From the NCBI GenBank assembly GCA_040377305.1, contig JBEIPA010000030.1, positions 1 through 61,675 of the forward strand: DNA of 61,675 nt. Direction: 5' to 3'. Below are positions 1 to 61,675 of this stretch, one piece after another; positions within the stretch are counted from its first letter, which is position 1, and each line of letters opens with the position of its first letter. The stretch is from Flavobacteriales bacterium. GTDB lineage: Bacteria > Bacteroidota > Bacteroidia > Palsa-965. The notes under the pieces are model-generated. The model was not told the DNA's origin. It did no database searches and saw only the letters and a program-made list of their open reading frames with translations. A program made the position numbers and the translations under genes.

Positions 1-72
1 AGCGATATTTCTCGTGTGAACTATGATCGCGTAGCGCCTTAGCACCTAATAAATTCTATGATTCTATGTGGT
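1..72. repeat. Right half of a palindromic intergenic element (family B; full copy at 37052-37205)
   Basis: 1-72 aligns with 37134-37205 (AGCGATAT...ACTATG...CTATGATTCTATGTGGT); 1-25 is almost the exact reverse complement of 37108-37132. Confidence 0.8.
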
Positions 73-710
73 TAAGCGGAGCAAGGCACCCTCAAATCAA
101 GAAACACCAGATACCATCCGCCATTCTTCAGCATAAAATACATGCGCATATTCAGCGATGTATTGATTACGACTCTTCCGATTTGTGAAGCAAGCTCTTC
201 TGCATCTTTCGCATCAGCATCACTCAGAGCAGCGTGCTCCCAGATCTTCGTTTCTTTAAACGTATTGTGTTCGGTGGTAAAGCATCCGTCTTTCGCCCAG
301 AACGATTTTTTATCGCAATCAGGTTCTGGAATTTCTCCATTCTTCAGTTCGCACACCATTGAATTACGATCGATCGGAATCAACGAGTCATTTTTGTAAT
401 TGAGGATTCCAGCAACTGTTTTCACGTGCACCATTTCAGGCATGGCACCGTTTGATGTGATGACCCAAAGTCCTTCTTCTTTGTCGATGAAAACATCGGT
501 ACTCTTCACATTGTATGTAGCTGCAGCAACGAATGAACTGTAAATCCACTCGAACTGTTTGAAGTCTTCGTCAGGAGGAAGCGATTCGGTGATTTCCTGC
601 TTCACGGAATCTTTCGCAGACATCGTGTCTTTTGACTCCGAATCAGTTGTATCCGGGCCGCATGCAGCGAGCAGTGTTATTGCGAGTACTGTGATTGCAA
701 TTTGCTTCAT
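72..710 (-). CDS. Hypothetical lipoprotein
   Basis: Start at MKQIAITVLAITLLAAC (lipobox), overlapping the upstream MFS stop (ATGA); the longer ORF-track N-terminus lies inside the MFS gene. Confidence 0.8.
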   Translation of the reverse strand: MKQIAITVLAITLLAACGPDTTDSESKDTMSAKDSVKQEITESLPPDEDFKQFEWIYSSFVAAATYNVKSTDVFIDKEEGLWVITSNGAMPEMVHVKTVAGILNYKNDSLIPIDRNSMVCELKNGEIPEPDCDKKSFWAKDGCFTTEHNTFKETKIWEHAALSDADAKDAEELASQIGRVVINTSLNMRMYFMLKNGGWYLVFLDLRVPCSA

Positions 711-1957
711 ACTTCTTCTTCGTTGCGTGGTTTTTCTGTGAATAGACCGAGGTAGAAAATTACAATAAAAACAAGCACCGCCGTCACAGCAAATACACTC
801 CATGGAGCAACGAATTCCCACAACGCGCCCGCGCCCGCACAGGCAATCATCAGCGCAATGCTTCCCGCGCCTCCGAAGAATCCCATTGCTGATGCTTTCT
901 CGCTTTTAGGTACAATGTTGCTGATCCACGCTTTGCTGATTCCATCGTTGAGCGCTGCGTACATTCCGTAGATGCCCATGAGAAGTATCGGCAAATACAC
1001 GGGTGGTTTTTCCGGAGCGATGAACATCATCCACGCGAATCCCGTATACGTAACTATGAAACACACCAGACCAGTGATGAAAATCGGTTTGGCGTTGAAC
1101 TTGTCGGCGAAGTATCCGGCAGGGTAGGAGAGAGCAGCATAGAAAAAGTTGAAGAGGATGTAATACAGAATGCTCATCTCTTCCGGACTGAAACTGTAAC
1201 CCAGGTACGTGTTGTCTATTCCGGTATGTACTGCTCGCAACGCCATAAGTAAAAACAGATCGGAACTGTTGACGAGTGCGAAGAGGAGAAATCCGCCAAC
1301 AGTTTTTCTGAAATTCGGATTCGATTCTTTCCAATAACTGAATGTTGCTTTCCACGAAGGCAATTTCGTTACCGGTTTTTTCTCCGCGTGTTTGTCTTTG
1401 AGAAACATCAACACAATCATGGTGAGGATTCCGGGAATCAACGCGATGTAAAACAGATTCGTGAGTGGCTCACCACGATGTGTAATCATGTACCATAGCG
1501 CAATCATAGGTCCGATGAATGCACCTAGCGTATCGAATCCACGATGAAATCCGAAAACTTTACCGCGATGTTTCGGCTCAGATTCGTGAGCGAGTAGTGC
1601 ATCACGCGCCCCCGTTCGGACTCCTTTGCCCAGGCGATCGCTTGCGCGCATGAACAATGCCCACAAAACATTCGGAAATAAAACGATGAGTGGTTTTGCC
1701 AGTGAGCTCAGCAAGTATCCGAAGCGAATAAACGGCAATCGTTCCCCGCGCACATCAGACCATTTTCCGAACCAACCTTTTGATAGACCTGCAGCAGCTT
1801 CGGCAACACCTTCAATAATTCCGATCCACAAACCGGTCATTCCAATAGTGCCGAGATAAATGGGCAACACCGGATACAGAAGTTCACTGGACGCATCGTT
1901 GAATAAGCTGACGAGGGAAATAACGAGAACGCCGCGCGTGAGCCAGTGTTTCTGCAT
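707..1957 (-). CDS. MFS transporter
   Basis: 416 aa, about 12 hydrophobic segments, GKWSDVRGER / GYFADKFNAK motif-A-like loops, DRLGKGVRTGARD. Confidence 0.9.
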   Translation of the reverse strand: MQKHWLTRGVLVISLVSLFNDASSELLYPVLPIYLGTIGMTGLWIGIIEGVAEAAAGLSKGWFGKWSDVRGERLPFIRFGYLLSSLAKPLIVLFPNVLWALFMRASDRLGKGVRTGARDALLAHESEPKHRGKVFGFHRGFDTLGAFIGPMIALWYMITHRGEPLTNLFYIALIPGILTMIVLMFLKDKHAEKKPVTKLPSWKATFSYWKESNPNFRKTVGGFLLFALVNSSDLFLLMALRAVHTGIDNTYLGYSFSPEEMSILYYILFNFFYAALSYPAGYFADKFNAKPIFITGLVCFIVTYTGFAWMMFIAPEKPPVYLPILLMGIYGMYAALNDGISKAWISNIVPKSEKASAMGFFGGAGSIALMIACAGAGALWEFVAPWSVFAVTAVLVFIVIFYLGLFTEKPRNEEEV

Positions 1958-2128
1958 GTTTAAAGATAACGCAGAGGTGGGCTCGACGCATAATGGAGTT
2001 CAGGTTTTTCGAAAAATATGAGCAAAATTGAGCGTTTTTGAGCCCTCGCAAAGGTTTAACAATGTTTTTAGCTCTATGAAGACGGACTGGCATTGAATTT
2101 GAAATACCTTAGACAAAGACATAAGACT

Positions 2129-2314
2129 ATGAAAAAGCTCATTGCAATATTTTCCGTTTTCGCACTGTTCAGCATTGCTGCAGTAGCACAGGATCTACCG
2201 AAGAATACGGCGAAGCCAAAGAAGTCAACTGCTAAAGTTACTCCGAACAAAAAATACGTAGGCAAGAAAGCTGTTAAAGCAAATGTGCCGGCCGCTAAAT
2301 TGAATACGAAATAG
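2129..2314 (+). CDS. Small secreted Lys/Ala-rich protein
   Basis: MKKLIAIFSVFALFSIAAVAQ signal peptide, basic tail, followed by a terminator. Confidence 0.7.
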   Translation: MKKLIAIFSVFALFSIAAVAQDLPKNTAKPKKSTAKVTPNKKYVGKKAVKANVPAAKLNTK

Positions 2315-2340
2315 AGATTTCGTCTTTATGGTTAACGAGA

Positions 2341-2368
2341 CCTCGTCGCGAAAGTGGCGAGGTTTTTT
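2341..2368 (+). terminator. Intrinsic terminator
   Basis: CCTCGTCGC-GAAA-GTGGCGAGG hairpin plus T6. Confidence 0.75.
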
Positions 2369-2407
2369 GTTGGGTTGTTTTTATTTGAATACTATTAACT
2401 TAGCACA

Positions 2408-3280
2408 GTGCCAACCTCTTCGAATAAGCAAAAACTAGGCGACCTTCCGGTAGTCTCTCTCGAGAAAACCGAGCAGATTATTCATGTACGTCCGCTCACG
2501 TATCAGAATCCGTACGATCATACACGCGAGCATCGCCATACGTATTTCGAAATTATGTTCTTCGAAACTGGTGGTGGATTACAACTGATCGACTTTCAGC
2601 AATTCGAAGCCCAACCAAATAGCTGTCACATTATTTTTCCTCAGCAGATTCATTTGTTGAAACGAAATGGAAGTGAAGGCACAGTTGTCCAGTTTGTGGA
2701 GGAAGTAATTCCATCTGTTCAGGTACGTAATCAACTTCGTTCCGTGTCTTTCGGCGACAAGCCCGCGGTTTTCTTTGAGAGCAATGCTGAACGAATGGAA
2801 GAACTCGTACCGCTGTTAAGTTTGCTCAAGTCGGCGTCGGAGAAGAAAACGAAAATCGGAAATGATATTGCGGTGAAGTATCTCGAGGCGCTTCTCCTTC
2901 AGCTGGCAGAAGGGAAACAAGCGAATACAAACACACAGGTTTCTGAGGATCAAAAACTATTGTTTCATTTTCAGCAGTTGCTCGAAGAACAGTTTACTAC
3001 CAATCACAGCGTGCAGGAATATGTGAAGCTGATTGGCGCGACAGAAAAGAAACTTGCTGCTGCAACGAAAAAATATCTTGGCTTGAGTCCTTTGCAGGTC
3101 ATACATAATAGAGTATTGCTTGAAGCGAAACGTGCACTTGTATTTGAAGATACCTCGCATAAGGAAATTGCATTTCGTTTGGGTTTCGATTCTCCTGCAA
3201 GTTTTTCTCAGTTCATCAAGAACAAAACCGGGTACTCGCCTTCGGAGCTGAGTTCGCACCTGGTGGATATACACAAATAG
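2408..3280 (+). CDS. AraC family transcriptional regulator
   Basis: N-terminal cupin (HRHTYFEI), C-terminal HTH (KEIAFRLGFDSPASFSQFIKNKTGYSP). Confidence 0.92.
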   Translation: MPTSSNKQKLGDLPVVSLEKTEQIIHVRPLTYQNPYDHTREHRHTYFEIMFFETGGGLQLIDFQQFEAQPNSCHIIFPQQIHLLKRNGSEGTVVQFVEEVIPSVQVRNQLRSVSFGDKPAVFFESNAERMEELVPLLSLLKSASEKKTKIGNDIAVKYLEALLLQLAEGKQANTNTQVSEDQKLLFHFQQLLEEQFTTNHSVQEYVKLIGATEKKLAAATKKYLGLSPLQVIHNRVLLEAKRALVFEDTSHKEIAFRLGFDSPASFSQFIKNKTGYSPSELSSHLVDIHK

Positions 3281-3470
3281 AACGCGGATTTTGATGCTCG
3301 TGGAGTGCTAGGCGGTGCTCTCGGATCAGTGTGGTGACTAGAACGATTGGATGTTGGATTCGATGAGATAGGCTTAAGTTTATCTCATAAAATCCAATTC
3401 CGACTTTTGACTTTTAGTAGAATCATCCGAGGGAAACGATAGAAAACAACGGACTTCGAAATCCGCGTTC
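3280..3470. repeat. 191-bp element with terminal inverted repeats (family A, copy 1), MITE/REP-like
   Basis: GAACGCGGAT...ATCCGCGTTC ends; internal ATGAGATA..TATCTCAT hairpin; homologous to 10389-10579. Confidence 0.8.
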
Positions 3471-3487
3471 CCATTTCTATAGCTCGT

Positions 3488-3564
3488 ATTCCAAAGTCCG
3501 TGGCGTGAATTCCAATCTCCTTCTGAAAACAGGCAAAATTCCACATCTGTTGTGCGTGAATCCA
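3488..3564 (+). promoter_or_regulatory. Candidate AraC operator: two pairs of direct repeats
   Basis: ATTCCA at 3488/3509 and 3538/3559 (AATCCA), 21-bp spacing in each pair, GCGTGAAT shared; lies between araC and the 3634 gene. Confidence 0.45.
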
Positions 3565-3633
3565 TATCATAACACTATAACCCCTGCCTCACCTTTGGGG
3601 TATAAATAGCAAACGAACATCACACAACGCAAT

Positions 3634-4926
3634 ATGAAAAACATTCACTCCTTCTTCTCAATCATCGCAGGACTCATTATGTCAACTGCACCAGTCGCGG
3701 CTCAGTGGTCCGCAGTACGATTCGACTCTGCAAATATTTTCAGAAACATTTATGCTCCTGCACCGAACGATGTGTTCACCGTTGGAACAGATGCATTCAC
3801 CGGAGAATATTTTGTGATGCGCTCAGACGATGGCGGAACAACATGGGATTCCATTGCACTTAATATTGGTGCAGATGATTTCCAGGTTTATGAAATGCAT
3901 TTTCCCGATGTGAATAATGGTTTCATTGGTGGAACCAAAAACGGAACAAACCAGAATCTGCAGAAGACGATCGACAACGGCAATACGTGGACTGACATTA
4001 CGCCTGATCCATTAAGCACGGAGTCTATTACTGCAATATACTTTCTTAACGCAAGTCAAGGTTGGGCAACAGCAGGACAGAATCTTTACATCACAGCTAA
4101 CGGCGGTGTAAACTGGACAACAGCCGCGTTGAACTTCAATCCGTATGATCTTTATTTCCAGGATGCGCTTGTAGGTTACGCTGCTGGTGGAGATGTGTCG
4201 ACTGTTCCCGCAAGAATGATGAAGACTATTGACGGTGGACAAACATGGACACAAGTATTGCAGAGTGTAGATCCTATGGTTTTTGTGAATGCATACAACT
4301 TCATCAATGTCGTTGACCAGAACACTTTATTCACTGCACAGGAATGGTCGAACCGTTTGTTCCGCACAACAGATGCTGGTGCCACATGGGATACAATTAT
4401 TTGTGATTCGGTTTATCAGATTGTTGACTTTCACTTCGAGAGCGCAGATTCAGGTCACGTACTTTCGTCCATGGGTCAGCTTTATTACACCAACGACGCA
4501 GGTGCGACATGGAATCTTGCATACACAGCAGAGTGGGGATTGTATGGACCGTCTGTATTGTTCTACTCGCTTAACTTCTCACAAGGCGTTGGATACGTTT
4601 GCGGCTCAAGCGGATTGATCAAGCGTTTTGATCAGAACATCATGTCAATCCACACTCCGCTGGAAATCGTAGGTTCTTTAAATGTGTTCCCGAGTCCATG
4701 TTACGGTGCACAAAACATTACCGTGCAGTCTAACGGCATGCAAGGCGATTGTTCACTGTGGATCATGAATATACTTGGAGAAGTAGTTTACTTTGAAAAC
4801 GTTCAGAACATCGAATCACGCTCATCACTTGTTGTGAGCAGTGCGTTTCTCGCCACCGGATCGTACACGATTGTATTACACAACGATGTTCAGAAGCAAA
4901 CAGCGAAATTGATTATCGCTGAGTAA
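3634..4926 (+). CDS. Secreted BNR/Asp-box (YCF48-like) beta-propeller protein with T9SS C-terminal domain
   Basis: Signal peptide; repeated S/T-x-D-G-G-x-T-W; C-terminal VFPSP...GSYTIV...KLII. Confidence 0.85.
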   Translation: MKNIHSFFSIIAGLIMSTAPVAAQWSAVRFDSANIFRNIYAPAPNDVFTVGTDAFTGEYFVMRSDDGGTTWDSIALNIGADDFQVYEMHFPDVNNGFIGGTKNGTNQNLQKTIDNGNTWTDITPDPLSTESITAIYFLNASQGWATAGQNLYITANGGVNWTTAALNFNPYDLYFQDALVGYAAGGDVSTVPARMMKTIDGGQTWTQVLQSVDPMVFVNAYNFINVVDQNTLFTAQEWSNRLFRTTDAGATWDTIICDSVYQIVDFHFESADSGHVLSSMGQLYYTNDAGATWNLAYTAEWGLYGPSVLFYSLNFSQGVGYVCGSSGLIKRFDQNIMSIHTPLEIVGSLNVFPSPCYGAQNITVQSNGMQGDCSLWIMNILGEVVYFENVQNIESRSSLVVSSAFLATGSYTIVLHNDVQKQTAKLIIAE

Positions 4927-5005
4927 GAGTACCGCGTTCCTGTTTGTCCGAAAGCGACTATGCCTCGGTCCGACATTGTGGCAAACACAGGAAAGTTGGT
5001 TGGTT

Positions 5006-5047
5006 AGACCGTCCGCAGCAAGGGAGAGCTCGGACGGTCTTTTTTTT
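5006..5047 (+). terminator. Intrinsic terminator
   Basis: AGACCGTCCG / CGGACGGTCT 10-bp stem plus T-run. Confidence 0.75.
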
Positions 5048-5188
5048 GTATCGCGGCGGCGCGGAGGACGCGGCGGCGCAGCGAAAATCACGTGTAAAAA
5101 GCAAAGGCAGCAATTCGTATCTTTATTCTCAGCGTAATACCCACGCTCCCAGCCACCAATTTAGGTCGCTGTTTTTTCAAAATGAATA

Positions 5189-5977
5189 ATGGATACATCA
5201 AAAGAACTGAGGCTCGCAGTATTAATCGATGCCGATAACGTTCCTTCTGCACCTATAAAATCAATGCTCGAGGAAATTGCAAAGTATGGAATGCCAACTT
5301 TCAAACGCATTTATGGCGACTGGACACGTCCGCACCTAACGGGATGGAAAAGTGTTTTGCTGGAGAACGCAATCACACCTGTTCAGCAATACAGTTACAC
5401 CATTGGTAAGAACTCAAGTGATTCAGCATTGATTATTGATGCAATGGATATTCTCTACACAGGACGTGTAGACGGATTCTGTATCGTGTCAAGTGACAGC
5501 GATTTTACACGTCTTGCAACGCGTCTGCGTGAAGCGGGAATGACCGTGATTGGCATTGGCGAGAAAAAAACTCCGGCGCCGTTCATTGCGTCGTGCAACA
5601 AATTTATTTACATAGAAATTCTTCGCCGTGAAGAACGTACAGCAGCGCCAGTTAAAGCGCGTGTAACCAAAGGTCCTGCTCAACGTCGCGGTGCTGTGGT
5701 CGCTCCGCCTGCGCGTGTTGTTGCGCCTGTAGCTCCAATCGATCAGAAGTTGGTGAGCCTCGTTCGCGACAACATCAACGACTTAACCGAGGAAGACGAA
5801 TGGGTTTCATTAGGTGCACTTGGGAATCACATTCTCAAAAAGCAACCCGAGTTCGATCCGCGAAATTTCGGTCACAAGAAACTTATTGATCTCATCAAAA
5901 GTGTGACCGGTGTAGAGATCGATGAACGTCCTTCGGGCAAAAAAGGGGTGTCTCATTTCTTCGTTCGGAACCAGTAA
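5189..5977 (+). CDS. NYN domain (LabA/DUF88) protein with C-terminal OST-HTH/LOTUS domain
   Basis: LIDADN, KNSSDSALIIDAMD, SSDSDFTRLA; C-terminal FDPRNFGHKKLIDL. Confidence 0.9.
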   Translation: MDTSKELRLAVLIDADNVPSAPIKSMLEEIAKYGMPTFKRIYGDWTRPHLTGWKSVLLENAITPVQQYSYTIGKNSSDSALIIDAMDILYTGRVDGFCIVSSDSDFTRLATRLREAGMTVIGIGEKKTPAPFIASCNKFIYIEILRREERTAAPVKARVTKGPAQRRGAVVAPPARVVAPVAPIDQKLVSLVRDNINDLTEEDEWVSLGALGNHILKKQPEFDPRNFGHKKLIDLIKSVTGVEIDERPSGKKGVSHFFVRNQ

Positions 5978-6019
5978 ATCGCTGTTTTTGCGTTTAAAAA
6001 GCCATTAACCTTTTTTAAG

Positions 6020-6047
6020 GCAACATTTTCGCGGGTTTAGCGTCTAA
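6020..6047 (+). promoter_or_regulatory. Candidate ECF-sigma promoter
   Basis: GCAAC-N16-CGTCTAA upstream of the 6064 small ORF. Confidence 0.45.
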
Positions 6048-6063
6048 CAGTAAACGCTCCCGC

Positions 6064-6198
6064 ATGAAAAACGAATTTTTTGCATCGGTCATCCTGCTCG
6101 CGATCTTCATCGGTTGCTCAGCATGGTATCGCGCAGTTCCTTCTGTTCCTCCTGCGAAAGACAAAGCGCAGCAACATTGCGTTGTTGTGCATACCTAA
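6064..6198 (+). CDS. 44-aa small membrane/secreted protein (below ORF-track cutoff)
   Basis: MKNEFFASVILLAIFIGCSAWYRAVPSVPPAKDKAQQHCVVVHT*, hydrophobic N-terminus, ECF-like promoter upstream. Confidence 0.45.
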   Translation: MKNEFFASVILLAIFIGCSAWYRAVPSVPPAKDKAQQHCVVVHT

Positions 6199-6273
6199 CT
6201 CGTTTCTTCTCATTAACTTTTCTTAGGACTGCAAAGTCGCGAAGTGAATAAACCTTGACGTTTATTTGCACGC

Positions 6274-6978
6274 ATGAGAATCTTTCCATTTATCGCTCCG
6301 GCAATTTTTCTTGCCTCCTGTTTCTCCGATCCAAAACCGGTGACGATAACGATTGCGTCCGATGAGTTTATTCCCGGAATAATTCATGACGTCACGTATC
6401 GCTACAACGGAGAAATCATTGATAACCCTGAAGTCGTTTTTGATTCTGTCGCTGGAATTTATCGCTCGCGTTATGATACGTGTGCGAAAGGAGAATACTC
6501 TGTTACGCTTACAACGGTTTTCGATACGGAAACAGTTCAGACGTTCGAAGTGAACTCTGATTCAACCCTGTTTGTGAAAAACGATTTGCCCTTCACGTCA
6601 GTTGGATTCATTACCGAAGATTCCATGTTGAAAGCAGATACGGTTCAGTTTGTTCGTGTCGTTTCCGGCTGCTTTCAACACGATCTGCACAAAGTCACAC
6701 TGATAAAAACGCCTGATGGGTATGAGGTCAAAGAGTATCCGACGACGGAGTATGTCACACATGATACGCGATTAATTTCCAGGGAAGATGGAGCAACAAT
6801 GATTCAGAATTTTATTGAATCAGAAAAGGAAATCGAGCAGCTGCGTTACGAAAATGCGGGTAAATTAATCGCATCCACTTCACGGCAATATGTGTTCTTC
6901 AGGGCTGATTCGGAAATCTATTCGTACTACGATGATGGTGTGAAATGGGTGAGCTACCCCGAGACGTATATTCCGTAA
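6274..6978 (+). CDS. Hypothetical lipoprotein
   Basis: IFLASC lipobox, 234 aa. Confidence 0.75.
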   Translation: MRIFPFIAPAIFLASCFSDPKPVTITIASDEFIPGIIHDVTYRYNGEIIDNPEVVFDSVAGIYRSRYDTCAKGEYSVTLTTVFDTETVQTFEVNSDSTLFVKNDLPFTSVGFITEDSMLKADTVQFVRVVSGCFQHDLHKVTLIKTPDGYEVKEYPTTEYVTHDTRLISREDGATMIQNFIESEKEIEQLRYENAGKLIASTSRQYVFFRADSEIYSYYDDGVKWVSYPETYIP

Positions 6979-6979
6979 A

Positions 6980-8359
6980 TTATTTCTGCAGCATCATTCC
7001 AAGTCGCCCGCGCATAGATGCTGCGAGATAGCGCATTCTTTTCGGGAATGAATCTTGTTTCGCTGTTTTCCACTTCACGGTATTCACGACGTAACGAATT
7101 GCGTAGTCGTAGTATTTACGCGGATACGTTCGTTTGAAATCAATGTCGCGATCGGTTGATGTTTCCCATTCACCCACGTGCGTGAAGTTGTGTTGTGTGT
7201 CTTCGAACAATTCCGTGCCGCGAATCGGGTAGGCGAGTGTAATCGTGAAGTGATGCGGATTCGATTCAACAAGGTGAGTCACTGTTTCACGAATATCGTT
7301 TTCCGTTTCTCCAGGATAACCGAGCATAATAAACGTTCCTGCTTCCATTCCCTTCTTACGCGTAAGCTGAATCATCTCACGAACGTTTTTCACATCCACA
7401 CGACGATCCATCGCGTCAATTACAGTTTGCGAGCCGCTCTCTGCACCAATCCAGATCCGGAAACATCCGCTTTGCGCCAGTAGGTCGAGGATTTCTTCGC
7501 TCAATCTGTCGGAACGGGAAATAATTTCATACCGGATTTTGATTTTACGTTTTGCAATGACCGCAGCAAATTCACGCATCCATTTCGCGTTGATCGTAAA
7601 TACATCATCCACAAACCAGATGGAATCGAATTTGTAATTGCGTTGCAGTTCTTCAATTTCGTCAGCAACCAATTCCGGATTTCTGCGACGATACGACAAA
7701 CCATAAACCGCACGACTGCACCATTTACAGGTATACGGACAACCACGCATCGTACTCACAGAAACAGAACTTTCTCCGTGTGCGCTTTTCCACACATCGA
7801 AATATTTCTGCAGATCAACTTTCTTTCTGTTTGGAAACGGAAGCTGGTTGATGTCTTTCAGAAGCTCCCGCTCTTTGTTGATGATTATGGAAGCACTTTT
7901 GTTTTTCCATTGAATTCCGTTGACTTCGGAAAAGTCCGTCTCGCCTCGGCTGATGGAATTCACAAGTTCGAACATGCTTTCTTCTCCTTCACCAATTACG
8001 ATAAAATCTGCTCCTACATCCAACAGTGGTTTCGCATGTTGACGAACTTCCGGTCCACCGAGAATAATTTTCAGATTATGTAATTCCTGTTTGCTGCGAA
8101 TGAACCTGATAATGCGAATCACATTGATACGCGTCATCAGGTTGGTGTACATTCCCAAAACATCCGGCTTGTGTTCAACAAGATGTGCACAGAGTTTATC
8201 GAATGTGGAAAAAGTAGAATCGAAAATGTCGTTGTCGAATCCTTTCTGCTCGAGATATGCGGACACACTCAGAATTCCGAGCGGAACATACGGCTTCATG
8301 ATCGCCTGTTCCTTTTCGTCTTCAGCAAGAAAGTAACCGTGTGTGAGTAGGATTTTCAC
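6980..8359 (-). CDS. Cobalamin-binding radical SAM protein
   Basis: N-terminal B12-binding domain (PLGILS...ILGGP...IGEGE), RGCPYTCKWC (CxxxCxxC), FVDD, GAESGSQ. Confidence 0.92.
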   Translation of the reverse strand: MKILLTHGYFLAEDEKEQAIMKPYVPLGILSVSAYLEQKGFDNDIFDSTFSTFDKLCAHLVEHKPDVLGMYTNLMTRINVIRIIRFIRSKQELHNLKIILGGPEVRQHAKPLLDVGADFIVIGEGEESMFELVNSISRGETDFSEVNGIQWKNKSASIIINKERELLKDINQLPFPNRKKVDLQKYFDVWKSAHGESSVSVSTMRGCPYTCKWCSRAVYGLSYRRRNPELVADEIEELQRNYKFDSIWFVDDVFTINAKWMREFAAVIAKRKIKIRYEIISRSDRLSEEILDLLAQSGCFRIWIGAESGSQTVIDAMDRRVDVKNVREMIQLTRKKGMEAGTFIMLGYPGETENDIRETVTHLVESNPHHFTITLAYPIRGTELFEDTQHNFTHVGEWETSTDRDIDFKRTYPRKYYDYAIRYVVNTVKWKTAKQDSFPKRMRYLAASMRGRLGMMLQK

Positions 8360-8423
8360 CTCGATGAAGGTACGAAAGAGACGTGAGACGGCAGACTTGA
8401 GACGGGAGTAAGAGTGCGAATAG

Positions 8424-9041
8424 CTAGTCTTTCTCCCACCTTCTCGTCGAACAACCTTCCACCATCCTCACTGTCCAGCCGTCCTTCTGTGCCCGCTTGA
8501 GAAGTCGCTTGCGCAGAATTTTCGGGTAGAAGATCCGCGAATAGGTGCCGCACCGCGAATGTTCTTTCATGACACCAATCTGAGCCAGCACGTCATAAGC
8601 AGCAGCTGCACATCGCATACCAATAAATGCATAGTCGTACGGTGCAGCCGATGTGTAGGCATCGCGAATGCTGTCGAGTTTTTTCTTCTGTTTGTCATCG
8701 ATCGGAATTACAATGGTGGTGCGCTTCATGTCGCCTGTGTCGCCACCGAACATGGACCAGAATCCGTCAACAGAGTGTGTGGCAAAACGACTGTGCCGAT
8801 TCTTCGGGTGCTCGATGATGTGAAATTTGCCGGCCGGCAGGAAATCAATGATGTAATTCGTGTCAACTTCAATACCAACATGTCCTCCGTGAATGCCACC
8901 AAACCATTTGTGTTCGGTGTCTTTAAATTCTCTTTTCGGACGTGAGCCGTAAAGGAAATGGACTTTGATATAGGTTGTGTCGGCATGTAAATCTGCCGTA
9001 AGCAGAATTCCGCCGACAAGCAGCAACAGTATTGCTCGCAT
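8424..9041 (-). CDS. Secreted hypothetical protein, possible permuted papain-like (His-before-Cys) hydrolase
   Basis: Signal peptide; GGHVGI ... YDYAFIGMRCA. Confidence 0.6.
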   Translation of the reverse strand: MRAILLLLVGGILLTADLHADTTYIKVHFLYGSRPKREFKDTEHKWFGGIHGGHVGIEVDTNYIIDFLPAGKFHIIEHPKNRHSRFATHSVDGFWSMFGGDTGDMKRTTIVIPIDDKQKKKLDSIRDAYTSAAPYDYAFIGMRCAAAAYDVLAQIGVMKEHSRCGTYSRIFYPKILRKRLLKRAQKDGWTVRMVEGCSTRRWEKD

Positions 9042-9360
9042 AAATGTGATTGTTAGAAAGAGAACAGGATAGTTACGTTGTCATCGCTACAATCAGCATG
9101 ACAATTGATTACTAACTAGGCAGACGGATACGCTGTGATGGAGAAAATGGTGTTGCGCAAGCAGTGAGAAACTCCGGTAGAGGTCCGGCCTTTTTTTGTT
9201 TTTATAGATGACTTGGACGTCATGATTCAAATATACGTGATTTGAAACAAACACTGGGCAATCAGGACCACCTTGTACTAGCCGAAATTCAATCACATTC
9301 CCGGAAACGTCTGTACTTTTGTGTTACGCGCAACTTTTGTTTGGCACGTATAAGCTTACC

Positions 9361-9957
9361 ATGGCACTCCAATTGATAAAATTGAATATTGATGTTTCGG
9401 ATGATGCGTTCAATGCTATCTATCCTGAACAAATCAGAAAGCATTCGAACCGGCATTGGACCCCGGTGGCGGTGGCGAAAATGGCGGCGGCATTTCTGGC
9501 GGAAAAACCAGGAGCGCGCGTGCTCGACATTGGATCGGGTGCTGGAAAGTTTTGCATGATTGGTGCTGCATCAACGGGGGGAGTTTTCTCGGGAGTTGAA
9601 CAGCGAAGTGAACTGGTTCGATTTTGTGAAAAGGCTGCACGTGTTCACCACCTGAAAAATGTAACTTACATCAACGCAAATATTACCTCGATAGATTTTA
9701 ATTTATACGACGGATTTTATTTATTTAATCCGTTTCGGGAAAATATTGATGAGACCGCGTTGATCGACGACAGTGTTGAAACGAGACCAGATCTCTTCGA
9801 CTTATATGGAAAGTACGTGTACGAACATTTATCGGCCTGCAAAATCGGAACGCGTGTGGCGACTTATTGGAATTCGGTAGCTGACGTTCCATCTGAATAT
9901 GCTGTAGTTGGATCCTGCTTCGACGGACTTCTTAATTTGTACGAGAAGACGCGGTGA
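9361..9957 (+). CDS. Class I SAM-dependent methyltransferase
   Basis: VLDIGSGAGKF, FNPF; TACTTTTG -7 box at 9314-9321 favours the ATG at 9361. Confidence 0.85.
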   Translation: MALQLIKLNIDVSDDAFNAIYPEQIRKHSNRHWTPVAVAKMAAAFLAEKPGARVLDIGSGAGKFCMIGAASTGGVFSGVEQRSELVRFCEKAARVHHLKNVTYINANITSIDFNLYDGFYLFNPFRENIDETALIDDSVETRPDLFDLYGKYVYEHLSACKIGTRVATYWNSVADVPSEYAVVGSCFDGLLNLYEKTR

Positions 9958-10352
9958 TTGCATCTGAACCAAACAAACCTGGACCATCCGCAAGTAAGTC
10001 AATCAGTATTTTACGACTGAAGTGTCCGCGTTGCTACAGGGGAAATTTTTTTGTTTACCGCAACGCATATAATCTTAAACACATGCTGGATATGCCTGAT
10101 CGCTGTCCGGTGTGCAACCAGGATTTCAGAATAGAACCGGGATTTTACAGCGGCGCATTATGGGTGAGTTTCCCGATGGTTGTACTTCTTGGCCTTCCGA
10201 TTTGGATTTTGGTTTTCTTCTTCGTTGATCTCTCCTTCGACATGACGTTTCTGCTGTTCGGAGTAACAATATTGGGACTGCAGCCGGTGATCATGCGGTA
10301 TAGTCGGGCCATCTGGTTGAGCGTATTCGTCAAGTTCGATCCGAAAGCGTGA
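9954..10352 (+). CDS. DUF983-like membrane protein
   Basis: KCPRC...RCPVC...EPGFYSGA plus two TM helices. Confidence 0.8.
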   Translation: MIASEPNKPGPSASKSISILRLKCPRCYRGNFFVYRNAYNLKHMLDMPDRCPVCNQDFRIEPGFYSGALWVSFPMVVLLGLPIWILVFFFVDLSFDMTFLLFGVTILGLQPVIMRYSRAIWLSVFVKFDPKA

Positions 10353-10388
10353 TGCTTTACGTGGCGAGCTAAAATAAAACACAAATAG

Positions 10389-10579
10389 GAACGCGGATAT
10401 TTGTGCACGTATAGTGCTAGTCTTTCATTCGGATCAGCTCGGTGTACAGAAGGTTTGTGAAATCCGATCTTATGAGATAGGCTTGAATTTATCTCATAAA
10501 ATCCAAAACCTAATGTTGATGTTTAGTAGAGACATCCTGGTGGGCGATTAGAAAACAACGGATATAAAAATCCGCGTTC
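10389..10579. repeat. 191-bp element with terminal inverted repeats (family A, copy 2)
   Basis: Perfect 16-bp IR AAATAGGAACGCGGAT (10383-10398) / ATCCGCGTTCCTATTT (10570-10585); same length and conserved blocks as 3280-3470. Confidence 0.82.
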
Positions 10580-11371
10580 CTATTTCTTCACGAGATCGAT
10601 CAGAAAATGATCTGCTTTCTTCGCCAATGTGGGCATGTTGCCAATCGTATTCTCAATCAATGTTAGCGCTTTTAGCAAAGTTGGACGGGTGCGGAAAAAC
10701 GGATCGGTGTATGACGGAGGAATCGTCCAGCCAACGGCTTTTTGAGCTTTCACGTTGAACACATTCGAGGTCATGCGTGCGAACTGATCGGGATTATAGT
10801 AGTATGTCGTGAACGTTTCGCCTTCGATGGTAGTACTTACGCCATTCGTATTTTGACGACGTTTTGCCTGCTCGTACATTTTCTTGCGACGGAAGTACAA
10901 GCTTTCCATTGTGCAATTATCGCCCATGACTACCGCAATGAATCTCCCGTTGGGCCGAAGTAACAGTGAGATTTGTTCAGCGAGTAATTTGATTTCTTTT
11001 TCGGGGATACAATTCAGTCCGCCGAAGTTGGAGAACACAACATCAAACGATCCCGGAAGAAAACGATCACTGATTTGAGAGAACGAGCACACTTCGAATT
11101 CAACGCCAGTAGGGTTCTTCGCTCTTGCTGCGTCAATCATCTGAGCCGAAAGATCAGTAGCCACAACTTTGAATCCTTTCGATGCGAACCACTTTGCATC
11201 TTCACCGGTTCCGCAATTCAATTCGAGTACCCGTGGATATTCCGTGGAATTGATATTTCGCTGAAGATAATTCCACACGCGGTTGCGCTGCAGTCTTCCA
11301 ATCGCTGTGTTGGTAAACTCCTTGTCGTAATTTTGCGCCGCGTTGTTGAATGCCTTCTCAGCTTGCATCAC
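10580..11371 (-). CDS. Class I SAM-dependent methyltransferase
   Basis: VLELNCGTGEDA, FDVVFSNFGGLNC; overlaps the upstream radical SAM gene. Confidence 0.9.
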   Translation of the reverse strand: MMQAEKAFNNAAQNYDKEFTNTAIGRLQRNRVWNYLQRNINSTEYPRVLELNCGTGEDAKWFASKGFKVVATDLSAQMIDAARAKNPTGVEFEVCSFSQISDRFLPGSFDVVFSNFGGLNCIPEKEIKLLAEQISLLLRPNGRFIAVVMGDNCTMESLYFRRKKMYEQAKRRQNTNGVSTTIEGETFTTYYYNPDQFARMTSNVFNVKAQKAVGWTIPPSYTDPFFRTRPTLLKALTLIENTIGNMPTLAKKADHFLIDLVKK

Positions 11372-12812
11372 GTAATCGCTTTAATTTTCTTTTCTCCAGC
11401 CACACGGTAGGGATGTAATAGGCCAATGAACCCGCGCGACGAACATCGCCAGACTTCACTTTTCCGGTGAACAAGTGTTTCAGGCTTTCTACTCCTTGCT
11501 TATGGCGATAGTTCTTGTGTACAAAGCGATGAAGCTGCTTATAGAACTCCGGCGAATAGGTATTCTGAAACATCAACGCAAGGTCATCGCTGTCTGTCCA
11601 GTTTTGTTTCTGTTTCAGTTCTGCCTTTACATTTTCATAGAACTGTGTTCCCGGGAGCGGATATGAAACTGAAATGCCAATATCATCCGGCAAACAGTCG
11701 TTCAGAAGTTCGATAGTCTTCTCAATGTCTTCTGCTGTTTCTCCGGGATATCCGAACTGCAGAAAGAAGGCCGTTTTGATTCCATGCTTCTTCATCAACG
11801 CGTTCGATTTTCGAATTTGATCGATGGTTGTTCCTTTATCCATCGCATCGAGAATTTTCTGCGAACCGCTTTCTGCTCCCATCCACACACAGTCGCAACC
11901 AGAGTCCGCTAATGCAGCTATATAATTCTCTTGTATCAGCAAATCTGCCCGCGATTGAATTTTATAGTTCAGCTGAAGATTGTTTTCCTTAACGAGTTTC
12001 GCAAATTCTACAACCCAGCCCGGAGATAATCCGAAAATGTCATCGCAGAACCAGATGTAATCGAAATTATATTTCTGTTTCAGATGCACAAGTTCATTCA
12101 CCACATTTTGAGGGGAACGTGAATTGTATCGGTTTCCGTAAATTGGTTTAGCGCACCAGTTGCATTTGAATGGACAGCCGCGCGTAGTAGCGCAGTTCAA
12201 TCCGAAATATCCATTGTGTTCCATCCAGATGTTTCGGTAGCGATCCATATCGACAAGGTCCCATGCCGCCATCGGAAGTGAATCCAATTCTTTCATCACA
12301 CTCCGCTTCAGAGTTTCTTTCGTCACACCGAATTCTCTCCACACAACTCCAGGAACTACATTCGGATCGAGTGTGCCATTCGACAACTGCGTTACCAATT
12401 CCAGCAAAGCCATTTCACCCTCTCCTTTGATCACAACATCGGCATGATGATCGAGATATTGTTCAAAATGATCCGTTGAATCGCTGCTATTGGTGAATAC
12501 CGTACACCCACGACGTTTCGCAATGTCCTGCATCCGGAAAGCAGCTTCACGCATATTCGTGAGACACATTTTCGTGAGGTAGTTGAATCCATCGTCGTAC
12601 ACCACGAAAATATCCGGATTGAATTTTTCCAGAAACGGAATTACCTCTTCCGCCGATTCGGAGAATTGTGAATCGAAGAGTTCGACTTCGTGTCCGGCCT
12701 CGCGTAGAACAGCGGCAGCGAGAATCGTTCCCAACGGAGGATAGGGTTGCCCGATGGCCCATTGCTTGGGATCGAAGCGCATGAAATAGGAGTGTGAGAA
12801 GAGGATTTTCAC
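11358..12812 (-). CDS. Cobalamin-binding radical SAM protein
   Basis: YPPLGT, KGEGE, RGCPFKCNWC, FCDD, GAESGSQ. Confidence 0.92.
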   Translation of the reverse strand: MKILFSHSYFMRFDPKQWAIGQPYPPLGTILAAAVLREAGHEVELFDSQFSESAEEVIPFLEKFNPDIFVVYDDGFNYLTKMCLTNMREAAFRMQDIAKRRGCTVFTNSSDSTDHFEQYLDHHADVVIKGEGEMALLELVTQLSNGTLDPNVVPGVVWREFGVTKETLKRSVMKELDSLPMAAWDLVDMDRYRNIWMEHNGYFGLNCATTRGCPFKCNWCAKPIYGNRYNSRSPQNVVNELVHLKQKYNFDYIWFCDDIFGLSPGWVVEFAKLVKENNLQLNYKIQSRADLLIQENYIAALADSGCDCVWMGAESGSQKILDAMDKGTTIDQIRKSNALMKKHGIKTAFFLQFGYPGETAEDIEKTIELLNDCLPDDIGISVSYPLPGTQFYENVKAELKQKQNWTDSDDLALMFQNTYSPEFYKQLHRFVHKNYRHKQGVESLKHLFTGKVKSGDVRRAGSLAYYIPTVWLEKRKLKRLRDAS

Positions 12813-12895
12813 CGGTTAAAGATACGATTCAGTGCGCAGTTGACAGTGTGTCCGGGATTGGAACTGCAGGCTTTCTGAGGCCGATATGGTTGTGA

Positions 12896-13054
12896 TTTAA
12901 TTCAACCCCTTCAGGGTTGCGACGTACGTTCATTTCATTCTCTACCGAAATTCAACCCCTTCAGGGTTGCTTCGTTCAGGAATCCTGAAGGGATTCAATT
13001 TCGGTAGAGATATACGTGCGTGTGAAAGGCAACCCTGAAGGGGTTGAATTTAAA
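12896..13054. repeat. Nested palindromic REP/BIME-like element (family C)
   Basis: AATTCAACCCCTTCAGGGTTGC at 12899 and 12949, inverted copies near 12979-13000 and 13029-13050, plus TCTACCGAAAT/ATTTCGGTAGA arms. Confidence 0.85.
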
Positions 13055-13071
13055 AGCCGCGATCTGGATTT

Positions 13072-14052
13072 TCACGACTTCGCTGTCCACTCCATTACGT
13101 GAGGACGGATCACAACATCGTGTTTATCTTGCAATTCCAATCGCTTCACTTCCAGCTTCGTCAATACAATCCGCTGAAACCCTTGCGGATGATGTTTGGA
13201 TACGTGTTTCCTAGAGCGGAAATCAACTTCAAAATGCGACTCCTTCAAGTGCGGAAACTTCTTCTTCCAGCGACGAAGCGTGATACGGAAGAACTTATCG
13301 TCCATCCATTCTCCGAAACCGCCTTTGAGCATCTTTTCCAGGAAGCGTTTGAAGCTGCCATTGCGGGTTTGCGGTATTTCTGTTCCGTTCAGTGTAGCAT
13401 TTGGATAAAAAATCTTTGCCCATTTGTTTTCAGTCGTGAATTCTGAAAACACATTCACATCGCGCATCGGCTTTGCAAATACAATTTCTGTGGCCGTGAA
13501 CAGATTTCTATCCGGAATCGAAAGATGTGCAGTGTCAACGAAATAGTTCACGCAGAAATATTTCTTCGAATTGAACAGGAACAGCTTCTTGAACATGATC
13601 AGAAATGTTCTTGCAACCCACAACCTGTTCGGCTCGGTGATGATGAAGTAATCAATGTCGCCGTCCTTATCCATGGTTCCTTTTGAAAGAGAACCGCTGA
13701 TGCAGACAGTTCTCACGAATGGAAATCCGGAAATGAATCGCGCCCACTTTTCGGCTTTGGCAGAGTAGAGGAGTGCACGTTTGTTTCGCTCACGACGAAG
13801 ATCAATGTGCTTTTCAGAACCACAGATGTAATAGAATCCGTCGCGGTTACTGACTACACTTTGTTGTTGCAGTTCTTCAATTGCAGCAGCGGTTTCAGAA
13901 AGAGAACATTCTTTCCACTGGCAGTATTGGTGAATTTCGTCGAGCGTGAGCGGGTGTTTGAACACATCGAAATACATCAGCGTGTGCAAAACACATTGTG
14001 CATTGTCGGTTAGTTGTTGCGAAGATGTAAGCTCAGCGGAGAGGTACTTCAT
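13072..14052 (-). CDS. Nucleotidyltransferase-domain protein (Pol-beta superfamily)
   Basis: ISGSLSKG...DGDIDYFII (GS...DxD); possible N-terminal winged helix. Confidence 0.75.
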   Translation of the reverse strand: MKYLSAELTSSQQLTDNAQCVLHTLMYFDVFKHPLTLDEIHQYCQWKECSLSETAAAIEELQQQSVVSNRDGFYYICGSEKHIDLRRERNKRALLYSAKAEKWARFISGFPFVRTVCISGSLSKGTMDKDGDIDYFIITEPNRLWVARTFLIMFKKLFLFNSKKYFCVNYFVDTAHLSIPDRNLFTATEIVFAKPMRDVNVFSEFTTENKWAKIFYPNATLNGTEIPQTRNGSFKRFLEKMLKGGFGEWMDDKFFRITLRRWKKKFPHLKESHFEVDFRSRKHVSKHHPQGFQRIVLTKLEVKRLELQDKHDVVIRPHVMEWTAKS

Positions 14053-14726
14053 GCAGCAGCCGGTTTAGCGTTAATGAAAGATAGAATGTAATTGCGTTCC
14101 CAGCGTATGAGTTTTTCTACACGTTCAATGCAATTCCACCCGTGTTTCTGTGCTGTTGATTTTATCCCGCTGATATCACATTCATCCGAAAGAACCATCA
14201 GCATTTCTGACTTCGGAGAAATGTAAGTAGTTGCCTGCGTGAAGAGCGAATCAAAGTACTCCAGATTTTCTCCGCAATACCAGGCGTGCTCAGCAGCGTT
14301 CTTTGGATTTTTCTTGTAGTACGGAGGATTCACAAGAATATAATCGAATTGACTTTTTGGAACTTCGCTAAACAAATTCGAGAGATAAACAGGAAAGCTT
14401 CGTTTGTTTGCTTCGGCATTCGATTTGGTATTTTCAACCGCTGCCGGATTAATGTCGCATGCACAAACATCCGCACCTTGTTTAGCGCAGAATAGGCTGA
14501 TGAGTCCGCTGCCCGAACCGACTTCAATAACTTTCTTGTTGAGCAAAGGAAGCTTTCGCAGGTAACGCAACAACAACGCAGTGCTGAAGAAAAATCCGGG
14601 ATGAAAAACTTCCGGCTGAACTGTTATACGGATATCACCCCAGCGATAAGTACGTGGAGATTTGAGATACCACTGTACGTATGGTTTCCAGGTTCGGTGA
14701 AGAATTCCTTTAATGATGCGCCTCAT
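14049..14726 (-). CDS. HemK/PrmC-like methyltransferase
   Basis: VFHP, EVGSGSG, VNPPY. Confidence 0.85.
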   Translation of the reverse strand: MRRIIKGILHRTWKPYVQWYLKSPRTYRWGDIRITVQPEVFHPGFFFSTALLLRYLRKLPLLNKKVIEVGSGSGLISLFCAKQGADVCACDINPAAVENTKSNAEANKRSFPVYLSNLFSEVPKSQFDYILVNPPYYKKNPKNAAEHAWYCGENLEYFDSLFTQATTYISPKSEMLMVLSDECDISGIKSTAQKHGWNCIERVEKLIRWERNYILSFINAKPAAA

Positions 14727-14735
14727 GGGCAGAAC

Positions 14736-14918
14736 TTACTTCAACTCGGCCATGTCCATGCCGCACATTGGGCATTCACCGGCAGAATCGTACATCACGG
14801 CTTCGCCCTCACATTTCATCGGGCACTGATAACTTTTTTTTGCTTCTGCATTCGAGCAAGATGAAACGAAAGCAGATGCAGAAATAAGAACTGCGCAGAT
14901 AACCAGAAACTTCTTCAT
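14736..14918 (-). CDS. Small heavy-metal-binding-domain lipoprotein
   Basis: MKKFLV...SSC lipobox; YQCPMKC...GECPMCGMDM; TAACTTTG -7 box upstream. Confidence 0.8.
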   Translation of the reverse strand: MKKFLVICAVLISASAFVSSCSNAEAKKSYQCPMKCEGEAVMYDSAGECPMCGMDMAELK

Positions 14919-15010
14919 GGGTGTGTTTTTTGAGTGTATTCCCAAAGTTAGGCAGCGCAAAAGGAATTTGCTAATGTGCAAAGCCGACAATTTGTTAGTA
15001 ATTCGCGCCA

Positions 15011-16057
15011 CTAAGGGCGGATATACACAAATTCCACCCGGCGGTTGATCGCGTTTTCATCTCCTGCAGGACGAGATTCTGCGTACCATGCAGTCGTAAT
15101 TCGGTTTTCGGCAATTCCCCGATCGACGAGATATTTTTTGACAGCTTCCGCACGACGTCGGGATAAATCGAGGTTGGATTCAACATTACCCACGCTGTCG
15201 GTGTAACCGTTGACGATAATTTTCATCGCTGCGTTTTGTTTCAACTGAGTGACAACCGAATCGAGTGGAGAATGGAATTGCTTTTTGATCACATCCTTGT
15301 CCGTGTCAAAGTAGATGATAGGACGTGTATTTGTCTTGCGTGGAATCGGTGGCCCAGCCGTTGTCGTAAGGGAAAGATCATCCAGAAAGTAGTACGCATA
15401 CGGATCCTGTCCTTTGTTTTTTGGATTGTCGGGAAGAGAAACAGATTGCCAGTAATCATCCAGGTAGCCGAACACGAAGCTGACTTCTCCACCAACCGCT
15501 GTGAAATCAACGGCGAATTCTGTCCAGACATTGACCATAGAGGGACGCGCAGTTCCCGGAATTTCAATTGCCGGATACTTCGGATTGCTTCGTGGATAGT
15601 CGCTTCGTACATCAGCGACTTTAACGTAATTCACATCCCAGAATTCTATTTGCATTTTTGGCATCGCGTACTTTGCTCGTGCACTTATCGCCAGCCAAAT
15701 TGAGAAGTGATAATTTTTACCAGCTATCAAAGGTTCTTTAAGGTTTGCTGCTATATATTCCTTCCACTTCCCACGCTCAATATAAATGCCACCGTACCCG
15801 ACTCCGGAACGCGCTTTCATTTCTTTTCCGAAATATGGTGAGCCGAAATGCTTGTGTTGCCCGTCGGAATTGTAATAATCCGTAGTTCCAGCACCCGGAT
15901 TCCACCAACCGACCACATCATGAACGTCGAACGTATCACTGGGATTCGGTAAGTGATAGGAAGTATCGATAATCTCGAAACCGGGGTTGAGAATGAGGTT
16001 TTGCCCACTGGCAATTGTGGTGAGAAGTAAAAATGCAACTACAAAAAGGCTTTGCAT
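15011..16057 (-). CDS. OmpA-family (peptidoglycan-binding C-terminal domain) protein
   Basis: Signal MQSLFV...SGQNLILNPGFE; IYFDTDK, GYTDSVG...NLDLSRRRAEAVK...NRRVEF. Confidence 0.9.
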   Translation of the reverse strand: MQSLFVVAFLLLTTIASGQNLILNPGFEIIDTSYHLPNPSDTFDVHDVVGWWNPGAGTTDYYNSDGQHKHFGSPYFGKEMKARSGVGYGGIYIERGKWKEYIAANLKEPLIAGKNYHFSIWLAISARAKYAMPKMQIEFWDVNYVKVADVRSDYPRSNPKYPAIEIPGTARPSMVNVWTEFAVDFTAVGGEVSFVFGYLDDYWQSVSLPDNPKNKGQDPYAYYFLDDLSLTTTAGPPIPRKTNTRPIIYFDTDKDVIKKQFHSPLDSVVTQLKQNAAMKIIVNGYTDSVGNVESNLDLSRRRAEAVKKYLVDRGIAENRITTAWYAESRPAGDENAINRRVEFVYIRP

Positions 16058-16153
16058 GGGAAAGTGTATGCGTTCTACGGTGTTTATTCCGCAAATCTTA
16101 CGGAGGTAACTTTCATTGAACACATAATGTTGGAGTACCGGAAAAGATACGGA

Positions 16154-17086
16154 CTAGGAAATTTCCTTCCACGCCAACGCAGCAGCTCCAAGCACCGCCG
16201 CATTCTCGGGAAGTGCAGACAATTCAATGTGAACTTTACCGGCGTAATTCCGGAGCACGTATTCTTCGTAAAATTTCCGTGTCGGTTTGAGAATGGTATC
16301 GCCGGAACGTGCAACACCACCATACAGGTAAATATGGGAAGGACTCGTAATGCACACCATATTCGCTAAAGCAAGACCGAGCTTGCGTGCCGTGGCGTTG
16401 ATAATATCTTGAGCAACTTCATCGCCTTTCGCTGCGGCATCGGCAATTCCTTTTGCAGTTACATCTTTCATGCTTGCAATTCCGCGAATATGTTTGCCTT
16501 CACGCATGGCATCGTGTGCGCTCCAAACAACTCCCGTTGCAGAAACGTAAGTCTCGAGACAACCTTTTCTTCCGCAGCCGCATTGACGCCCGTTTTCTTC
16601 GATGATTACATGTCCGAGTTCTCCAGCGAAACCATCGTGTCCGTAGATTACTTCTCCGTTGACAACGAATCCGCTGCCGAGACCGGTTCCCAGTGTGACG
16701 AGAACAAAGTCTTTCACGAATTTCGCGGCACCGAAAATCATTTCACCTAACGCAGCAGCATTCGCATCGTTGGTGATGTACGAACGTTTGCCCGTTTGTT
16801 TCGTGATGAGTTCTGTAAGCGGAATAATTCCCTGCCACGGCATATTGGGTGCGTGTTCAATGCATCCGGAGAAGTAGTTCGCACTCGGCGCTCCGATTCC
16901 GATAGCGAGAATTTCTTTCCCGCAATAGACTTCACCTTTTTTGATGATCACCGCAATTGCAGAAACGTATGCCTCAACGGTGGCGAACCCCGTCGTTGGA
17001 ATATTTTCATGAAAACGAATGTTGCCGTCTTTGTCAACGATTCCGATTTCGGTATTTGTTCCGCCTATATCTATTCCTGCTACCAT
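16154..17086 (-). CDS. ROK family sugar kinase (glucokinase-like)
   Basis: GIDIGGT, NDANAAALGE, TLGTGLGSG, GELGH, CGCGRKGCLE. Confidence 0.93.
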   Translation of the reverse strand: MVAGIDIGGTNTEIGIVDKDGNIRFHENIPTTGFATVEAYVSAIAVIIKKGEVYCGKEILAIGIGAPSANYFSGCIEHAPNMPWQGIIPLTELITKQTGKRSYITNDANAAALGEMIFGAAKFVKDFVLVTLGTGLGSGFVVNGEVIYGHDGFAGELGHVIIEENGRQCGCGRKGCLETYVSATGVVWSAHDAMREGKHIRGIASMKDVTAKGIADAAAKGDEVAQDIINATARKLGLALANMVCITSPSHIYLYGGVARSGDTILKPTRKFYEEYVLRNYAGKVHIELSALPENAAVLGAAALAWKEIS

Positions 17087-17177
17087 AATTTGATTTGCAA
17101 ATACGCTGATATGCCGATTTGCAGATTGTTGTGCAAGTTATGCAATCAACTAATCAGCATATCTGCAAATCAACTAA

Positions 17178-18176
17178 TCATTTGATGTACGAGTCTGCGT
17201 CTAACAACGAATTTTTCTCGCTCTGATAAAGCGCGTAATTAAATCCCTTCTGTAATCCATACGCACCATGTTCTCCTTTCGGATTGATCGCAAGTATTCC
17301 AACCTGAAAATCTTTGTAGTTCGAATTCGTTTTCACGATCCGTGCAATTGCTTCTTCGCAAGCTTCCTGTGGTGTTGCACCGTGACGCATCATCTCCACT
17401 GCTGTGTGCGACGCGAGCGTGCGTAAAACTGTTTCTCCAAGACCCGTACATGTTGCAGCTCCAATTTCTCCGTCAACAAACAGACCTGCGCCAATAATCG
17501 GTGAGTCGCCCACACGTCCGTGCATTTTCCAGGCGAGTCCGCTGGTTGTACACGCACCTGCGAACGCGCCATCCTGATCAATGGCAAGCATTCCGATTGT
17601 ATCGTGATTTTCAATATTGATGATTGGCTTGTAGTTTTTTTCCTTGAGCCATTCCTTCCACGCTTTGTCAGTGACCGGAGTGAGCTTATTCGGAAGACGT
17701 TTGATGCCGAGCGATTCTGCAAACAATTCTGCACCGCGACCAACGAGCAGGACGTGCGGTGTTTTTTCCATCACGGCTCTTGCCAATGAAATCGGATGTG
17801 GTACACCTTGCACGAATGCAACACAGCCCGCTTTTCCGCTCATGTCCATGATAGATGCATCGAGTGTCACAATTCCATCACGATCCGGATATCCGCCGAG
17901 ACCAACGCTGGTGTTGTTCGGATCAGACTCGCTGTTCATCACACCTTTCTCAACAGCATCAAGAGCGCTACCGCCTGCTTTCAAAGCTTTGATTGCATCT
18001 TCATTCGCAGCAAGACCGTGACTCCATGTGGAAATCACCAAGGGCAATCCCGTTTTACTGTTCGGATTTGTCTTGGTGCCTTTTTCGGAAACTGTGTTGC
18101 TTGCTTTCACAGCGCTTGAAATTCCGATAGCAGCCGTTGCGAGTGCTGATGTTTTGATAAATGTTTTGCGATCCAT
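17178..18176 (-). CDS. Glycosylasparaginase (N4-(beta-N-acetylglucosaminyl)-L-asparaginase), Ntn hydrolase
   Basis: HDTIG autoprocessing site, GRVGDSPIIGAG; Tat-like signal MDRKTFIK. Confidence 0.9.
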   Translation of the reverse strand: MDRKTFIKTSALATAAIGISSAVKASNTVSEKGTKTNPNSKTGLPLVISTWSHGLAANEDAIKALKAGGSALDAVEKGVMNSESDPNNTSVGLGGYPDRDGIVTLDASIMDMSGKAGCVAFVQGVPHPISLARAVMEKTPHVLLVGRGAELFAESLGIKRLPNKLTPVTDKAWKEWLKEKNYKPIINIENHDTIGMLAIDQDGAFAGACTTSGLAWKMHGRVGDSPIIGAGLFVDGEIGAATCTGLGETVLRTLASHTAVEMMRHGATPQEACEEAIARIVKTNSNYKDFQVGILAINPKGEHGAYGLQKGFNYALYQSEKNSLLDADSYIK

Positions 18177-18186
18177 GATCTATAAT

Positions 18187-21100
18187 TTACTTCGTAATAA
18201 TAGTGATTTCATCAGCGAACAGCCATGCAGGTTTTCCGGCACCGGGGTGACCTTTCGGACATGTCTTAACACCAACCGCGTGAAGCCGAATGAAACGTCC
18301 AGTTCCCATTGGACTTAACGCCACTCTGTTTACGTTTGGTCCCGACAATTTTCCGCCCGGTGCTATATAAGTTGCTTTTGAATAGTACACGCTGAACTTT
18401 GACGAGTCATCAGTAATGTCTGCTGAAACGCTGGTTGGTCCAAATATCCACGCATTCTCATCATCGAGAAAACCAACGATAACGGAATCAACATCGGTGG
18501 ATTTTCCAAGATCAATGATAATGTCCATATCAACACCTTCATACCCTTGCCACAATCCGGTTCTGAAATTCGTGTTACCCGTTAGTCCATCAATCAACGC
18601 GCGATCTCCACCAGCAGAATATTGCGGAGCAAATGCGTTGCGGATGGAAATGGATTTCCAAGGTGGTGCTTTGTAAAAGTGAGCTTCGACCGTGTCACTG
18701 TAAATTTGACCGGTGGTCAATGTTCTTATGTTAAAATCGGACCCGTTACTCGTAAAGAACTCTGTCTTGAAAGTATTCCCGACAGAGAACATTCTGATTT
18801 CTGAGTTTTCCTTTATTGCAACTGGTGAAGAGTAAAGTTTGAATTCACTTCCGTTCAAACTCCAATAAATTTTGTTCTCTGAAAAAAGAGTTTTCATTCC
18901 TAATGAAATTCCTTCGACGAATGTTCGTGAAGTCACACCTGTAATCCATGGCGCAGAAACATCTCCTACATTTTCAACGTATCTATTAAACTCCTTTGCT
19001 GGCGGCGCAGTATCTGTTTTCGAAATATCGATATGACCACCTTGCATAATCTCACGGTGATACAGGAATGGGTAATCATACATCGAATTGGTTTTCCTAT
19101 CGACAACCTGCATGTAAGGAAAGTCGGAATCTGCATTCAACGCCCAGATTTTATAATCATTTCCATTCTCAATGTGAAATGTTGCAGCTGGAAATTGTGG
19201 AGAACCAAAATGATATTTTGGATTACCGGGTGTGATTTGATATATCCCGCACGAACTCAAAACATACCATGCACTCATTTGTCCGCAATCTTCATTGCCG
19301 CATAGTCCATCTGGTTGATCTGTGTATAACGAGTTGCAGATTTGATGGATTAATTCCTGCGTCTTGTAACCTTGTTCGATCTGGGTGTACAAATAGGCCA
19401 TGTGATGACTAGGCTCATTGCCGTGCGCATACTGCCCAATCAGCCCAGTAATGTCGGCCTGGTCCCGGCCTGACGTGTTCGATGAAGTATGAAAAAGAGA
19501 ATCCAAATGGTTCTCATAATTTTTCCACCCCATTATGTGCGCTTGACTGAGAGGGGACTGTTGAACAGCCAGACTGTATTGCCACGCGTTTGCTTCTGTA
19601 TAATTATTGTTTACCTCGTACGGATTAAAGGGCGAAAAGAATGAGTTGTTCATTCTCGCTTGCATGAATCCTGTTTCCGGGTTGTAAACATTTTGCCAGT
19701 TTGCACTTCGACGGAGATAATAGTTCATGCCAACACTATCATTCATTTTCTCAGCACATAAGGAAATACACCAATCATCATACGCATACTCCAACGTCCG
19801 CGAAACGGATTCACTTTCATTCTCTGCTGGAATAAATCCATACTTGCGATAGTCTTCCAGTCCGAAGCGATTTTCCATTGCTGATGCTTTCATCGCTTCA
19901 TAAGCAAGTGCAGTGTCGTACCCGGTAATCCCTTTCATCCACGCATCCGTAATCACCGACACGCTGTGATACCCAATCATACAATCCGTTTCATTAGACG
20001 ACAATTCCCACACGGGCAATCGTCCGCTCTCCTGGTAAATCTGCAAAAACGTATTGATGAAATCGTTCGTGCGTTTTTGTTGAACGATGGTGAATAGCGG
20101 ATGAAGCGCGCGATATGTGTCCCACAAGGAGAACACAGTGTATCGCTGATGTACCGTATCGCGATACACTTTGTGATCCATGCCCTGATATTCTCCATTC
20201 ACATCGCAATACACGTTCGGAGCAATGAAACAGTGATAAAGTGCGGTGTAGAAAATACGCTTCTTCGTTTCATCCGCTGTTTCGATTTCAATGCAGGACA
20301 ATTCGGAATTCCAGTGCTGTTCTGTTTTCTCGCGGACTGCATCGAAATTCATGCCGCCGGTTTCAACGTCCATATTCAGTTTGGCGTTTTCCCAACTCAC
20401 GGGTGACAATGCAACTTTTACTTCGACCTGCTCACTTGAAAAGGAGAAGATGGCTTTGAGATCTTTCGCTGTTGAAGAATCTGCCACGAATGTTTTCCCT
20501 TCACTCCAAAACTCATGAGTGAATGGTTCTGAAAATTCTGCATAAAACCATAACTGCTGATTCGTTGCCCATGCTTTTGAGAAGCGTTTTCCGCGGATGG
20601 TGTGATCGTCAATGATTTCGATTTCGCATTCCAGAACTTCGTCGCGGTGACTCATGTCGAGAATGATCCACGGTTCATCATAATGGTAAAAGTTGTACCG
20701 GTGAACTCCTACACGTGGTGAAGCGGTCATTTCGCACATAATTCCCTTGTCGAGTTTCACAGAGTAATACCCCGCTTCTGCGGTTTCATTAGCGTGCGAG
20801 TACGATTGACGATAGCCGATTTCATCACTATTTGTATCGGCACCACTTGAATATGACTTGTTCACAATACCCGGCATGAGCATGATGTCTCCGTAATCAC
20901 TGCAGCCGGTTCCGCTCAGGTGCGTGTGTGAGAATCCGTAAATGATATTATCGTCGTGGTGATAACCGGAACAACCATCCCAACTTCCATCAACACGTGT
21001 GTCGGGACTGAGCTGCACCATTCCAAACGGAGCTGTTGCACCTGGAAATGTATGTCCGTGTCCGCCGGTGCCAATGAATGGGTCTACATACTGTGCAACA

Positions 21101-21222
21101 TTTGCGTGTGCACTGTCGAATTCCCATTTGTAAACGGCGTCCGGATATGATTTAACAGAATCGCCGCATGAAGCCAGCAAAAGTGAGAATCCAAGAATGG
21201 AGAGTAGAGAATATTTACTCAT
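18187..21222 (-). CDS. GH92 alpha-mannosidase, lipoprotein
   Basis: VDPFIGTGGHGHTFPGATAPFGMVQLSPDT, GNEPSHH, GNEDCGQMSAWY; LLASC lipobox. Confidence 0.95.
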   Translation of the reverse strand: MSKYSLLSILGFSLLLASCGDSVKSYPDAVYKWEFDSAHANVAQYVDPFIGTGGHGHTFPGATAPFGMVQLSPDTRVDGSWDGCSGYHHDDNIIYGFSHTHLSGTGCSDYGDIMLMPGIVNKSYSSGADTNSDEIGYRQSYSHANETAEAGYYSVKLDKGIMCEMTASPRVGVHRYNFYHYDEPWIILDMSHRDEVLECEIEIIDDHTIRGKRFSKAWATNQQLWFYAEFSEPFTHEFWSEGKTFVADSSTAKDLKAIFSFSSEQVEVKVALSPVSWENAKLNMDVETGGMNFDAVREKTEQHWNSELSCIEIETADETKKRIFYTALYHCFIAPNVYCDVNGEYQGMDHKVYRDTVHQRYTVFSLWDTYRALHPLFTIVQQKRTNDFINTFLQIYQESGRLPVWELSSNETDCMIGYHSVSVITDAWMKGITGYDTALAYEAMKASAMENRFGLEDYRKYGFIPAENESESVSRTLEYAYDDWCISLCAEKMNDSVGMNYYLRRSANWQNVYNPETGFMQARMNNSFFSPFNPYEVNNNYTEANAWQYSLAVQQSPLSQAHIMGWKNYENHLDSLFHTSSNTSGRDQADITGLIGQYAHGNEPSHHMAYLYTQIEQGYKTQELIHQICNSLYTDQPDGLCGNEDCGQMSAWYVLSSCGIYQITPGNPKYHFGSPQFPAATFHIENGNDYKIWALNADSDFPYMQVVDRKTNSMYDYPFLYHREIMQGGHIDISKTDTAPPAKEFNRYVENVGDVSAPWITGVTSRTFVEGISLGMKTLFSENKIYWSLNGSEFKLYSSPVAIKENSEIRMFSVGNTFKTEFFTSNGSDFNIRTLTTGQIYSDTVEAHFYKAPPWKSISIRNAFAPQYSAGGDRALIDGLTGNTNFRTGLWQGYEGVDMDIIIDLGKSTDVDSVIVGFLDDENAWIFGPTSVSADITDDSSKFSVYYSKATYIAPGGKLSGPNVNRVALSPMGTGRFIRLHAVGVKTCPKGHPGAGKPAWLFADEITIITK

Positions 21223-21303
21223 GCTTATTCAATATCCGAGTTTAGAATTCGTGAACCGCGAAAAGCGGTTTCATATGTATGTAGCGTTCTAAATTACGGA
21301 ATT

Positions 21304-21408
21304 AGGGAACGCGGAATGGGGGATGAGGAATAGGGGATGAGTGAAGCGGAGATACTCGCCCCGCCTTCCTCATGCCTCATACCTCATACCTCGTCCCTCA
21401 TCCCTATC
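21304..21408. repeat. Degenerate 7-nt tandem repeats arranged as an inverted pair
   Basis: GGATGAG/GAATAGG units, then CCTCATG CCTCATA CCTCATA CCTCGTC CCTCATC. Confidence 0.6.
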
Positions 21409-21416
21409 TTTGCATC

Positions 21417-22772
21417 ATGCGATACCTACTTTTCATTCTCACTCTTGCGCTTACGGCGTGCGGCGAATCCACTGACCAATCTCAGACAGATTCCGTTCCT
21501 GCTCAACCGGAAATCGTGATTACAAAGGGCGTAACCGCGCTGTTGTCGTGCAAGATGGATGTGACAAACACGTATGAGGTTTATTTGCCGACTACGTTAT
21601 CCGACACTGGAGTATATCCGGTTGTTGTGTTTTTCTCTCCCCAAGGCGATGGAAAAGTGCCGGTAGAGAAATACAAAGCGATTGCAGAAGAGTGGGAGTT
21701 CATTCTCGTGGGTTCGAATTACACGAAGAATGGAATGGATGCAAATCTTGCTTTCAGCGGCGGAAATAATTTGCTGAATGATGTTCTCTCCCGCTTCAAT
21801 GTTGATCCTGCACGTGTGTATCTCTCCGGATTTTCGGGTGGGGCGCGCATCGCAGGTGGACTCGCATTACAACGCATGGATGTTACGGGAGTGATTTGTT
21901 GTTCAGCAACACCACCGGAATCAGTCGCACCTCGAGGTTACGTGGGCATCGCGGGTTTGGGCGACATGAATTATCTCGAGATGAAAAAGTTTCAGGCAAC
22001 ACAAACGGGAGCGACGCTAAGTGAGCTTTTGGTATTCGATGGTAAACACGAATGGCCTTCACCGATCGTAATGGAGAACGCCATGCTGATGATTTCTTTG
22101 TATCAGCCGGGAACTGCGCAGTCGGGCGACATGAATAAAATGTCAGATTCTCTTACGGCCAATGTGTTGAAGCAATGCGATACGTTGAGTACAATCAGCT
22201 GTATGCTCGAAGATAATTTGTTGGCTTCCGTAGAAAGAGCAGAGAAAAATTATTCCGGATCAGGTGCAATTTCAGCGCGTCGTAAGAAAGTAAGTTCGTC
22301 CTGCGTGAAGAACGATGAGCAGAAATGGAAAGATGTAGAAATTGAAGAAAGTAATCTGCAGACTGTACTTCAGGAATCAATTTTGTCGCATGATACAATC
22401 TGGTGGCGTGACAATGCAGACAGTTATTTCGAGACGACGAAAACAGGTGCGGAGAAATTCATGCGTCAACGTTTACGCGGATACACGAGTTTGTTGTGTT
22501 ACACATACTGCAATCAGGCATTCAGTATGAACAACGTTCACGCGGCGGAGAAGCTGGTGAAAGTGTACAGCATTGTCGATCCAACCAACAATGAATGGGC
22601 ATATTTGCAATCCGGACTATACATGCGTTTAAATCTGACAGCTGATGCAATCATCAGCATGAACAAAGCGGTTGAACTTGGTTTTCACGATCGTAAACGC
22701 GTAGAAAAGGATCCGGTTTTTGCTCCGGTGATGAATGATCCGCAGTTTCAGCAGGTTTTGTCTAAAATGTGA
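21417..22772 (+). CDS. Alpha/beta-hydrolase lipoprotein with C-terminal TPR-like region
   Basis: LTAC lipobox; RVYLSGFSGGA nucleophile elbow; GKHEWP; TATCTTTG 4 nt before ATG 21417. Confidence 0.8.
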   Translation: MRYLLFILTLALTACGESTDQSQTDSVPAQPEIVITKGVTALLSCKMDVTNTYEVYLPTTLSDTGVYPVVVFFSPQGDGKVPVEKYKAIAEEWEFILVGSNYTKNGMDANLAFSGGNNLLNDVLSRFNVDPARVYLSGFSGGARIAGGLALQRMDVTGVICCSATPPESVAPRGYVGIAGLGDMNYLEMKKFQATQTGATLSELLVFDGKHEWPSPIVMENAMLMISLYQPGTAQSGDMNKMSDSLTANVLKQCDTLSTISCMLEDNLLASVERAEKNYSGSGAISARRKKVSSSCVKNDEQKWKDVEIEESNLQTVLQESILSHDTIWWRDNADSYFETTKTGAEKFMRQRLRGYTSLLCYTYCNQAFSMNNVHAAEKLVKVYSIVDPTNNEWAYLQSGLYMRLNLTADAIISMNKAVELGFHDRKRVEKDPVFAPVMNDPQFQQVLSKM

Positions 22773-22847
22773 CAATCTGGTGACATTACGCTTGATCCAC
22801 AGAGGAATATCAGTGGATTTAAAAAAGCTATTCAATACCTTTGTATC

Positions 22848-23225
22848 GTGAAAAGGGTTCTCGTCATAGGTCTGATTGCCGCGATGTTAGTATCATCTAT
22901 GGCTAAGACTTTTGTTCTTGCCGATTACATTTTGAATTACGATTTCATATCAACCGTGCTTTGCATCAACAAGGATAAACCTGAAATGCATTGCAATGGA
23001 AAATGTCACCTTGCGAAGGAGCTGAAGAAACAAGAAGAAGAGCCGGGTACAACAACTCCGAAAAGTGGTATTGTATTACAGGAAATTTCCGGAGTTATAA
23101 CACCTTCCCAGCAATTGCCCTTTTCAGCAATTGGAGAATTTGAATTTTTGTTTCCACCAGTTACCATAATTCGTTGGGAATTTGTTTCCACCTGTTTCCA
23201 TCCGCCTGATTCACGAGTGTCTTGA
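22848..23225 (+). CDS. Cys-motif protein of the type found upstream of Bacteroidota metal-uptake operons
   Basis: LCINKDKPEMHCNGKCHLAKEL, C-terminal FHPP. Confidence 0.7.
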   Translation: MKRVLVIGLIAAMLVSSMAKTFVLADYILNYDFISTVLCINKDKPEMHCNGKCHLAKELKKQEEEPGTTTPKSGIVLQEISGVITPSQQLPFSAIGEFEFLFPPVTIIRWEFVSTCFHPPDSRVS

Positions 23226-23283
23226 TTCCGTATCGCTGGTCATATCCAGCGCAAATATCATTTCACTTTAATCTCATTTCATC

Positions 23284-24063
23284 ATGAAAAACTATTTTAT
23301 TTCCATACCTGCATTTGTGTTGTGTGCGAGTTTGTCTTTTACTGCGTGCAAGAAAGACAGTCCGGAACCTGTAGAGGAACCGCATGCAGAGACAGGCACA
23401 ATGCGTATCAATTTTGTACCCATGTTTGGCGACAGTCTTCTTGAGTTGAATACCGAACAATATGTTACGGCCAACTCAGACACGCTTGAAGTATCAGCGT
23501 ACAAATACTACATCTCGAATGTGGTCTTAACATACAACAGTGGTAGTACGTACACTGTTCCTGACGGCTACTTTCTGATTAATGCTGCAGACGCGGCAAG
23601 TCAAACGATCACACTTTCAGGTTTACCTGAAGGGGCATATACGAATGTGTCGTTCCTGATCGGAATCGATAGTGCACGCAATGTTTCCGGTACGCAAACC
23701 GGAGCACTCGATCCTTCTAATGGTATGTTCTGGACCTGGAGTTCAGGTTATATCATGGCGAAGCTGGAAGGCACATCCCCTCAATCAACAGCAAGCATGA
23801 ACATGGTAATGTTGCACATAGGTGGATTCTCCGGAGCGAATAGTGCATTGCGCAATGTGAACCTTGCATTACCGGTTAACGCAACAGTGAGCCACCATCA
23901 CGATCCGTTAGTGACAGTTACTTCTGACGCCGGAGAGTGGTTCGGAACTCCAACACTCATTGACCTCTCCACTTCGGCAACTACGATGATGCCGGGGCCT
24001 TTGTCGGTTTCGATTGCAAATAACTACAGTGATATGTTTGTAGTTACGAGCGTGCAGAACTAA
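23284..24063 (+). CDS. mbnP: MbnP family (copper-binding) lipoprotein
   Basis: Lipobox FTAC; KYYISN; GIDS...GALDP...MFWTWSSGY (WxW motif)..KLEG..HIGG. Confidence 0.8.
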   Translation: MKNYFISIPAFVLCASLSFTACKKDSPEPVEEPHAETGTMRINFVPMFGDSLLELNTEQYVTANSDTLEVSAYKYYISNVVLTYNSGSTYTVPDGYFLINAADAASQTITLSGLPEGAYTNVSFLIGIDSARNVSGTQTGALDPSNGMFWTWSSGYIMAKLEGTSPQSTASMNMVMLHIGGFSGANSALRNVNLALPVNATVSHHHDPLVTVTSDAGEWFGTPTLIDLSTSATTMMPGPLSVSIANNYSDMFVVTSVQN

Positions 24064-24064
24064 C

Positions 24065-25060
24065 ATGAAGCGATATATTCAACGTATCGTGAGGAGCGTA
24101 GTGCTTCTCACGATACTTCCATGTGCAGTTTTTGCATGTGATGTTTGTGGCGCGTTTATCGGTGTAACACCTTACGACAATCAAAGTGGTTTTTCTGTGT
24201 TTCACCGTTACAGTCTGCACAGTCGCATCGATAACCTGGAGGACCAACCAATTTTTCCATCCGGAGCTTATCGCGTTGTGCCGGTGATGTCAGCCTTGCA
24301 TTCATCTCACGATTCCGTTCAAATGCAACCGGGCGACTTCGAATCGTTTAAGACAATAGAAGTGCGTGGGAAATGGTTCATCCACAATCGCGTTGAGATT
24401 AATACTCAACTACCGTTTGTATTTAACCGAATGAGAAGCAATACCCATTTGGAAAGGATTTCGGGTGTAGGAGACGTCAGTTGCTGGATTGGTGTGCACG
24501 TAGTTAGAAAACTGGAGACAGATTTGAAACAACGACTTGTAATCGGGTTGGGTGTGAAAATTCCAACGGGCAGATGTGATGTGCGTGACGAAAGCGGTGT
24601 TCGTTTTCATCTTTACATGCAACCAGGTTCGGGAACATTCCAGGAATCTGCGTACATTCAATACAGCCTCTCACGGAAAAAGATTGGTCTGTTTTGGAAT
24701 GGTACGGTGAAACGGAACGGCATAAATAGTTTCGATGAACAGGTTAAGGCTTCATTCACATCGGGCGTAAATTTGTTTTACATGATTAAAAAAGGGAATG
24801 CCGTAGTTCTACCTCAAATTCAGATTTATGCTGAGTATTGTTCTGGTTACACCGTTAACCAACTTCCTGCAGCTAATTCAGAAATCGGAATGGTGATGTC
24901 AGGAATTGGATGCGATGCGTACTTCGGTCGACTCGGTACTCATCTGACCGTGCAGATTCCGGCGGTACAAATAAGATCAACTGAAGCTCCTGGTGCTTCG
25001 CTCAGAGGAGCAATCGGGATTTCATGGAACATTAATCAACAGAAATTTCTCATTAACTAA
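24065..25060 (+). CDS. Putative outer-membrane beta-barrel/transporter with N-terminal CDVCG motif
   Basis: Signal peptide followed by ACDVCG; GVGD, GVKIPTG, QPGSGT motifs. Confidence 0.7.
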   Translation: MKRYIQRIVRSVVLLTILPCAVFACDVCGAFIGVTPYDNQSGFSVFHRYSLHSRIDNLEDQPIFPSGAYRVVPVMSALHSSHDSVQMQPGDFESFKTIEVRGKWFIHNRVEINTQLPFVFNRMRSNTHLERISGVGDVSCWIGVHVVRKLETDLKQRLVIGLGVKIPTGRCDVRDESGVRFHLYMQPGSGTFQESAYIQYSLSRKKIGLFWNGTVKRNGINSFDEQVKASFTSGVNLFYMIKKGNAVVLPQIQIYAEYCSGYTVNQLPAANSEIGMVMSGIGCDAYFGRLGTHLTVQIPAVQIRSTEAPGASLRGAIGISWNINQQKFLIN

Positions 25061-25071
25061 ATTCAAAGTCT

Positions 25072-25464
25072 ATGAAAAAGGTATTTTCACTTTTCGCAAT
25101 GCTCTCACTTTTGAGCTTGGGATGTACAAAAGAGGGGCTCGACGGCGACGCAACACTTGTAGTTAAACCTGCACACCACGGAGACCCGATTATAAGCACC
25201 GTTGCTTATCGCGACAGTGTTTTTGTCAAGTTTAATGTTACAGAAGTTCCTGCTGATCCAACGCGCGATTACGATGCTTTGATTGTCGGAGAAGTGGGCG
25301 AAGATCATATTCATGTTGAACATCCGACGAAAGGAAACTATTCCATCTTTTGCACAGGCTGGGATACTTCAATCAACGAACGCGTGACGGGTGGTGTTAC
25401 GATCGAGATCAAACGCAAGGAACGCAAAGATGAAATTGTAGTGAATGTTCCTGTGACCGAATAG
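25072..25464 (+). CDS. Hypothetical lipoprotein
   Basis: LSLGC lipobox; His-containing motifs (AHHG, DHIH). Confidence 0.75.
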   Translation: MKKVFSLFAMLSLLSLGCTKEGLDGDATLVVKPAHHGDPIISTVAYRDSVFVKFNVTEVPADPTRDYDALIVGEVGEDHIHVEHPTKGNYSIFCTGWDTSINERVTGGVTIEIKRKERKDEIVVNVPVTE

Positions 25465-25499
25465 GGTAATACTTACGAGGGCTTTCTGACTCTGCGAGT

Positions 25500-25673
25500 C
25501 TTACCACGGCGACGCGGCGTTACGGGGAAAATTCTTAGTGTTTGATATATGTTTCCCATCCGGAGTTCACGGCGTGTTGGTATTGAACTATCACTTTCTC
25601 CCGTATCGCCGGCTGGGCTTAGCTTGTTTCACCCGTGCGCCGCTACTCCGTTTCTCCACGTCTCCGTGGTAAG
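25500..25673. repeat. 174-bp element with 18-bp imperfect terminal inverted repeats (family D)
   Basis: CTTACCACGGCGACGCGG / CCACGTCTCCGTGGTAAG, 16 of 18 complementary; between convergent genes. Confidence 0.6.
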
Positions 25674-25697
25674 CCCGCTGCAAGCGTCCAAACTTCT

Positions 25698-27977
25698 TTA
25701 GTTCAGTTTTTTATGCTTGATCAACCACACCACCAGCAGCGGGAACAATAACAAATCAGTAACCACTGCAACGAAGAGCGTAATGCTCACCAGTAACCCG
25801 AAGTAGAATGTGCTCTCGAATCCGGATGATATGAGCGAAAAGAATCCTCCGCATAAAATGAGTGACGTTACAATTACTGCTTTGCCGGTTGAGAGGAACG
25901 ATCGCTTCACGCAATAGATCACCGACTTTCCTTGTTTCATTTCAAGTTTTAGTCGTGCAAGGAAGTGAATAGTGTCGTCTGTCGCAATACCGAATGCAAT
26001 GGAGAAGATGATTGACGTTGCCGACTTCATCTCGATTCCAAAATAGCCCATGATTCCTCCGATGATAATAATCGGAATGAGGTTGGGAATAACGGCAATC
26101 ACCATCATTCTCCAGTTGCGGTGAACAAAAGCAATGATGAGTGCTACGACCAAAATCGAAAGGAATAATCCCTGAATGGTATTGTCTACGAGGTACTGAT
26201 TGTTCTTGTCAAACATCAATGCAGCGCCTGTGATTCGCACATCAATTGCTTTCATCGCGGGATCATTTTCTGCGAATGCTGTAAGTGCTATGGAGCGTTC
26301 GCGAAATGCTTTGCTGCCAATGTCGGGCATTTTTCCGGTGAGTCGCGCCTGATTTCCGTTTTTGGTAATCAGCTTGCGAACTTCAGCTCTGGCCTGTTTG
26401 TAGTCTTTGATCTGTTCAACTGCTGCAACAATATCAGAGTCGTTCGCAGGCAAAGAATAGTATTCATTGTTGTTTCCGTGTTGCACGCGATTGAAACCCT
26501 TCACCAATGTTGCAGGCGAGAACATGAATCCAACTCCAAAATCTTTCTCAAGATACTGTTCGAGTTTGTCAATTGCTCTCAGCTCAGCAGGTTCCCATAG
26601 CGAGTGTGTGCTGTCTTTGGGTGTGATTAAAATCTCAAACGGACGAACTCCGGAATAATTTTTCTCGAAATATTCGAAGTCGGTGCGCAGCTCATCTTTC
26701 CGTGTGAGTCCTTCGATGAGATAGTTGTTGACCTGGATTTGTGTTATACCATAAATGCTTGCGCCAAGAACGATAATTGTTCCAACGGTTAGTGTTTTCG
26801 CATTGCGGAAAATCCAAAGCAACAGTTTATGCAGTCGTTTGCTCCAGAAATCTGACGTAATCGGCTTCTCTGCCATTTTCGGTTTTGGCAATAAATACAG
26901 CACCACCGGCATGATGGAGTAGGAGAGAATGAAAGCGATGAACACGCCAAGCGAAGTGTAAATTCCGAAATCGCGAATTGGAATTACTTTCGAATTGATC
27001 AGCGTTAAGAATCCGAGTGAAGTTGTAAGCAACGTGATGAATGTTGCAAAGCCTGTTTCTTTCAGCGTTTTTATGAGCGCATCGAATTTGTCAACTAGGG
27101 GGTTGTTGCGCAATTCCTCGATGTATTTCGTAACAATGTGCACCACATCCGACATTCCGACGACGAACATCATTGTTGGTAAAAGCACAGTCATGATGTC
27201 CAGCGCTTTGCCGGTTGCGGTCATCAAGCCGAGCGTCCAGACAATGGACAGCAACACGATGGTGATTGGCACCCAAACTCCCCAGAATGAGCGGAAGGAA
27301 ATAAACAGGAAGAGTACAATGAGCAGAAATGACGCAACAAAGAATTGGAGGAACTCTCCGCTCAAACGATCGAGATAGACTTTTTGTCCGCGGGCTTTAC
27401 TGGCACTGTACACGTGATCGAAATGCTGCCGGTCGATTTCGCGCTGAATATTCATCAGTAGGGAATCAGAAGGCGTTTTCTTAATTGCCTCCGTTGTTTT
27501 GATGTAGATGCAAACCGATTTTCCATCGCGACCAAAAAACGACCCGACGAGCCCCGGTGAATTGTACACGTTTACTGAATCGATCGGTAGTGCAGCAGGA
27601 TCGTAAATGTGAATGAGTGGTGTGCGACCAACGCCACTCATGTCTACCGTTTCCATGGTGGATGGAGACGTGACAGCAATTACATCCTTAATCGTCTTCA
27701 GTGAGTCGGTGAGATCGGCAACTTTTGAGAGAAAGTCGTGCTGGAAATTTCCTTTCTCGTTGTACACAGAGAGAAGAATGAATTCGTTGTCATACTCGAA
27801 TGTGTCTCTGAAGGCCTGGTAGGTTGGTAAATCCGGATCATCCAGCGGGAAGAAAGATTCGAAGTCGTAATCGAAACTGATTTTCCGGAGCTCGTAGATC
27901 GAAAGTCCTGTAACAAGAATTACAATTCCGAGGGCAGTATAAGCGAGCTTGCGGAAATGTTTACGGATGAACTCCAT
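25698..27977 (-). CDS. MMPL/RND family membrane transporter
   Basis: Two repeats of TM + periplasmic domain + 5 TM; GMSDVVH and GIATDDTIH motifs. Confidence 0.9.
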   Translation of the reverse strand: MEFIRKHFRKLAYTALGIVILVTGLSIYELRKISFDYDFESFFPLDDPDLPTYQAFRDTFEYDNEFILLSVYNEKGNFQHDFLSKVADLTDSLKTIKDVIAVTSPSTMETVDMSGVGRTPLIHIYDPAALPIDSVNVYNSPGLVGSFFGRDGKSVCIYIKTTEAIKKTPSDSLLMNIQREIDRQHFDHVYSASKARGQKVYLDRLSGEFLQFFVASFLLIVLFLFISFRSFWGVWVPITIVLLSIVWTLGLMTATGKALDIMTVLLPTMMFVVGMSDVVHIVTKYIEELRNNPLVDKFDALIKTLKETGFATFITLLTTSLGFLTLINSKVIPIRDFGIYTSLGVFIAFILSYSIMPVVLYLLPKPKMAEKPITSDFWSKRLHKLLLWIFRNAKTLTVGTIIVLGASIYGITQIQVNNYLIEGLTRKDELRTDFEYFEKNYSGVRPFEILITPKDSTHSLWEPAELRAIDKLEQYLEKDFGVGFMFSPATLVKGFNRVQHGNNNEYYSLPANDSDIVAAVEQIKDYKQARAEVRKLITKNGNQARLTGKMPDIGSKAFRERSIALTAFAENDPAMKAIDVRITGAALMFDKNNQYLVDNTIQGLFLSILVVALIIAFVHRNWRMMVIAVIPNLIPIIIIGGIMGYFGIEMKSATSIIFSIAFGIATDDTIHFLARLKLEMKQGKSVIYCVKRSFLSTGKAVIVTSLILCGGFFSLISSGFESTFYFGLLVSITLFVAVVTDLLLFPLLVVWLIKHKKLN

Positions 27978-28071
27978 ATGGAATTTGAAGATTCGATAAT
28001 TCGAAAATTCGAGAGTTTAAAATTCGACATAAATACTGTATTCGAATCGTCAAATCGTCAAATTTTCGAAT

Positions 28072-28105
28072 AAAAAAATCCCGGTCATAAGACCGGGATT
28101 TTTTT
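28072..28105 (-). terminator. Intrinsic terminator (symmetric A/T tails) after the cold-shock gene
   Basis: AAAAAAATCCCGGTC-ATAA-GACCGGGATTTTTTT. Confidence 0.85.
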
Positions 28106-28120
28106 GGGAGGGTAATGGCA

Positions 28121-28315
28121 TTATATCTTTTTGACATTAATTGCATTTAACCCCTTGCGACCTTCAGCAACATCGAATGAAACTTTGTCGCCCGAATTGA
28201 TCGGTTGCTCCGCGAGTCCGGTTACGTGCAGGAAAATTTCTGCATTTGATCCGTCCTCAGTAATGAAACCATATCCCTTGGTTGCATTAAAGAATTTAAC
28301 TGTTCCTGTTTTCAT
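28121..28315 (-). CDS. Cold-shock protein (CspA family)
   Basis: GTVKFFNATKGYGFI (RNP1), IFLHVT (RNP2). Confidence 0.95.
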   Translation of the reverse strand: MKTGTVKFFNATKGYGFITEDGSNAEIFLHVTGLAEQPINSGDKVSFDVAEGRKGLNAINVKKI

Positions 28316-28457
28316 TGTATTAATTGTAATGGTGATGAATCAGAAAGGTAATTTATTTTTTGTCAATTGAATAGCGTTTGGACGAGAATTTCGCGGTGAC
28401 ATTCCGCATCCCCGGTACCGCATCCCATTCCTCGTCCCGAATCCTTAACTTTACCTT

Positions 28458-29960
28458 GTGTCCAAAGTCCTTCTATTCAATCCCCGTTCAGCGAACCACA
28501 AGTATCGGATCCCGAATTCTATTCTTCAGGTAGCCGCGTCGATCGATGGAAAATTCGAATGGACCTTTGTAGACGGAAATCTGGAGACGGATCCGTGGGG
28601 AAAGATCAAATCGTACCTCGAAACCGGCGAGTATGGATATTTCGGCTCAACTGTGATGCCCGGCCCTCAGCTTAAACAAGCTATTCCGTTTTCGAAACGC
28701 ATCAGGGAGGAATTCCCGGATGTGCATATTGTGTGGGGAGGCTATTTTCCTTCCAACCAAACCAAAGTATGTCTCAACTCCGGTTTCATCGATGTGGTTA
28801 TCAATGGTCCGGGAGACAAATGCTTTCCGGAACTGTTGTCGCGATGGAATGCCGGAAATCTGGACTGGAAAGACATTCCGAATCTTGCCTACCGTTCGGG
28901 GAACGAGATTGTGGTTACAAAGAAAGACGAGATTTACGATCAGGATACTTTGCCGCAGTTCCCTTACGTGAAACTGGAAGACTTTTATCCCCTGAATCGT
29001 TATCTCGGCAAAACATATTTGGGCAGGAAGACGCTGGCATACCACTCGAGCTTCGGATGTCCTTTCACGTGTTCATTCTGCGCTGTAGTTCCGATTTACA
29101 ATGCGCGTTGGAAAGGAAAATCGGCAGAGCTTGTCTACCAGGATGTGAAGTTCCTGAAAGAACATTACGGTGCCGATGCCATTGAATTTCACGACAACAA
29201 TTTCTTCGTTTCCGAAAAACGCACCGCCGAATTTTCACGCCTGATCATGAACGAGGGAATGTCGTGGTGGGGAGAAGGGCGTATTGATACCATTGATAAA
29301 TACAGCGACGAAACGCTGCAGCTCATGCGCGATTCCGGCTGTAAGATGATTTTTTACGGTGCGGAAACCGGAGATGATGCCCGCCTCAAGAAAATGGACA
29401 AGGGTGGTACACAAACCGGCGCACAGATTCTGAAGTTCGCGGAGCGCATGAAAAAATTCGGAATCATTCCGGAATATTCTTTTGTGCTGGGTACGCCCGG
29501 CGAGAGTGAAGAAGTGACGTGGAAACAAATCAAGGATGATGTTGCATTCATTCGCAAGGTGAAGGAAATTAATCCGGATACTGAAATTATCATCTACATC
29601 TACAGTCCGGTGCCAACGGAGGGATCGGAGCTTTACAAAGCCGTTCAGTCTGCCGGATTTTCATTCCCGGAAAAACTCGAAGACTGGATTTCTCCTCAAT
29701 GGGAAAAATTTGATTTGCGAAAAAATCCATTGACTCCATGGCTTACACCTGAGATGGTGAGTTACATTATGAATTTCGAAACTGTACTGAACGGATATCA
29801 TCCTACGGTTTCTGATATTCGTCTTTCTCCTCCCAAGAGAAAATTCATACGTGCACTAGCTTCTTTCCGTTACAAAACCGGATTTGTTTCTCTGCCTTAC
29901 GAGCTGAAGTTTTTTCAGAAAATCTGGAAGTACCGGCAGCCGGAGACGGAAGGGTTCTAA
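28458..29960 (+). CDS. Cobalamin-binding radical SAM protein
   Basis: VWGGYFP, GPGD, GCPFTCSFC, FHDNNF, GAETG. Confidence 0.9.
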   Translation: MSKVLLFNPRSANHKYRIPNSILQVAASIDGKFEWTFVDGNLETDPWGKIKSYLETGEYGYFGSTVMPGPQLKQAIPFSKRIREEFPDVHIVWGGYFPSNQTKVCLNSGFIDVVINGPGDKCFPELLSRWNAGNLDWKDIPNLAYRSGNEIVVTKKDEIYDQDTLPQFPYVKLEDFYPLNRYLGKTYLGRKTLAYHSSFGCPFTCSFCAVVPIYNARWKGKSAELVYQDVKFLKEHYGADAIEFHDNNFFVSEKRTAEFSRLIMNEGMSWWGEGRIDTIDKYSDETLQLMRDSGCKMIFYGAETGDDARLKKMDKGGTQTGAQILKFAERMKKFGIIPEYSFVLGTPGESEEVTWKQIKDDVAFIRKVKEINPDTEIIIYIYSPVPTEGSELYKAVQSAGFSFPEKLEDWISPQWEKFDLRKNPLTPWLTPEMVSYIMNFETVLNGYHPTVSDIRLSPPKRKFIRALASFRYKTGFVSLPYELKFFQKIWKYRQPETEGF

Positions 29961-30172
29961 GAAGTTTTGAGATTAGAGCTGGGAGTCGGGAGCACACGTT
30001 TTAAAGCGGATTAACTTCTGATTTCCGGACTTTCGGGCTAGAAATTGTCTCGACTCCAGTCTCCTACCTCTCGCCTCCCAACCACTTTGCACCACAGGTT
30101 GAGTCTCCTCTGTGGCAGTAATTCCCCAATGAACAAGCGTTTTCAAGCGGACTCTCCCTGTCGCGCAAATCA

Positions 30173-30186
30173 TGGCACCATATTGT
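30173..30186 (+). promoter_or_regulatory. Possible sigma54-like promoter
   Basis: TGGCACCATATTGT upstream of stress genes; spacing is one base shorter than canonical GG-N10-GC. Confidence 0.3.
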
Positions 30187-30221
30187 AGCCGTAACTGTGT
30201 TACACACTCAAAACACGACTT

Positions 30222-30878
30222 ATGAAAACGAAAAAATCCACAGCGGCGAAAAAGACTTCGGTCGCGTCGAAAGTAAAATCAGTTGCGAAGAAAGCAGTTA
30301 CGACTTTTGGTAGTAGCGGTCATAGAGAACCGGCGGAAGCACCAGCCCGCGACGGTCGCAAAGATCCTATGCTGGAAGAGTATTTTCATGGACTTCTCAA
30401 GGATATTTACTGGGCGGAAAAAGCGCTCACTAAAGAGTTGGTTAAAATGTCAAAGAAATCAACATCGGATGATTTGCGTGAAGCGTTTCTGAATCATCAG
30501 GCTGAAACAGAAGGTCAGGTGGAGCGCCTCGAACAGTGTTTCGAAATTCTTGGCAAGAAAGCTCAAGCGAAAAAGTGTGAAGCAATGGCAGGATTGATGG
30601 AAGAGGCGAAAGAAGCTATTGAAGAAACAGAAGACGGAACATATACCCGGGACGTTGCATTGATCGTTACTGCTCAAAAAGTGGAACACTACGAAATCGC
30701 ATCGTATGGAAGTCTTGTCCAGATCGCAAGTGACCTTGGACACTTCAGCGTTGCAGAATTGCTTGAGGAAACACTGGAACAGGAGAAAAATGCAGATGTT
30801 CTTTTGTCCGATATCGCAACACACGGAATCAATAAGGAAGCAGCAGTAGAGGTAGAGGAAGAAGCAGCTGCAGAGTAG
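30222..30878 (+). CDS. YciF/DUF892 ferritin-like stress protein
   Basis: LKDIYWAEK, KKCEAMAGL, AQKVEHYEIASYG. Confidence 0.92.
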   Translation: MKTKKSTAAKKTSVASKVKSVAKKAVTTFGSSGHREPAEAPARDGRKDPMLEEYFHGLLKDIYWAEKALTKELVKMSKKSTSDDLREAFLNHQAETEGQVERLEQCFEILGKKAQAKKCEAMAGLMEEAKEAIEETEDGTYTRDVALIVTAQKVEHYEIASYGSLVQIASDLGHFSVAELLEETLEQEKNADVLLSDIATHGINKEAAVEVEEEAAAE

Positions 30879-30890
30879 AATTAGTTCTTT

Positions 30891-31760
30891 ATGCAGAAAA
30901 GTAAGCCGAAACGAAAAGCAAGAACTGAAAAGAGACAGATCAAACCAGGTAAGGAATCTCAAATGGAGAATCCGCCTGAGTTTGAATCTGAAGTTGCTGC
31001 ACCCGGTAAAAAACTCGGGGAGAAAGTTGCACTCATTACCGGAGGCGACAGTGGAATCGGTCGTGCAATTGCTGTCCTTTTTGCGAAGCACGGTGCAGAT
31101 ATTGCGTTTACTTATCTGCAAGCTGAATCTGTGGATGCAAATCTTACGAAGCAATACGTCGAGGCGTATGGTCGCAGATGTTTATTGATTCCGGGCGACA
31201 TCAGCAACGAAAGGCATTGCAAAAGTGTTGTTCGAAAAACGGTGAAGCAGTTCGGTAGAATAGATGTTCTGATTAACAATGCCGGTTTACACTACAAGCA
31301 GAAATCCATCATTGACATAACTTCCGCACAACTGAAGCGCACCTTCGAAGTGAATGTATATTCTATGTTCTACCTCGTGAAAGAGGCGCTTCAGTTTATG
31401 GGTAAAGGTTCCTGTATCATCAATACCACCAGCGTAACTGCCTATAGGGGCAGTGCGGCGTTAATTGATTACAGCGCAACCAAAGGCGCCATCGTTTCAT
31501 TTACCCGCGCCTTGTCGGCTTCATTGAACGCAAGGCACATTCGTGTGAATGCAGTAGCACCCGGCCCTGTTTGGACTCCGCTGATTATTTCTTCCATGAA
31601 AGAAAAGGAGATTGCAACATTTGGAACTGATTCACCCATGGGCAGAGTTGGACAACCTGCGGAAATTGCACCTGCTTTTTTATACCTCGCCAGTCAGGAA
31701 TCCTCCTTCGTTACAGGGCAGGTTTTGCATGTAAACGGGGGTGAAATAGTGAATGGGTAA
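30891..31760 (+). CDS. SDR oxidoreductase (YghA/YhdF-like general stress type)
   Basis: TGGDSGIGRA, NNAG, YSATK, VAPGPVWTP. Confidence 0.93.
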   Translation: MQKSKPKRKARTEKRQIKPGKESQMENPPEFESEVAAPGKKLGEKVALITGGDSGIGRAIAVLFAKHGADIAFTYLQAESVDANLTKQYVEAYGRRCLLIPGDISNERHCKSVVRKTVKQFGRIDVLINNAGLHYKQKSIIDITSAQLKRTFEVNVYSMFYLVKEALQFMGKGSCIINTTSVTAYRGSAALIDYSATKGAIVSFTRALSASLNARHIRVNAVAPGPVWTPLIISSMKEKEIATFGTDSPMGRVGQPAEIAPAFLYLASQESSFVTGQVLHVNGGEIVNG

Positions 31761-31923
31761 CCTTCTCCGGGTCAATCCGTAAAACTTCCGACACCGTAAA
31801 TCGGATGATCGTCGAAGTAATTCGCACCTACGCCTAAATATTACGTTTAAATACCGCAATAATCTGCCTAAACCTCAGATTATCAGCAATTGACGTTATC
31901 TTAGTTTCACACAACCTACCCTT

Positions 31924-34900
31924 ATGAAAAGACTCCTATTCACCTTAGCAGGCATTTTCACTTTCGCTGCACTCTCCGCTGAGTGTTCAGTTATTGAAGT
32001 GCCTCTCGTTCAAAGAGTCAACGCTTCGTCGCTGATCGTTGAAGGAAAAGTTACTGAGCAGTATTCGTACTGGAACAGTAACCACACGATGATTTATACG
32101 GCCAACAAAATTGAGCTCTATAAAATCTTCAAAGGCTCCGTATTTACTACTGCCATTGAAATTATTACCGAAGGCGGAACGGTAGATATGGATCGCATTA
32201 TTGTAGAGCCGACCCTGGTGCTTCACATTGGTGATGAAGGAATCTTCACTTGCACTGGTCTCACTCGCGTGCAGAACAATATTACTTCGCGAAATGCATT
32301 ACCTCAGTTTGAAGCGTATGCAAGCTTGCAGGGATTTGTGAAGTATGCCGTGAATGCGAATACCGCAAGTGATCCTTTCCGTTCGTACAGTGATATTCAA
32401 ACCGAAGTGTACAATGTTTGTGCACCAGCGGGAAATAATCAGTATACGGAAGTTAGTCCACGTCCTGTTTCTAGTCAGCGTCAGAATGCACAATTCATGG
32501 CGGGTCCTGATCCGCAATCTTTTGCTCCAACTTCTTTGAATGCAGGCGTTGGTGATGTGCTTGAGATTTTCGGAGAAGGATTTGGTGCAGTTCGCGGAAC
32601 AGGTAATGTGCTTTTCCCAAATGGGGATGATGGCGGTGCAACTTTTATTACGCCTTTAGCAACACAATATCTCGTTTGGCAGGATGATTATATTAAAGTG
32701 GAAGTTCCATCTGAAGCAGGAACCGGTACGATCGAAGTAATGGATGCATCGGCAAACTCCAACGCGGCTCCCGGCATTCTTACGATCAACTACTCACATC
32801 TTAATGTACAGTTCGATCCGGGTGGGGGAACTGAAGCTTTTGAGACCGACCATATTAATGACAATGGAAGCGGTGGTTATACGTGGCGCATGAATACAGG
32901 ATTCGATGGTAATGCTCCGGCACGTGCATCGTTTATGCGTGCGTTCGATTCATGGCGTTGTGGTACACTGGTTAACTGGTCCATCGGCACAACAACTTCT
33001 ATTAACGATGCTGTTTCTGACGGTACGAATATCATTTGTTTTGACAATGCATCTCCACTTTCTCCTGGAATATTGGGTGTGTGTTTCAGTTACTGGTCTG
33101 GTTGTGCGTCAGGACCAACAATTATATGGTATGTGAACGAGTTGGATATAATTTTTGACGAGGGAAGTAACATAACACCGCTTACGTGGGAGTTTGGTCC
33201 TGCAGCACCGACATTTAGCGAATACGATTTCGAAACGGTTGCGGTTCACGAATTAGGACATGGTCATCAACTGGGTCACGTAATTCAACCGGGTGCGATC
33301 ATGCACTATGCTATTTCTAATGGAAGTTCTAATCGTACGCTGGGTGTGAATGATGTTGCAGGCGGACAGTATGTACAAAGTAAGAGCATCGTCGGTAATA
33401 TTTGCGGCCCCGGAGCAATGAGCAATACATCATGTGGCTCTCCGCCAGTTGCTGCGTTTAATGCAGTTGAAACAACCGTGTGTGTGGGCGAGTCAGTTCT
33501 CTTTCAGGATTTGAGTACGGGTGCTCCAACGCAGTGGTTATGGACTTTCACAGGAGCGTCTCCGAGTTCTTCAACTTTGCAGAACCCGACGGTGTTCTAT
33601 GCCGCACCGGGTGTATACGACGTTACATTGACAGCTACGAATGCGAATGGATCGGATGGAGAAACAATCCTTGCATACATCACGGTAGCTCCGAATCCAA
33701 CGGTTGGATTTAGTTCTAATCCGGGCGTTCTGACTGTTTGCGAAAACACAATGGTTACACTTTCAGGAACCGGAGCTGTATCCTACAACTGGTCTGGCGG
33801 AATTACAAATGGTGTTCCTTTTTCGGCAACAGCAAGTGATGTTTACACCGTATTCGGTACAGATGCGAACGGTTGTATTGGAATAAACAACGCAACTGTT
33901 ACTGTGAATTCAGCACCGTCTATTAGTGTAACATCAAATCCTGCAAACGGAATTGTGTGTTCGGGCGGACAAGCTACTCTTTCCGGAAACGGAGCTGTGA
34001 GTTATGTTTGGACGGGTGGAATTACAGATGGTGTTGCATTTACACCACCTGCAACTACAACTTACACAGTAACCGGAACAGACGGTAACGGTTGTACAGG
34101 AACAAGTCAGTCCACAATTACTGTGCAGGCTTGTTCAGGTCCGGTTGCAGCATTTAGCGCCGTCGAAACAACAGTGTGTGTTGGTGAGTCCGTCCTCTTT
34201 CAGGATTTAAGTACAGGAGCTCCAACTTCATGGTTGTGGACATTCACCGGAGCTTCTCCAAGTTCTTCAACCTTGCAGAATCCAACCGTGTTCTATTCTA
34301 CACCGGGTGTTTACGACGTTTCATTGACGGTAACGAATGGTAACGGATCGGATGGGGAGACAATTCTGGCTTACATTACTGTAGCTCCTAATCCAACGGT
34401 AGGATTTACTTCTAATCCTGGTGTACTGACTGTTTGTGAAAACACAATGGTTACACTTTCTGGAACCGGTGCTGTTTCTTATAACTGGTCTGGCGGTGTT
34501 ACAAATGGTGTTCCGTTTGCAGCAACAGCAAGTGATGTTTACACCGTATTCGGTACGGATGCGAACGGTTGTATTGGAATAAACAACGCAACTGTAACCG
34601 TGAATGCAGCACCAACGATTAGCGTGTCGCGCAACCCGTCGAATGGAATTGTGTGCACAGGGAACCAGGCAACACTTACAGCAAGCGGTGCTCAGAGTTA
34701 CTCCTGGACAGGCGGAGTTACAAATGGAGTTCCGTTTGTACCGCCGGTCAGCAATTCATACACAGTTACTGCAACTGCGGCTAACGGTTGTACAGCAACA
34801 GCAACTACTTCACTCACAGTTCAGGCTTGTTCGTTCATCACGCAACTGAATTCTACATGGTGCGGAGCAAGTAACTGCAACCTGACGCAAACAATTGTTG

Positions 34901-36003
34901 CCAATCAGGTAAGTGGTGCTACCAACTATGAGTTCTGGTTCGAGAATGTTTCTTTAGGGTATTCACAAACCCGTGTGAAGGGTAACGGCATTGCGAATCT
35001 TCCACTTTCGTGGATCTCTGGTGTGCAGTATGGAGCTACTTACCAGGTGCGTGTTCGCGCCTTCGTAGGAGGCGTGTGGCAGTCGTACGGTCCAACATGT
35101 AATCTTACAATGGCCGCACAAACTCCACCACCACAGTTAACCAATTGCGCAACCACTGGATTAACATTGTCATCGTATCTGGTTGTGAATTCTGTTGCTG
35201 GTGCTTCTGATTATGAATATGAAGTAACAAATGCACAACAACCATTGACTGTTACACGCCTTCGCGGAAGTTCTACCCCTTCCATTGCCGTGTCATGGTT
35301 CCCGGGAATTCAATACGGCAGAACATACAACGTACGCGTACGCGCAAGAGTGGGTAGCGTATGGAGCAGTTACGGGCCAACATGTACATTCGCAATGCAG
35401 GCAACTAATCCGCCAACTCAATTAACGAATTGTGCGGCAACTGGTCTTACGCGCACGAGCACATTGGTGTATGGTGCAGTAACCGGAGCAACCAATTATC
35501 AGATCAACATTTCGAATGCAGCACTGGGTTATAACGTAACCAAATTGCGCGGGAACAACTCAACGTCTATTGGTTTAGGTCTCTGGACCGGGTTGCAGGC
35601 GAATACCACGTACACTGTAACAATATCATCATTTGTTGGTGGAGTCTGGGGGCCTTTCGGACCTCCATGTACAATCACGATCGGTGCGGTGTTCAGAACG
35701 TCGGATCCAAATGCAGAAGCGGAAGAAATTTCCGGGGATTTCGGATTCGGAATTTCAATGTATCCTAATCCACTCATGAACGGAACAAATCCTACGCTGG
35801 TTATTTCAAACGCAGATCAAAAAGACGCGTATGTAAATGTTCTTGATCTGACAGGGCGTGTAGTTGCTTCATACAAAGTATTTGTTGAAGGCGATAACTA
35901 CACTACTGAACTTCATGAATTCCCTGATCTGGTAGGAGGAATGTACATTATGCAAGTACAGGTTGGCGATCAGGTGCAAAGTCAAAAATTCATAGCTGAG
36001 TAA
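31924..36003 (+). CDS. T9SS-secreted metzincin (M10/matrixin-like) metalloprotease with IPT/TIG-like, PKD and Ig-like repeats
   Basis: HELGHGHQLGH plus Met-turn AIMH; two PKD domains (WLWTF, PGVYDV.LT); C-terminal MYPNP...GMYIMQV...QKFI. Confidence 0.88.
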   Translation: MKRLLFTLAGIFTFAALSAECSVIEVPLVQRVNASSLIVEGKVTEQYSYWNSNHTMIYTANKIELYKIFKGSVFTTAIEIITEGGTVDMDRIIVEPTLVLHIGDEGIFTCTGLTRVQNNITSRNALPQFEAYASLQGFVKYAVNANTASDPFRSYSDIQTEVYNVCAPAGNNQYTEVSPRPVSSQRQNAQFMAGPDPQSFAPTSLNAGVGDVLEIFGEGFGAVRGTGNVLFPNGDDGGATFITPLATQYLVWQDDYIKVEVPSEAGTGTIEVMDASANSNAAPGILTINYSHLNVQFDPGGGTEAFETDHINDNGSGGYTWRMNTGFDGNAPARASFMRAFDSWRCGTLVNWSIGTTTSINDAVSDGTNIICFDNASPLSPGILGVCFSYWSGCASGPTIIWYVNELDIIFDEGSNITPLTWEFGPAAPTFSEYDFETVAVHELGHGHQLGHVIQPGAIMHYAISNGSSNRTLGVNDVAGGQYVQSKSIVGNICGPGAMSNTSCGSPPVAAFNAVETTVCVGESVLFQDLSTGAPTQWLWTFTGASPSSSTLQNPTVFYAAPGVYDVTLTATNANGSDGETILAYITVAPNPTVGFSSNPGVLTVCENTMVTLSGTGAVSYNWSGGITNGVPFSATASDVYTVFGTDANGCIGINNATVTVNSAPSISVTSNPANGIVCSGGQATLSGNGAVSYVWTGGITDGVAFTPPATTTYTVTGTDGNGCTGTSQSTITVQACSGPVAAFSAVETTVCVGESVLFQDLSTGAPTSWLWTFTGASPSSSTLQNPTVFYSTPGVYDVSLTVTNGNGSDGETILAYITVAPNPTVGFTSNPGVLTVCENTMVTLSGTGAVSYNWSGGVTNGVPFAATASDVYTVFGTDANGCIGINNATVTVNAAPTISVSRNPSNGIVCTGNQATLTASGAQSYSWTGGVTNGVPFVPPVSNSYTVTATAANGCTATATTSLTVQACSFITQLNSTWCGASNCNLTQTIVANQVSGATNYEFWFENVSLGYSQTRVKGNGIANLPLSWISGVQYGATYQVRVRAFVGGVWQSYGPTCNLTMAAQTPPPQLTNCATTGLTLSSYLVVNSVAGASDYEYEVTNAQQPLTVTRLRGSSTPSIAVSWFPGIQYGRTYNVRVRARVGSVWSSYGPTCTFAMQATNPPTQLTNCAATGLTRTSTLVYGAVTGATNYQINISNAALGYNVTKLRGNNSTSIGLGLWTGLQANTTYTVTISSFVGGVWGPFGPPCTITIGAVFRTSDPNAEAEEISGDFGFGISMYPNPLMNGTNPTLVISNADQKDAYVNVLDLTGRVVASYKVFVEGDNYTTELHEFPDLVGGMYIMQVQVGDQVQSQKFIAE
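33445..34836 (+). repeat. Intragenic 696-bp (232-aa) tandem duplication
   Basis: Units start at 33445 and 34141 (PVAAF.AVETTVCVGESVLFQDLSTGAPT); CAGGCTTGTTC at 34126 and 34822. Confidence 0.9.
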
Positions 36004-36024
36004 TCAATAACACGAAGAATAGTC

Positions 36025-36055
36025 AAAAGTCCCTCAGTGATGAGGGACTTTTTTT
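36025..36055 (+). terminator. Intrinsic terminator
   Basis: AAAAGTCCCTCA-GTGA-TGAGGGACTTTTTTT. Confidence 0.85.
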
Positions 36056-36158
36056 ATGCCTTGACGCTAACTCCATCCAAACGACTTCAATAAAAAAGTC
36101 TCCCATCGCTGAGAGACCTACAAACCGCATCAACTAACCCCGTCCGAACGGCTGTAAT

Positions 36159-36335
36159 AAAAAAAGTCTCCTAACAAGTAGGAGACTTCGCACGTCGATA
36201 CTAACCATTGCACAAGTTAAATAAATCGACGATTGTCGTTCAGCCGGGCGGGCATTGCACAAGTTTAATTTACATGCGGCAGTATTGTTCGAACGGGCGG
36301 ACATTGCAGCCGTTGTATTGGTCAACGTATTTGAA
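36159..36335 (-). ncRNA. Candidate small RNA with three periodic TGCAATG motifs
   Basis: CAACTTTG -7-like box (36337-36344, minus), motifs at 36302, 36253 and 36206, strong terminator 36159-36188. Confidence 0.35.
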
Positions 36336-36410
36336 GCAAAGTTGAGCAACATAAACAACTATGCTCTGACCTTATTGGAGGAAACGGGGTAACCCAAATG
36401 GAGGAGAAGA

Positions 36411-37037
36411 CTAGTGCAGTCCATTCTCCATTGCAAAGCGCGTGATTTCCACTTTATTCTTCAGTCCGAGTTTACTGAGAATGTTCTTCCGATGAGAAAT
36501 TACAGTAAGCGCACTCAGGAAAATTTTCTCCGCAATTTCTTTGTCGGTAAGTCCTTGTGCAATGAGTTTGAGAATTTCTTTCTCGCGTTTGGTTAGTGAA
36601 TCGATCGGGGTTGATGTGCTTGAAAAACTGTTCATCAGCTGAGCGGTTACTTCATCGCTGAAATGTTTTTCTCCTCGTGCCACTTTTTGAATTACACGAA
36701 CAAGTTCTTCTTTGTCCACGTTCTTCGTAACGTAACCTGAAACACCGGCTTCAAGCATCTGCCTGATGAACATACTTTCGTTGAGCATAGTGAGTGCAAT
36801 GACTCTGACATTCGGAAACTCAGCGTGAATTTCACGTGCAGCCTGAATGCCGTCTTTCACCGGCATCTGAATATCTGTGAGCACAACATCGGGGGTGTGA
36901 ATGCGTACCTGAGAAATCAGTTCGTCCCCGTTGAGTGCATCACCAACAATGACCAGTTCACTGACATTACTCAACAAAGCACGAATGCCGTCGAGCATTA
37001 CGCGATGATCATCTGCTATTACGATTCTTATTTTCAT
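36411..37037 (-). CDS. NarL/LuxR family response regulator
   Basis: IADDH, DIQMP, LTKREKEIL...TVISHRKNILSKL. Confidence 0.95.
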   Translation of the reverse strand: MKIRIVIADDHRVMLDGIRALLSNVSELVIVGDALNGDELISQVRIHTPDVVLTDIQMPVKDGIQAAREIHAEFPNVRVIALTMLNESMFIRQMLEAGVSGYVTKNVDKEELVRVIQKVARGEKHFSDEVTAQLMNSFSSTSTPIDSLTKREKEILKLIAQGLTDKEIAEKIFLSALTVISHRKNILSKLGLKNKVEITRFAMENGLH

Positions 37038-37051
37038 AAGACCTCATTTTT

Positions 37052-37205
37052 ACCACATAGAATCATAGCATGGTTGGTGTCAGAAATAGGCGCGCAAAAG
37101 CGCGATACATAGTTCACACGAGACATATCGCTCAGCGATATTCTCTTGTGGACTATGTAATTCTTTCGTCCAACAAGAAAATAACGGGCTATGATTCTAT
37201 GTGGT
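37052..37205. repeat. 154-bp palindromic element (family B)
   Basis: Perfect 18-bp IR ACCACATAGAATCATAGC / GCTATGATTCTATGTGGT and central hairpin CATAGTTCACACGAGACATATCGCT-C-AGCGATATTCTCTTGTGGACTATG. Confidence 0.82.
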
Positions 37206-37214
37206 GTTAGCATA

Positions 37215-39176
37215 TTATATCGGTATTTCAGTGGTAATTGTAGTTCCGCGTCCCGGATGAGAATCGATATTGATACTACCTTTCAGCCAAAGCGCGCGGG
37301 TAACGATATTTTTCAAACCACGACCTGTCTTCTTAATCGTAGTGTCAAAGCCTTTTCCATCGTCCTCAATCATTATGGAAAGGTGATCAGTCTGCCCGAC
37401 GAGTTGAATATTGATTTCTTTCGCGTCGGCGTGTTTAAGAATGTTGTTTACCGCCTCCTGAACAATGCGGTAAATATTGAACTGAGATTGTTTCTCCAGA
37501 ATAAACCGGTCCATGTTGTGTACCTGGAGATTAACATGGACTACTCCGGCTTTGGTAACCTTGCTGGCCAATTCGTGAAGCGCCGGAACTAATCCTCCTT
37601 CTTCAAGTGTGCGTGGCATAAGGTTGAACGTGATGTTTCTGATTTCTTCAGAAGCCTGATTCAGCAAAGCCAAAGAACTGCCGACTTTGGGTTTCTGATC
37701 GTCCGGAAGTGATTGCAAATGCATTTTTGCTGTAGAGAGCAAATGACCGAGACTATCATGCAGATCCTCGGCAATTCGTTTGCGCTCGGATTCCTGAGTT
37801 TCCATTACTGCATTGGCTTGTTCTTTCTGCAAACGATTCAGATCGAGTTGATGCGTCGCAATTCTTTTTAATCGTTGCCGATTGAAGAACACAACGGCGA
37901 GCAGCAACACAAGGAGTAATCCGCCAACAACAAACCATTTGATCAAACGCTCTTTCTCAAGGTTCGCCTCCTGTTCGGCTTTGTCAGCAGCTTGTTGCTT
38001 GTCAAACTCATACGTAAGCTTAGCTGTTTGAATGTCGCGAATCGTTTCTTCGTTCAATAATTGATCGCGAAAGAATATGTACTTCTGTTGATGTGCATAC
38101 GCTTCTTCCCAATTTCCCATTGCGCTGTCGGCCTGATAAATTGCATTGTAAGCGTTTTTCTGAATTTCCGCGCTCTTTAGTTCTTCTCCAATTTTCAGTC
38201 CTTTCAATGCAAACTCAAGGGCTTCTTCATTTCTCCCTTGCATCACATAAACCTGTCCAATGTTCGTGTATGCATTCGCGAGTGGTTCCGGATTTCCAAG
38301 GGAGTCGCACAGGTGAGCAGAGATAAAGAAATGTTCCAGTGCTTTATCGTATTGCTTAAGATCATAGTAAACGATTCCGGTGTTTCCATACGACATTGCA
38401 ATTCCATGTACATCTGCAATCTCACGTTTGATGTTGAGAGAAGCCTCGTGGTTCTTCAACGATTCGGTATAGTTGTGCATCAGGTAATAGACTGAACCGA
38501 TATTACCGTAACATTCGGCCATACCGTACCTGTTGCCTTGTGCAGTCCGCATTTCTAACGCCGTCTTATAATAGACAAGGCTCGTGTCGTACTTCTTCAG
38601 GTACAAATTCACATTTCCGATATTGTTGTACGCTGCAGATAGATTCGTTTGCACCATTGGCGTTTCCGGTGGAAGCTGCTCATACATTGCTTTCGCATTC
38701 AGATAGCGATGCAAGGCCTGGGGAAATTTATTCAGCATGAAATAAATGTTCCCCATGTTATTGTTGGAAGATGCGATTCCTACTATGTTCCCGATTTCGG
38801 TTTGCAGTTCCAGAGAGAGTTCATGATTCGCGAGTGAGGAATCATATTCGCCACTGTAGAAATAAACGTTGCCGATATTGTTGTAGCCATTCGCAATTCC
38901 TTTCTGAAATCCGACTTTGTTTCCAAGTGTAATCGCTTCACGCGCAACCGCAAGTCCGGAGTCTAGCTTACCGGTGATATACAGCTGGCGCGAAAGCAGA
39001 TTCAGTGTGTTTACTTTTCCGCTATCGTCGGGTTGTGAATTCACAGCACTGATGAGCGAATCTGTTTTTGATTTTTGTGCGCACAGATTTGAAGCCGCAA
39101 TTAGGAGCAGACCAGACAAGAGCACTACACGAAAAAATGATTTCAGCATTACCGGATGAAGGTAATAGCGTATCAA
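37215..39176 (-). CDS. TPR-repeat sensor histidine kinase (HisKA_3); start may be 39149
   Basis: Repeated YNNIG TPRs, one TM, ERKRIAEDLHDSLG, QEAVNNILKH, DDGKGF, GRGL. Confidence 0.93.
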   Translation of the reverse strand: MIRYYLHPVMLKSFFRVVLLSGLLLIAASNLCAQKSKTDSLISAVNSQPDDSGKVNTLNLLSRQLYITGKLDSGLAVAREAITLGNKVGFQKGIANGYNNIGNVYFYSGEYDSSLANHELSLELQTEIGNIVGIASSNNNMGNIYFMLNKFPQALHRYLNAKAMYEQLPPETPMVQTNLSAAYNNIGNVNLYLKKYDTSLVYYKTALEMRTAQGNRYGMAECYGNIGSVYYLMHNYTESLKNHEASLNIKREIADVHGIAMSYGNTGIVYYDLKQYDKALEHFFISAHLCDSLGNPEPLANAYTNIGQVYVMQGRNEEALEFALKGLKIGEELKSAEIQKNAYNAIYQADSAMGNWEEAYAHQQKYIFFRDQLLNEETIRDIQTAKLTYEFDKQQAADKAEQEANLEKERLIKWFVVGGLLLVLLLAVVFFNRQRLKRIATHQLDLNRLQKEQANAVMETQESERKRIAEDLHDSLGHLLSTAKMHLQSLPDDQKPKVGSSLALLNQASEEIRNITFNLMPRTLEEGGLVPALHELASKVTKAGVVHVNLQVHNMDRFILEKQSQFNIYRIVQEAVNNILKHADAKEINIQLVGQTDHLSIMIEDDGKGFDTTIKKTGRGLKNIVTRALWLKGSINIDSHPGRGTTITTEIPI

Positions 39177-39317
39177 AAGTCATAGAATACAGGATTTCGA
39201 ATATAACCTGAGGGTTAACGAATTTATCCTCCAAATGGGCTAGGAGCATTACCATCATTCAGGTCACATGCATAGGTTAGCGCCACTGTAGTTTTGCCTC
39301 ACACATAACCATTGTAC

Positions 39318-40145
39318 ATGAAGAAAATTCTAACCGCGGGCTTTTTGCTCGTAACAATGTGCGCCACTGCACAGATCTTCGTAATGAAGAAAACGTATAC
39401 CGGTTACCATTATGGTTTCGGTATGTGGAACCCCGACGACCTGAACAAATTTGTTGTGGGCTTTAATGAAGTGTATCGCGACGACCTGAAAGAATATTTC
39501 AGCCAGTATTCCGGTCGCGATCGAGGCATGAGTTTTACAACAAGTGGATTGCGTTTCATCGTAGGGAAGGAGGAAACGAAGTTTACGTTCAGTACAGATT
39601 ACGCGTTTGGTGCAGGGAAAGAAAAGAATGAAGCTGAATTTCACAATGGAATGAAACAACACATGGTGGTCAAGTTTCGTACGAATCAAATCAACATGAC
39701 TTTCGGTATTACCAAGAAAGAAGAGAAGGTGTGGCTCGAGTTGATGTATTGTACAAATCTGTCGAAAGTGATTGTCGAGTATTCAACTGAACATCTCAAT
39801 GGTGTGAACAGTTTTGGCACGGAGTATAAACTCAACGGGCAATACATCGGTACCTTGAAAACGATGGAGCTTGGCATTCAGACGAGCTACAAATACAAAA
39901 AGTGTGTTTTCTACGCTCGCGTTTTGTATCCGATTGCAGTTGTTGGTCCTGATAAGAATGCACGAACTCTTGTTGATGATCGCAGCGGTTATCCTGATGC
40001 TAATGAATTTCCGTCTGACTACAATATGTACGTGAATGATCCGAACTATAATGCAAACGGAGGTTCATTGACCACAAACGGATTCAAAGGCCTCTCTGCA
40101 GGAGCAGGAATGTTTTACCTGATTGGTAAGGATAAAAGTAAATAG
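39318..40145 (+). CDS. Hypothetical secreted/outer-membrane protein
   Basis: MKKILTAG...ATAQ signal, beta-strand-rich, aromatic C-terminal strand. Confidence 0.7.
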   Translation: MKKILTAGFLLVTMCATAQIFVMKKTYTGYHYGFGMWNPDDLNKFVVGFNEVYRDDLKEYFSQYSGRDRGMSFTTSGLRFIVGKEETKFTFSTDYAFGAGKEKNEAEFHNGMKQHMVVKFRTNQINMTFGITKKEEKVWLELMYCTNLSKVIVEYSTEHLNGVNSFGTEYKLNGQYIGTLKTMELGIQTSYKYKKCVFYARVLYPIAVVGPDKNARTLVDDRSGYPDANEFPSDYNMYVNDPNYNANGGSLTTNGFKGLSAGAGMFYLIGKDKSK

Positions 40146-40216
40146 CGTGTCTATGTGCAGATTTGCAGTTATGCAAATTTGCAGATGCGGAACATGTTAA
40201 CAAAAACATAAATAGT

Positions 40217-40732
40217 ATGACAACGAAACTATCATATACACGAATCGCGTTAGCTGCGTTTGTAGCTGCGTTGTTCACACTCACTTCCTGCAACAGAGAT
40301 GAAAAGCTCATGAAGCGCATGGAAGGAAATTGGAACATTGAATCGTCTGTGATTACCTATCACTATGCTAACGGTACAGAGCAGGTAATTGAAGATTTGA
40401 GCAACACCGGCCGGTTGGTGATCACCGAAGGAAATTCTGACATAGAGAAGAAGTATGATTTCTTCTATATCAACTCACAACTCGACACGATTCAGGCAAA
40501 CAATCAACTGGTAACTGACGAATACCGCAGTCGCATGGTGATGACGGATGCATTGATCGATACCGTGAACGGAAATAAGCCCATTGTGTGGACCATAGAA
40601 AAGCAGAAACGGAACAAACAAGTTTGGACAACCTTTGGAGTAGATTCTACGCTGTTCTATCCTTCGAACAATATGAATCCGGGAGCCGCTGAAAACTGGG
40701 TGAGCTGGACCATTACGTTGAAGAGAGATTAA
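40217..40732 (+). CDS. Lipocalin-like lipoprotein
   Basis: LTSC lipobox, MEGNWNI (GxW), C-terminal ITLKR. Confidence 0.7.
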   Translation: MTTKLSYTRIALAAFVAALFTLTSCNRDEKLMKRMEGNWNIESSVITYHYANGTEQVIEDLSNTGRLVITEGNSDIEKKYDFFYINSQLDTIQANNQLVTDEYRSRMVMTDALIDTVNGNKPIVWTIEKQKRNKQVWTTFGVDSTLFYPSNNMNPGAAENWVSWTITLKRD

Positions 40733-40754
40733 GAGCCCTCTTTAAAAAAGTGAA

Positions 40755-40790
40755 CGCCCCGACAGATGATTCGTCGGGGCGCTTTTGTTT
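40755..40790 (+). terminator. Intrinsic terminator
   Basis: CGCCCCGAC / GTCGGGGCG stem plus T-rich tail. Confidence 0.7.
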
Positions 40791-40847
40791 AGGTTGCAAA
40801 CTGGAATTGGGATGGAATGAAAGGATTGCATTTCTTTGCAACTACAA

Positions 40848-43778
40848 ATGGGTAAAGCCGCAATAACAAGGTTGTGTATCATATTCTTATCCGTGGCTAC
40901 ACTTATTGGTGTTGCACAGGAATGGCGTGCGAGACAACCTGTACATTATACGATCACCGACGACAACGGTCTTCCCTCCAATGAAGTGTACCAGGTTGTA
41001 CAGGATAATTTCGGTTATCTGTGGATAGGATGTGATGCCGGACTTTACCGTTACGACGGAACAGAATTCCGATACTACACATCATCGCGACAAAATAGTA
41101 GAAGTGTCTCCGGACTGCAGTTGGATGCTAACGGAACGATTTGGTGCAAAAACTTTACGGGACAAGTTTTTCGCGTGGAGAGTGATTCATTACGCGTTGT
41201 ATGTGATCTCACGGGAAGGGTCTCTTCTGTATTTCCATTTACATTGGACGATGCAGGAAATCTTTTTGTCGGAATGAAACGTTCCATCGTTCAATTCAAT
41301 CACGATGGGGATAGTATTGCTTCGATTGATGTGGCGCCAAACGATAGTACGAGCCTGCTACCGATTCAGGACATGATCTACTACAAGCAACGTTTATACT
41401 GTTTTCTGCCACGTGCAGGAATCTTCTGTGTAAATCCCGTTAGCAGCACTGTTCAAAAAGTTCTGACTGAAGTTGAACATTGGAACTCTGTAGCCATCGG
41501 TTTTTTTCTGAATAATGGCAAGCTGCATGGTTTACGTTCTGACAACAGTAAACGGCAATATAGTTTGAGTGTGCTTCATGGCGATTCAATGACTGTTTAT
41601 CATGAGTACTTACCTCACGAGGGTGGATTTCGCATCCATGCTGTTTGTTCCGACAGAGACGACCAGCTATGGTTATGTACTTCAGCGGGAGCTTTTCGTT
41701 TTGATGCAACTGTAGTTTCACTCAATACCGCTGATGCTATTTACAAAACGGAGAAGATCAGTTGGCTACTCCACGATAAGGAAAACCAGTATTGGTTTAC
41801 CACGCTCAACAGCGGATTGATTGCATCGCCATCTCTGGAGGTCTGTATGCTCGACCCGGAAAATTCGGCGCTCGGCGAAAAGCAGGTAACGGCTATTTCT
41901 TGCTTCGATCAAAACACACTGTTGGCAGGAACTTACGGTGGCCTTATGTATCACGTTGATCCAATCAATGATTCTGTAGCGGCTTTTATTGACGACGGTT
42001 TGAAGAAATATTATGCCGTGAAATCATTTACAGACGCAAGCAATTATTTTATTGTTGCGCACGGTGTTACGGAGTTTATCGACAGGAAAACTGAAGAGCG
42101 ACGGTTGATGCCAATCGCAAATGCGCGGGATGTTGCGATTGCCGGCGACACTGCATTCTTTATTTTGCCAGAAGCCTTCGCAGCAGTTTCACTTTCAGAC
42201 TTTGAAAAAAACAATGCGCAGACGGATATAGTCTTCATTCGAAAAACCGGAGGACGTGCAATAGAATTCAATCCTGCAGACGGTCTTCTTTATGTCGCAT
42301 TCAATGATGGAGTGTTCACGTATTCGGCGGGAAGATTGGAACCTGTAACGTTGAACGGTCATCCTGTTTTTGCCAATGCACTCTCGGCTGCAGGAGGAGT
42401 GACATGGGTGGCGTGTGTCAATGACGGGGTGGTGGGGTTTCAGAACGGAAATGTGGTTGCCCGGTATTCTGCGAAGGAAGGATTAAAAGAAAGCAATGTG
42501 CGCACACTGTTTGCAGTGAACGATACGGTTATCGCCTGTACCAATGAGCAACTGTATACTATTTGCACGAAAGCGAAACAAGTCAACTCGTACGATATTA
42601 CCGAAGGCATTAATCCGAAGGATGTTTCTGCTGTTACCATGTGCGGCGAACAAATCTGGTTGGCAACAAACAAAGGACTACTGCATTTTCCGTTCGATCT
42701 TCCAGGCGTTAATACGGTTCGACCCAATATTTCAATCACCGGCATTTCATTGGATGGAACAGCATTATCGGCTGACTCCAGCTGCAGTTTACCGTATGGA
42801 AATAGTAATCTCGTTATTCAATTCAGTTCTGTTGCGCTTCGTTCACGCGGGAAAGCAGTATTCCAATACAGGATGATCGGTCTTGATTCCAATTGGATTA
42901 CGAGCCCGTGGGTGAACAGGTCGGTGACCTATCCAAATCTTCCTCCCGGTGAATATCGCTTTGAAGTACGTGCGGTGAATGAGTCGGGATTCTCCAGCGA
43001 AAAACCGGCAAACTTCTCTTTCACTGTCGAGCAACCTGTGTGGCAGACCTGGTGGTTTTACGTGTTTGCTACAATTCTTCTTGTAGGCGCAGTGCTCGCC
43101 ATTACGACATTGAGAATTCGTAGTGTCGGACGCAGAGCCGAGATGAAAAATAAAATGGCGTTGTCACAACTCACCGCGCTTAAGGCACAGATGAATCCAC
43201 ACTTCATGTACAATGCGTTAAATTCTATTCAGGATTTGGTGTTGCAGCAAGACGTGAAGAATGCCACACTGTATCTCGGAAAGTTCAGCAGACTCATGCG
43301 CAAGGTGCTTGAAGCATCGGGCAAAGAAGAAATCACCTTGGGTGATGAGATAGAGTTGCTCGGATTGTATCTTGAGCTGGAGAAACTCCGGATGGGAGAT
43401 CAGTTCACGTACGCTATCACCCGTGGTCGCGACGTGGATGACAACATTCGAATACCTTCCATGATACTGCAACCGTTCGTGGAGAATGCCTTAAAACACG
43501 GACTCCTCCATCTCAAAGGAGATAAATTGCTGACGATTGATTTTTCGCTGGAGAATGATCTGATTTGCACTGTAACCGACAATGGAATCGGCCGTGAAAA
43601 GTCTGCTCTGATCAGGCGGCGTCAGGAACACCCGTCTTTCGCAACAGAAGCCACTGAAAAACGGATTGACCTGTTGAATGCGTTTCGCGATGGACACTAC
43701 AGCATAGCTTTCACAGATTTGAAAGATGGCGACGTTGCGAAAGGCACCCGGGTGACCATCAGAATTCCTTTAGGGTAG
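40848..43778 (+). CDS. LytS-type sensor histidine kinase with periplasmic beta-propeller and Y_Y_Y domain
   Basis: GLPSNEVY..QD..GYLWIG..GLYRYDG; YPNLPPGEYRFEVRA; ALKAQMNPHFMYNALNSI; QPFVENALKHG. Confidence 0.93.
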   Translation: MGKAAITRLCIIFLSVATLIGVAQEWRARQPVHYTITDDNGLPSNEVYQVVQDNFGYLWIGCDAGLYRYDGTEFRYYTSSRQNSRSVSGLQLDANGTIWCKNFTGQVFRVESDSLRVVCDLTGRVSSVFPFTLDDAGNLFVGMKRSIVQFNHDGDSIASIDVAPNDSTSLLPIQDMIYYKQRLYCFLPRAGIFCVNPVSSTVQKVLTEVEHWNSVAIGFFLNNGKLHGLRSDNSKRQYSLSVLHGDSMTVYHEYLPHEGGFRIHAVCSDRDDQLWLCTSAGAFRFDATVVSLNTADAIYKTEKISWLLHDKENQYWFTTLNSGLIASPSLEVCMLDPENSALGEKQVTAISCFDQNTLLAGTYGGLMYHVDPINDSVAAFIDDGLKKYYAVKSFTDASNYFIVAHGVTEFIDRKTEERRLMPIANARDVAIAGDTAFFILPEAFAAVSLSDFEKNNAQTDIVFIRKTGGRAIEFNPADGLLYVAFNDGVFTYSAGRLEPVTLNGHPVFANALSAAGGVTWVACVNDGVVGFQNGNVVARYSAKEGLKESNVRTLFAVNDTVIACTNEQLYTICTKAKQVNSYDITEGINPKDVSAVTMCGEQIWLATNKGLLHFPFDLPGVNTVRPNISITGISLDGTALSADSSCSLPYGNSNLVIQFSSVALRSRGKAVFQYRMIGLDSNWITSPWVNRSVTYPNLPPGEYRFEVRAVNESGFSSEKPANFSFTVEQPVWQTWWFYVFATILLVGAVLAITTLRIRSVGRRAEMKNKMALSQLTALKAQMNPHFMYNALNSIQDLVLQQDVKNATLYLGKFSRLMRKVLEASGKEEITLGDEIELLGLYLELEKLRMGDQFTYAITRGRDVDDNIRIPSMILQPFVENALKHGLLHLKGDKLLTIDFSLENDLICTVTDNGIGREKSALIRRRQEHPSFATEATEKRIDLLNAFRDGHYSIAFTDLKDGDVAKGTRVTIRIPLG

Positions 43779-43791
43779 AATACGGATGCGA

Positions 43792-43822
43792 TTCATGAAC
43801 TCAGATTGTCGTTTCGTGAATT
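43792..43822 (+). promoter_or_regulatory. LytTR-type direct repeat upstream of the response regulator
   Basis: TTCATGAA (43792) and TTCGTGAA (43813), 21-bp spacing. Confidence 0.6.
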
Positions 43823-43865
43823 GAGTGTAGTTCCAAACCACCACCCGTTCCCTACCTTTACAAAA

Positions 43866-44621
43866 ATGCTGACTGCAGTTATTGTCGATGATGAAGAACG
43901 TGCGCGAAACTCACTGAGTTCGTTGCTGGAACAGTTCTGTCCCGACGTTAATGTAGTTGCTCAGTGCGCGAATGTGCCGGACGCTGTCATTGCGATCAAC
44001 AAGCACAAACCACAAATTGTATTCCTCGATATTGAAATGCCGGAATACAATGGCTTTGAGCTGTTAGGCTTTTTCCGCGAAATAGATTTCGGAATCATTT
44101 TCGTGACGGCTTACAGTGAGTATGCCATCCGTGCCTTCGAAGTCTCAGCGGTCGATTACGTGCTCAAGCCAGTTGAAACGGAAGCCTTACAGCAAGCGGT
44201 GGCGAAGGCTCAGCAACGAACGGGACACATTGCAACACAGCAGCGCCTCGATCTTCTTCGTGAATCCTATCGCGCGGAAGAGATCCGGAAAATTGCACTT
44301 CCGATGAATGATGGTTTGCTCTTCGTTGAAGTTGCAGATATTATTTTGCTCGAAGCCGACGGAGCTTACACGAACGTCTTCATGAAGAACGGATCAAAAG
44401 TTCTCGTGAGCAAAAAGTTAAAGTTCTTCGAAGACGTCCTGGCTAATCGCCCAGCGTTTTTCAGACCGCATCGCTCACATCTGATCAACATCAACTACCT
44501 GAAAAAGTATTTGCGCGGGGAAAGTTCCATTCAGATGGATAACAATACCACGGTTTCGCTTTCACGGGAACGCAAGCAGGATTTTGAAGCACTACTGAAA
44601 GATTTACGATTGTCCGTATAG
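43866..44621 (+). CDS. LytTR family response regulator
   Basis: IVDDE, FLDIEMP, FVTAY, DYVLKP, FFRPHRSHLIN; start MLTAV after TACCTTTA box. Confidence 0.95.
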   Translation: MLTAVIVDDEERARNSLSSLLEQFCPDVNVVAQCANVPDAVIAINKHKPQIVFLDIEMPEYNGFELLGFFREIDFGIIFVTAYSEYAIRAFEVSAVDYVLKPVETEALQQAVAKAQQRTGHIATQQRLDLLRESYRAEEIRKIALPMNDGLLFVEVADIILLEADGAYTNVFMKNGSKVLVSKKLKFFEDVLANRPAFFRPHRSHLININYLKKYLRGESSIQMDNNTTVSLSRERKQDFEALLKDLRLSV

Positions 44622-44703
44622 CATACTTCACAAATCATTACGCAGCCCCCTCACGTTGCTCGAAGCCGGATTCATTGCGAACCGGCTTCCTGTTTTTCCG
44701 TAG

Positions 44704-44734
44704 TTCGTGAAGTAAATCCAACGTTTCGTGAATT
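44704..44734 (+). promoter_or_regulatory. LytTR-type direct repeat upstream of the T9SS cargo gene
   Basis: TTCGTGAA at 44704 and 44725 (21 bp); CGTTTCGTGAATT shared with 43810-43822. Confidence 0.65.
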
Positions 44735-44789
44735 CTGAATGGCTTCTGACTTATCGAAGAATGATTTTTGTTTCCATAAATACTTCATC

Positions 44790-47156
44790 ATGAAAAGATC
44801 TATACTATTTCTGGTAGCAGTGTGTGCAGCCGTTTCAACATTCGCTCAGCAGAATTATTTGTGGGCGCAGAAAGTAGGAGGATCGGGCACAGAAATCGGT
44901 TACGGTATTACCACTGACGCCGCGGGAAATGTGTACACTGTCGGAACATTCATGGGCACCTGCGATTTTGATCCGGGTCCTGCAACGGAAAACTACACTT
45001 CGCTGGGTGCGGAAGATATTTTCGTCACCAAGTACGATGCAAATGGATTGTACCAATGGACTTTTAAGATTGGTGGCTCGGCAGGAGAAATAATTAATAC
45101 GATCCGTGTGAACGCGTCCGGTGACATTTTCATCGCAGGTGGTTTTCGTGGCACGGTCGACTTCAACCCAAGTGCAACAACCAACAATCTTGTTTCCACT
45201 GGAGGCATTGATATGTTCATTGCCAAATACAGTTCGACAGGAACTTACCAGTGGGCGAAGGCGATTAGTGGATCGCTGGATAACTACGCTTTGTCATTTG
45301 ACATAGACGCGGCAAGTAATATGTATGTAACGGGGCAGTTTCGCGGCACTGTTGATTTTGACCCGGGTTCCGGTGCACTGAATCTTATTGCAGTCGGTGG
45401 AAATCCGGATATGTTTGTGGCGAAGTACACATCAGCGGGAAATGCACTTTGGGCTTTTCAAGTAGGCAGTAGCGATTATGATTCAGGAAATTTTCTCCGC
45501 TGCACACCATCCGGTATGTTCTACGTCACCGGTTATGTCAATCAGGTTGTTGATTTTGATCCGCTCGCAGGTCCCGCAAGTTATACCTGCATTGGAGGTA
45601 CAGATGCGTACATCGCAAAGTACACCACCAATGGAAATCTGATGTGGATGAAGGCCATTGCAGGAACAGCGGATCAGTTCGGACGAAGTATTGATCTCGA
45701 TGCACAATCGAATCCCGTGGTGAGCGGCAATTTCAGAATGACTACTGATTTTGATCCGGGCGCTGGCGTGGTTAACCGTACGGCTACGGCTTCTACCGAC
45801 GGCTTCATTCTTCGTTTAGATTCAAACGGAACATTTCAGCACGTAATACACATTGCGGGTAATGGCGATGAAGATGTAACATCAATTTCTGTAGACGATG
45901 CAACCGGCACCGTACATGCAACAGGATCATTTGTGAACACAGCAGATTTTGATCCAGGCGCCGGCACATTGAACCTGATCAGTACATCCGTTACTTACGA
46001 CGCATTCAAAGCTTCGTATGATAACGCAGGCAACGTGCTTCAGGCATTTAAGATCGGCAGTGGTGGTCAGGACTACGGAAGAAATATTGTTGTGAATGCA
46101 CAAGGTGATTGTTTCATCACAGGCAATTTCAATGGCACGGCCGACTTCGATCCATCAGGTGCTTCGGCGAATCTCACAAGTTCGCAGGACGATGCATTCA
46201 TCGCGAAGTACGGTATATGCACGGCTCCGTCTGTGCCTTCACTCACTGCTGTAAGTTCAGCGATTTGTGCCGGAAGTTCAACGAACATTACTGCATCCGG
46301 ACAATTAAACAGTGCTGCCATTTGGGAGTGGCATACGGATAGTTGTGGTGGTGCGTCGGTTGGCAGCGGAACCACAATTACGGTTTCACCAACGACTACC
46401 ACAACATACTACGTGCGCGGTGAAGGAGGCTGTATCGGTAACAGTGGCTCCTGCGGAATGATTACAATTACCGTGAATCCGGTTCCGGTGGTAAGCATTA
46501 CAGGCAACCTGAATCTCTGTCCGGATGAAACAACCACGTTGAGTGCAAACGGAGCAATGACCTACAGCTGGTCGACAGGTTCCACCGCCACAAACGTTGT
46601 GCTGGGTACAGCTGATGCCGGTTCGATAATCGTTACCGGGACTGATACTTCAGGTTGTGTTTCGGGTGATACAGTTGTTTTGACTGCAACACTCATCGAC
46701 ACATCGGTTACACTCAATTTCGCAACACTCACTGCAACACAGAGCGGGGCAACTTATCAATGGGTCGATTGTGCAAATGGTTACGCACCTGTTGCGGGAG
46801 AAACAGCACAATCATTCACTCCAGCTGTAAACGGAATGTACGCATGCATTCTGAATCTTTCAGGATGTCCTGACACCAGCATGTGTTACGCCATGCTTTC
46901 TACTGAAGTGAGTAGCAGCAATCAGCAAACAAGCATTTCGCTCATGCCGAATCCTGCATCCACGTCACTGGTGATTTCAGATTTACATGGTCAAAACACC
47001 ATTGCAATTCTGAGCAGCGACGGAAAAAAAGTGCTTGAACAATACATTGCGTCTGCTTCATGTTCTGTCGACGTAAGCGGATTACCAGCAGGAATGTATG
47101 TTGTACTCGTACAAGAAAATACGGAAACTACATCGCTGCGATTCATAAAGGAATAA
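44790..47156 (+). CDS. SBBP-like beta-propeller repeat protein with Ig-like domains and T9SS C-terminal domain
   Basis: About 7 repeats of D..GN.Y.TG.F.GT.DFDPG...D.F.AKY; LMPNPA...GMYVV...RFIKE. Confidence 0.88.
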   Translation: MKRSILFLVAVCAAVSTFAQQNYLWAQKVGGSGTEIGYGITTDAAGNVYTVGTFMGTCDFDPGPATENYTSLGAEDIFVTKYDANGLYQWTFKIGGSAGEIINTIRVNASGDIFIAGGFRGTVDFNPSATTNNLVSTGGIDMFIAKYSSTGTYQWAKAISGSLDNYALSFDIDAASNMYVTGQFRGTVDFDPGSGALNLIAVGGNPDMFVAKYTSAGNALWAFQVGSSDYDSGNFLRCTPSGMFYVTGYVNQVVDFDPLAGPASYTCIGGTDAYIAKYTTNGNLMWMKAIAGTADQFGRSIDLDAQSNPVVSGNFRMTTDFDPGAGVVNRTATASTDGFILRLDSNGTFQHVIHIAGNGDEDVTSISVDDATGTVHATGSFVNTADFDPGAGTLNLISTSVTYDAFKASYDNAGNVLQAFKIGSGGQDYGRNIVVNAQGDCFITGNFNGTADFDPSGASANLTSSQDDAFIAKYGICTAPSVPSLTAVSSAICAGSSTNITASGQLNSAAIWEWHTDSCGGASVGSGTTITVSPTTTTTYYVRGEGGCIGNSGSCGMITITVNPVPVVSITGNLNLCPDETTTLSANGAMTYSWSTGSTATNVVLGTADAGSIIVTGTDTSGCVSGDTVVLTATLIDTSVTLNFATLTATQSGATYQWVDCANGYAPVAGETAQSFTPAVNGMYACILNLSGCPDTSMCYAMLSTEVSSSNQQTSISLMPNPASTSLVISDLHGQNTIAILSSDGKKVLEQYIASASCSVDVSGLPAGMYVVLVQENTETTSLRFIKE

Positions 47157-47175
47157 TTCTTCATTCATCGCGATT

Positions 47176-47214
47176 GAAAATCCTGCGGCAGTGATGCTGC
47201 AGGATTTTCTTTTT
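47176..47214 (+). terminator. Intrinsic terminator
   Basis: GAAAATCCTGCGGCA-GTGA-TGCTGCAGGATTTTC plus T4. Confidence 0.8.
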
Positions 47215-47373
47215 GAAATATCAATGCGGCTAAACTGTTTAGCCCGCAATCCGGATGTTCCGCTATTTCCCCATTACGTGCATGCATCGCGTCAACGTTG
47301 CTCAACTTCTGCATAATCTTCCTGTAAGCAATTCGCCTGAAGTGAATGGCAGAATATTTGAATTGAAGAGTAC

Positions 47374-47673
47374 GTGAAAAAATATTACTTCCTTCAACAT
47401 TTCATCGCCATCTTGTTTCTTTTTGCAGTAGCAGGTGCGCTCTCCTCGTGTACGGCAACATTCGGTGGTGCGCTCTTCGTGTTTGGATTTACTGACATTC
47501 TGCTTTACGCCATTCTCGCAATCGCACTTGCAGCGATCATTTCGTTTACCGCGCGCAGAGATCGTCGACGTTCAGCATTCTGGATCGGCTTGGTTCTTTC
47601 CCTATTACTCTCTCCACTCGCCGGAATTATCTATCTGGTGATTGTGTTTTCGCGACGAAGGAATAGGGAGTAG
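47374..47673 (+). CDS. Small membrane protein
   Basis: 99 aa, three hydrophobic segments, LSLLLSPLAGI, Arg-rich loops. Confidence 0.6.
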   Translation: MKKYYFLQHFIAILFLFAVAGALSSCTATFGGALFVFGFTDILLYAILAIALAAIISFTARRDRRRSAFWIGLVLSLLLSPLAGIIYLVIVFSRRRNRE

Positions 47674-48246
47674 GGCAGGATGTAAAGAAGATGCGGACTT
47701 GATCATTTGTGCTTCTTGAAATATCAAATCGGAACTGCTAAATCTCAAATGATAAGGAGCGCAACACTTGCTTTTCAAATTCACTTCGCTCCCGTGTTCG
47801 CTATCCGCCGCGGCGGAAGCGTCTCACCCGGGGCTAGGAATTTACTTTTGTATTTCAGATAATCGGGCACCTGCTCAAGGTAGAATTGTAAAAGCTGACT
47901 GTGTGAAGAAAGCAGGAGCAACTGGTCTTTTTGGGACAGGTAAAGCGGAAAAGATGTTCTCATTTTAAGAACTCCTTTTTTACTGATGCTCGTTCGGGTT
48001 ACGAAAACTTAATTGACATATACAAAACCAGGTAACGCGTGCGTCAGCCATTATTCTGACCAACACGGGAGCTATTCAAACGTGATTACACGGTGATGAG
48101 CGACTTGGATGTGTGCATTGAAACATTCTTTGAAAATTGATAATTCTGCTCAAAATGCATGATATAAATAATACTTAACAGTATTGCTATCGAAATTTTC
48201 GATAATATTGTCATTCACTCATTACTCAAACAAAATCCGCTAACCC

Positions 48247-48648
48247 ATGTCCAAAAAACACAAGCCCCTCGAGGAACATCCATCGTTTCCGGTTACTCTG
48301 CAATCAGCAATAGACAGTACTACCAACTGGCGTCAATGGATGAGCGATAATTCAGTGCCTGAAGAAATAAGAGTAAATGCTTTTTTTATCCCGGTCGGAG
48401 ATATTCTTGCACTGGCTCAACGTGATGATATTATTGGTGTAAGAGCTTATCTGGGACTCCCAGGCGAAGAAGCTGATATTTCAACACTGAAAATTCTGTT
48501 AGTACCAGTTGGGCCAAGTCCCACCCCTATTGATCCGGACAAAGGAGAGGATATTATCGAAGAGATTACCGGGACAGATCTTGTGACTATTTACGACTTT
48601 ACCAGTCCATGTCCGAATTTCTGCGCGGTCCATTCTCCGCTCATGTAA
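48247..48648 (+). CDS. Hypothetical protein with C-terminal DFTSPCPNFC motif, first gene of signalling cassette
   Basis: 133 aa, GVRAYLG, LLVPV, IYDFTSPCPNFC; no signal peptide. Confidence 0.8.
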   Translation: MSKKHKPLEEHPSFPVTLQSAIDSTTNWRQWMSDNSVPEEIRVNAFFIPVGDILALAQRDDIIGVRAYLGLPGEEADISTLKILLVPVGPSPTPIDPDKGEDIIEEITGTDLVTIYDFTSPCPNFCAVHSPLM

Positions 48649-48680
48649 ACCACCTGCAGTTTTCATCTCTTCCGTAGTCG

Positions 48681-49319
48681 ATGACCCAACTATTTGTTCA
48701 GTTCATCACACCGCTCTCAGTATTGCTGCCGATACTGATGGGTTTATATTATTACCGGTCCTTTCCGGAAGGACTTCGGATCATAGTATACTACCTCATA
48801 CTTTCATTTATTTTTAACGCAACTGCTGTTATACTTTCAAGGAGTCATCTGAATAATATGCCCTTGCTTCATGTGTTCACTGTAGTTGAGTTTGCGTGCT
48901 GTATATTGTTTTTTAAGCACGCGTTGGCTGATACCGGGTTCCCGAAATTCGCTTACATCTTGATCGGTGCTTTTACGGTTCTGAGCATATTAAATTCCTG
49001 TTTTCTGCAACCCATCAACTCTTTCAACAGCTACTCCCGATCTTTGGAAGCATTCCTGCTGATCATCCTTAGCCTGGTATTCCTTTACAAATCGTTAGGT
49101 GCGAAGATAGAAATAGCTGAAAAGAGCTTTGCCTTTTTGTGGATCTGCCTTGGATTCTTTTTCTATTTTTCCGGGTCGCTTTTCCTTTTTCTCTTTCCTG
49201 AATTCTCTCATGCAGAACCATGGGTTTACTATTTGGGCTGGATCGTTCACGCTTCACTGGTATTCCTGATGTACATTATCATCTCAATTGCCTTTTATCT
49301 ATCGCCTAAACCTGCATGA
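48681..49319 (+). CDS. About 7-TM membrane protein, probable split sensor domain
   Basis: Highly hydrophobic 212 aa; stop overlaps the kinase start (ATGA). Confidence 0.8.
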   Translation: MTQLFVQFITPLSVLLPILMGLYYYRSFPEGLRIIVYYLILSFIFNATAVILSRSHLNNMPLLHVFTVVEFACCILFFKHALADTGFPKFAYILIGAFTVLSILNSCFLQPINSFNSYSRSLEAFLLIILSLVFLYKSLGAKIEIAEKSFAFLWICLGFFFYFSGSLFLFLFPEFSHAEPWVYYLGWIVHASLVFLMYIIISIAFYLSPKPA

Positions 49320-50080
49320 ACAGTTATGAACTACTAGTAGCGGGTATGGTATTTTCATTGCTGATTGCATTTGCGGTCGTACTCTTTTATTTCCGTTACC
49401 GTCGTCACCTCACACAGCAACAACTTGAAATAAGTCGTGCCGAAATAATTCACCAGAAGGAACTGTTGCAGGCGGTGATACAATCGCAGGAAGAAGAAAG
49501 AAAACGTATCGGCATGAACCTGCACGACGAAGTGGGTTCTGCACTTTCTGCACTGCGTATGCTCACCGAACGTGATGATGTTATTTCCGGAGACAACCGC
49601 AACTGGGTGCCACAATGCAAAACAATCATTGACCGCGTAATCACCGACGTACGGAATATTTCACACGACCTTTCTCCGCTCCGCAGCGGTACGTATGATT
49701 TTATAGATGCATTGGATGATCTTTGCGAAGCGATCAATCTATCCGGTAAACTGCGCATCAATCTGAATGTAGCACAACACGATGAACTGAAAAAGATAAG
49801 CGACAGCAACGGCCTTGCATTATACAGGGTGCTCTCAGAACTCATCAGTAATACGATCAAACATTCCGGTGCTTCGTCTATCAGTATTGAGTTTTCACAG
49901 GAGCCCGGACACGTGAACATCGAATACAGGGATAATGGCACCGGACTTCTTAATATTCACGGACAAAAGAAAGGAATTGGATTCCGTAATATAGAAAGCA
50001 GGCTCAATGTTATCGGTGCCGTATTCACAATTGATGAAACGCCGGGCGGATTCGGAATGAAAATAAAAACAGCGATCTAG
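49316..50080 (+). CDS. Histidine kinase (HisKA_3) with single N-terminal TM and no sensor domain
   Basis: EEERKRIGMNLHDEVG, ELISNTIKHS, DNGTG, GIGFRNI. Confidence 0.93.
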   Translation: MNSYELLVAGMVFSLLIAFAVVLFYFRYRRHLTQQQLEISRAEIIHQKELLQAVIQSQEEERKRIGMNLHDEVGSALSALRMLTERDDVISGDNRNWVPQCKTIIDRVITDVRNISHDLSPLRSGTYDFIDALDDLCEAINLSGKLRINLNVAQHDELKKISDSNGLALYRVLSELISNTIKHSGASSISIEFSQEPGHVNIEYRDNGTGLLNIHGQKKGIGFRNIESRLNVIGAVFTIDETPGGFGMKIKTAI

Positions 50081-50089
50081 AAAACAGTC

Positions 50090-50755
50090 ATGGAAACTAT
50101 ACGTATCGGCATCGTTGATGATCAGAAACTGTTCCGCGAGGGGTTGGCCACGCTCATCTGCAGTGTACCGGAATTTGAACTGGTGATGGAAGCAGAAAAC
50201 GGACTGGACTGTCTCCGTGCTCTTGCCACAACTGACCCGTTGCCCCATGTTATTCTCATGGACATCGAAATGCCGGGCATGGATGGAACCGAACTGAATA
50301 TAAAAATTCACGAAGATTTTCCCGGCATCAATGTACTGGTAGTGTCGGTGCACAACCGCGAAAAGCTGATATCGAAAATGATAAGCGCGGGGGCCAGCGG
50401 ATACCTATCAAAAAATTGCAATAAAGAAGAACTGATTACCGCAATTCATGTTGTACACAAAAATGATTTCTACGTCAACAGCGCACTGCTGAAGTCTATT
50501 CAAGCCGGGTCCACCTCGAGAACCACTTCCGCAACCGGAAATTTCCATGAACCCGACCTTACTGTTCGGGAAAAAGAAATTCTCATCCTGATCTGTAAGG
50601 AATTCAACAATGCCGAAATAGCAGAACGTCTTTTCATTAGTATACGTACCGCGGAAGGTCACCGCAACAATCTCCTCGCCAAAACAGGTTGCCGCAATAC
50701 AGCAGGTCTTGTTCTGTATGCCGTAAAACATGGTTATTACGAGCTGCATTTTTAA
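50090..50755 (+). CDS. NarL/LuxR family response regulator
   Basis: IVDDQ, MDIEMP, LTVREKEIL...SIRTAEGHRNNLLAK. Confidence 0.95.
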   Translation: METIRIGIVDDQKLFREGLATLICSVPEFELVMEAENGLDCLRALATTDPLPHVILMDIEMPGMDGTELNIKIHEDFPGINVLVVSVHNREKLISKMISAGASGYLSKNCNKEELITAIHVVHKNDFYVNSALLKSIQAGSTSRTTSATGNFHEPDLTVREKEILILICKEFNNAEIAERLFISIRTAEGHRNNLLAKTGCRNTAGLVLYAVKHGYYELHF

Positions 50756-50799
50756 CCCGTTCCCCTTTTATTGGAATTTGCCGCCCTACCAGCGGGTAC

Positions 50800-50838
50800 C
50801 ACGTAGAACTACCTGATTCATAAATCACGTAGTTCTAC
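50800..50838. promoter_or_regulatory. Candidate response-regulator operator upstream of the RiPP precursor
   Basis: CACGTAGAACTAC (50800) and CACGTAGTTCTAC (50826); GTAGAACTAC and GTAGTTCTAC are reverse complements and each is quasi-palindromic. Confidence 0.55.
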
Positions 50839-50957
50839 TCTGTTATACCGTGCCTGTATAAATTTCCTTTGGGTAATCAAAGAAAGAAGCTTCTCATTGA
50901 TAACGGGGGATACCGAAAAGCCGTTTTAACAGAGTAGGTAAAAAAAACAAATCTATC

Positions 50958-51296
50958 ATGGGCTTAAACAAAACAAACGATTGTTGCTGGATTGTACTGG
51001 CAACTACAGGCTGTTCTACAGATGCAACTACTGCAAAATTATCTGCAGATGCAAAAGTGAACGCCGATTGCTGCTGGATTGTTCTTGGAACAACAGGTTG
51101 CAGCACAATTAACGTATCAGCTGCAGATTCGCTTCAGGCGAAAAATGCTGTTCCGGATGATTGTTGCTGGTATGTTGTCGCAACAACAGGATGTTCTGGC
51201 GACACTGTACAGAAGAATCTCGGTGCTGCTAAACCTGTTGCTGATGATTGCTGCTGGTACCTGCTTGCAACTACAGGTTGCACATTCAACCAGTAA
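50958..51296 (+). CDS. Multi-core RiPP (lanthipeptide-type) precursor with four DCCWxxxxTTGC[S/T] repeats
   Basis: Cores at 50979, 51066, 51159 and 51246; codons vary synonymously between repeats; in-frame TAA at 50901 limits N-terminal extension; directly upstream of modification genes. Confidence 0.88.
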   Translation: MGLNKTNDCCWIVLATTGCSTDATTAKLSADAKVNADCCWIVLGTTGCSTINVSAADSLQAKNAVPDDCCWYVVATTGCSGDTVQKNLGAAKPVADDCCWYLLATTGCTFNQ

Positions 51297-51304
51297 GCCA
51301 ACAA

Positions 51305-51345
51305 TAAGGGATGGAGAGTTGCGCTAACCAACTCTTCGTCCCTTA
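51305..51345 (+). promoter_or_regulatory. Stem-loop between precursor and modification genes
   Basis: TAAGGGATGGAGAGTTG / CAACTCTTCGTCCCTTA, 17-bp stem with two G:U pairs, no U-tract. Confidence 0.75.
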
Positions 51346-51359
51346 CAAAACCAAACGTC

Positions 51360-52472
51360 ATGAATCTATACACCGTTGATACCGCGCACTCACTTCTTCA
51401 GCAACAACAGCTCGTTGACGCTGAAGAAATCCTATTTGGAGATTACGAAGTCACCAGCACCAACCGGAGAAACAGGAACCTACAGGTGACCACACTTCAT
51501 AACGGTAATTTTCTGGTTAAGCAGGTCGCAGATAAAAAAGCAGAGAATGCGAAAACTGTTTGTACGGAAATCGCCCTATACCAGCATGTGAAAGAAAACC
51601 TTCCTCATCTTCACGCGTTGTTTCCTACGGTTCACTACACCAATATCGAAAATATTACTCTGGCGCTTGAATTTTACAAGGAAGCAACTCCGCTCTGGAA
51701 ATATTATAAAGAACGTACCATACATCAACTCCCTCTACGCACCATTAGCGCTGCAGGGAAACTGCTCGGAGAACTGCATCGTGTCTTTGCATACGACGGA
51801 ACCAACCCCGTTCCCTTTCTGACCACCGAGCTTCCGTTTGTGTTTAACCTGCACGAACCACACCCGCGCCTGCTGTCTTATTTACGTTCGGGAGGCTACC
51901 ACTTTATTGAGCAACTGCAGTCCGATGAAGCACTAATACACCTTTGGGATGTTGCGCGTGAAATGTGGCAGATCAATGCGCTCATTCACGGCGATGTAAA
52001 ACTCGACAACGTAATCGTTATTCCACGAGCCGGTGAAGAAGAAGCAACACACCTCAAACTTGTGGATTGGGAAATGGCTCAGTACGGCGACACAGCATGG
52101 GATGTTGCAGGTGCATTGCAGGATTTTATTTTCTGGTGGACCATCATGATGCCGAATGAAGATACCGCCGAAGCCATGATCAAAAAAGCCCCGTTTGGAT
52201 TTCAGGAACTGCAACCGGCGATAACCACTTACTGGCACTCGTACAGTGGCGTATCCGGCTTAAGCGACACGGCAAACGAAGAACTGCTGAGCAAGGCCAT
52301 TTTCTTTTCAGGCTTCAGGTGCATCCAGACTGCGTATGAAATTTCTTCAAAATTCGAACACGTTCCTCCCATCGCACAGGTGCTGTTCAATCTCGGAAAG
52401 AGTATTGTAAAAGATCCCGAAACCGCACGTCACAAACTTTTTGCCTTGTCACCTCAATTGTCAGTCCTATGA
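51360..52472 (+). CDS. APH-family phosphotransferase, LanK-like Ser/Thr kinase
   Basis: NRRNRN, FLVKQ, LIHGDVKLDN (catalytic loop), LVDWEMAQYGDTAWDVAG. Confidence 0.88.
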   Translation: MNLYTVDTAHSLLQQQQLVDAEEILFGDYEVTSTNRRNRNLQVTTLHNGNFLVKQVADKKAENAKTVCTEIALYQHVKENLPHLHALFPTVHYTNIENITLALEFYKEATPLWKYYKERTIHQLPLRTISAAGKLLGELHRVFAYDGTNPVPFLTTELPFVFNLHEPHPRLLSYLRSGGYHFIEQLQSDEALIHLWDVAREMWQINALIHGDVKLDNVIVIPRAGEEEATHLKLVDWEMAQYGDTAWDVAGALQDFIFWWTIMMPNEDTAEAMIKKAPFGFQELQPAITTYWHSYSGVSGLSDTANEELLSKAIFFSGFRCIQTAYEISSKFEHVPPIAQVLFNLGKSIVKDPETARHKLFALSPQLSVL

Positions 52473-53521
52473 TCAACCCTCAACTTCACCACGACATACG
52501 CCGGGTAATTGATGCCATCCGTTTCATTTCAGAAACCAGCTACAGCATCAATGGACTGAAGCGCGATATTGAAACCATCCGGATAAAAGATCCGCTCGGG
52601 AGTCTCAATGGGGCGACAACAGGTGCGGGCAAACTCAAAGAAAAATTCATAGCGGTACTGCTCACCGATATCTACAACAATTTATACACGGCAGATCACA
52701 GCGCGCCTCCAACCCTTGGATCGTACCTGCACAATGAATTTATTACAGAAGTTTCTGAAGGCAATAATGGAACAGGAAGCTGGGAAGAAGGATGGACACT
52801 GATCGGGCCCTCAAAACGCACAGGTAAGCTAATCGTCCGAAAAAATAATATGAAGTTCTGGGTGGAAGAAGAAAGAGTACGCGCTGAGAATTCAACAGGC
52901 GCAGAAACTACATATAGTGTGAAAGTGGAAAAAGAAACACGCTTCCTGAATTCGCACTTTTATTACGCATATGGTGACACCCATAAGACGGAAGTTACCG
53001 GTTACGCGGATCGCCCCTTGCGTTTTTACTGGAATCTCACACCACAGGGAGCTATTAACTATATCGCTTCCCTGACGAGAGAACTGAACAAACGAAAAAT
53101 TGCATTCAGAACAAAAATACTTTCCAGTCCCGCCGACTATTCGAGAACCGATTCCGGTGTACTCTATATTGATTCTTCCCAACTGGAGAGCGTGCTTCCG
53201 GCGATTGAAGCAGTATACGCCGATCTCCGGCCATTACTGAAATCATCTGTACCATTGTTTGTAAAACAGGTTTACCCTGGTGTGGGTTTTGCGGAAGATC
53301 CACGAAACGGTATGAGTTTCGGAATCAGCAGATCCTCTCTTATCGGCAATACGTTGTTCAGTTGCTTTGAGAAACAAATCACCGATCCTCAAATGATAGA
53401 AGGTGAAATGGTCTGCTCATTTATACAGGCAGGAATTTCAACATCGCACCCATATGCACAGGTGACAAAAATAAATGAGTACGAATCTATACTTCAAAAA
53501 CTGAACCCGTCATGGAACTAA
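52469..53521 (+). CDS. HopA1-domain protein, LanY-like phospho-Ser/Thr lyase
   Basis: N.G.G.WEEGW, RFYWNL, YSRTDSGVLY, PLFVK...GVGFAEDP...SFGISR; overlaps both neighbours. Confidence 0.82.
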   Translation: MINPQLHHDIRRVIDAIRFISETSYSINGLKRDIETIRIKDPLGSLNGATTGAGKLKEKFIAVLLTDIYNNLYTADHSAPPTLGSYLHNEFITEVSEGNNGTGSWEEGWTLIGPSKRTGKLIVRKNNMKFWVEEERVRAENSTGAETTYSVKVEKETRFLNSHFYYAYGDTHKTEVTGYADRPLRFYWNLTPQGAINYIASLTRELNKRKIAFRTKILSSPADYSRTDSGVLYIDSSQLESVLPAIEAVYADLRPLLKSSVPLFVKQVYPGVGFAEDPRNGMSFGISRSSLIGNTLFSCFEKQITDPQMIEGEMVCSFIQAGISTSHPYAQVTKINEYESILQKLNPSWN

Positions 53522-54816
53522 CGCAAACGATTTCAACCGTTGCAACCGATCTTTTTCTGGATGCCTCCATCCGCATAGGAGATGATCTTATAAAGACAGC
53601 GCACTGGGATAAAACAAGAACATATTGTAACTGGTTAGGGAGAAGAGATATCCTCGATCCGGAAATTGCACCTTACTCCGAAAGAACATCTGCAATGAGT
53701 CCTGAATTCTACAGCGGTTCTTCCGGCATTTCGTTTTTTCTCATGGAATTATACGGCGTTACGCTGAACCCTGCATACAGGAAAACTGCGCTTGCCGCCT
53801 GGTTGCGCTCAGTGGAATATTTACGTCGCAATGATTTTCCGGCTTCACCCATTTCCTTTTACGCAGGAGATCTTGGCCTGCTTTATATTGCACACCGGTT
53901 TACCGAAATTGACCCTTCACTTGCTGAACGGATGCAGGACGACATGGCTTACCTACTGAAGAAAACAGTATGCGGTCTTTCAGTAAACCATTCACTCGAC
54001 GTAATCGGTGGTAATGCAGGTGCAATTGCTCCTTTGTTCCGTCTTGCCGAAAAACACGGCTTGCGTGAGTGCGCACAAACTGCAATCGACTGCGCCGACG
54101 AAATCGTTAATCTAGCCGAATGGAAAGATGATATATGCTTCTGGGCTTCACCGAAAATTCACGGTGTTGAATTGGACAAGCCTCCACTCACCGGGTATTC
54201 CCACGGCTGTTCGGGAATTGCCAACGGATTGCTGGAAGCTTTTAAAGCAACCGGTGATGAGCGTTACCTCCACCATGCGCGCGGCGCATTTGCATTTGAA
54301 CATGCATTGTTTAACGATGATGAAAATAACTGGATCGACACACGCTACCCGCATGTGAAACGAAACGGTAAAATCACCGGCACATTCCGCTCTGCTTGGT
54401 GTCATGGTGCTCCGGGAAATGCGCTGGCACACATGAATGCCGCCACCATTGATGATGCACGGAAAGAATTTCACCTCGACATGGCAAAGCGTGCCATCAG
54501 CACCACACAAAAACAATTGATGGAGAAAATGGAGTATCCGGAAAAAGACGCCACACTTTGTCATGGAGTTCTGGGACTTTCCGATATTCTCTTCACCTGC
54601 GGAAACTACATGAATGATTCCGAAAGCCGCGAAATGGCAATTTTCATTTCTGAAAAATACCTGCGCCTGTTTCCTGTTGTGCGGAATATGCCGTCAGGAA
54701 TTGTCGCGGGTGGATTCAGTCCTTCATTACTCACAGGTTCTGCAGGAATCGGATTGCACTACCTGAGACTCGCATCGGAAAATCCGATACCATCTGTGCT
54801 GATGATTACGAAGTGA
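53512..54816 (+). CDS. lanC: Stand-alone LanC-like lanthionine cyclase
   Basis: Seven GxxG loops; GYSHG, AWCHG and LCHG match the NisC catalytic His and Zn ligands. Confidence 0.9.
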   Translation: MELTQTISTVATDLFLDASIRIGDDLIKTAHWDKTRTYCNWLGRRDILDPEIAPYSERTSAMSPEFYSGSSGISFFLMELYGVTLNPAYRKTALAAWLRSVEYLRRNDFPASPISFYAGDLGLLYIAHRFTEIDPSLAERMQDDMAYLLKKTVCGLSVNHSLDVIGGNAGAIAPLFRLAEKHGLRECAQTAIDCADEIVNLAEWKDDICFWASPKIHGVELDKPPLTGYSHGCSGIANGLLEAFKATGDERYLHHARGAFAFEHALFNDDENNWIDTRYPHVKRNGKITGTFRSAWCHGAPGNALAHMNAATIDDARKEFHLDMAKRAISTTQKQLMEKMEYPEKDATLCHGVLGLSDILFTCGNYMNDSESREMAIFISEKYLRLFPVVRNMPSGIVAGGFSPSLLTGSAGIGLHYLRLASENPIPSVLMITK

Positions 54817-54983
54817 TCTGTCGTTTACCTGTTGCTCTCGCGCACACCCCTTACTTCACGCGCGTTGATCATTGATGATAACTGCACCGCTAATATATCC
54901 GAACCCATATTATCAAGTTCCAATTGACCATTGACACAGCGCACGCGATAGTAGTAATTCTGCGCCACGATACGGTATAAACC

Positions 54984-55016
54984 AAAAAAGAGGCTATCAC
55001 TTATGACAGCCTCTTT
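54984..55016 (-). terminator. Intrinsic terminator for the 55038-58457 gene
   Basis: AAAAAAGAGGCTATCA-CTTA-TGACAGCCTCTTT. Confidence 0.75.
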
Positions 55017-55037
55017 GCGTTTGCCGCCTGGCTCTCT

Positions 55038-58000
55038 TTACATTTTTACAACACGATGCATGCCTGTATTTCCATTCGCAGTAATGCAGATGAAATAAAC
55101 ACCAACCGGCTCGTTCGTCAGATCAAGCGTAATGGTTTGTACCTGTTGTTTTTTTTCGCTTTGGATCAATTTTCCGTCAACGGAATAAATTTCAACGATC
55201 ACATCACTGTTTAATTCAGCAGTTGTGGTGATGTTGATTGCGCCGTTTGTTGGATTCGGGAACAGGTTCCACGATGTTGCAGTAGCTGCCTCAAAGCCCA
55301 TGCAGCCATCTACAAGGATGCTGTCGGTTGTGCTTCCGGTGCATCCGTTTATATCCGTGAATGTGTAAGTGATGTAATGCAGCCCTGTTCCGGCAGCAAA
55401 CGGATCGAATGTATTTCCGGAAACCGCAGTACCGCTGAAGGTTCCGCCCGATGGTGGTTCTCCGGAAAGATTAATTAATCCCGGGAAATCTCCGCACACA
55501 GTATCTATTGGCAATGCAAGTGTAACTGTTGGTGCGCCCGGATCATTGACAGAAGCGGTTGCGGTAGCTGTACATCCGTTTGCATCGGTAACGGTAACGC
55601 TGTAAGAGCCTGCACCAATTGCAGTGAGATCTTCGGTTACATCGCTGTTGCTCCAGAGGAATGAATAAACCATTGTTCCTCCTGTTACATCAATATCAAT
55701 AGATCCGTCTGTTCCGCTGCAGGTTGTCGGATTCACTGCATTGATGACTGAAGCAGACAGAACAGCTGGTTCGGCAACAGTAATTAACGTTGTGCTCGTA
55801 CAACCGTTAACATCCGTCACCGTGTAGGAATACGTTCCGGCAATTTCTGTAAATGTTCCTTCGCCGGTGTATGGTGCGGTTCCGCCAGCGCCCGTTACGG
55901 TTACTGTTGCTGCTCCACCGTTGCAAAGAATCGCTGTTGCGGATGAAGCCGCTGTAAGTGCTGTTGGTTCTGTAATGGTGATTGTCGTTGTGCTCGTACA
56001 ACCGTTAACATCCGTCACCGTGTAGGAATACGTTCCGGCAATTTCTGTAAATGTTCCTTCGCCGGTGTATGGTGCGGTTCCGCCAGCGCCCGTTACGGTT
56101 ACTGTTGCAGTTCCACCGTTGCAAAGAATCGCTGTTGACGATGAAGCAGACGTGAGCGCTGTTGGTTCTGTAACCGTGATCGACGTTGTGCTCGTGCAAC
56201 CGTTTGCGTCCGTAACAGGATATGAATAGTTCCCTGCGGTTACTGTAAATGTTCCCGCGCCTGAGTAAGGTGAAGTTCCTCCGGAGCCAGTCACCATCAC
56301 TGTTGCAGTTCCACCGTTACAAAGAATCGCTGTTGACGATGATGCAGATGTAAGCACTGTTGGTTCTGTTACGGTGATTGACGTTGTGGTTGTACAACCG
56401 TTCGCATCTGTCACAGGATATGAATAGTTACCTGCAGTTACTGTAAATGTTCCCGCGCCTGAGTAAGGTGAAGTGCCTCCGGAACCAGTCACCGTCACTG
56501 TTGCAGTTCCACCGTTGCAGGTAATGGACGTTGCCGAAGAAGATGAAGTCAGCACCGGCGGTTGTGTAATAGTAGCTGAAGCGGTGGTGGTACAGCCATT
56601 CACATCAGCGATGGTTACACTGTACGTTCCCGGTGCAAGGCCATTGATATCTTCGGTGGTTGCGCTGTTTGACCAGCTATAACTGTAACCGCCGGCACCA
56701 CCCGACATGGTCATGTTGATGGCTCCGTTCGAATTACCATTGCAGGAAACATTCGTAGCTGTAATGGCCGCGTAAAGAGGTGCAGGTGGCATGACCATTA
56801 CATTAGCCGTTGCAGAACATCCGGCCACGTCAGTTACTGTATAAGTGTACGCACCCATGCAGACTCCAGTGGCAATTTGCGTGATCATGCCATTGCTCCA
56901 TTGATAAGTATACGGACCGCTCCCACCGGAAACGACCGCAGTGAGTTGTCCGTCACACATCCCGTCGCAGGAGATAGGGAAACCATTGTAGTTGGAGGTA
57001 ATTGTTGCTGATGCGGTTAATGGTGCGGGTTGTGTTATGGTAAATGACCGGGAAGAAACACATCCGTTCGCGTCAGTCACGGTGCAATAATAGGTACCGG
57101 GTCCGATTGGTGTTGAAGTAGCTCCGTTACCGCCTGAAGGTGACCAGGAATAGGTGTAAGGTGCAGTTCCTCCTGTTGGAGTCATGGTCGCAGTGGTGGT
57201 TCCGCCGGTGCAAGGAAATGGGGCAACTGTTACGGAAGAAGAGAGTGTTGACGCATAGCTTACGGAGAACTGGGAACTGGAAGCGGTACACCCATTTGCA
57301 TCGGTAACTGTAACCGCATACGTGCCGGGATAAAGACCACTGATATCTTCGGTGGTATAACCGAATGACCAATCGTACGAGAACGGTCCGGTACCTCCTG
57401 TTACGGTAAGATTAATTGCTCCATCATTTGAGCTGCTGCAGGAAATGTGCGTAACGACAGCGGAAAATGAAATGGGTGCAGGCTGCGTAATGGTAACTGT
57501 TGCAACCGATGAAGCACATCCGTTGGAGACGGTGCAAGAGTATGTTCCTGCAGCAAGTCCTGTTGCAGTGGCACTACTTCCGCCTATTGGTGCCCAGCTA
57601 TACGTGAATGGACCAACACCGGTTGCTGTAACTGTTGCAGAACCATTGTTGCCTCCGTTGCACGAAATATGCGTAGTTGCAGAAATGCTGGTGGGGATCG
57701 CAGGTGTTGCCGATGATCCGGAAGTGACTCCGCCTGGAGCAAGCCAGTTGGAGTAGGTTCCGTTGAGCGCAAAGTTCTGAAGCGTACCGTTGCGGTTATT
57801 TCCACTTGCATCGGTAAGTGTGGTGATTCCCGCGTTGTTTGCTGCGGCAACGCCTTGATTGAAATGATAATCGGCTACAAGTCCATTGGAGAATGCAGGG
57901 GCTTCTCCCGTCATGCAACTGGTGATCTCCGATATGCAGAGCGCGCGGTTCCATATGCGCACCTCATCAATGCTTCCCAGGAAATGTTCTGGCCATGCTG

Positions 58001-58457
58001 CATCGGAGTGTCCGCCGATAGTGAACGGAAGTCCGGTGGAGCTGGTTTGCATTCCAAGTGCAACCGTTCCCACGTTCATACCGTTGAGATAAAAGACAGC
58101 ATTCGTTGAGCTCATCACGACAGCGAGGTGATACCATGTATTCGGGTTGATGTTCACAGGTAAAGCACTAAATGAAGCGCCGTTATAAAATCCGAGTTCG
58201 TTGTTATATTCATTCGTGTGAATGCTCCAGCGGGCGCCTGATGTATTGGTGCGCATAGCCAGCACGCAGGTATTCCCGAATGAAACATCGGAATTGAACC
58301 AACACTCCGCAGTGCCGGTTGTGAAATCAAATGCAGGATCTACGGGAATGCTCACGATATCATCGATGCCGTCGAAGTGGAGCGCAGCACCTGATTGTGC
58401 AACGCCCGGCAAACAAAGAGTTAGGGGCAGAAATAGTGTGATCAGTTTTTTTATCAT
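55038..58457 (-). CDS. T9SS-secreted adhesin-like protein: LamG domain plus SprB-like repeats
   Basis: ALHFDGIDD...WYHLAVV...GSIDEVRIWNRAL; many GGT.PY.Y.W...GTY..TVTDANGC repeats; LFPNPT...HRVVKM. Confidence 0.9.
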   Translation of the reverse strand: MIKKLITLFLPLTLCLPGVAQSGAALHFDGIDDIVSIPVDPAFDFTTGTAECWFNSDVSFGNTCVLAMRTNTSGARWSIHTNEYNNELGFYNGASFSALPVNINPNTWYHLAVVMSSTNAVFYLNGMNVGTVALGMQTSSTGLPFTIGGHSDAAWPEHFLGSIDEVRIWNRALCISEITSCMTGEAPAFSNGLVADYHFNQGVAAANNAGITTLTDASGNNRNGTLQNFALNGTYSNWLAPGGVTSGSSATPAIPTSISATTHISCNGGNNGSATVTATGVGPFTYSWAPIGGSSATATGLAAGTYSCTVSNGCASSVATVTITQPAPISFSAVVTHISCSSSNDGAINLTVTGGTGPFSYDWSFGYTTEDISGLYPGTYAVTVTDANGCTASSSQFSVSYASTLSSSVTVAPFPCTGGTTTATMTPTGGTAPYTYSWSPSGGNGATSTPIGPGTYYCTVTDANGCVSSRSFTITQPAPLTASATITSNYNGFPISCDGMCDGQLTAVVSGGSGPYTYQWSNGMITQIATGVCMGAYTYTVTDVAGCSATANVMVMPPAPLYAAITATNVSCNGNSNGAINMTMSGGAGGYSYSWSNSATTEDINGLAPGTYSVTIADVNGCTTTASATITQPPVLTSSSSATSITCNGGTATVTVTGSGGTSPYSGAGTFTVTAGNYSYPVTDANGCTTTTSITVTEPTVLTSASSSTAILCNGGTATVMVTGSGGTSPYSGAGTFTVTAGNYSYPVTDANGCTSTTSITVTEPTALTSASSSTAILCNGGTATVTVTGAGGTAPYTGEGTFTEIAGTYSYTVTDVNGCTSTTTITITEPTALTAASSATAILCNGGAATVTVTGAGGTAPYTGEGTFTEIAGTYSYTVTDVNGCTSTTLITVAEPAVLSASVINAVNPTTCSGTDGSIDIDVTGGTMVYSFLWSNSDVTEDLTAIGAGSYSVTVTDANGCTATATASVNDPGAPTVTLALPIDTVCGDFPGLINLSGEPPSGGTFSGTAVSGNTFDPFAAGTGLHYITYTFTDINGCTGSTTDSILVDGCMGFEAATATSWNLFPNPTNGAINITTTAELNSDVIVEIYSVDGKLIQSEKKQQVQTITLDLTNEPVGVYFICITANGNTGMHRVVKM
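55770..56560 (-). repeat. Four 198-bp intragenic tandem units in an A-A'-B-B' pattern (boundaries approximate)
   Basis: Near-identical blocks at 55791/55989 and 56221/56419, 198-bp period. Confidence 0.85.
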
Positions 58458-58530
58458 GGCATGAAGAATTTAGGTGATGCTTTCTGATACAAAAGAAAGG
58501 ATCAATAACGCCGACTTTGAAAAACGGGGG

Positions 58531-58560
58531 TGAACTGCACAACTTTGTAGCTGAACGGCA
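58531..58560 (-). promoter_or_regulatory. LytTR-type direct repeat upstream of the LamG/SprB gene
   Basis: Minus strand TGCCGTTCA and TGCAGTTCA, 21-bp spacing. Confidence 0.65.
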
Positions 58561-58637
58561 GTTGCATCTGAAAAAGGAACGCGAAATAAAACCCCACCTG
58601 TGGAGATGCGGTTTGTGAATTAATCAGCTGGTTTCAC

Positions 58638-59318
58638 TTACAGCTTGATCTGGTTGCCGCGAGATACGGGAATTTCAACTTCGCCAATGAAAACAGATTT
58701 CGAAGTTGCTTTGGTGATCTTCGTAATATTCACGACGGCCGAACGGTGTGTGCGATGAAACATTCCGCTGGGCGTGTGCTCGACCAACCAGTCGAGTGTG
58801 TAACGCAGGGTGTATTTTTTTGACGTGGTGTAAAGGTCAATGTAATTGTCATTGCTTTTGGCGTAGAGAATTTCATCGGCAGACAATTTCACCACGCTGT
58901 ATCCGTCTTTGAAGGAGAGATATTTTTCACTGTGCCTTTCTGCATTTTCTTCCACGAGGCGTATCGCCGCAAATACATCGGGTTGTTTGAATGGTTTGGT
59001 AATATAACCAGCCGGTTTTGTGCCGAGCGCTCTACTGATGATTTCCTTATCGGATTGTGCCGTGATATAGATGAAGGGAATTTTATACTCCTGGTTGATC
59101 CGTTCTGCGATCTGGATACCTTCCAGTTCTTCTTTCATGCGGATATCGAGTAATACCAGTTCAGGATGAAATTCCTCCAGCTGGATCATGGCCTGTCGTT
59201 TGTTGTGTGCCAGCGCAAGGTTCTGGTAACCGAGTCCGTTCAGTACATCTTTTAAATATTCTGCAATCAATACTTCGTCTTCTACGATGAGAATCTTAAA
59301 GGGGCTGTTTATTGGCAT
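58638..59318 (-). CDS. LytTR family response regulator
   Basis: IVEDE, LLDIRM, YITKPF, FHRTHRSAVVN. Confidence 0.93.
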   Translation of the reverse strand: MPINSPFKILIVEDEVLIAEYLKDVLNGLGYQNLALAHNKRQAMIQLEEFHPELVLLDIRMKEELEGIQIAERINQEYKIPFIYITAQSDKEIISRALGTKPAGYITKPFKQPDVFAAIRLVEENAERHSEKYLSFKDGYSVVKLSADEILYAKSNDNYIDLYTTSKKYTLRYTLDWLVEHTPSGMFHRTHRSAVVNITKITKATSKSVFIGEVEIPVSRGNQIKL

Positions 59319-61675
59319 GGTCGGGTATTTCGAATGAATAGGTCAGTCCATTTTCATTGATGATCGTATAACTCGCTTCCATCTGCCGCGAAAAAATATC
59401 GATGAGGCGTTGTCCGAGACCTTGTCCTTTCCTGTTTTCATTGATGCCGGAACCGTTATCGCTGATGGTATATTCGAAAAAGCTTTTTGCAGCAATGTAC
59501 TTCAACCGTATGCTGACGATGGGAAGGGGCGTTTTTTCAAAAGCATATTTGATTGAATTGCTCACCACCTCAGAAGTAATCATCCCAAGGGCTACGCTGT
59601 CATTCACATTAAATTTTATGTCATCAATATCCAGTTGGAAGGTGACCGGTGCTTCCTGATCGTATACCAGTTCTTTCAACTTTGCGATCAGTTCGTGCAG
59701 GTACTCTTTGATGTGAACAAACTCCAGTTTGTCTTTGTTATACAACATTTCATGCACCAGCGTCATGGAATTGATCCGGAGAGAGGTGTTTTTCAGCACC
59801 GCTTTGTTCTTTTCATCTTTCATCGAGTTGATCTGCATCTGCAGCATGGCTGCGATGAACTGCAGGTTGTTCTTTACACGATGATGCACTTCCTGCAGCA
59901 AGGCGGTTTGTTCGGCCAGTGATTCGCGCAGCTCCCTTGTCCGCTCGCTCACTGTGTCTTCCAGGCGTTCGTTTTCTATACTGATCTTGCGAATGCGGTA
60001 ACGGAAATACAGGAACACCAGCAGGATGATGAAAAGAACACCGCCGCTGATAAACCACCAGGAGAGATAGAATGGCGGCAACACACGCAGTTCTATCCGC
60101 AACGGCTTACTGCTCCATGTACCATCTGAATGCTGGGCGTTGACAACAAGTGTGTACGTTCCATAGGGCAGATTCGCGAGATTGATCTGTCCGTCGTACG
60201 AATAATTTTTCTTGTTGTCCAGTCCTTCAATCTCATAGACGTAAAGGTGCACGCGTGGCTGCAGGTCGAGCAGCAAAACAGATAAACTCAGATTCCTGCT
60301 TTCATCACTTAATTCAAGATAGTTGAGGTTACGGTACTCTTCGGAAACATCTTCTTGCTGATTGGTTGCCGCGTTGAACTTTTTCAGACTACGGATGATA
60401 AATGGATACTCCACGGAAGCTACTTGATCTGAGAACTGAAGCGGATCAAAATGAACGCAGCCGTCGATGGTACCGAACCAGAGATTTCCCTGCTCGTCTT
60501 TAAAACTCGAACTCCGGTTGAATTCCATGTGCTGGAGTCCATCTGCAGTGTTGTACACTCTTGCGCGCTTGTTGATTTTATCGAAGCACGCAAGACCGAA
60601 GTCTGTGCTGATCCAGAGTTTGCCGGACCGGTCTTCTTCGATGCGGCATAATTTCACGGACAGAAATCCTTCGTCGATACCAAAGTTTTCAAACGTGTTC
60701 GTCTTCTGGTCCCATCGGAACAGGCCTTCCTGCGGCGTGGCAAACCACCATGTGCCGTCCTTGTCGATATGCAGATCGTTGATCCCGCTGAAAGGTAGTT
60801 GATGACCCGGTTTCGCGTCCTTTCCAAAAAAGTCAATGATCTTCCCTTCCTTGCTGACTATATAAATTCCATTGTCAGCCACACATACAATCTGCTTCTG
60901 CGCATTTTCGAAAATTCTGTATACAAGAGCCGGCACAGGAAAAGTACCGTGATCGAGATGTTGAATGCTGTTGGAGGTTTGGTCGTAGATATCGAGATTC
61001 TTCGTGCAACCCAGTAGTATGCGTTTTCCTGACAACGGGAACATACTCCAGATCTCATCGCTGATCGATTGCGTTTTATAATTGAATTTCTCCGTTATAA
61101 AATCAAAAGTGTGCAGGTTGAAAGAACCGAGCCATAAAGTACTGTCGGCAAACAGGGAAGAATGGTTGTAATCGTTCGGAATGCGAAACGTTTTTCCGTT
61201 ATACGCGATGTTGATGTGCGTAAAAAGTGAGACGACAGAAAACCTGGCATTGGAAAATATGCCTCTGGCCGATTGATAGCCGGTTATCGTTTCCTGGGCG
61301 GCCGAATACAGCGGATGAAAATATTTTTCGGTAATACTAATTTTCAACAAGCCTTCCGTAGTGGCGAGCCAGTAATAACCGTACCTGTCGCGAAACAGGT
61401 GCAAAAGGGTGGCTCTTTGCAATGCATCTGAATCGGTTGAATCAATGATGCTGATCGCGCCGCGTTCCGGCGAGTAGAGCGAAATAAAATGACGGTCATT
61501 GATTTCAACTCCGTAAAAATTATTCGAATAGTTATTCGAAAGACGAAAGGTGTAATTTCCAAGTACACCTGTTTTATTCCCCAGCAAGCGGACATCACCG
61601 TTCATGCCGATGAAATAAAAATGAAAATGCCCGTTGTCGTCATTGCGGCCAATGACGTACCCGCTGGAATCACGG
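59296..61675 (-). CDS. Sensor histidine kinase (HisKA_2/HWE-like) with beta-propeller and Y_Y_Y domain, probably 5'-truncated by window end
   Basis: EVHHRVKNNLQ, EVVSNSIKYAF, DNGSG; propeller repeats; no signal peptide within the window. Confidence 0.88.
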   Translation of the reverse strand, partial: RDSSGYVIGRNDDNGHFHFYFIGMNGDVRLLGNKTGVLGNYTFRLSNNYSNNFYGVEINDRHFISLYSPERGAISIIDSTDSDALQRATLLHLFRDRYGYYWLATTEGLLKISITEKYFHPLYSAAQETITGYQSARGIFSNARFSVVSLFTHINIAYNGKTFRIPNDYNHSSLFADSTLWLGSFNLHTFDFITEKFNYKTQSISDEIWSMFPLSGKRILLGCTKNLDIYDQTSNSIQHLDHGTFPVPALVYRIFENAQKQIVCVADNGIYIVSKEGKIIDFFGKDAKPGHQLPFSGINDLHIDKDGTWWFATPQEGLFRWDQKTNTFENFGIDEGFLSVKLCRIEEDRSGKLWISTDFGLACFDKINKRARVYNTADGLQHMEFNRSSSFKDEQGNLWFGTIDGCVHFDPLQFSDQVASVEYPFIIRSLKKFNAATNQQEDVSEEYRNLNYLELSDESRNLSLSVLLLDLQPRVHLYVYEIEGLDNKKNYSYDGQINLANLPYGTYTLVVNAQHSDGTWSSKPLRIELRVLPPFYLSWWFISGGVLFIILLVFLYFRYRIRKISIENERLEDTVSERTRELRESLAEQTALLQEVHHRVKNNLQFIAAMLQMQINSMKDEKNKAVLKNTSLRINSMTLVHEMLYNKDKLEFVHIKEYLHELIAKLKELVYDQEAPVTFQLDIDDIKFNVNDSVALGMITSEVVSNSIKYAFEKTPLPIVSIRLKYIAAKSFFEYTISDNGSGINENRKGQGLGQRLIDIFSRQMEASYTIINENGLTYSFEIPDHANKQPL

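Follow-up and report, generated by a model that had tools for sequence, protein, structure and literature searches.

How would modification enzymes recognise a peptide that holds four near-identical cores and hardly anything in front of the first? The question is raised by a locus in a 61,675-nt stretch of DNA from a Flavobacteriales bacterium (GCA_040377305.1 JBEIPA010000030.1:1-61675; "the window" below means this whole stretch). We consider it probable that the locus is a class Vb lanthipeptide cluster in which all four cores are dehydrated and closed by thioethers, and in which the leaderless precursor is recognised through its repeat unit. The genes and cores concerned are the following:

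50958..51296, + strand: LanA precursor gene, 112 aa, four cores (ORF call; alignment of relatives)
50979..51020, + strand: core 1 including the preceding Asp
51066..51107, + strand: core 2 including the preceding Asp
51159..51200, + strand: core 3 including the preceding Asp
51246..51287, + strand: core 4 including the preceding Asp
51360..52472, + strand: LanK-type Ser/Thr kinase, APH fold (PF01636; AlphaFold/Foldseek match to LxmK)
52469..53521, + strand: LanY-type phospho-Ser/Thr lyase, HopA1 family (PF17914; PDB 9dk1_B; catalytic residues)
53512..54816, + strand: stand-alone zinc-type lanthionine cyclase LanC (PF05147; closest profile, the LanM cyclase domain)

The four ORFs (112, 370, 350, and 434 aa) lie on the + strand in the order precursor-kinase-lyase-LanC, with overlaps of 4 nt between kinase and lyase and 10 nt between lyase and LanC; translation returned the ORFs and the four cores just as an earlier note on this DNA had described them, and T9SS sorting domains (PF18962) in the flanking genes are consistent with the Bacteroidota host that it had named. 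The cores start at residues 8, 37, 68, and 97, and are near-identical copies of CCWxxx[AG]TTGC; only eight residues precede the first Cys-Cys, no signal peptide was seen in the 112-aa precursor, and its C-terminal residue is Gln; without Met, its calculated average mass is 11,470. A search for CC[WFY]xxx[AG]TTxC in all six frames of the 5.18-Mb genome gave four matches, every one within the precursor gene, and when the residues of the precursor ORF were shuffled 20,000 times, only 3 shuffles gave one core or more. Codon differences among the four cores are synonymous in 24 cases vs. nonsynonymous in 16, with 35 of 59 base differences at third positions; for 20 cores from five loci the counts are 962 and 406. 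The synonymous bias, together with the rarity in shuffles, indicates a real protein-coding repeat, and synonymous divergence among the cores rules out a DNA-level repeat. Contigs from three DNA sequencing runs (the best of which may be the source of the window) contained no indels or joints over 47500-55500.

The earlier note had called the enzymes a kinase, a HopA1 lyase, and a LanC, and family matches and intact motifs bear this out. The kinase matches APH (PF01636, 53.4 bits, cut-off 23.2) and carries HGDVKLDN at 210 and DWE at 236; its best NCBIfam match, LxmK (NF038156), reached 79.1 bits, far under the curated cut-off of 315 and thus outside that equivalog. A search of PDB by kinase sequence gave no match. 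The AlphaFold model (pLDDT 94.7) had chain A of the LxmK entries 9dk3, 9dk2, and 9dk1 as its top three Foldseek matches (TM 0.73-0.74), at 17% identity between the kinase and LxmK. The product of 52469-53521 is indeed a HopA1 protein (PF17914, 118.3 bits, cut-off 22.7), and among PDB entries only the lyase 9dk1_B (E = 3.8e-6) matches it at E <= 1. Its R185, K216, R226, and Y233 correspond by order and spacing to CaoY R187, K219, R229, and Y236; R185, K216, and Y233 are invariant among 28 homologues. A type III effector role for this HopA1-family gene was rejected, the gene lying between kinase and cyclase and matching the lexapeptide lyase. LanC matches LANC_like (PF05147, 164.1 bits, cut-off 23.2) and, across its C-terminal domain, TIGR03897 (224 bits, under the cut-off of 304). 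Its motifs GYSHG, RSAWCHG, and LCHG start at 228, 293, and 349, and H231, C297, C350, and H351 are invariant in six aligned cyclases; going by known LanC enzymes, we take these to be the zinc ligands and the catalytic His. The genome holds one kinase homologue and no LANC_like gene other than this LanC.

LanK enzymes phosphorylate Ser/Thr using ATP, and LanY eliminates the phosphate to give dehydrobutyrine or dehydroalanine (the chemistry of CaoK/CaoY and LxmK/LxmY), after which LanC adds Cys thiols (as SmoC does). By analogy, the kinase and lyase pair likely dehydrates the conserved Thr/Ser in each of the four cores, and the zinc cyclase likely closes the core cysteines onto them as thioether rings. 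The minimal three-enzyme route to thioethers put forward earlier stands as a predicted assignment, given the families and intact catalytic residues. Cys 1, 2, and 11 would pair with T8, T9, and S/T12, for at most three rings in a core and 12 in the chain; our preferred layout, a doubtful one that we offer as a guess, is a small T8-C11 ring with two staples that overlap and run from C1/C2 to T9 and S/T12. It is very improbable that the cluster is inactive or that its enzymes act on something other than the peptide: reading frames and catalytic residues are intact, the cores show synonymous bias, and the neighborhood is identical across Bacteroidota and rhizobia. Dehydration might also be partial, with no lanthionine beyond T8-C11 and with Cys1-Cys2 left free, or as a disulfide, to serve metal or redox chemistry. 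As a general rule, a core that is cyclised throughout seldom has vicinal cysteines, but the three Cys have as many Thr/Ser counterparts of equal conservation, the dedicated cyclase is retained intact, and mSmoA(C), described as the sole characterised class Vb member as of 2024, has three rings, two of them overlapping, so that we regard partial dehydration as quite improbable.

The preferred reading, modification of all four cores, draws further weight from the precursor family. Among 65 CC sites in 19 precursors (a set that omits P0001, near-identical to L001, and cluster members P0008-P0010), W3 is kept in 64, T8 in 63, T9 in 64, C11 in 62, and S/T12 in 62; judged by its sequences, the 12-residue core is near-invariant across phyla, from Bacteroidota to rhizobia, which suggests one specific target. 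The 19 precursors hold two to five cores each, separated by linkers that vary in sequence and in length (~9 to 35 residues, with one of 86). Asp stands right before 49 of 63 cores, and most precursors stop 2-4 residues past the last Cys11, which sets the core boundary. The profile search gave 15 matches, of which P0045, P0048, and P0049 were judged to lie outside the family (P0048 from its length, 999 aa, alone). A metagenome motif scan returned at least 118 stretches, with four true multi-core precursors among the matches listed (L004, L051, L069, and L082); the remaining ones look like chance off-frame matches. The core motif had no match in viral contigs, nor did P0039 as a query against plasmids. 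Cultured carriers of the peptide family are Lacinutrix jangbogonensis and two rhizobia.

Peptide and enzymes keep company however the locus is found. The peptide lies directly 5' of the kinase in L001, a locus found through the lyase alone, and in all three motif-found loci with downstream DNA (L004, L051, and L069). The earlier note would have been refuted by enzyme trios without a similar peptide nearby; close relatives retain the peptide beside the enzymes. Close homologues of the kinase and lyase also occur in Aureispira anguillae.

The precursor departs from the typical lanthipeptide layout of an N-terminal leader and a single C-terminal core. Eight of the 19 precursors are leaderless, with the first CC at residue 8-9, and the other 11 are N-terminally extended, all with [FY][LI]xGx[ILVM] in the extension, a motif defined by eye on the very sequences counted. 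At other kinase-lyase loci, a slightly looser form occurs in all seven precursor or leader ORFs where a cyclase is present (confirmed in six, deduced from ORF length in L138), and in neither of the two loci that have none. From this pattern, the FLxGxI-like segment may be taken as an enzyme recognition element. The start of the window precursor is the first ATG/GTG/TTG after an in-frame stop, and the start was checked against DNA in four of the eight leaderless precursors (P0002, P0004, P0006, and P0042 being the other four). The start codon is supported by a structured RNA just 5' of the precursor, one of several elements around the gene:

48247..49319, + strand: 133-aa protein ending in CPxxC and 212-aa membrane protein, front half of a regulatory module
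49316-50080, + strand: histidine kinase (Pfam), candidate cluster regulator
50090-50755, + strand: LuxR-type response regulator (Pfam), candidate cluster regulator
50803..50838, strand unassigned: GTAG-NN-CTAC element pair, no more than a lead to a regulator site or hairpin
50903..50940, + strand: DUF805b-like structured RNA (Rfam RF02914), ending ~18 nt before the precursor ATG
51305..51345, + strand: hairpin between precursor and kinase genes (-25.8 kcal/mol, z = -6.9 vs. mononucleotide shuffles)

The DUF805b-like RNA resembles RF02914 in sequence and hairpin and scores 32.1 bits (E = 1.4e-7) in the window, against an RF02914 gathering score of 35.6, and recurs at the equivalent place in L001 (30.1 bits), L004 (37.3), L069 (35.6), and L131 (47.0); it stands just 5' of the precursor in all four leaderless loci with upstream DNA. 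Rfam classes RF02914 as cis-regulatory, and no paper on DUF805b RNA function was found in the literature searched.

A leader supplied in trans was not detected by leader profiles across the genome (best E = 2.5 and 1.1). In one natural locus, L140, a leader-like motif is encoded by a separate ORF; a divergent trans-acting leader may lie beyond the reach of such profiles. Longer kinase records (P0069, P0075, P0081, and P0091) were checked for a fused leader and had no common motif, and from their sequences the N-terminal extensions look like early start calls. The linkers might instead be degenerate internal leaders (L-x-A/G-x-x-x-V/A-x-D), in which case leader dependence would be as usual and core 1 alone would be poorly modified. 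In leaderless precursors, 14 of 18 linkers place a hydrophobic residue 6-11 positions ahead of the core, but 17 of 27 linkers of leader-bearing precursors pass the identical test, which makes it nonspecific; hydrophobic residues make up 15% of linkers in leaderless vs. 9% in leader-bearing precursors. The precursor model places helices in the linkers, a weak point at low confidence (mean pLDDT 47.5), and core 1 is equally conserved despite having only 7-8 residues in front. We therefore hold internal leaders to be unlikely. Without a leader, recognition by the enzymes would have to fall to the repeat unit itself. In its strongest form this would be a natural leader-independent multi-core lanthipeptide, the leader having been lost in one class Vb branch, with CCWxxxATTGC(S/T) read directly, three rings installed on up to five copies, and the tricyclic product common to several phyla; we put this forward tentatively, as possible but somewhat short of an even chance. 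No leader-independent multi-core lanthipeptide of this kind was found in the literature searched.

Housekeeping proteases would free units of 12-14 residues at the Asp before Cys1. With the same enzymes and rings, the chain might also stay uncut, as an 11-kDa polycyclic protein whose four stapled hydrophobic modules on flexible linkers act by avidity in the cell or at the membrane. No protease, exporter, or LanD gene lies inside the cluster, L001, L069, and the three published Network 89 rows (Eyles et al. 2021) likewise have no peptidase or transporter, and no C39 peptidase/exporter was found anywhere in the genome; related Bacteroidota clusters bear repeat-rich substrates of 300-1152 aa, and some HopA1/LanC systems have been suggested to modify larger proteins (bioRxiv 2020.12.17.423248). 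The variable core number (two to five) and linker length fit a polyprotein, however, the Asp at -1 is kept in 49 of 63 cores, and many class III lanthipeptides are released by housekeeping proteases, according to the same preprint. An uncut chain is thus the less likely outcome, though one to be taken seriously, and release of separate units is preferred.

Response regulators 56-59% identical to that of the window sit before the precursor in L001 and L131. The regulatory module (48247..50755) was rejected as cluster-specific owing to its wide family spread and to G408, where it precedes unrelated cargo; the 212-aa membrane protein is matched in 16 of 34 family relatives, LanY in only one of the 34. 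The hairpin at 51305..51345, which likely tunes precursor vs. enzyme transcript levels, has counterparts between precursor and kinase in all six loci folded (z = -2.6 to -6.9). The GTAG-NN-CTAC pair is unique in the genome, among 14 single sites, and was not seen 5' of the L001, L004, L069, and L131 precursors. A scan for promoters and terminators did no better than chance, with 5 against an expected 7.1 and 6 against 4.1. Our guess is that the product is a signal or an antagonistic peptide under the adjacent two-component system.

Lanthipeptide enzymes usually rely on a leader to locate their substrate, and each precursor normally yields a single product. Precursors with and without a leader on one fixed core provide a natural test of class V substrate recognition, and a 12-residue leader-free stapling motif, if true, would be useful as a cyclic-peptide engineering tag. 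The enzyme logic is not new; the unusual part is the leaderless multi-core precursor. Its want of a leader, the most unusual feature, had gone unremarked in the earlier note, as had the DUF805b-like RNA. The earlier note knew of no characterised class V system with tandem cores or from this phylum: the first part stands, in that no multi-core product was found in the literature searched, but the second does not, HopA1+LanC clusters having been reported in "some Bacteroidetes" (bioRxiv 2020.12.17.423248).

The enzyme set also has a precedent. Class Vb is described as LanK+LanY+LanC without LanD or methyltransferase, and mSmoA(C), made by SmoK/SmoY/SmoC (Pei et al. 2022), belongs to it (PMC12291118, PMC11186320, PMC12328550). 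The window has the class Vb features: LanK with its motifs, LanY with the CaoY residues, LanC with zinc ligands, and, in the same cluster, a precursor that contains Cys and Ser/Thr. Like the mSmoA(C) system, it combines stand-alone LanK (PF01636), LanY (PF17914), and LanC with no LanD or LanX, and has three potential rings per core; unlike mSmoA(C), compared by description, it has four tandem cores and no leader.

The precursor family itself is already listed as Network 89 in the supplement of PMC8153245 (Eyles et al. 2021), with Lacinutrix jangbogonensis, Rhizobium sp. AC27/96, and Rhizobiales RZME27, and by its rows, read directly, the window precursor is a member. Both have a four-core CCWIxxATTGC precursor, all three published peptides beginning right before core 1, and, at 1.2-1.7 kb and in the same orientation, a HopA1 gene accompanied by phosphotransferase and LANC_like genes; flavoprotein, peptidase, transporter, and methyltransferase are absent in the three rows. 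The network is an automatic table entry with no product described, and the main text of PMC8153245 nowhere uses "network 89", "family 89", or "multiple core".

Class Va lanthipeptides (cacaoidin, lexapeptide, pristinin A3, triantimycins, and rosins) are described as needing LanD and LanX, ending in AviMeCys, and having no LanC; the leader of class Va and thioamitide precursors is predicted to dock on the kinase. The window shares their split kinase-lyase dehydratase, its kinase model being nearest LxmK and its lyase nearest the partner chain in 9dk1, but has LanC and no LanD, LanX, AviMeCys-forming C-terminal Cys, or leader. LanD flavoproteins (PF02441) occur in the genome on contigs C22 and C49 only, not in the cluster, and YcaO/TfuA was found neither between 44000 and 61675, nor among the larger window ORFs scanned, nor in the three Network 89 rows. 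The absence of LanD, LanX, and YcaO rules out a class Va lanthipeptide or thioamitide.

The Bacteroidota kinase-lyase-LanC clusters G804/L131, G1037/L136, G1210/L137, and G1401/L140 share their gene order with the window; L131 also has the upstream four-gene regulatory module and a DUF805b-like RNA. Their repeats are unrelated (~13 copies of a 27-residue unit in L131), and, unlike the window, L131 and L137 have a leader-like motif, as L140 does in its separate ORF. A quick kinase tree sets these four (support 100) apart from the CCW clade (98). The leader independence proposed here has a parallel in Bacteroidota in CcaM of the dehydrazoles, a RiPP dehydratase reported to recognise the core (PMC10676384); unlike the window system, CcaM is LanM-type and needs azoles, and its precursor, as described there, retains a long leader.

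An ORF and translation check bore out the earlier note on all four ORFs, on how they overlap and on the four core sequences:

50958..51296, + strand, precursor gene (112 aa)
51360..52472, + strand, LanK kinase gene (370 aa)
52469..53521, + strand, LanY HopA1-type lyase gene (350 aa)
53512..54816, + strand, LanC cyclase gene (434 aa)

The CCW core, a 12-residue CCWxxx[AG]TTGC(S/T) unit, was confined to the precursor gene and occurred nowhere else in the genome, and it lies well outside chance: 3 of 20,000 residue shuffles of the precursor gave one core. The core copies differ mostly at synonymous positions. Reading on from an in-frame stop, the first start codon reached is the ATG at 50958. The GC content of the cluster (0.45-0.48) matches that of the window, and the kinase, lyase and cyclase each occur once in the genome.

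All three enzyme assignments of the earlier note held. The kinase matches APH (Pfam), its best NCBIfam model is the lexapeptide kinase LxmK (79 bits, cut-off 315), and the top Foldseek matches of its AlphaFold model (pLDDT 94.7, 73-row alignment) were three LxmK chains, with methylthioribose kinase ranked below. The lyase matches HopA1 (Pfam) and the lexapeptide lyase chain 9dk1_B; its R185, K216, R226 and Y233 align with R187, K219, R229 and Y236 of the cacaoidin lyase CaoY, in which mutation of R187, K219 or R229 impairs elimination (PMC9486802). The LanC-like cyclase retains H231, C297, C350 and H351 and is nearest to the LanM cyclase domain. There is no LanD in the cluster. Furthermore, no dedicated genes for product release or export were recognized: the genome has no C39 exporter, and a scan of neighboring ORFs, in which 21 of the 31 long ORFs of 1-44000 went through Pfam, returned no peptidase or ABC exporter.

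Conservation was scored at every Cys-Cys site of 19 precursors, 65 in all (W3: 64, T8: 63, T9: 64, C11: 62, S/T12: 62), although it is partly built in, the precursors having been collected by core similarity. Each precursor has 2-5 cores joined by variable, Ala/Ser-rich linkers, with Asp directly before the core in 49 of 63 cases, and in most the chain ends 2-4 residues past the last Cys. The 19 split cleanly into 8 that start 7-8 residues ahead of the first core and 11 extended by 24-160 residues. All 11 extensions contain [FY][LI]xGx[ILVM]. At other loci with a cyclase, a slightly looser form occurs in seven ORFs for a precursor or a leader: three on plasmids of Deinococcus, Rhizobium and Pseudonocardia (L126, L127, L128) and four from Bacteroidota. 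The two loci that lack a cyclase do not have it. This motif, set by eye from the sequences, may be a leader recognition element. None of the loci collected joins a leader-bearing CCW precursor to its enzymes, the metagenome locus L082 stopping at its precursor, and in the genome of the window neither the leader-domain profile nor the leader-motif profile had a match. Two protein records (P0002 and P0004) end in three standard cores followed by one divergent Cys/Thr-rich unit.

By analogy with characterized class V systems, LanK would phosphorylate, LanY eliminate and LanC add Cys. Each core conserves three Cys and three Thr/Ser, which suggests three rings; any layout of these is a guess. The class Va leader has been predicted to bind the kinase by docking. 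Because the window precursor lacks a leader, our preferred reading is that the enzymes recognize the hydrophobic CCWxxxA stretch of the core. A rival reading takes the linkers as internal leaders; another is that the precursor chain stays uncut, the neighboring ORFs scanned encoding no peptidase.

The CCW system is rare and patchy. A lyase search of GTDB contigs returned one locus (L001, a Chitinophagaceae MAG) with a kinase/regulator pair, a four-core precursor and the three enzymes. A metagenome motif scan added at least four true precursors among at least 118 stretches; in the three metagenome loci with downstream DNA the precursor is followed directly by the kinase and then the lyase, and the cyclase is seen in one (L069). 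Protein searches yielded additional CCW precursors, and close enzymes were found in records from Prolixibacteraceae, Aureispira, Lacinutrix, Hymenobacter, Gallionella and Burkholderiales. Among 401 genomes of the phylum, PF17914 matched that of the window alone. With the lyase profile, 1 of 34 family relatives gave a match, a distant kinase-lyase pair without LanC (the family tallies include G412, a genome flagged unpublished on which no other result depends). In the order of L001 the profile matched 2 of 401 genomes, one being that of L001, and two further families gave 4 of 401 and 1 of 351. None of these extra loci has a CCW core; their precursors are of other Cys/Thr-rich types, several of them highly repetitive. 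A tree of 53 kinases, quickly built and unfinished, from which the order of events is not read, placed all five DNA-linked CCW kinases in one 22-row group (SH-aLRT 98) and the repeat-rich Bacteroidota kinases in a separate group (SH-aLRT 100). A same-genus genome (L123, G424:C9, 7587-10019) has an unrelated kinase-lyase pair and a 102-aa Thr-rich peptide, with LanC not nearby.

Several related loci encode larger substrates. L131 (G804:C14, the same contig as G959; 10208-12115, - strand) encodes a class Vb-type precursor of 635 aa, in which an N-terminal domain and a leader-like motif are accompanied by approximately 13 near-identical 27-residue Cys/Thr cores. At L137 (G1210:C32, 9745-13203, - strand; 1152 aa, 79 Cys in degenerate repeats) and L136 (G1037:C29, 9650-10552), a substrate-like ORF lies upstream of the kinase, lyase and LanC; the 1152-aa one is possibly a very large lanthionine-modified protein. 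L140 (G1401:C10, - strand) has its 138-aa leader-like domain (10562-10978) and 313-aa repeat-rich core region (9445-10386) in two ORFs 175 nt apart, which may be an artefact of the assembly or a leader that naturally acts in trans. An N-terminal domain of about 100 residues ahead of the leader-like motif is common to L126 (4078-4683), L137, L138 (5548-6033), L140 and protein record P0039, and so to precursors of Deinococcus and Bacteroidota and to one CCW precursor. Pfam gave no match for P0039, and the Deinococcus precursor is unannotated in its record.

Upstream and flanking features are as follows:

6980-8359, 11358-12812 and 28458-29960, three genes for radical SAM proteins, one of them carrying a B12-binding domain
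23284-24063, MbnP-family gene
25698-27977, MMPL transporter gene
44739-47156, + strand, T9SS-secreted repeat protein on the other flank of the cluster
48247-50755, four-gene module: small CPxxC protein, membrane protein, histidine kinase, LuxR regulator
55038-58457, - strand, T9SS-secreted repeat protein downstream, with internal near-duplicate repeats
G000:C6:63300-63334, - strand, DUF805b-like RNA elsewhere in the genome, ~20 nt before a 57-aa Cys-containing protein
G000:C49:166035-166067, + strand, DUF805b-like RNA elsewhere in the genome, ~20 nt before a ~160-aa protein

The radical SAM, MMPL and MbnP genes all lie within the window's first half, and no test linked them to the cluster. The four-gene module, whose CPxxC and membrane proteins stayed below cut-off for every Pfam and NCBIfam family, is common in the family with differing cargo. 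It also precedes the L131 cluster, but in G408 (L151, G408:C17, 7054-9623) it precedes a RebB (R-body) cluster, which makes the lanthipeptide genes resemble exchangeable cargo placed behind a candidate regulator. A conserved element 18-30 nt upstream of the precursor ATG in the window, L001, L004, L069 and L131 resembles Rfam DUF805b (RF02914), with 32.1 bits in the window against a gathering score of 35.6, and 30.1, 37.3, 35.6 and 47.0 bits in the other four loci in that order, and supports the start codon at 50958; it was not found at L082, L137, L140, L126, L127, L138, L150 or L151. The two other genomic copies precede unrelated genes, which marks it as a 5′ element general to Bacteroidota rather than one specific to the cluster. 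A strong hairpin separates the precursor and kinase genes in 6 of 6 loci.

The novelty suggested in the earlier note stands in part. In the parts of the sources consulted, class Vb comprises LanK, LanY and LanC with mSmoA(C) as its only member as of 2024 (PMC12291118, PMC11186320, PMC12328550), and HopA1+LanC clusters are reported in Proteobacteria, some Bacteroidetes and Actinobacteria (bioRxiv 2020.12.17.423248), so neither the enzyme route nor its occurrence in Bacteroidota is new. The literature searched, mostly titles and abstract openings, contained no characterized CCW family or multi-core class V precursor; the supplement of Pei et al. 2022 may list the family. Network 89 in the supplement of PMC8153245, the published form of that preprint, holds, in the rows consulted, three leaderless four-core CCW peptides; these rows were chosen by motif and give no gauge of the share of close enzymes that stand without the peptide. 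The terms searched did not find the network named in the main text. The enzyme route is known, and the CCW family is tabulated with, as far as the searches showed, no description. The real point of interest of the cluster is its leaderless multi-core precursor.

Follow-up and report, generated by a model that had tools for sequence, protein, structure and literature searches.

By the textbook rule, lanthipeptide synthetases depend on a leader in their substrate, and the locus described here raises the question of how such enzymes may act on a precursor in which almost nothing stands ahead of the first core. The window, i.e., the whole stretch of 61,675 nucleotides that was analysed (contig JBEIPA010000030.1, from a Flavobacteriales bacterium), carries a four-gene cassette in the order precursor-LanK-LanY-LanC, in which the active-site motifs are intact.

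The enzymes of the cassette and their class

The kinase, LanK, is an APH-type Ser/Thr kinase of 370 aa (51360-52472, +; Pfam APH E 3.9e-14; NCBIfam LxmK E 3.2e-22, an equivalog match scoring 79 and so below the cut-off of 315), and its model (pLDDT 93.9) has LxmK (9DK3) as its top fold match, with Z 31.6 and rmsd 3.5 over 335. It is followed by LanY, a HopA1-family phospho-Ser/Thr lyase of 350 aa (52469-53521, +; PF17914 E 4.1e-34; LxmY 9DK1_B E 5.9e-11), and by a stand-alone LanC cyclase of 434 aa (53512-54816, +; PF05147 E 4.4e-48). The catalytic residues of LanK are kept (Lys54, His210-Asp212-Lys214-Asn217, Asp236-Trp-Glu), Arg185 and Lys216 of LanY are invariant and likely correspond to Arg187 and Lys219 of CaoY, and the zinc-ligand motifs of LanC (His231, Cys297, Cys350-His351) can be aligned with those of LicM2 and are conserved in the homologues.

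With its stand-alone LanK (PF01636), LanY (PF17914) and zinc LanC, its core of Cys and Ser/Thr residues and neither LanD nor LanX, the cassette has the elements by which the class Vb layout (LanK, LanY and LanC without LanD/LanX) is defined in the available parts of PMC12291118 and PMC11186320, and it resembles the SmoK/SmoY/SmoC system of mSmoA, with its Cys- and Thr/Ser-rich core, as far as the accessible text of these sources and of PMC12328550 describes it. We consider it likely, from gene content, that the precursor is that of a class Vb lanthipeptide, ring formation being predicted. SmoA, the sole characterised class Vb member as of 2024 according to the accessible portion of PMC11186320, is described in the available excerpts with a leader, whereas the window precursor has none, carries four near-identical CCW-x4-TTGC cores and belongs to a non-actinobacterial host range. 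The enzymes also resemble those of class Va, CaoK/CaoY (cacaoidin) and LxmK/LxmY (lexapeptide, PDB 9DK1-3), the kinase in its LxmK fold and the lyase in its LxmY profile; class Va clusters, however, contain LanD/LanX and no LanC, whereas the window cassette contains LanC without LanD or LanX, and its precursor lacks the C-terminal Cys for AviCys that would point to class Va or the thioamitides.

The cassette is rare, with a lyase match in 2/35 genomes of the order (the host and one distant homologue) and in only 1 of 401 genomes sampled across the phylum (the host). The 10 related cassettes sit among differing neighbours, and no recurring dedicated protease or transporter was found beside them, as judged from ORF starts and from Pfam scans of three neighbours. 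In the window the next gene after LanC, on the opposite strand and convergent with the cassette, encodes a probably unrelated protein of 1139 aa, which has LamG/SprB repeats and a T9SS sorting domain (55038-58457, -). In two loci the lyase and LanC are apparently fused in a single ORF (L095:3483-5858, L096:7992-10340).

A precursor with a seven-residue start

The precursor gene (50958-51296, +), recognised from the ORF list and from its homologues, runs from ATG 50958 to TAA 51294-51296 and encodes a 112-aa LanA peptide with four D-CCW-x4-TTGC cores in one chain. Only the stub MGLNKTN (50958-50978, +) had been seen ahead of core 1 in an earlier note on this DNA, and this is borne out, since core 1 starts at Asp8; the stub resembles the end of a spacer, and its final KTND, taken with that Asp, recurs at the end of one spacer of locus L055. 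Core 1 (Asp8-Thr21, D-C-C-W-I-V-L-A-T-T-G-C-S-T; 50979-51020, +), core 2 (Asp37-Thr50; 51066-51107, +) and core 3 (Asp68-Gly81; 51159-51200, +) have putative boundaries, and core 4 (Asp97-Gln112; 51246-51293, +) reaches up to the stop codon without a follower, the C-terminus being TFNQ. Each core holds 3 Cys and 3-4 Ser/Thr. Identity among the four cores is 82/87/55% by codon position 1/2/3 and no DNA tandem repeat was found in the gene (TRF); core conservation therefore lies at the protein level. For the precursor, no family was obtained from Pfam above cut-off or from NCBIfam, and the ESM Atlas had no usable match; a sigma-70 promoter/terminator scan found nothing.

Upstream, the reading frame is closed by TGA 50898 and TAA 50901. 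The latter, together with the lack of an intervening ATG, had already been taken to exclude a long leader, and the exclusion can be extended, since the 18 codons between these stops and the start contain no GTG or TTG either, the only near-starts being ATA 50910 and ATC 50955. Compared with 1,305 long-ORF starts of the host genome, the context of the ATG is at the 98th percentile and that of ATA 50910 at the 14th; ATC 50955, one codon before the ATG, has a context score similar to it and would add one residue only. A frameshift in the A-run at 50940-50947, left open by the earlier note as a way of restoring a leader, can be rejected: the two remaining frames end in TAG 50935 and TAA 50939, abutting the run of eight A, so that all three frames are closed just upstream, and simulated slips of -2, -1, +1 and +2 add at most 7 codons and no Met. 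With 8 residues ahead of its first Cys and no copy of the leader motif of its family, the precursor does not have the N-terminal, synthetase-bound leader of a canonical leader-dependent lanthipeptide precursor, and we regard the leader as almost certainly absent.

The short start is shared by relatives, which were collected from homologue searches, a scan of metagenomes with the core pattern and a GTDB lyase scan (39 loci). The metagenome pattern gave 86 matches, from which 10 multi-core loci were kept, single pattern matches in the output being out-of-context frames that were treated as chance; two Aeromonas records from a tblastn search of plasmids were likewise set aside, the one inspected being antisense to an unrelated gene. 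In all 12 complete precursors with DNA context from the same kinase clade (the window's and 11 relatives), 5-8 residues stand ahead of the first Cys; the short start is inherited. These precursors come from Bacteroidota, from a single genome of the Burkholderiaceae and from metagenome contigs without assignment. An in-frame stop lies at most 8 codons upstream of the ATG in 7/11 relatives, and the other four have 39-53 open codons upstream, with possible alternative starts. One relative (Lacinutrix jangbogonensis, L089:6558-6847) has a second precursor copy with a 25-residue N-terminus and a frameshift past the first core.

A structured RNA in place of leader-coding DNA

The stretch that would have to encode a leader is taken up by a DUF805b-like structured RNA in the 5' untranslated region (50903-50940, +), which matches Rfam RF02914 with 32.1 bits (E 7.4e-08), 3.5 bits under the gathering score of 35.6, and which consists of a short stem plus a likely CC/GG pseudoknot. 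It is like the Rfam families DUF805b and DUF805 (RF02914, RF03081, clan CL00115) in consensus, stem and site upstream of a start codon. Alignment of 5' regions gives a common GG..CCGAAAA.CC..GAGTAGG element, assigned to DUF805b by Rfam, and in Rfam scans of the DNA upstream of 10 related leaderless loci the DUF805b/DUF805 gathering score was reached in 7, with two below it and none in L055. Among all loci collected, a relaxed pattern of the RNA occurs before 11/12 clade precursors and three unrelated genes of L090 and is absent elsewhere, including before every leader-bearing precursor.

In a covariation test on 11 related sequences and 6 pairs only, one of which is non-standard in the window, 96.9% of the cells of the stem were paired and covariation was 0.264, a value as high being reached by 1/500 shuffles and slid controls remaining at or below 0.076; MFE folding of the 5' region was not significant (z -1.09), as is expected for a small pseudoknot. 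To judge from these alignments, the DNA ahead of the precursor is conserved as RNA and not as protein. The distance from the RNA to the short-start ATG is 19-31 nt in 11/12 precursors, the spacings are not frame-keeping, and the first ATG downstream of the RNA is the short start in every case, which also decides the matter for the four relatives whose frames are open upstream.

Further DUF805/DUF805b RNAs lie before unrelated, mostly small genes (G000 C6:63300-63334, -, and C49:166035-166067, +; L090 13591, 13931 and 16684), with the ATG about 15-22 nt past the end of the Rfam match. Their occurrence suggests that this RNA is a general 5' element related to translation or stability; as a side result, the orphan DUF805/DUF805b RNA is now linked to the precursor genes described here.

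The leader motif of relatives and its likely loss

In relatives the leader contains the motif [FYL]-L-x-G-x-[IVL], or in a looser form [FYL]-[LIFV]-x-G-x-[IVL]. It is present in 10/10 CCW-type proteins checked, which have long N-termini (24-160 residues before the first core), and in 24 of 27 more distant precursor candidates from kinase/lyase/LanC loci, these being chosen by a heuristic and by eye, with truncated or precursor-less loci excluded. When a profile of the motif was evaluated by leave-one-out, 25/26 true motifs scored at least 4.5 and 17/17 motif-less CCW sequences, spacers included, fell below 0.

Eight of the distant candidates and P0036 have in addition a domain of about 90 aa N-terminal to the leader motif; its pattern, LxGYLG..RLYLD..Y.EIP..DILH, is found at the start of precursors in L095-L098, L111, L118, L123, L124 and P0036. 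The domain has no Pfam match, and its model is a small beta-rich fold with weak matches to Sm/SH3-like small beta-barrels (best Z 3.7). The leaderless kinases form one clade in a quick tree, drawn with a midpoint root (SH-aLRT 99), and again in a set of 142 kinases, of which it takes in 48 (FastTree 0.996). In the quick tree the sister group of this clade carries both the domain and the leader motif, which makes loss of the leader the likely direction.

The earlier note named repeat precursors as typical of cyanobactins, graspetides and dikaritins, in contrast to lanthipeptides, and this has to be corrected: multi-core precursors are common throughout the kinase/lyase/LanC family, and the oddity is the lost leader. 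Sphingomonas, Acidobacteriota, Gammaproteobacteria, Bacteroidia and further groups have very long repeat precursors ahead of their kinase/lyase/LanC genes; those of L097-L099, L101, L104, L106, L107, L109-L113 and L115-L118 are 300-676 aa as called, with many Cys/Thr cores. Precursors from Bryobacterales (L100, L102, L103, L105, L120-L122) have, besides the leader motif, linkers rich in Lys and, at the C-terminus, a conserved G-W-..-P-P tail, which could be a follower. In a second lineage without the motif, LanC is immediately followed by an S8/S53-type peptidase (L101:4939-6952, Pfam-checked; L107:10420-12478; L114:3623-5275), and in L101 and L107 the N-terminal domain of the precursor is encoded as a stand-alone gene.

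Kinase changes at the inferred leader pocket

Among 74 columns that are hydrophobic in the motif-bearing clades, only 185 and 340 are polar in the leaderless clade, which has also lost Gln344 and Asn348 and has a bulky residue in place of Ala319. In a set of 142 kinases, some of them redundant, a hydrophobic residue at 185 is found in 5/48 inside the clade versus 85/94 outside; the corresponding figures are 4/48 and 86/94 for Gln344, 7/48 and 80/94 for Asn348, and 0/48 and 82/94 for Ala319. Outside the clade, kinases of as little as about 26% identity still have the signature I185-A319-V340-Q344-N348; in the 48 clade members it is scrambled.

We infer that positions 185, 340 and 344 of LanK correspond to Leu197, Arg354 and Gly358 of CaoK, a mapping that was drawn by eye from the alignment with LxmK and from matching residue spacing, without the CaoK sequence itself. 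According to the accessible parts of PMC9486802, these three residues are modelled as contacts of Tyr-17 and Glu-12 of the leader, in a pocket that likewise comes from modelling, with substrate mutants in its support, and CaoK/CaoY are leader-dependent to the point that a single leader mutation, at Tyr-17, abolishes dehydration of CaoA.

Other mapped positions of the groove (Leu345, Ile349, Leu360) are still hydrophobic in the leaderless clade, and the groove may therefore still bind something. Clade-specific loss of conserved columns is similar overall across the three enzymes (13/71, 13/68 and 20/108), and the second motif-less lineage (L101, L107, L117) has changed likewise at 340 and 348 but for the most part not at 185 or 344; with one evolutionary event and this partial echo, the change in the kinase is to be read as a correlation. 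None of the leader-bearing CCW precursors had enzyme genes in the fetched DNA. In two predictions of a complex between LanK and the precursor, ipSAE was 0.00 (controls not folded), which gives no evidence either way.

Spacers and cores

The spacers of the window measure 18/20/18 aa from Cys to Cys, or 16/18/16 if the core is taken as D..CS, in agreement with the lengths of 16-18 aa, and with the shared endings before each core, that had been noted earlier. Across the clade their length is 14-22 aa. In a set of 31 spacers from 11 precursors (L059 was left out as a near-copy of L030) they are Ala/Ser/Thr-rich, hold no Cys and contain 4 aromatics in 510 residues. After correction, only Asp-2 (20/31, p <0.0005), Val-4 (17/31, p 0.002) and Asp+3 clearly beat within-spacer shuffles, +4 and +6 being marginal, and no conservation survives at positions -5 to -11; Ser/Thr+1, Thr+2 and Asp-1 act as part of the core. 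Asp+3 is found in 20/31 spacers, at the point that matches the stop codon of the last core (mostly a 2-residue tail), and in the window after 2/3 inner cores only. Several spacers end in a loose L-x-A-K-x-x-V-x-D-D pattern.

Val-4 is absent from 11/11 first-core stubs, and last cores have only 2-4 trailing residues; the consensus match of first, middle and last cores is nevertheless about equal (0.92/0.91/0.87), and the lack of a spacer on one side makes little difference to how well a core is conserved. For this reason, any flanking element that is required at every core can span no more than about three residues. Invariant in the cores are the Thr-Thr pair and a hydrophobic W-[IVY]-[IVL]-[LV]-A stretch.

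On this pattern the spacers look more like processing boundaries than like leaders. The suggestion that they act as recognition or cleavage elements stands, weakly, for cleavage, as Val-4, Asp-2 and Asp+3 beat the shuffles, and finds no support for leader-like recognition, given scores below zero on the leader profile, few aromatics and variable length. In the comparison of homologues that had been proposed in the same context, three or four cores are kept, and the spacers vary in length, with a clear signal at those three positions only. In a cyanobactin-type cassette precursor, conserved recognition sequences flank every core and dedicated proteases are present; here the first core has no Val-4, the last has no follower, and no protease recurs.

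Proposed mechanism and its alternatives

Leader-independent or core-directed recognition, one of the readings offered in the earlier note, now appears to be the best reading of the sequences, the leader motif being present in relatives and lost here, together with kinase changes at the inferred pocket. We lean slightly towards loss of the leader with core-directed recognition, after which short cores would be released by unlinked proteases. A fuller scenario, for and against which we hold the balance to be even, is that a synthetase lineage turned leader-independent by losing motif and N-terminal domain and remodelling the leader pocket of the kinase, that the 13-residue core is read directly or one repeat serves as the leader of the next, and that several tricyclic peptides arise per chain. 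In each core, by analogy with class V chemistry, LanK would phosphorylate the invariant Thr-Thr and the Ser/Thr behind it, LanY would carry out elimination there, and LanC would close up to three thioether rings, one of them likely a Thr-x-x-Cys ring. The binding surface would be the hydrophobic W-[IVY]-[IVL]-[LV]-A stretch, either of the core under modification or of a neighbouring repeat. The spacers, on a weaker footing, would be flexible linkers, cut near the flanking Asp by proteases encoded elsewhere; release would yield about four 13-15-mers per chain, and the repeats would raise the dose of product if cores are released. A cut at Asp+3 would give every product the same C-S-T end, which fits the coincidence of Asp+3 with the stop-codon position of the last core.

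That the spacers are instead internal recognition sequences, one bound spacer directing modification of the cores on either side, is in our view unlikely. Conservation of Val-4 and Asp-2 beyond shuffles, the loose ending of several spacers and the fact that no complete leaderless precursor with fewer than two cores, hence with no spacer, was found are in its favour; yet positions -5 to -11 fail correction, spacers of 14-22 aa with nearly no aromatics do not match the family leader profile, the first-core stubs (11/11) do without Val-4 while their cores are equally conserved, and some positional similarity is to be expected anyway of spacers that arose from duplications. We hold it similarly improbable that cores are recognised directly and the poly-cyclised chain, about 110 aa long, stays uncut as the product, in the manner of a beaded mini-protein. 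The lack of a recurring dedicated protease or exporter beside the cassette would suit such a product, as would three or four cores with spacers of 14-22 aa maintained across the clade and the repeat precursors of 300-670 aa in distant relatives. Against it, the spacers are of low complexity and variable length, near-identical cores are what dose amplification would lead one to expect, Asp+3 coincides with the stop-codon boundary, and in a related lineage an S8/S53-type peptidase comes next to LanC on its downstream side (L101, with similar ORFs in L107 and L114); moreover, lanthipeptide clusters relying on unlinked proteases encoded in the genome are known, according to the accessible text of PMC10604976.

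A leader or adaptor supplied in trans by a separate gene seems very improbable. The family is capable of such a split, as the stand-alone gene in L101 and L107 for a domain that other precursors carry in cis demonstrates, but the domain has no match in the host genome (99.99%-complete; it was detected in the genome of L101 as positive control) or in 5/5 clade genomes, no leader-motif match of at least 10 occurs in the window between 46000 and 59000, and the changes in the kinase pocket argue against a retained leader site. Hardly credible at all is that the short N-terminus is an artefact of assembly or start calling, or the gene a decayed remnant: the four relatives with 39-53 open upstream codons and alternative starts and the frameshifted second copy in L089 could be read in this way, but all three frames are closed upstream at the window, the short start is common to eleven independent assemblies, the upstream DNA is a conserved structured RNA, and decay is at odds with third-position divergence among the cores and with enzyme motifs that are all intact.

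Leader-independent recognition of the core, if true, would provide a system for leader-free cyclisation that is ready to use, as well as a natural experiment on the purpose of leaders, and enzymes that recognise cores would be unusual and useful for peptide engineering. The same core exists in leader-bearing and leaderless precursors, and the loss goes along with a switch at a few positions of the kinase, which makes the role of the leader, in recognition or in activation, directly testable in a four-gene cassette. Mining rules that assume a leader and a single C-terminal core miss such precursors.

Comparison with other peptides

Cyanobactins and dikaritins have multi-core precursors, several cores being joined by short linkers, and their precursors, like that of the microviridin AMdnA, keep an N-terminal leader or recognition sequences for each core. 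The window precursor differs from these multi-core peptides in that its first core has no upstream element and its last no downstream one. A 2022 JACS survey by Pei et al. reportedly covers more than 240 class V clusters with LanC and may already include these precursors; in the literature searched, to which neither that primary class Vb study nor a multicore review belonged, no description of a leaderless or multi-core class V precursor was found.

AMdnA is, according to the accessible part of PMC5934393, similar to the window precursor in having several cores per chain with short linkers, and unlike it in its chemistry, ATP-grasp macrolactonisation as against LanK/LanY/LanC. Naturally leaderless lasso peptides, as described in the available text of PMC13003496, are likewise leaderless members of a class that normally needs a leader, but their chemistry is different and they are not repeat-core lanthipeptides. 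Leader-free lanthipeptide synthetases have been engineered by fusing leader and enzyme, as reported in the accessible sections of PMC10604976 and PMC13003496.

A minor observation concerns the DNA further upstream, where a LuxR-type response regulator gene lies at 50090-50755. Between it and the precursor, at 50800-50840, two near-palindromes, CGTAGAACTAC and CGTAGTTCTAC, lie 26 nt apart; by their resemblance to such sites they may be binding sites of the adjacent regulator. The pattern CGTAG..CTAC has 14 matches over the two strands of the host genome; none was seen in the upstream DNA of the 10 related precursors that were checked. A kinase/regulator pair is also present upstream of the cassette in L088 and L091.
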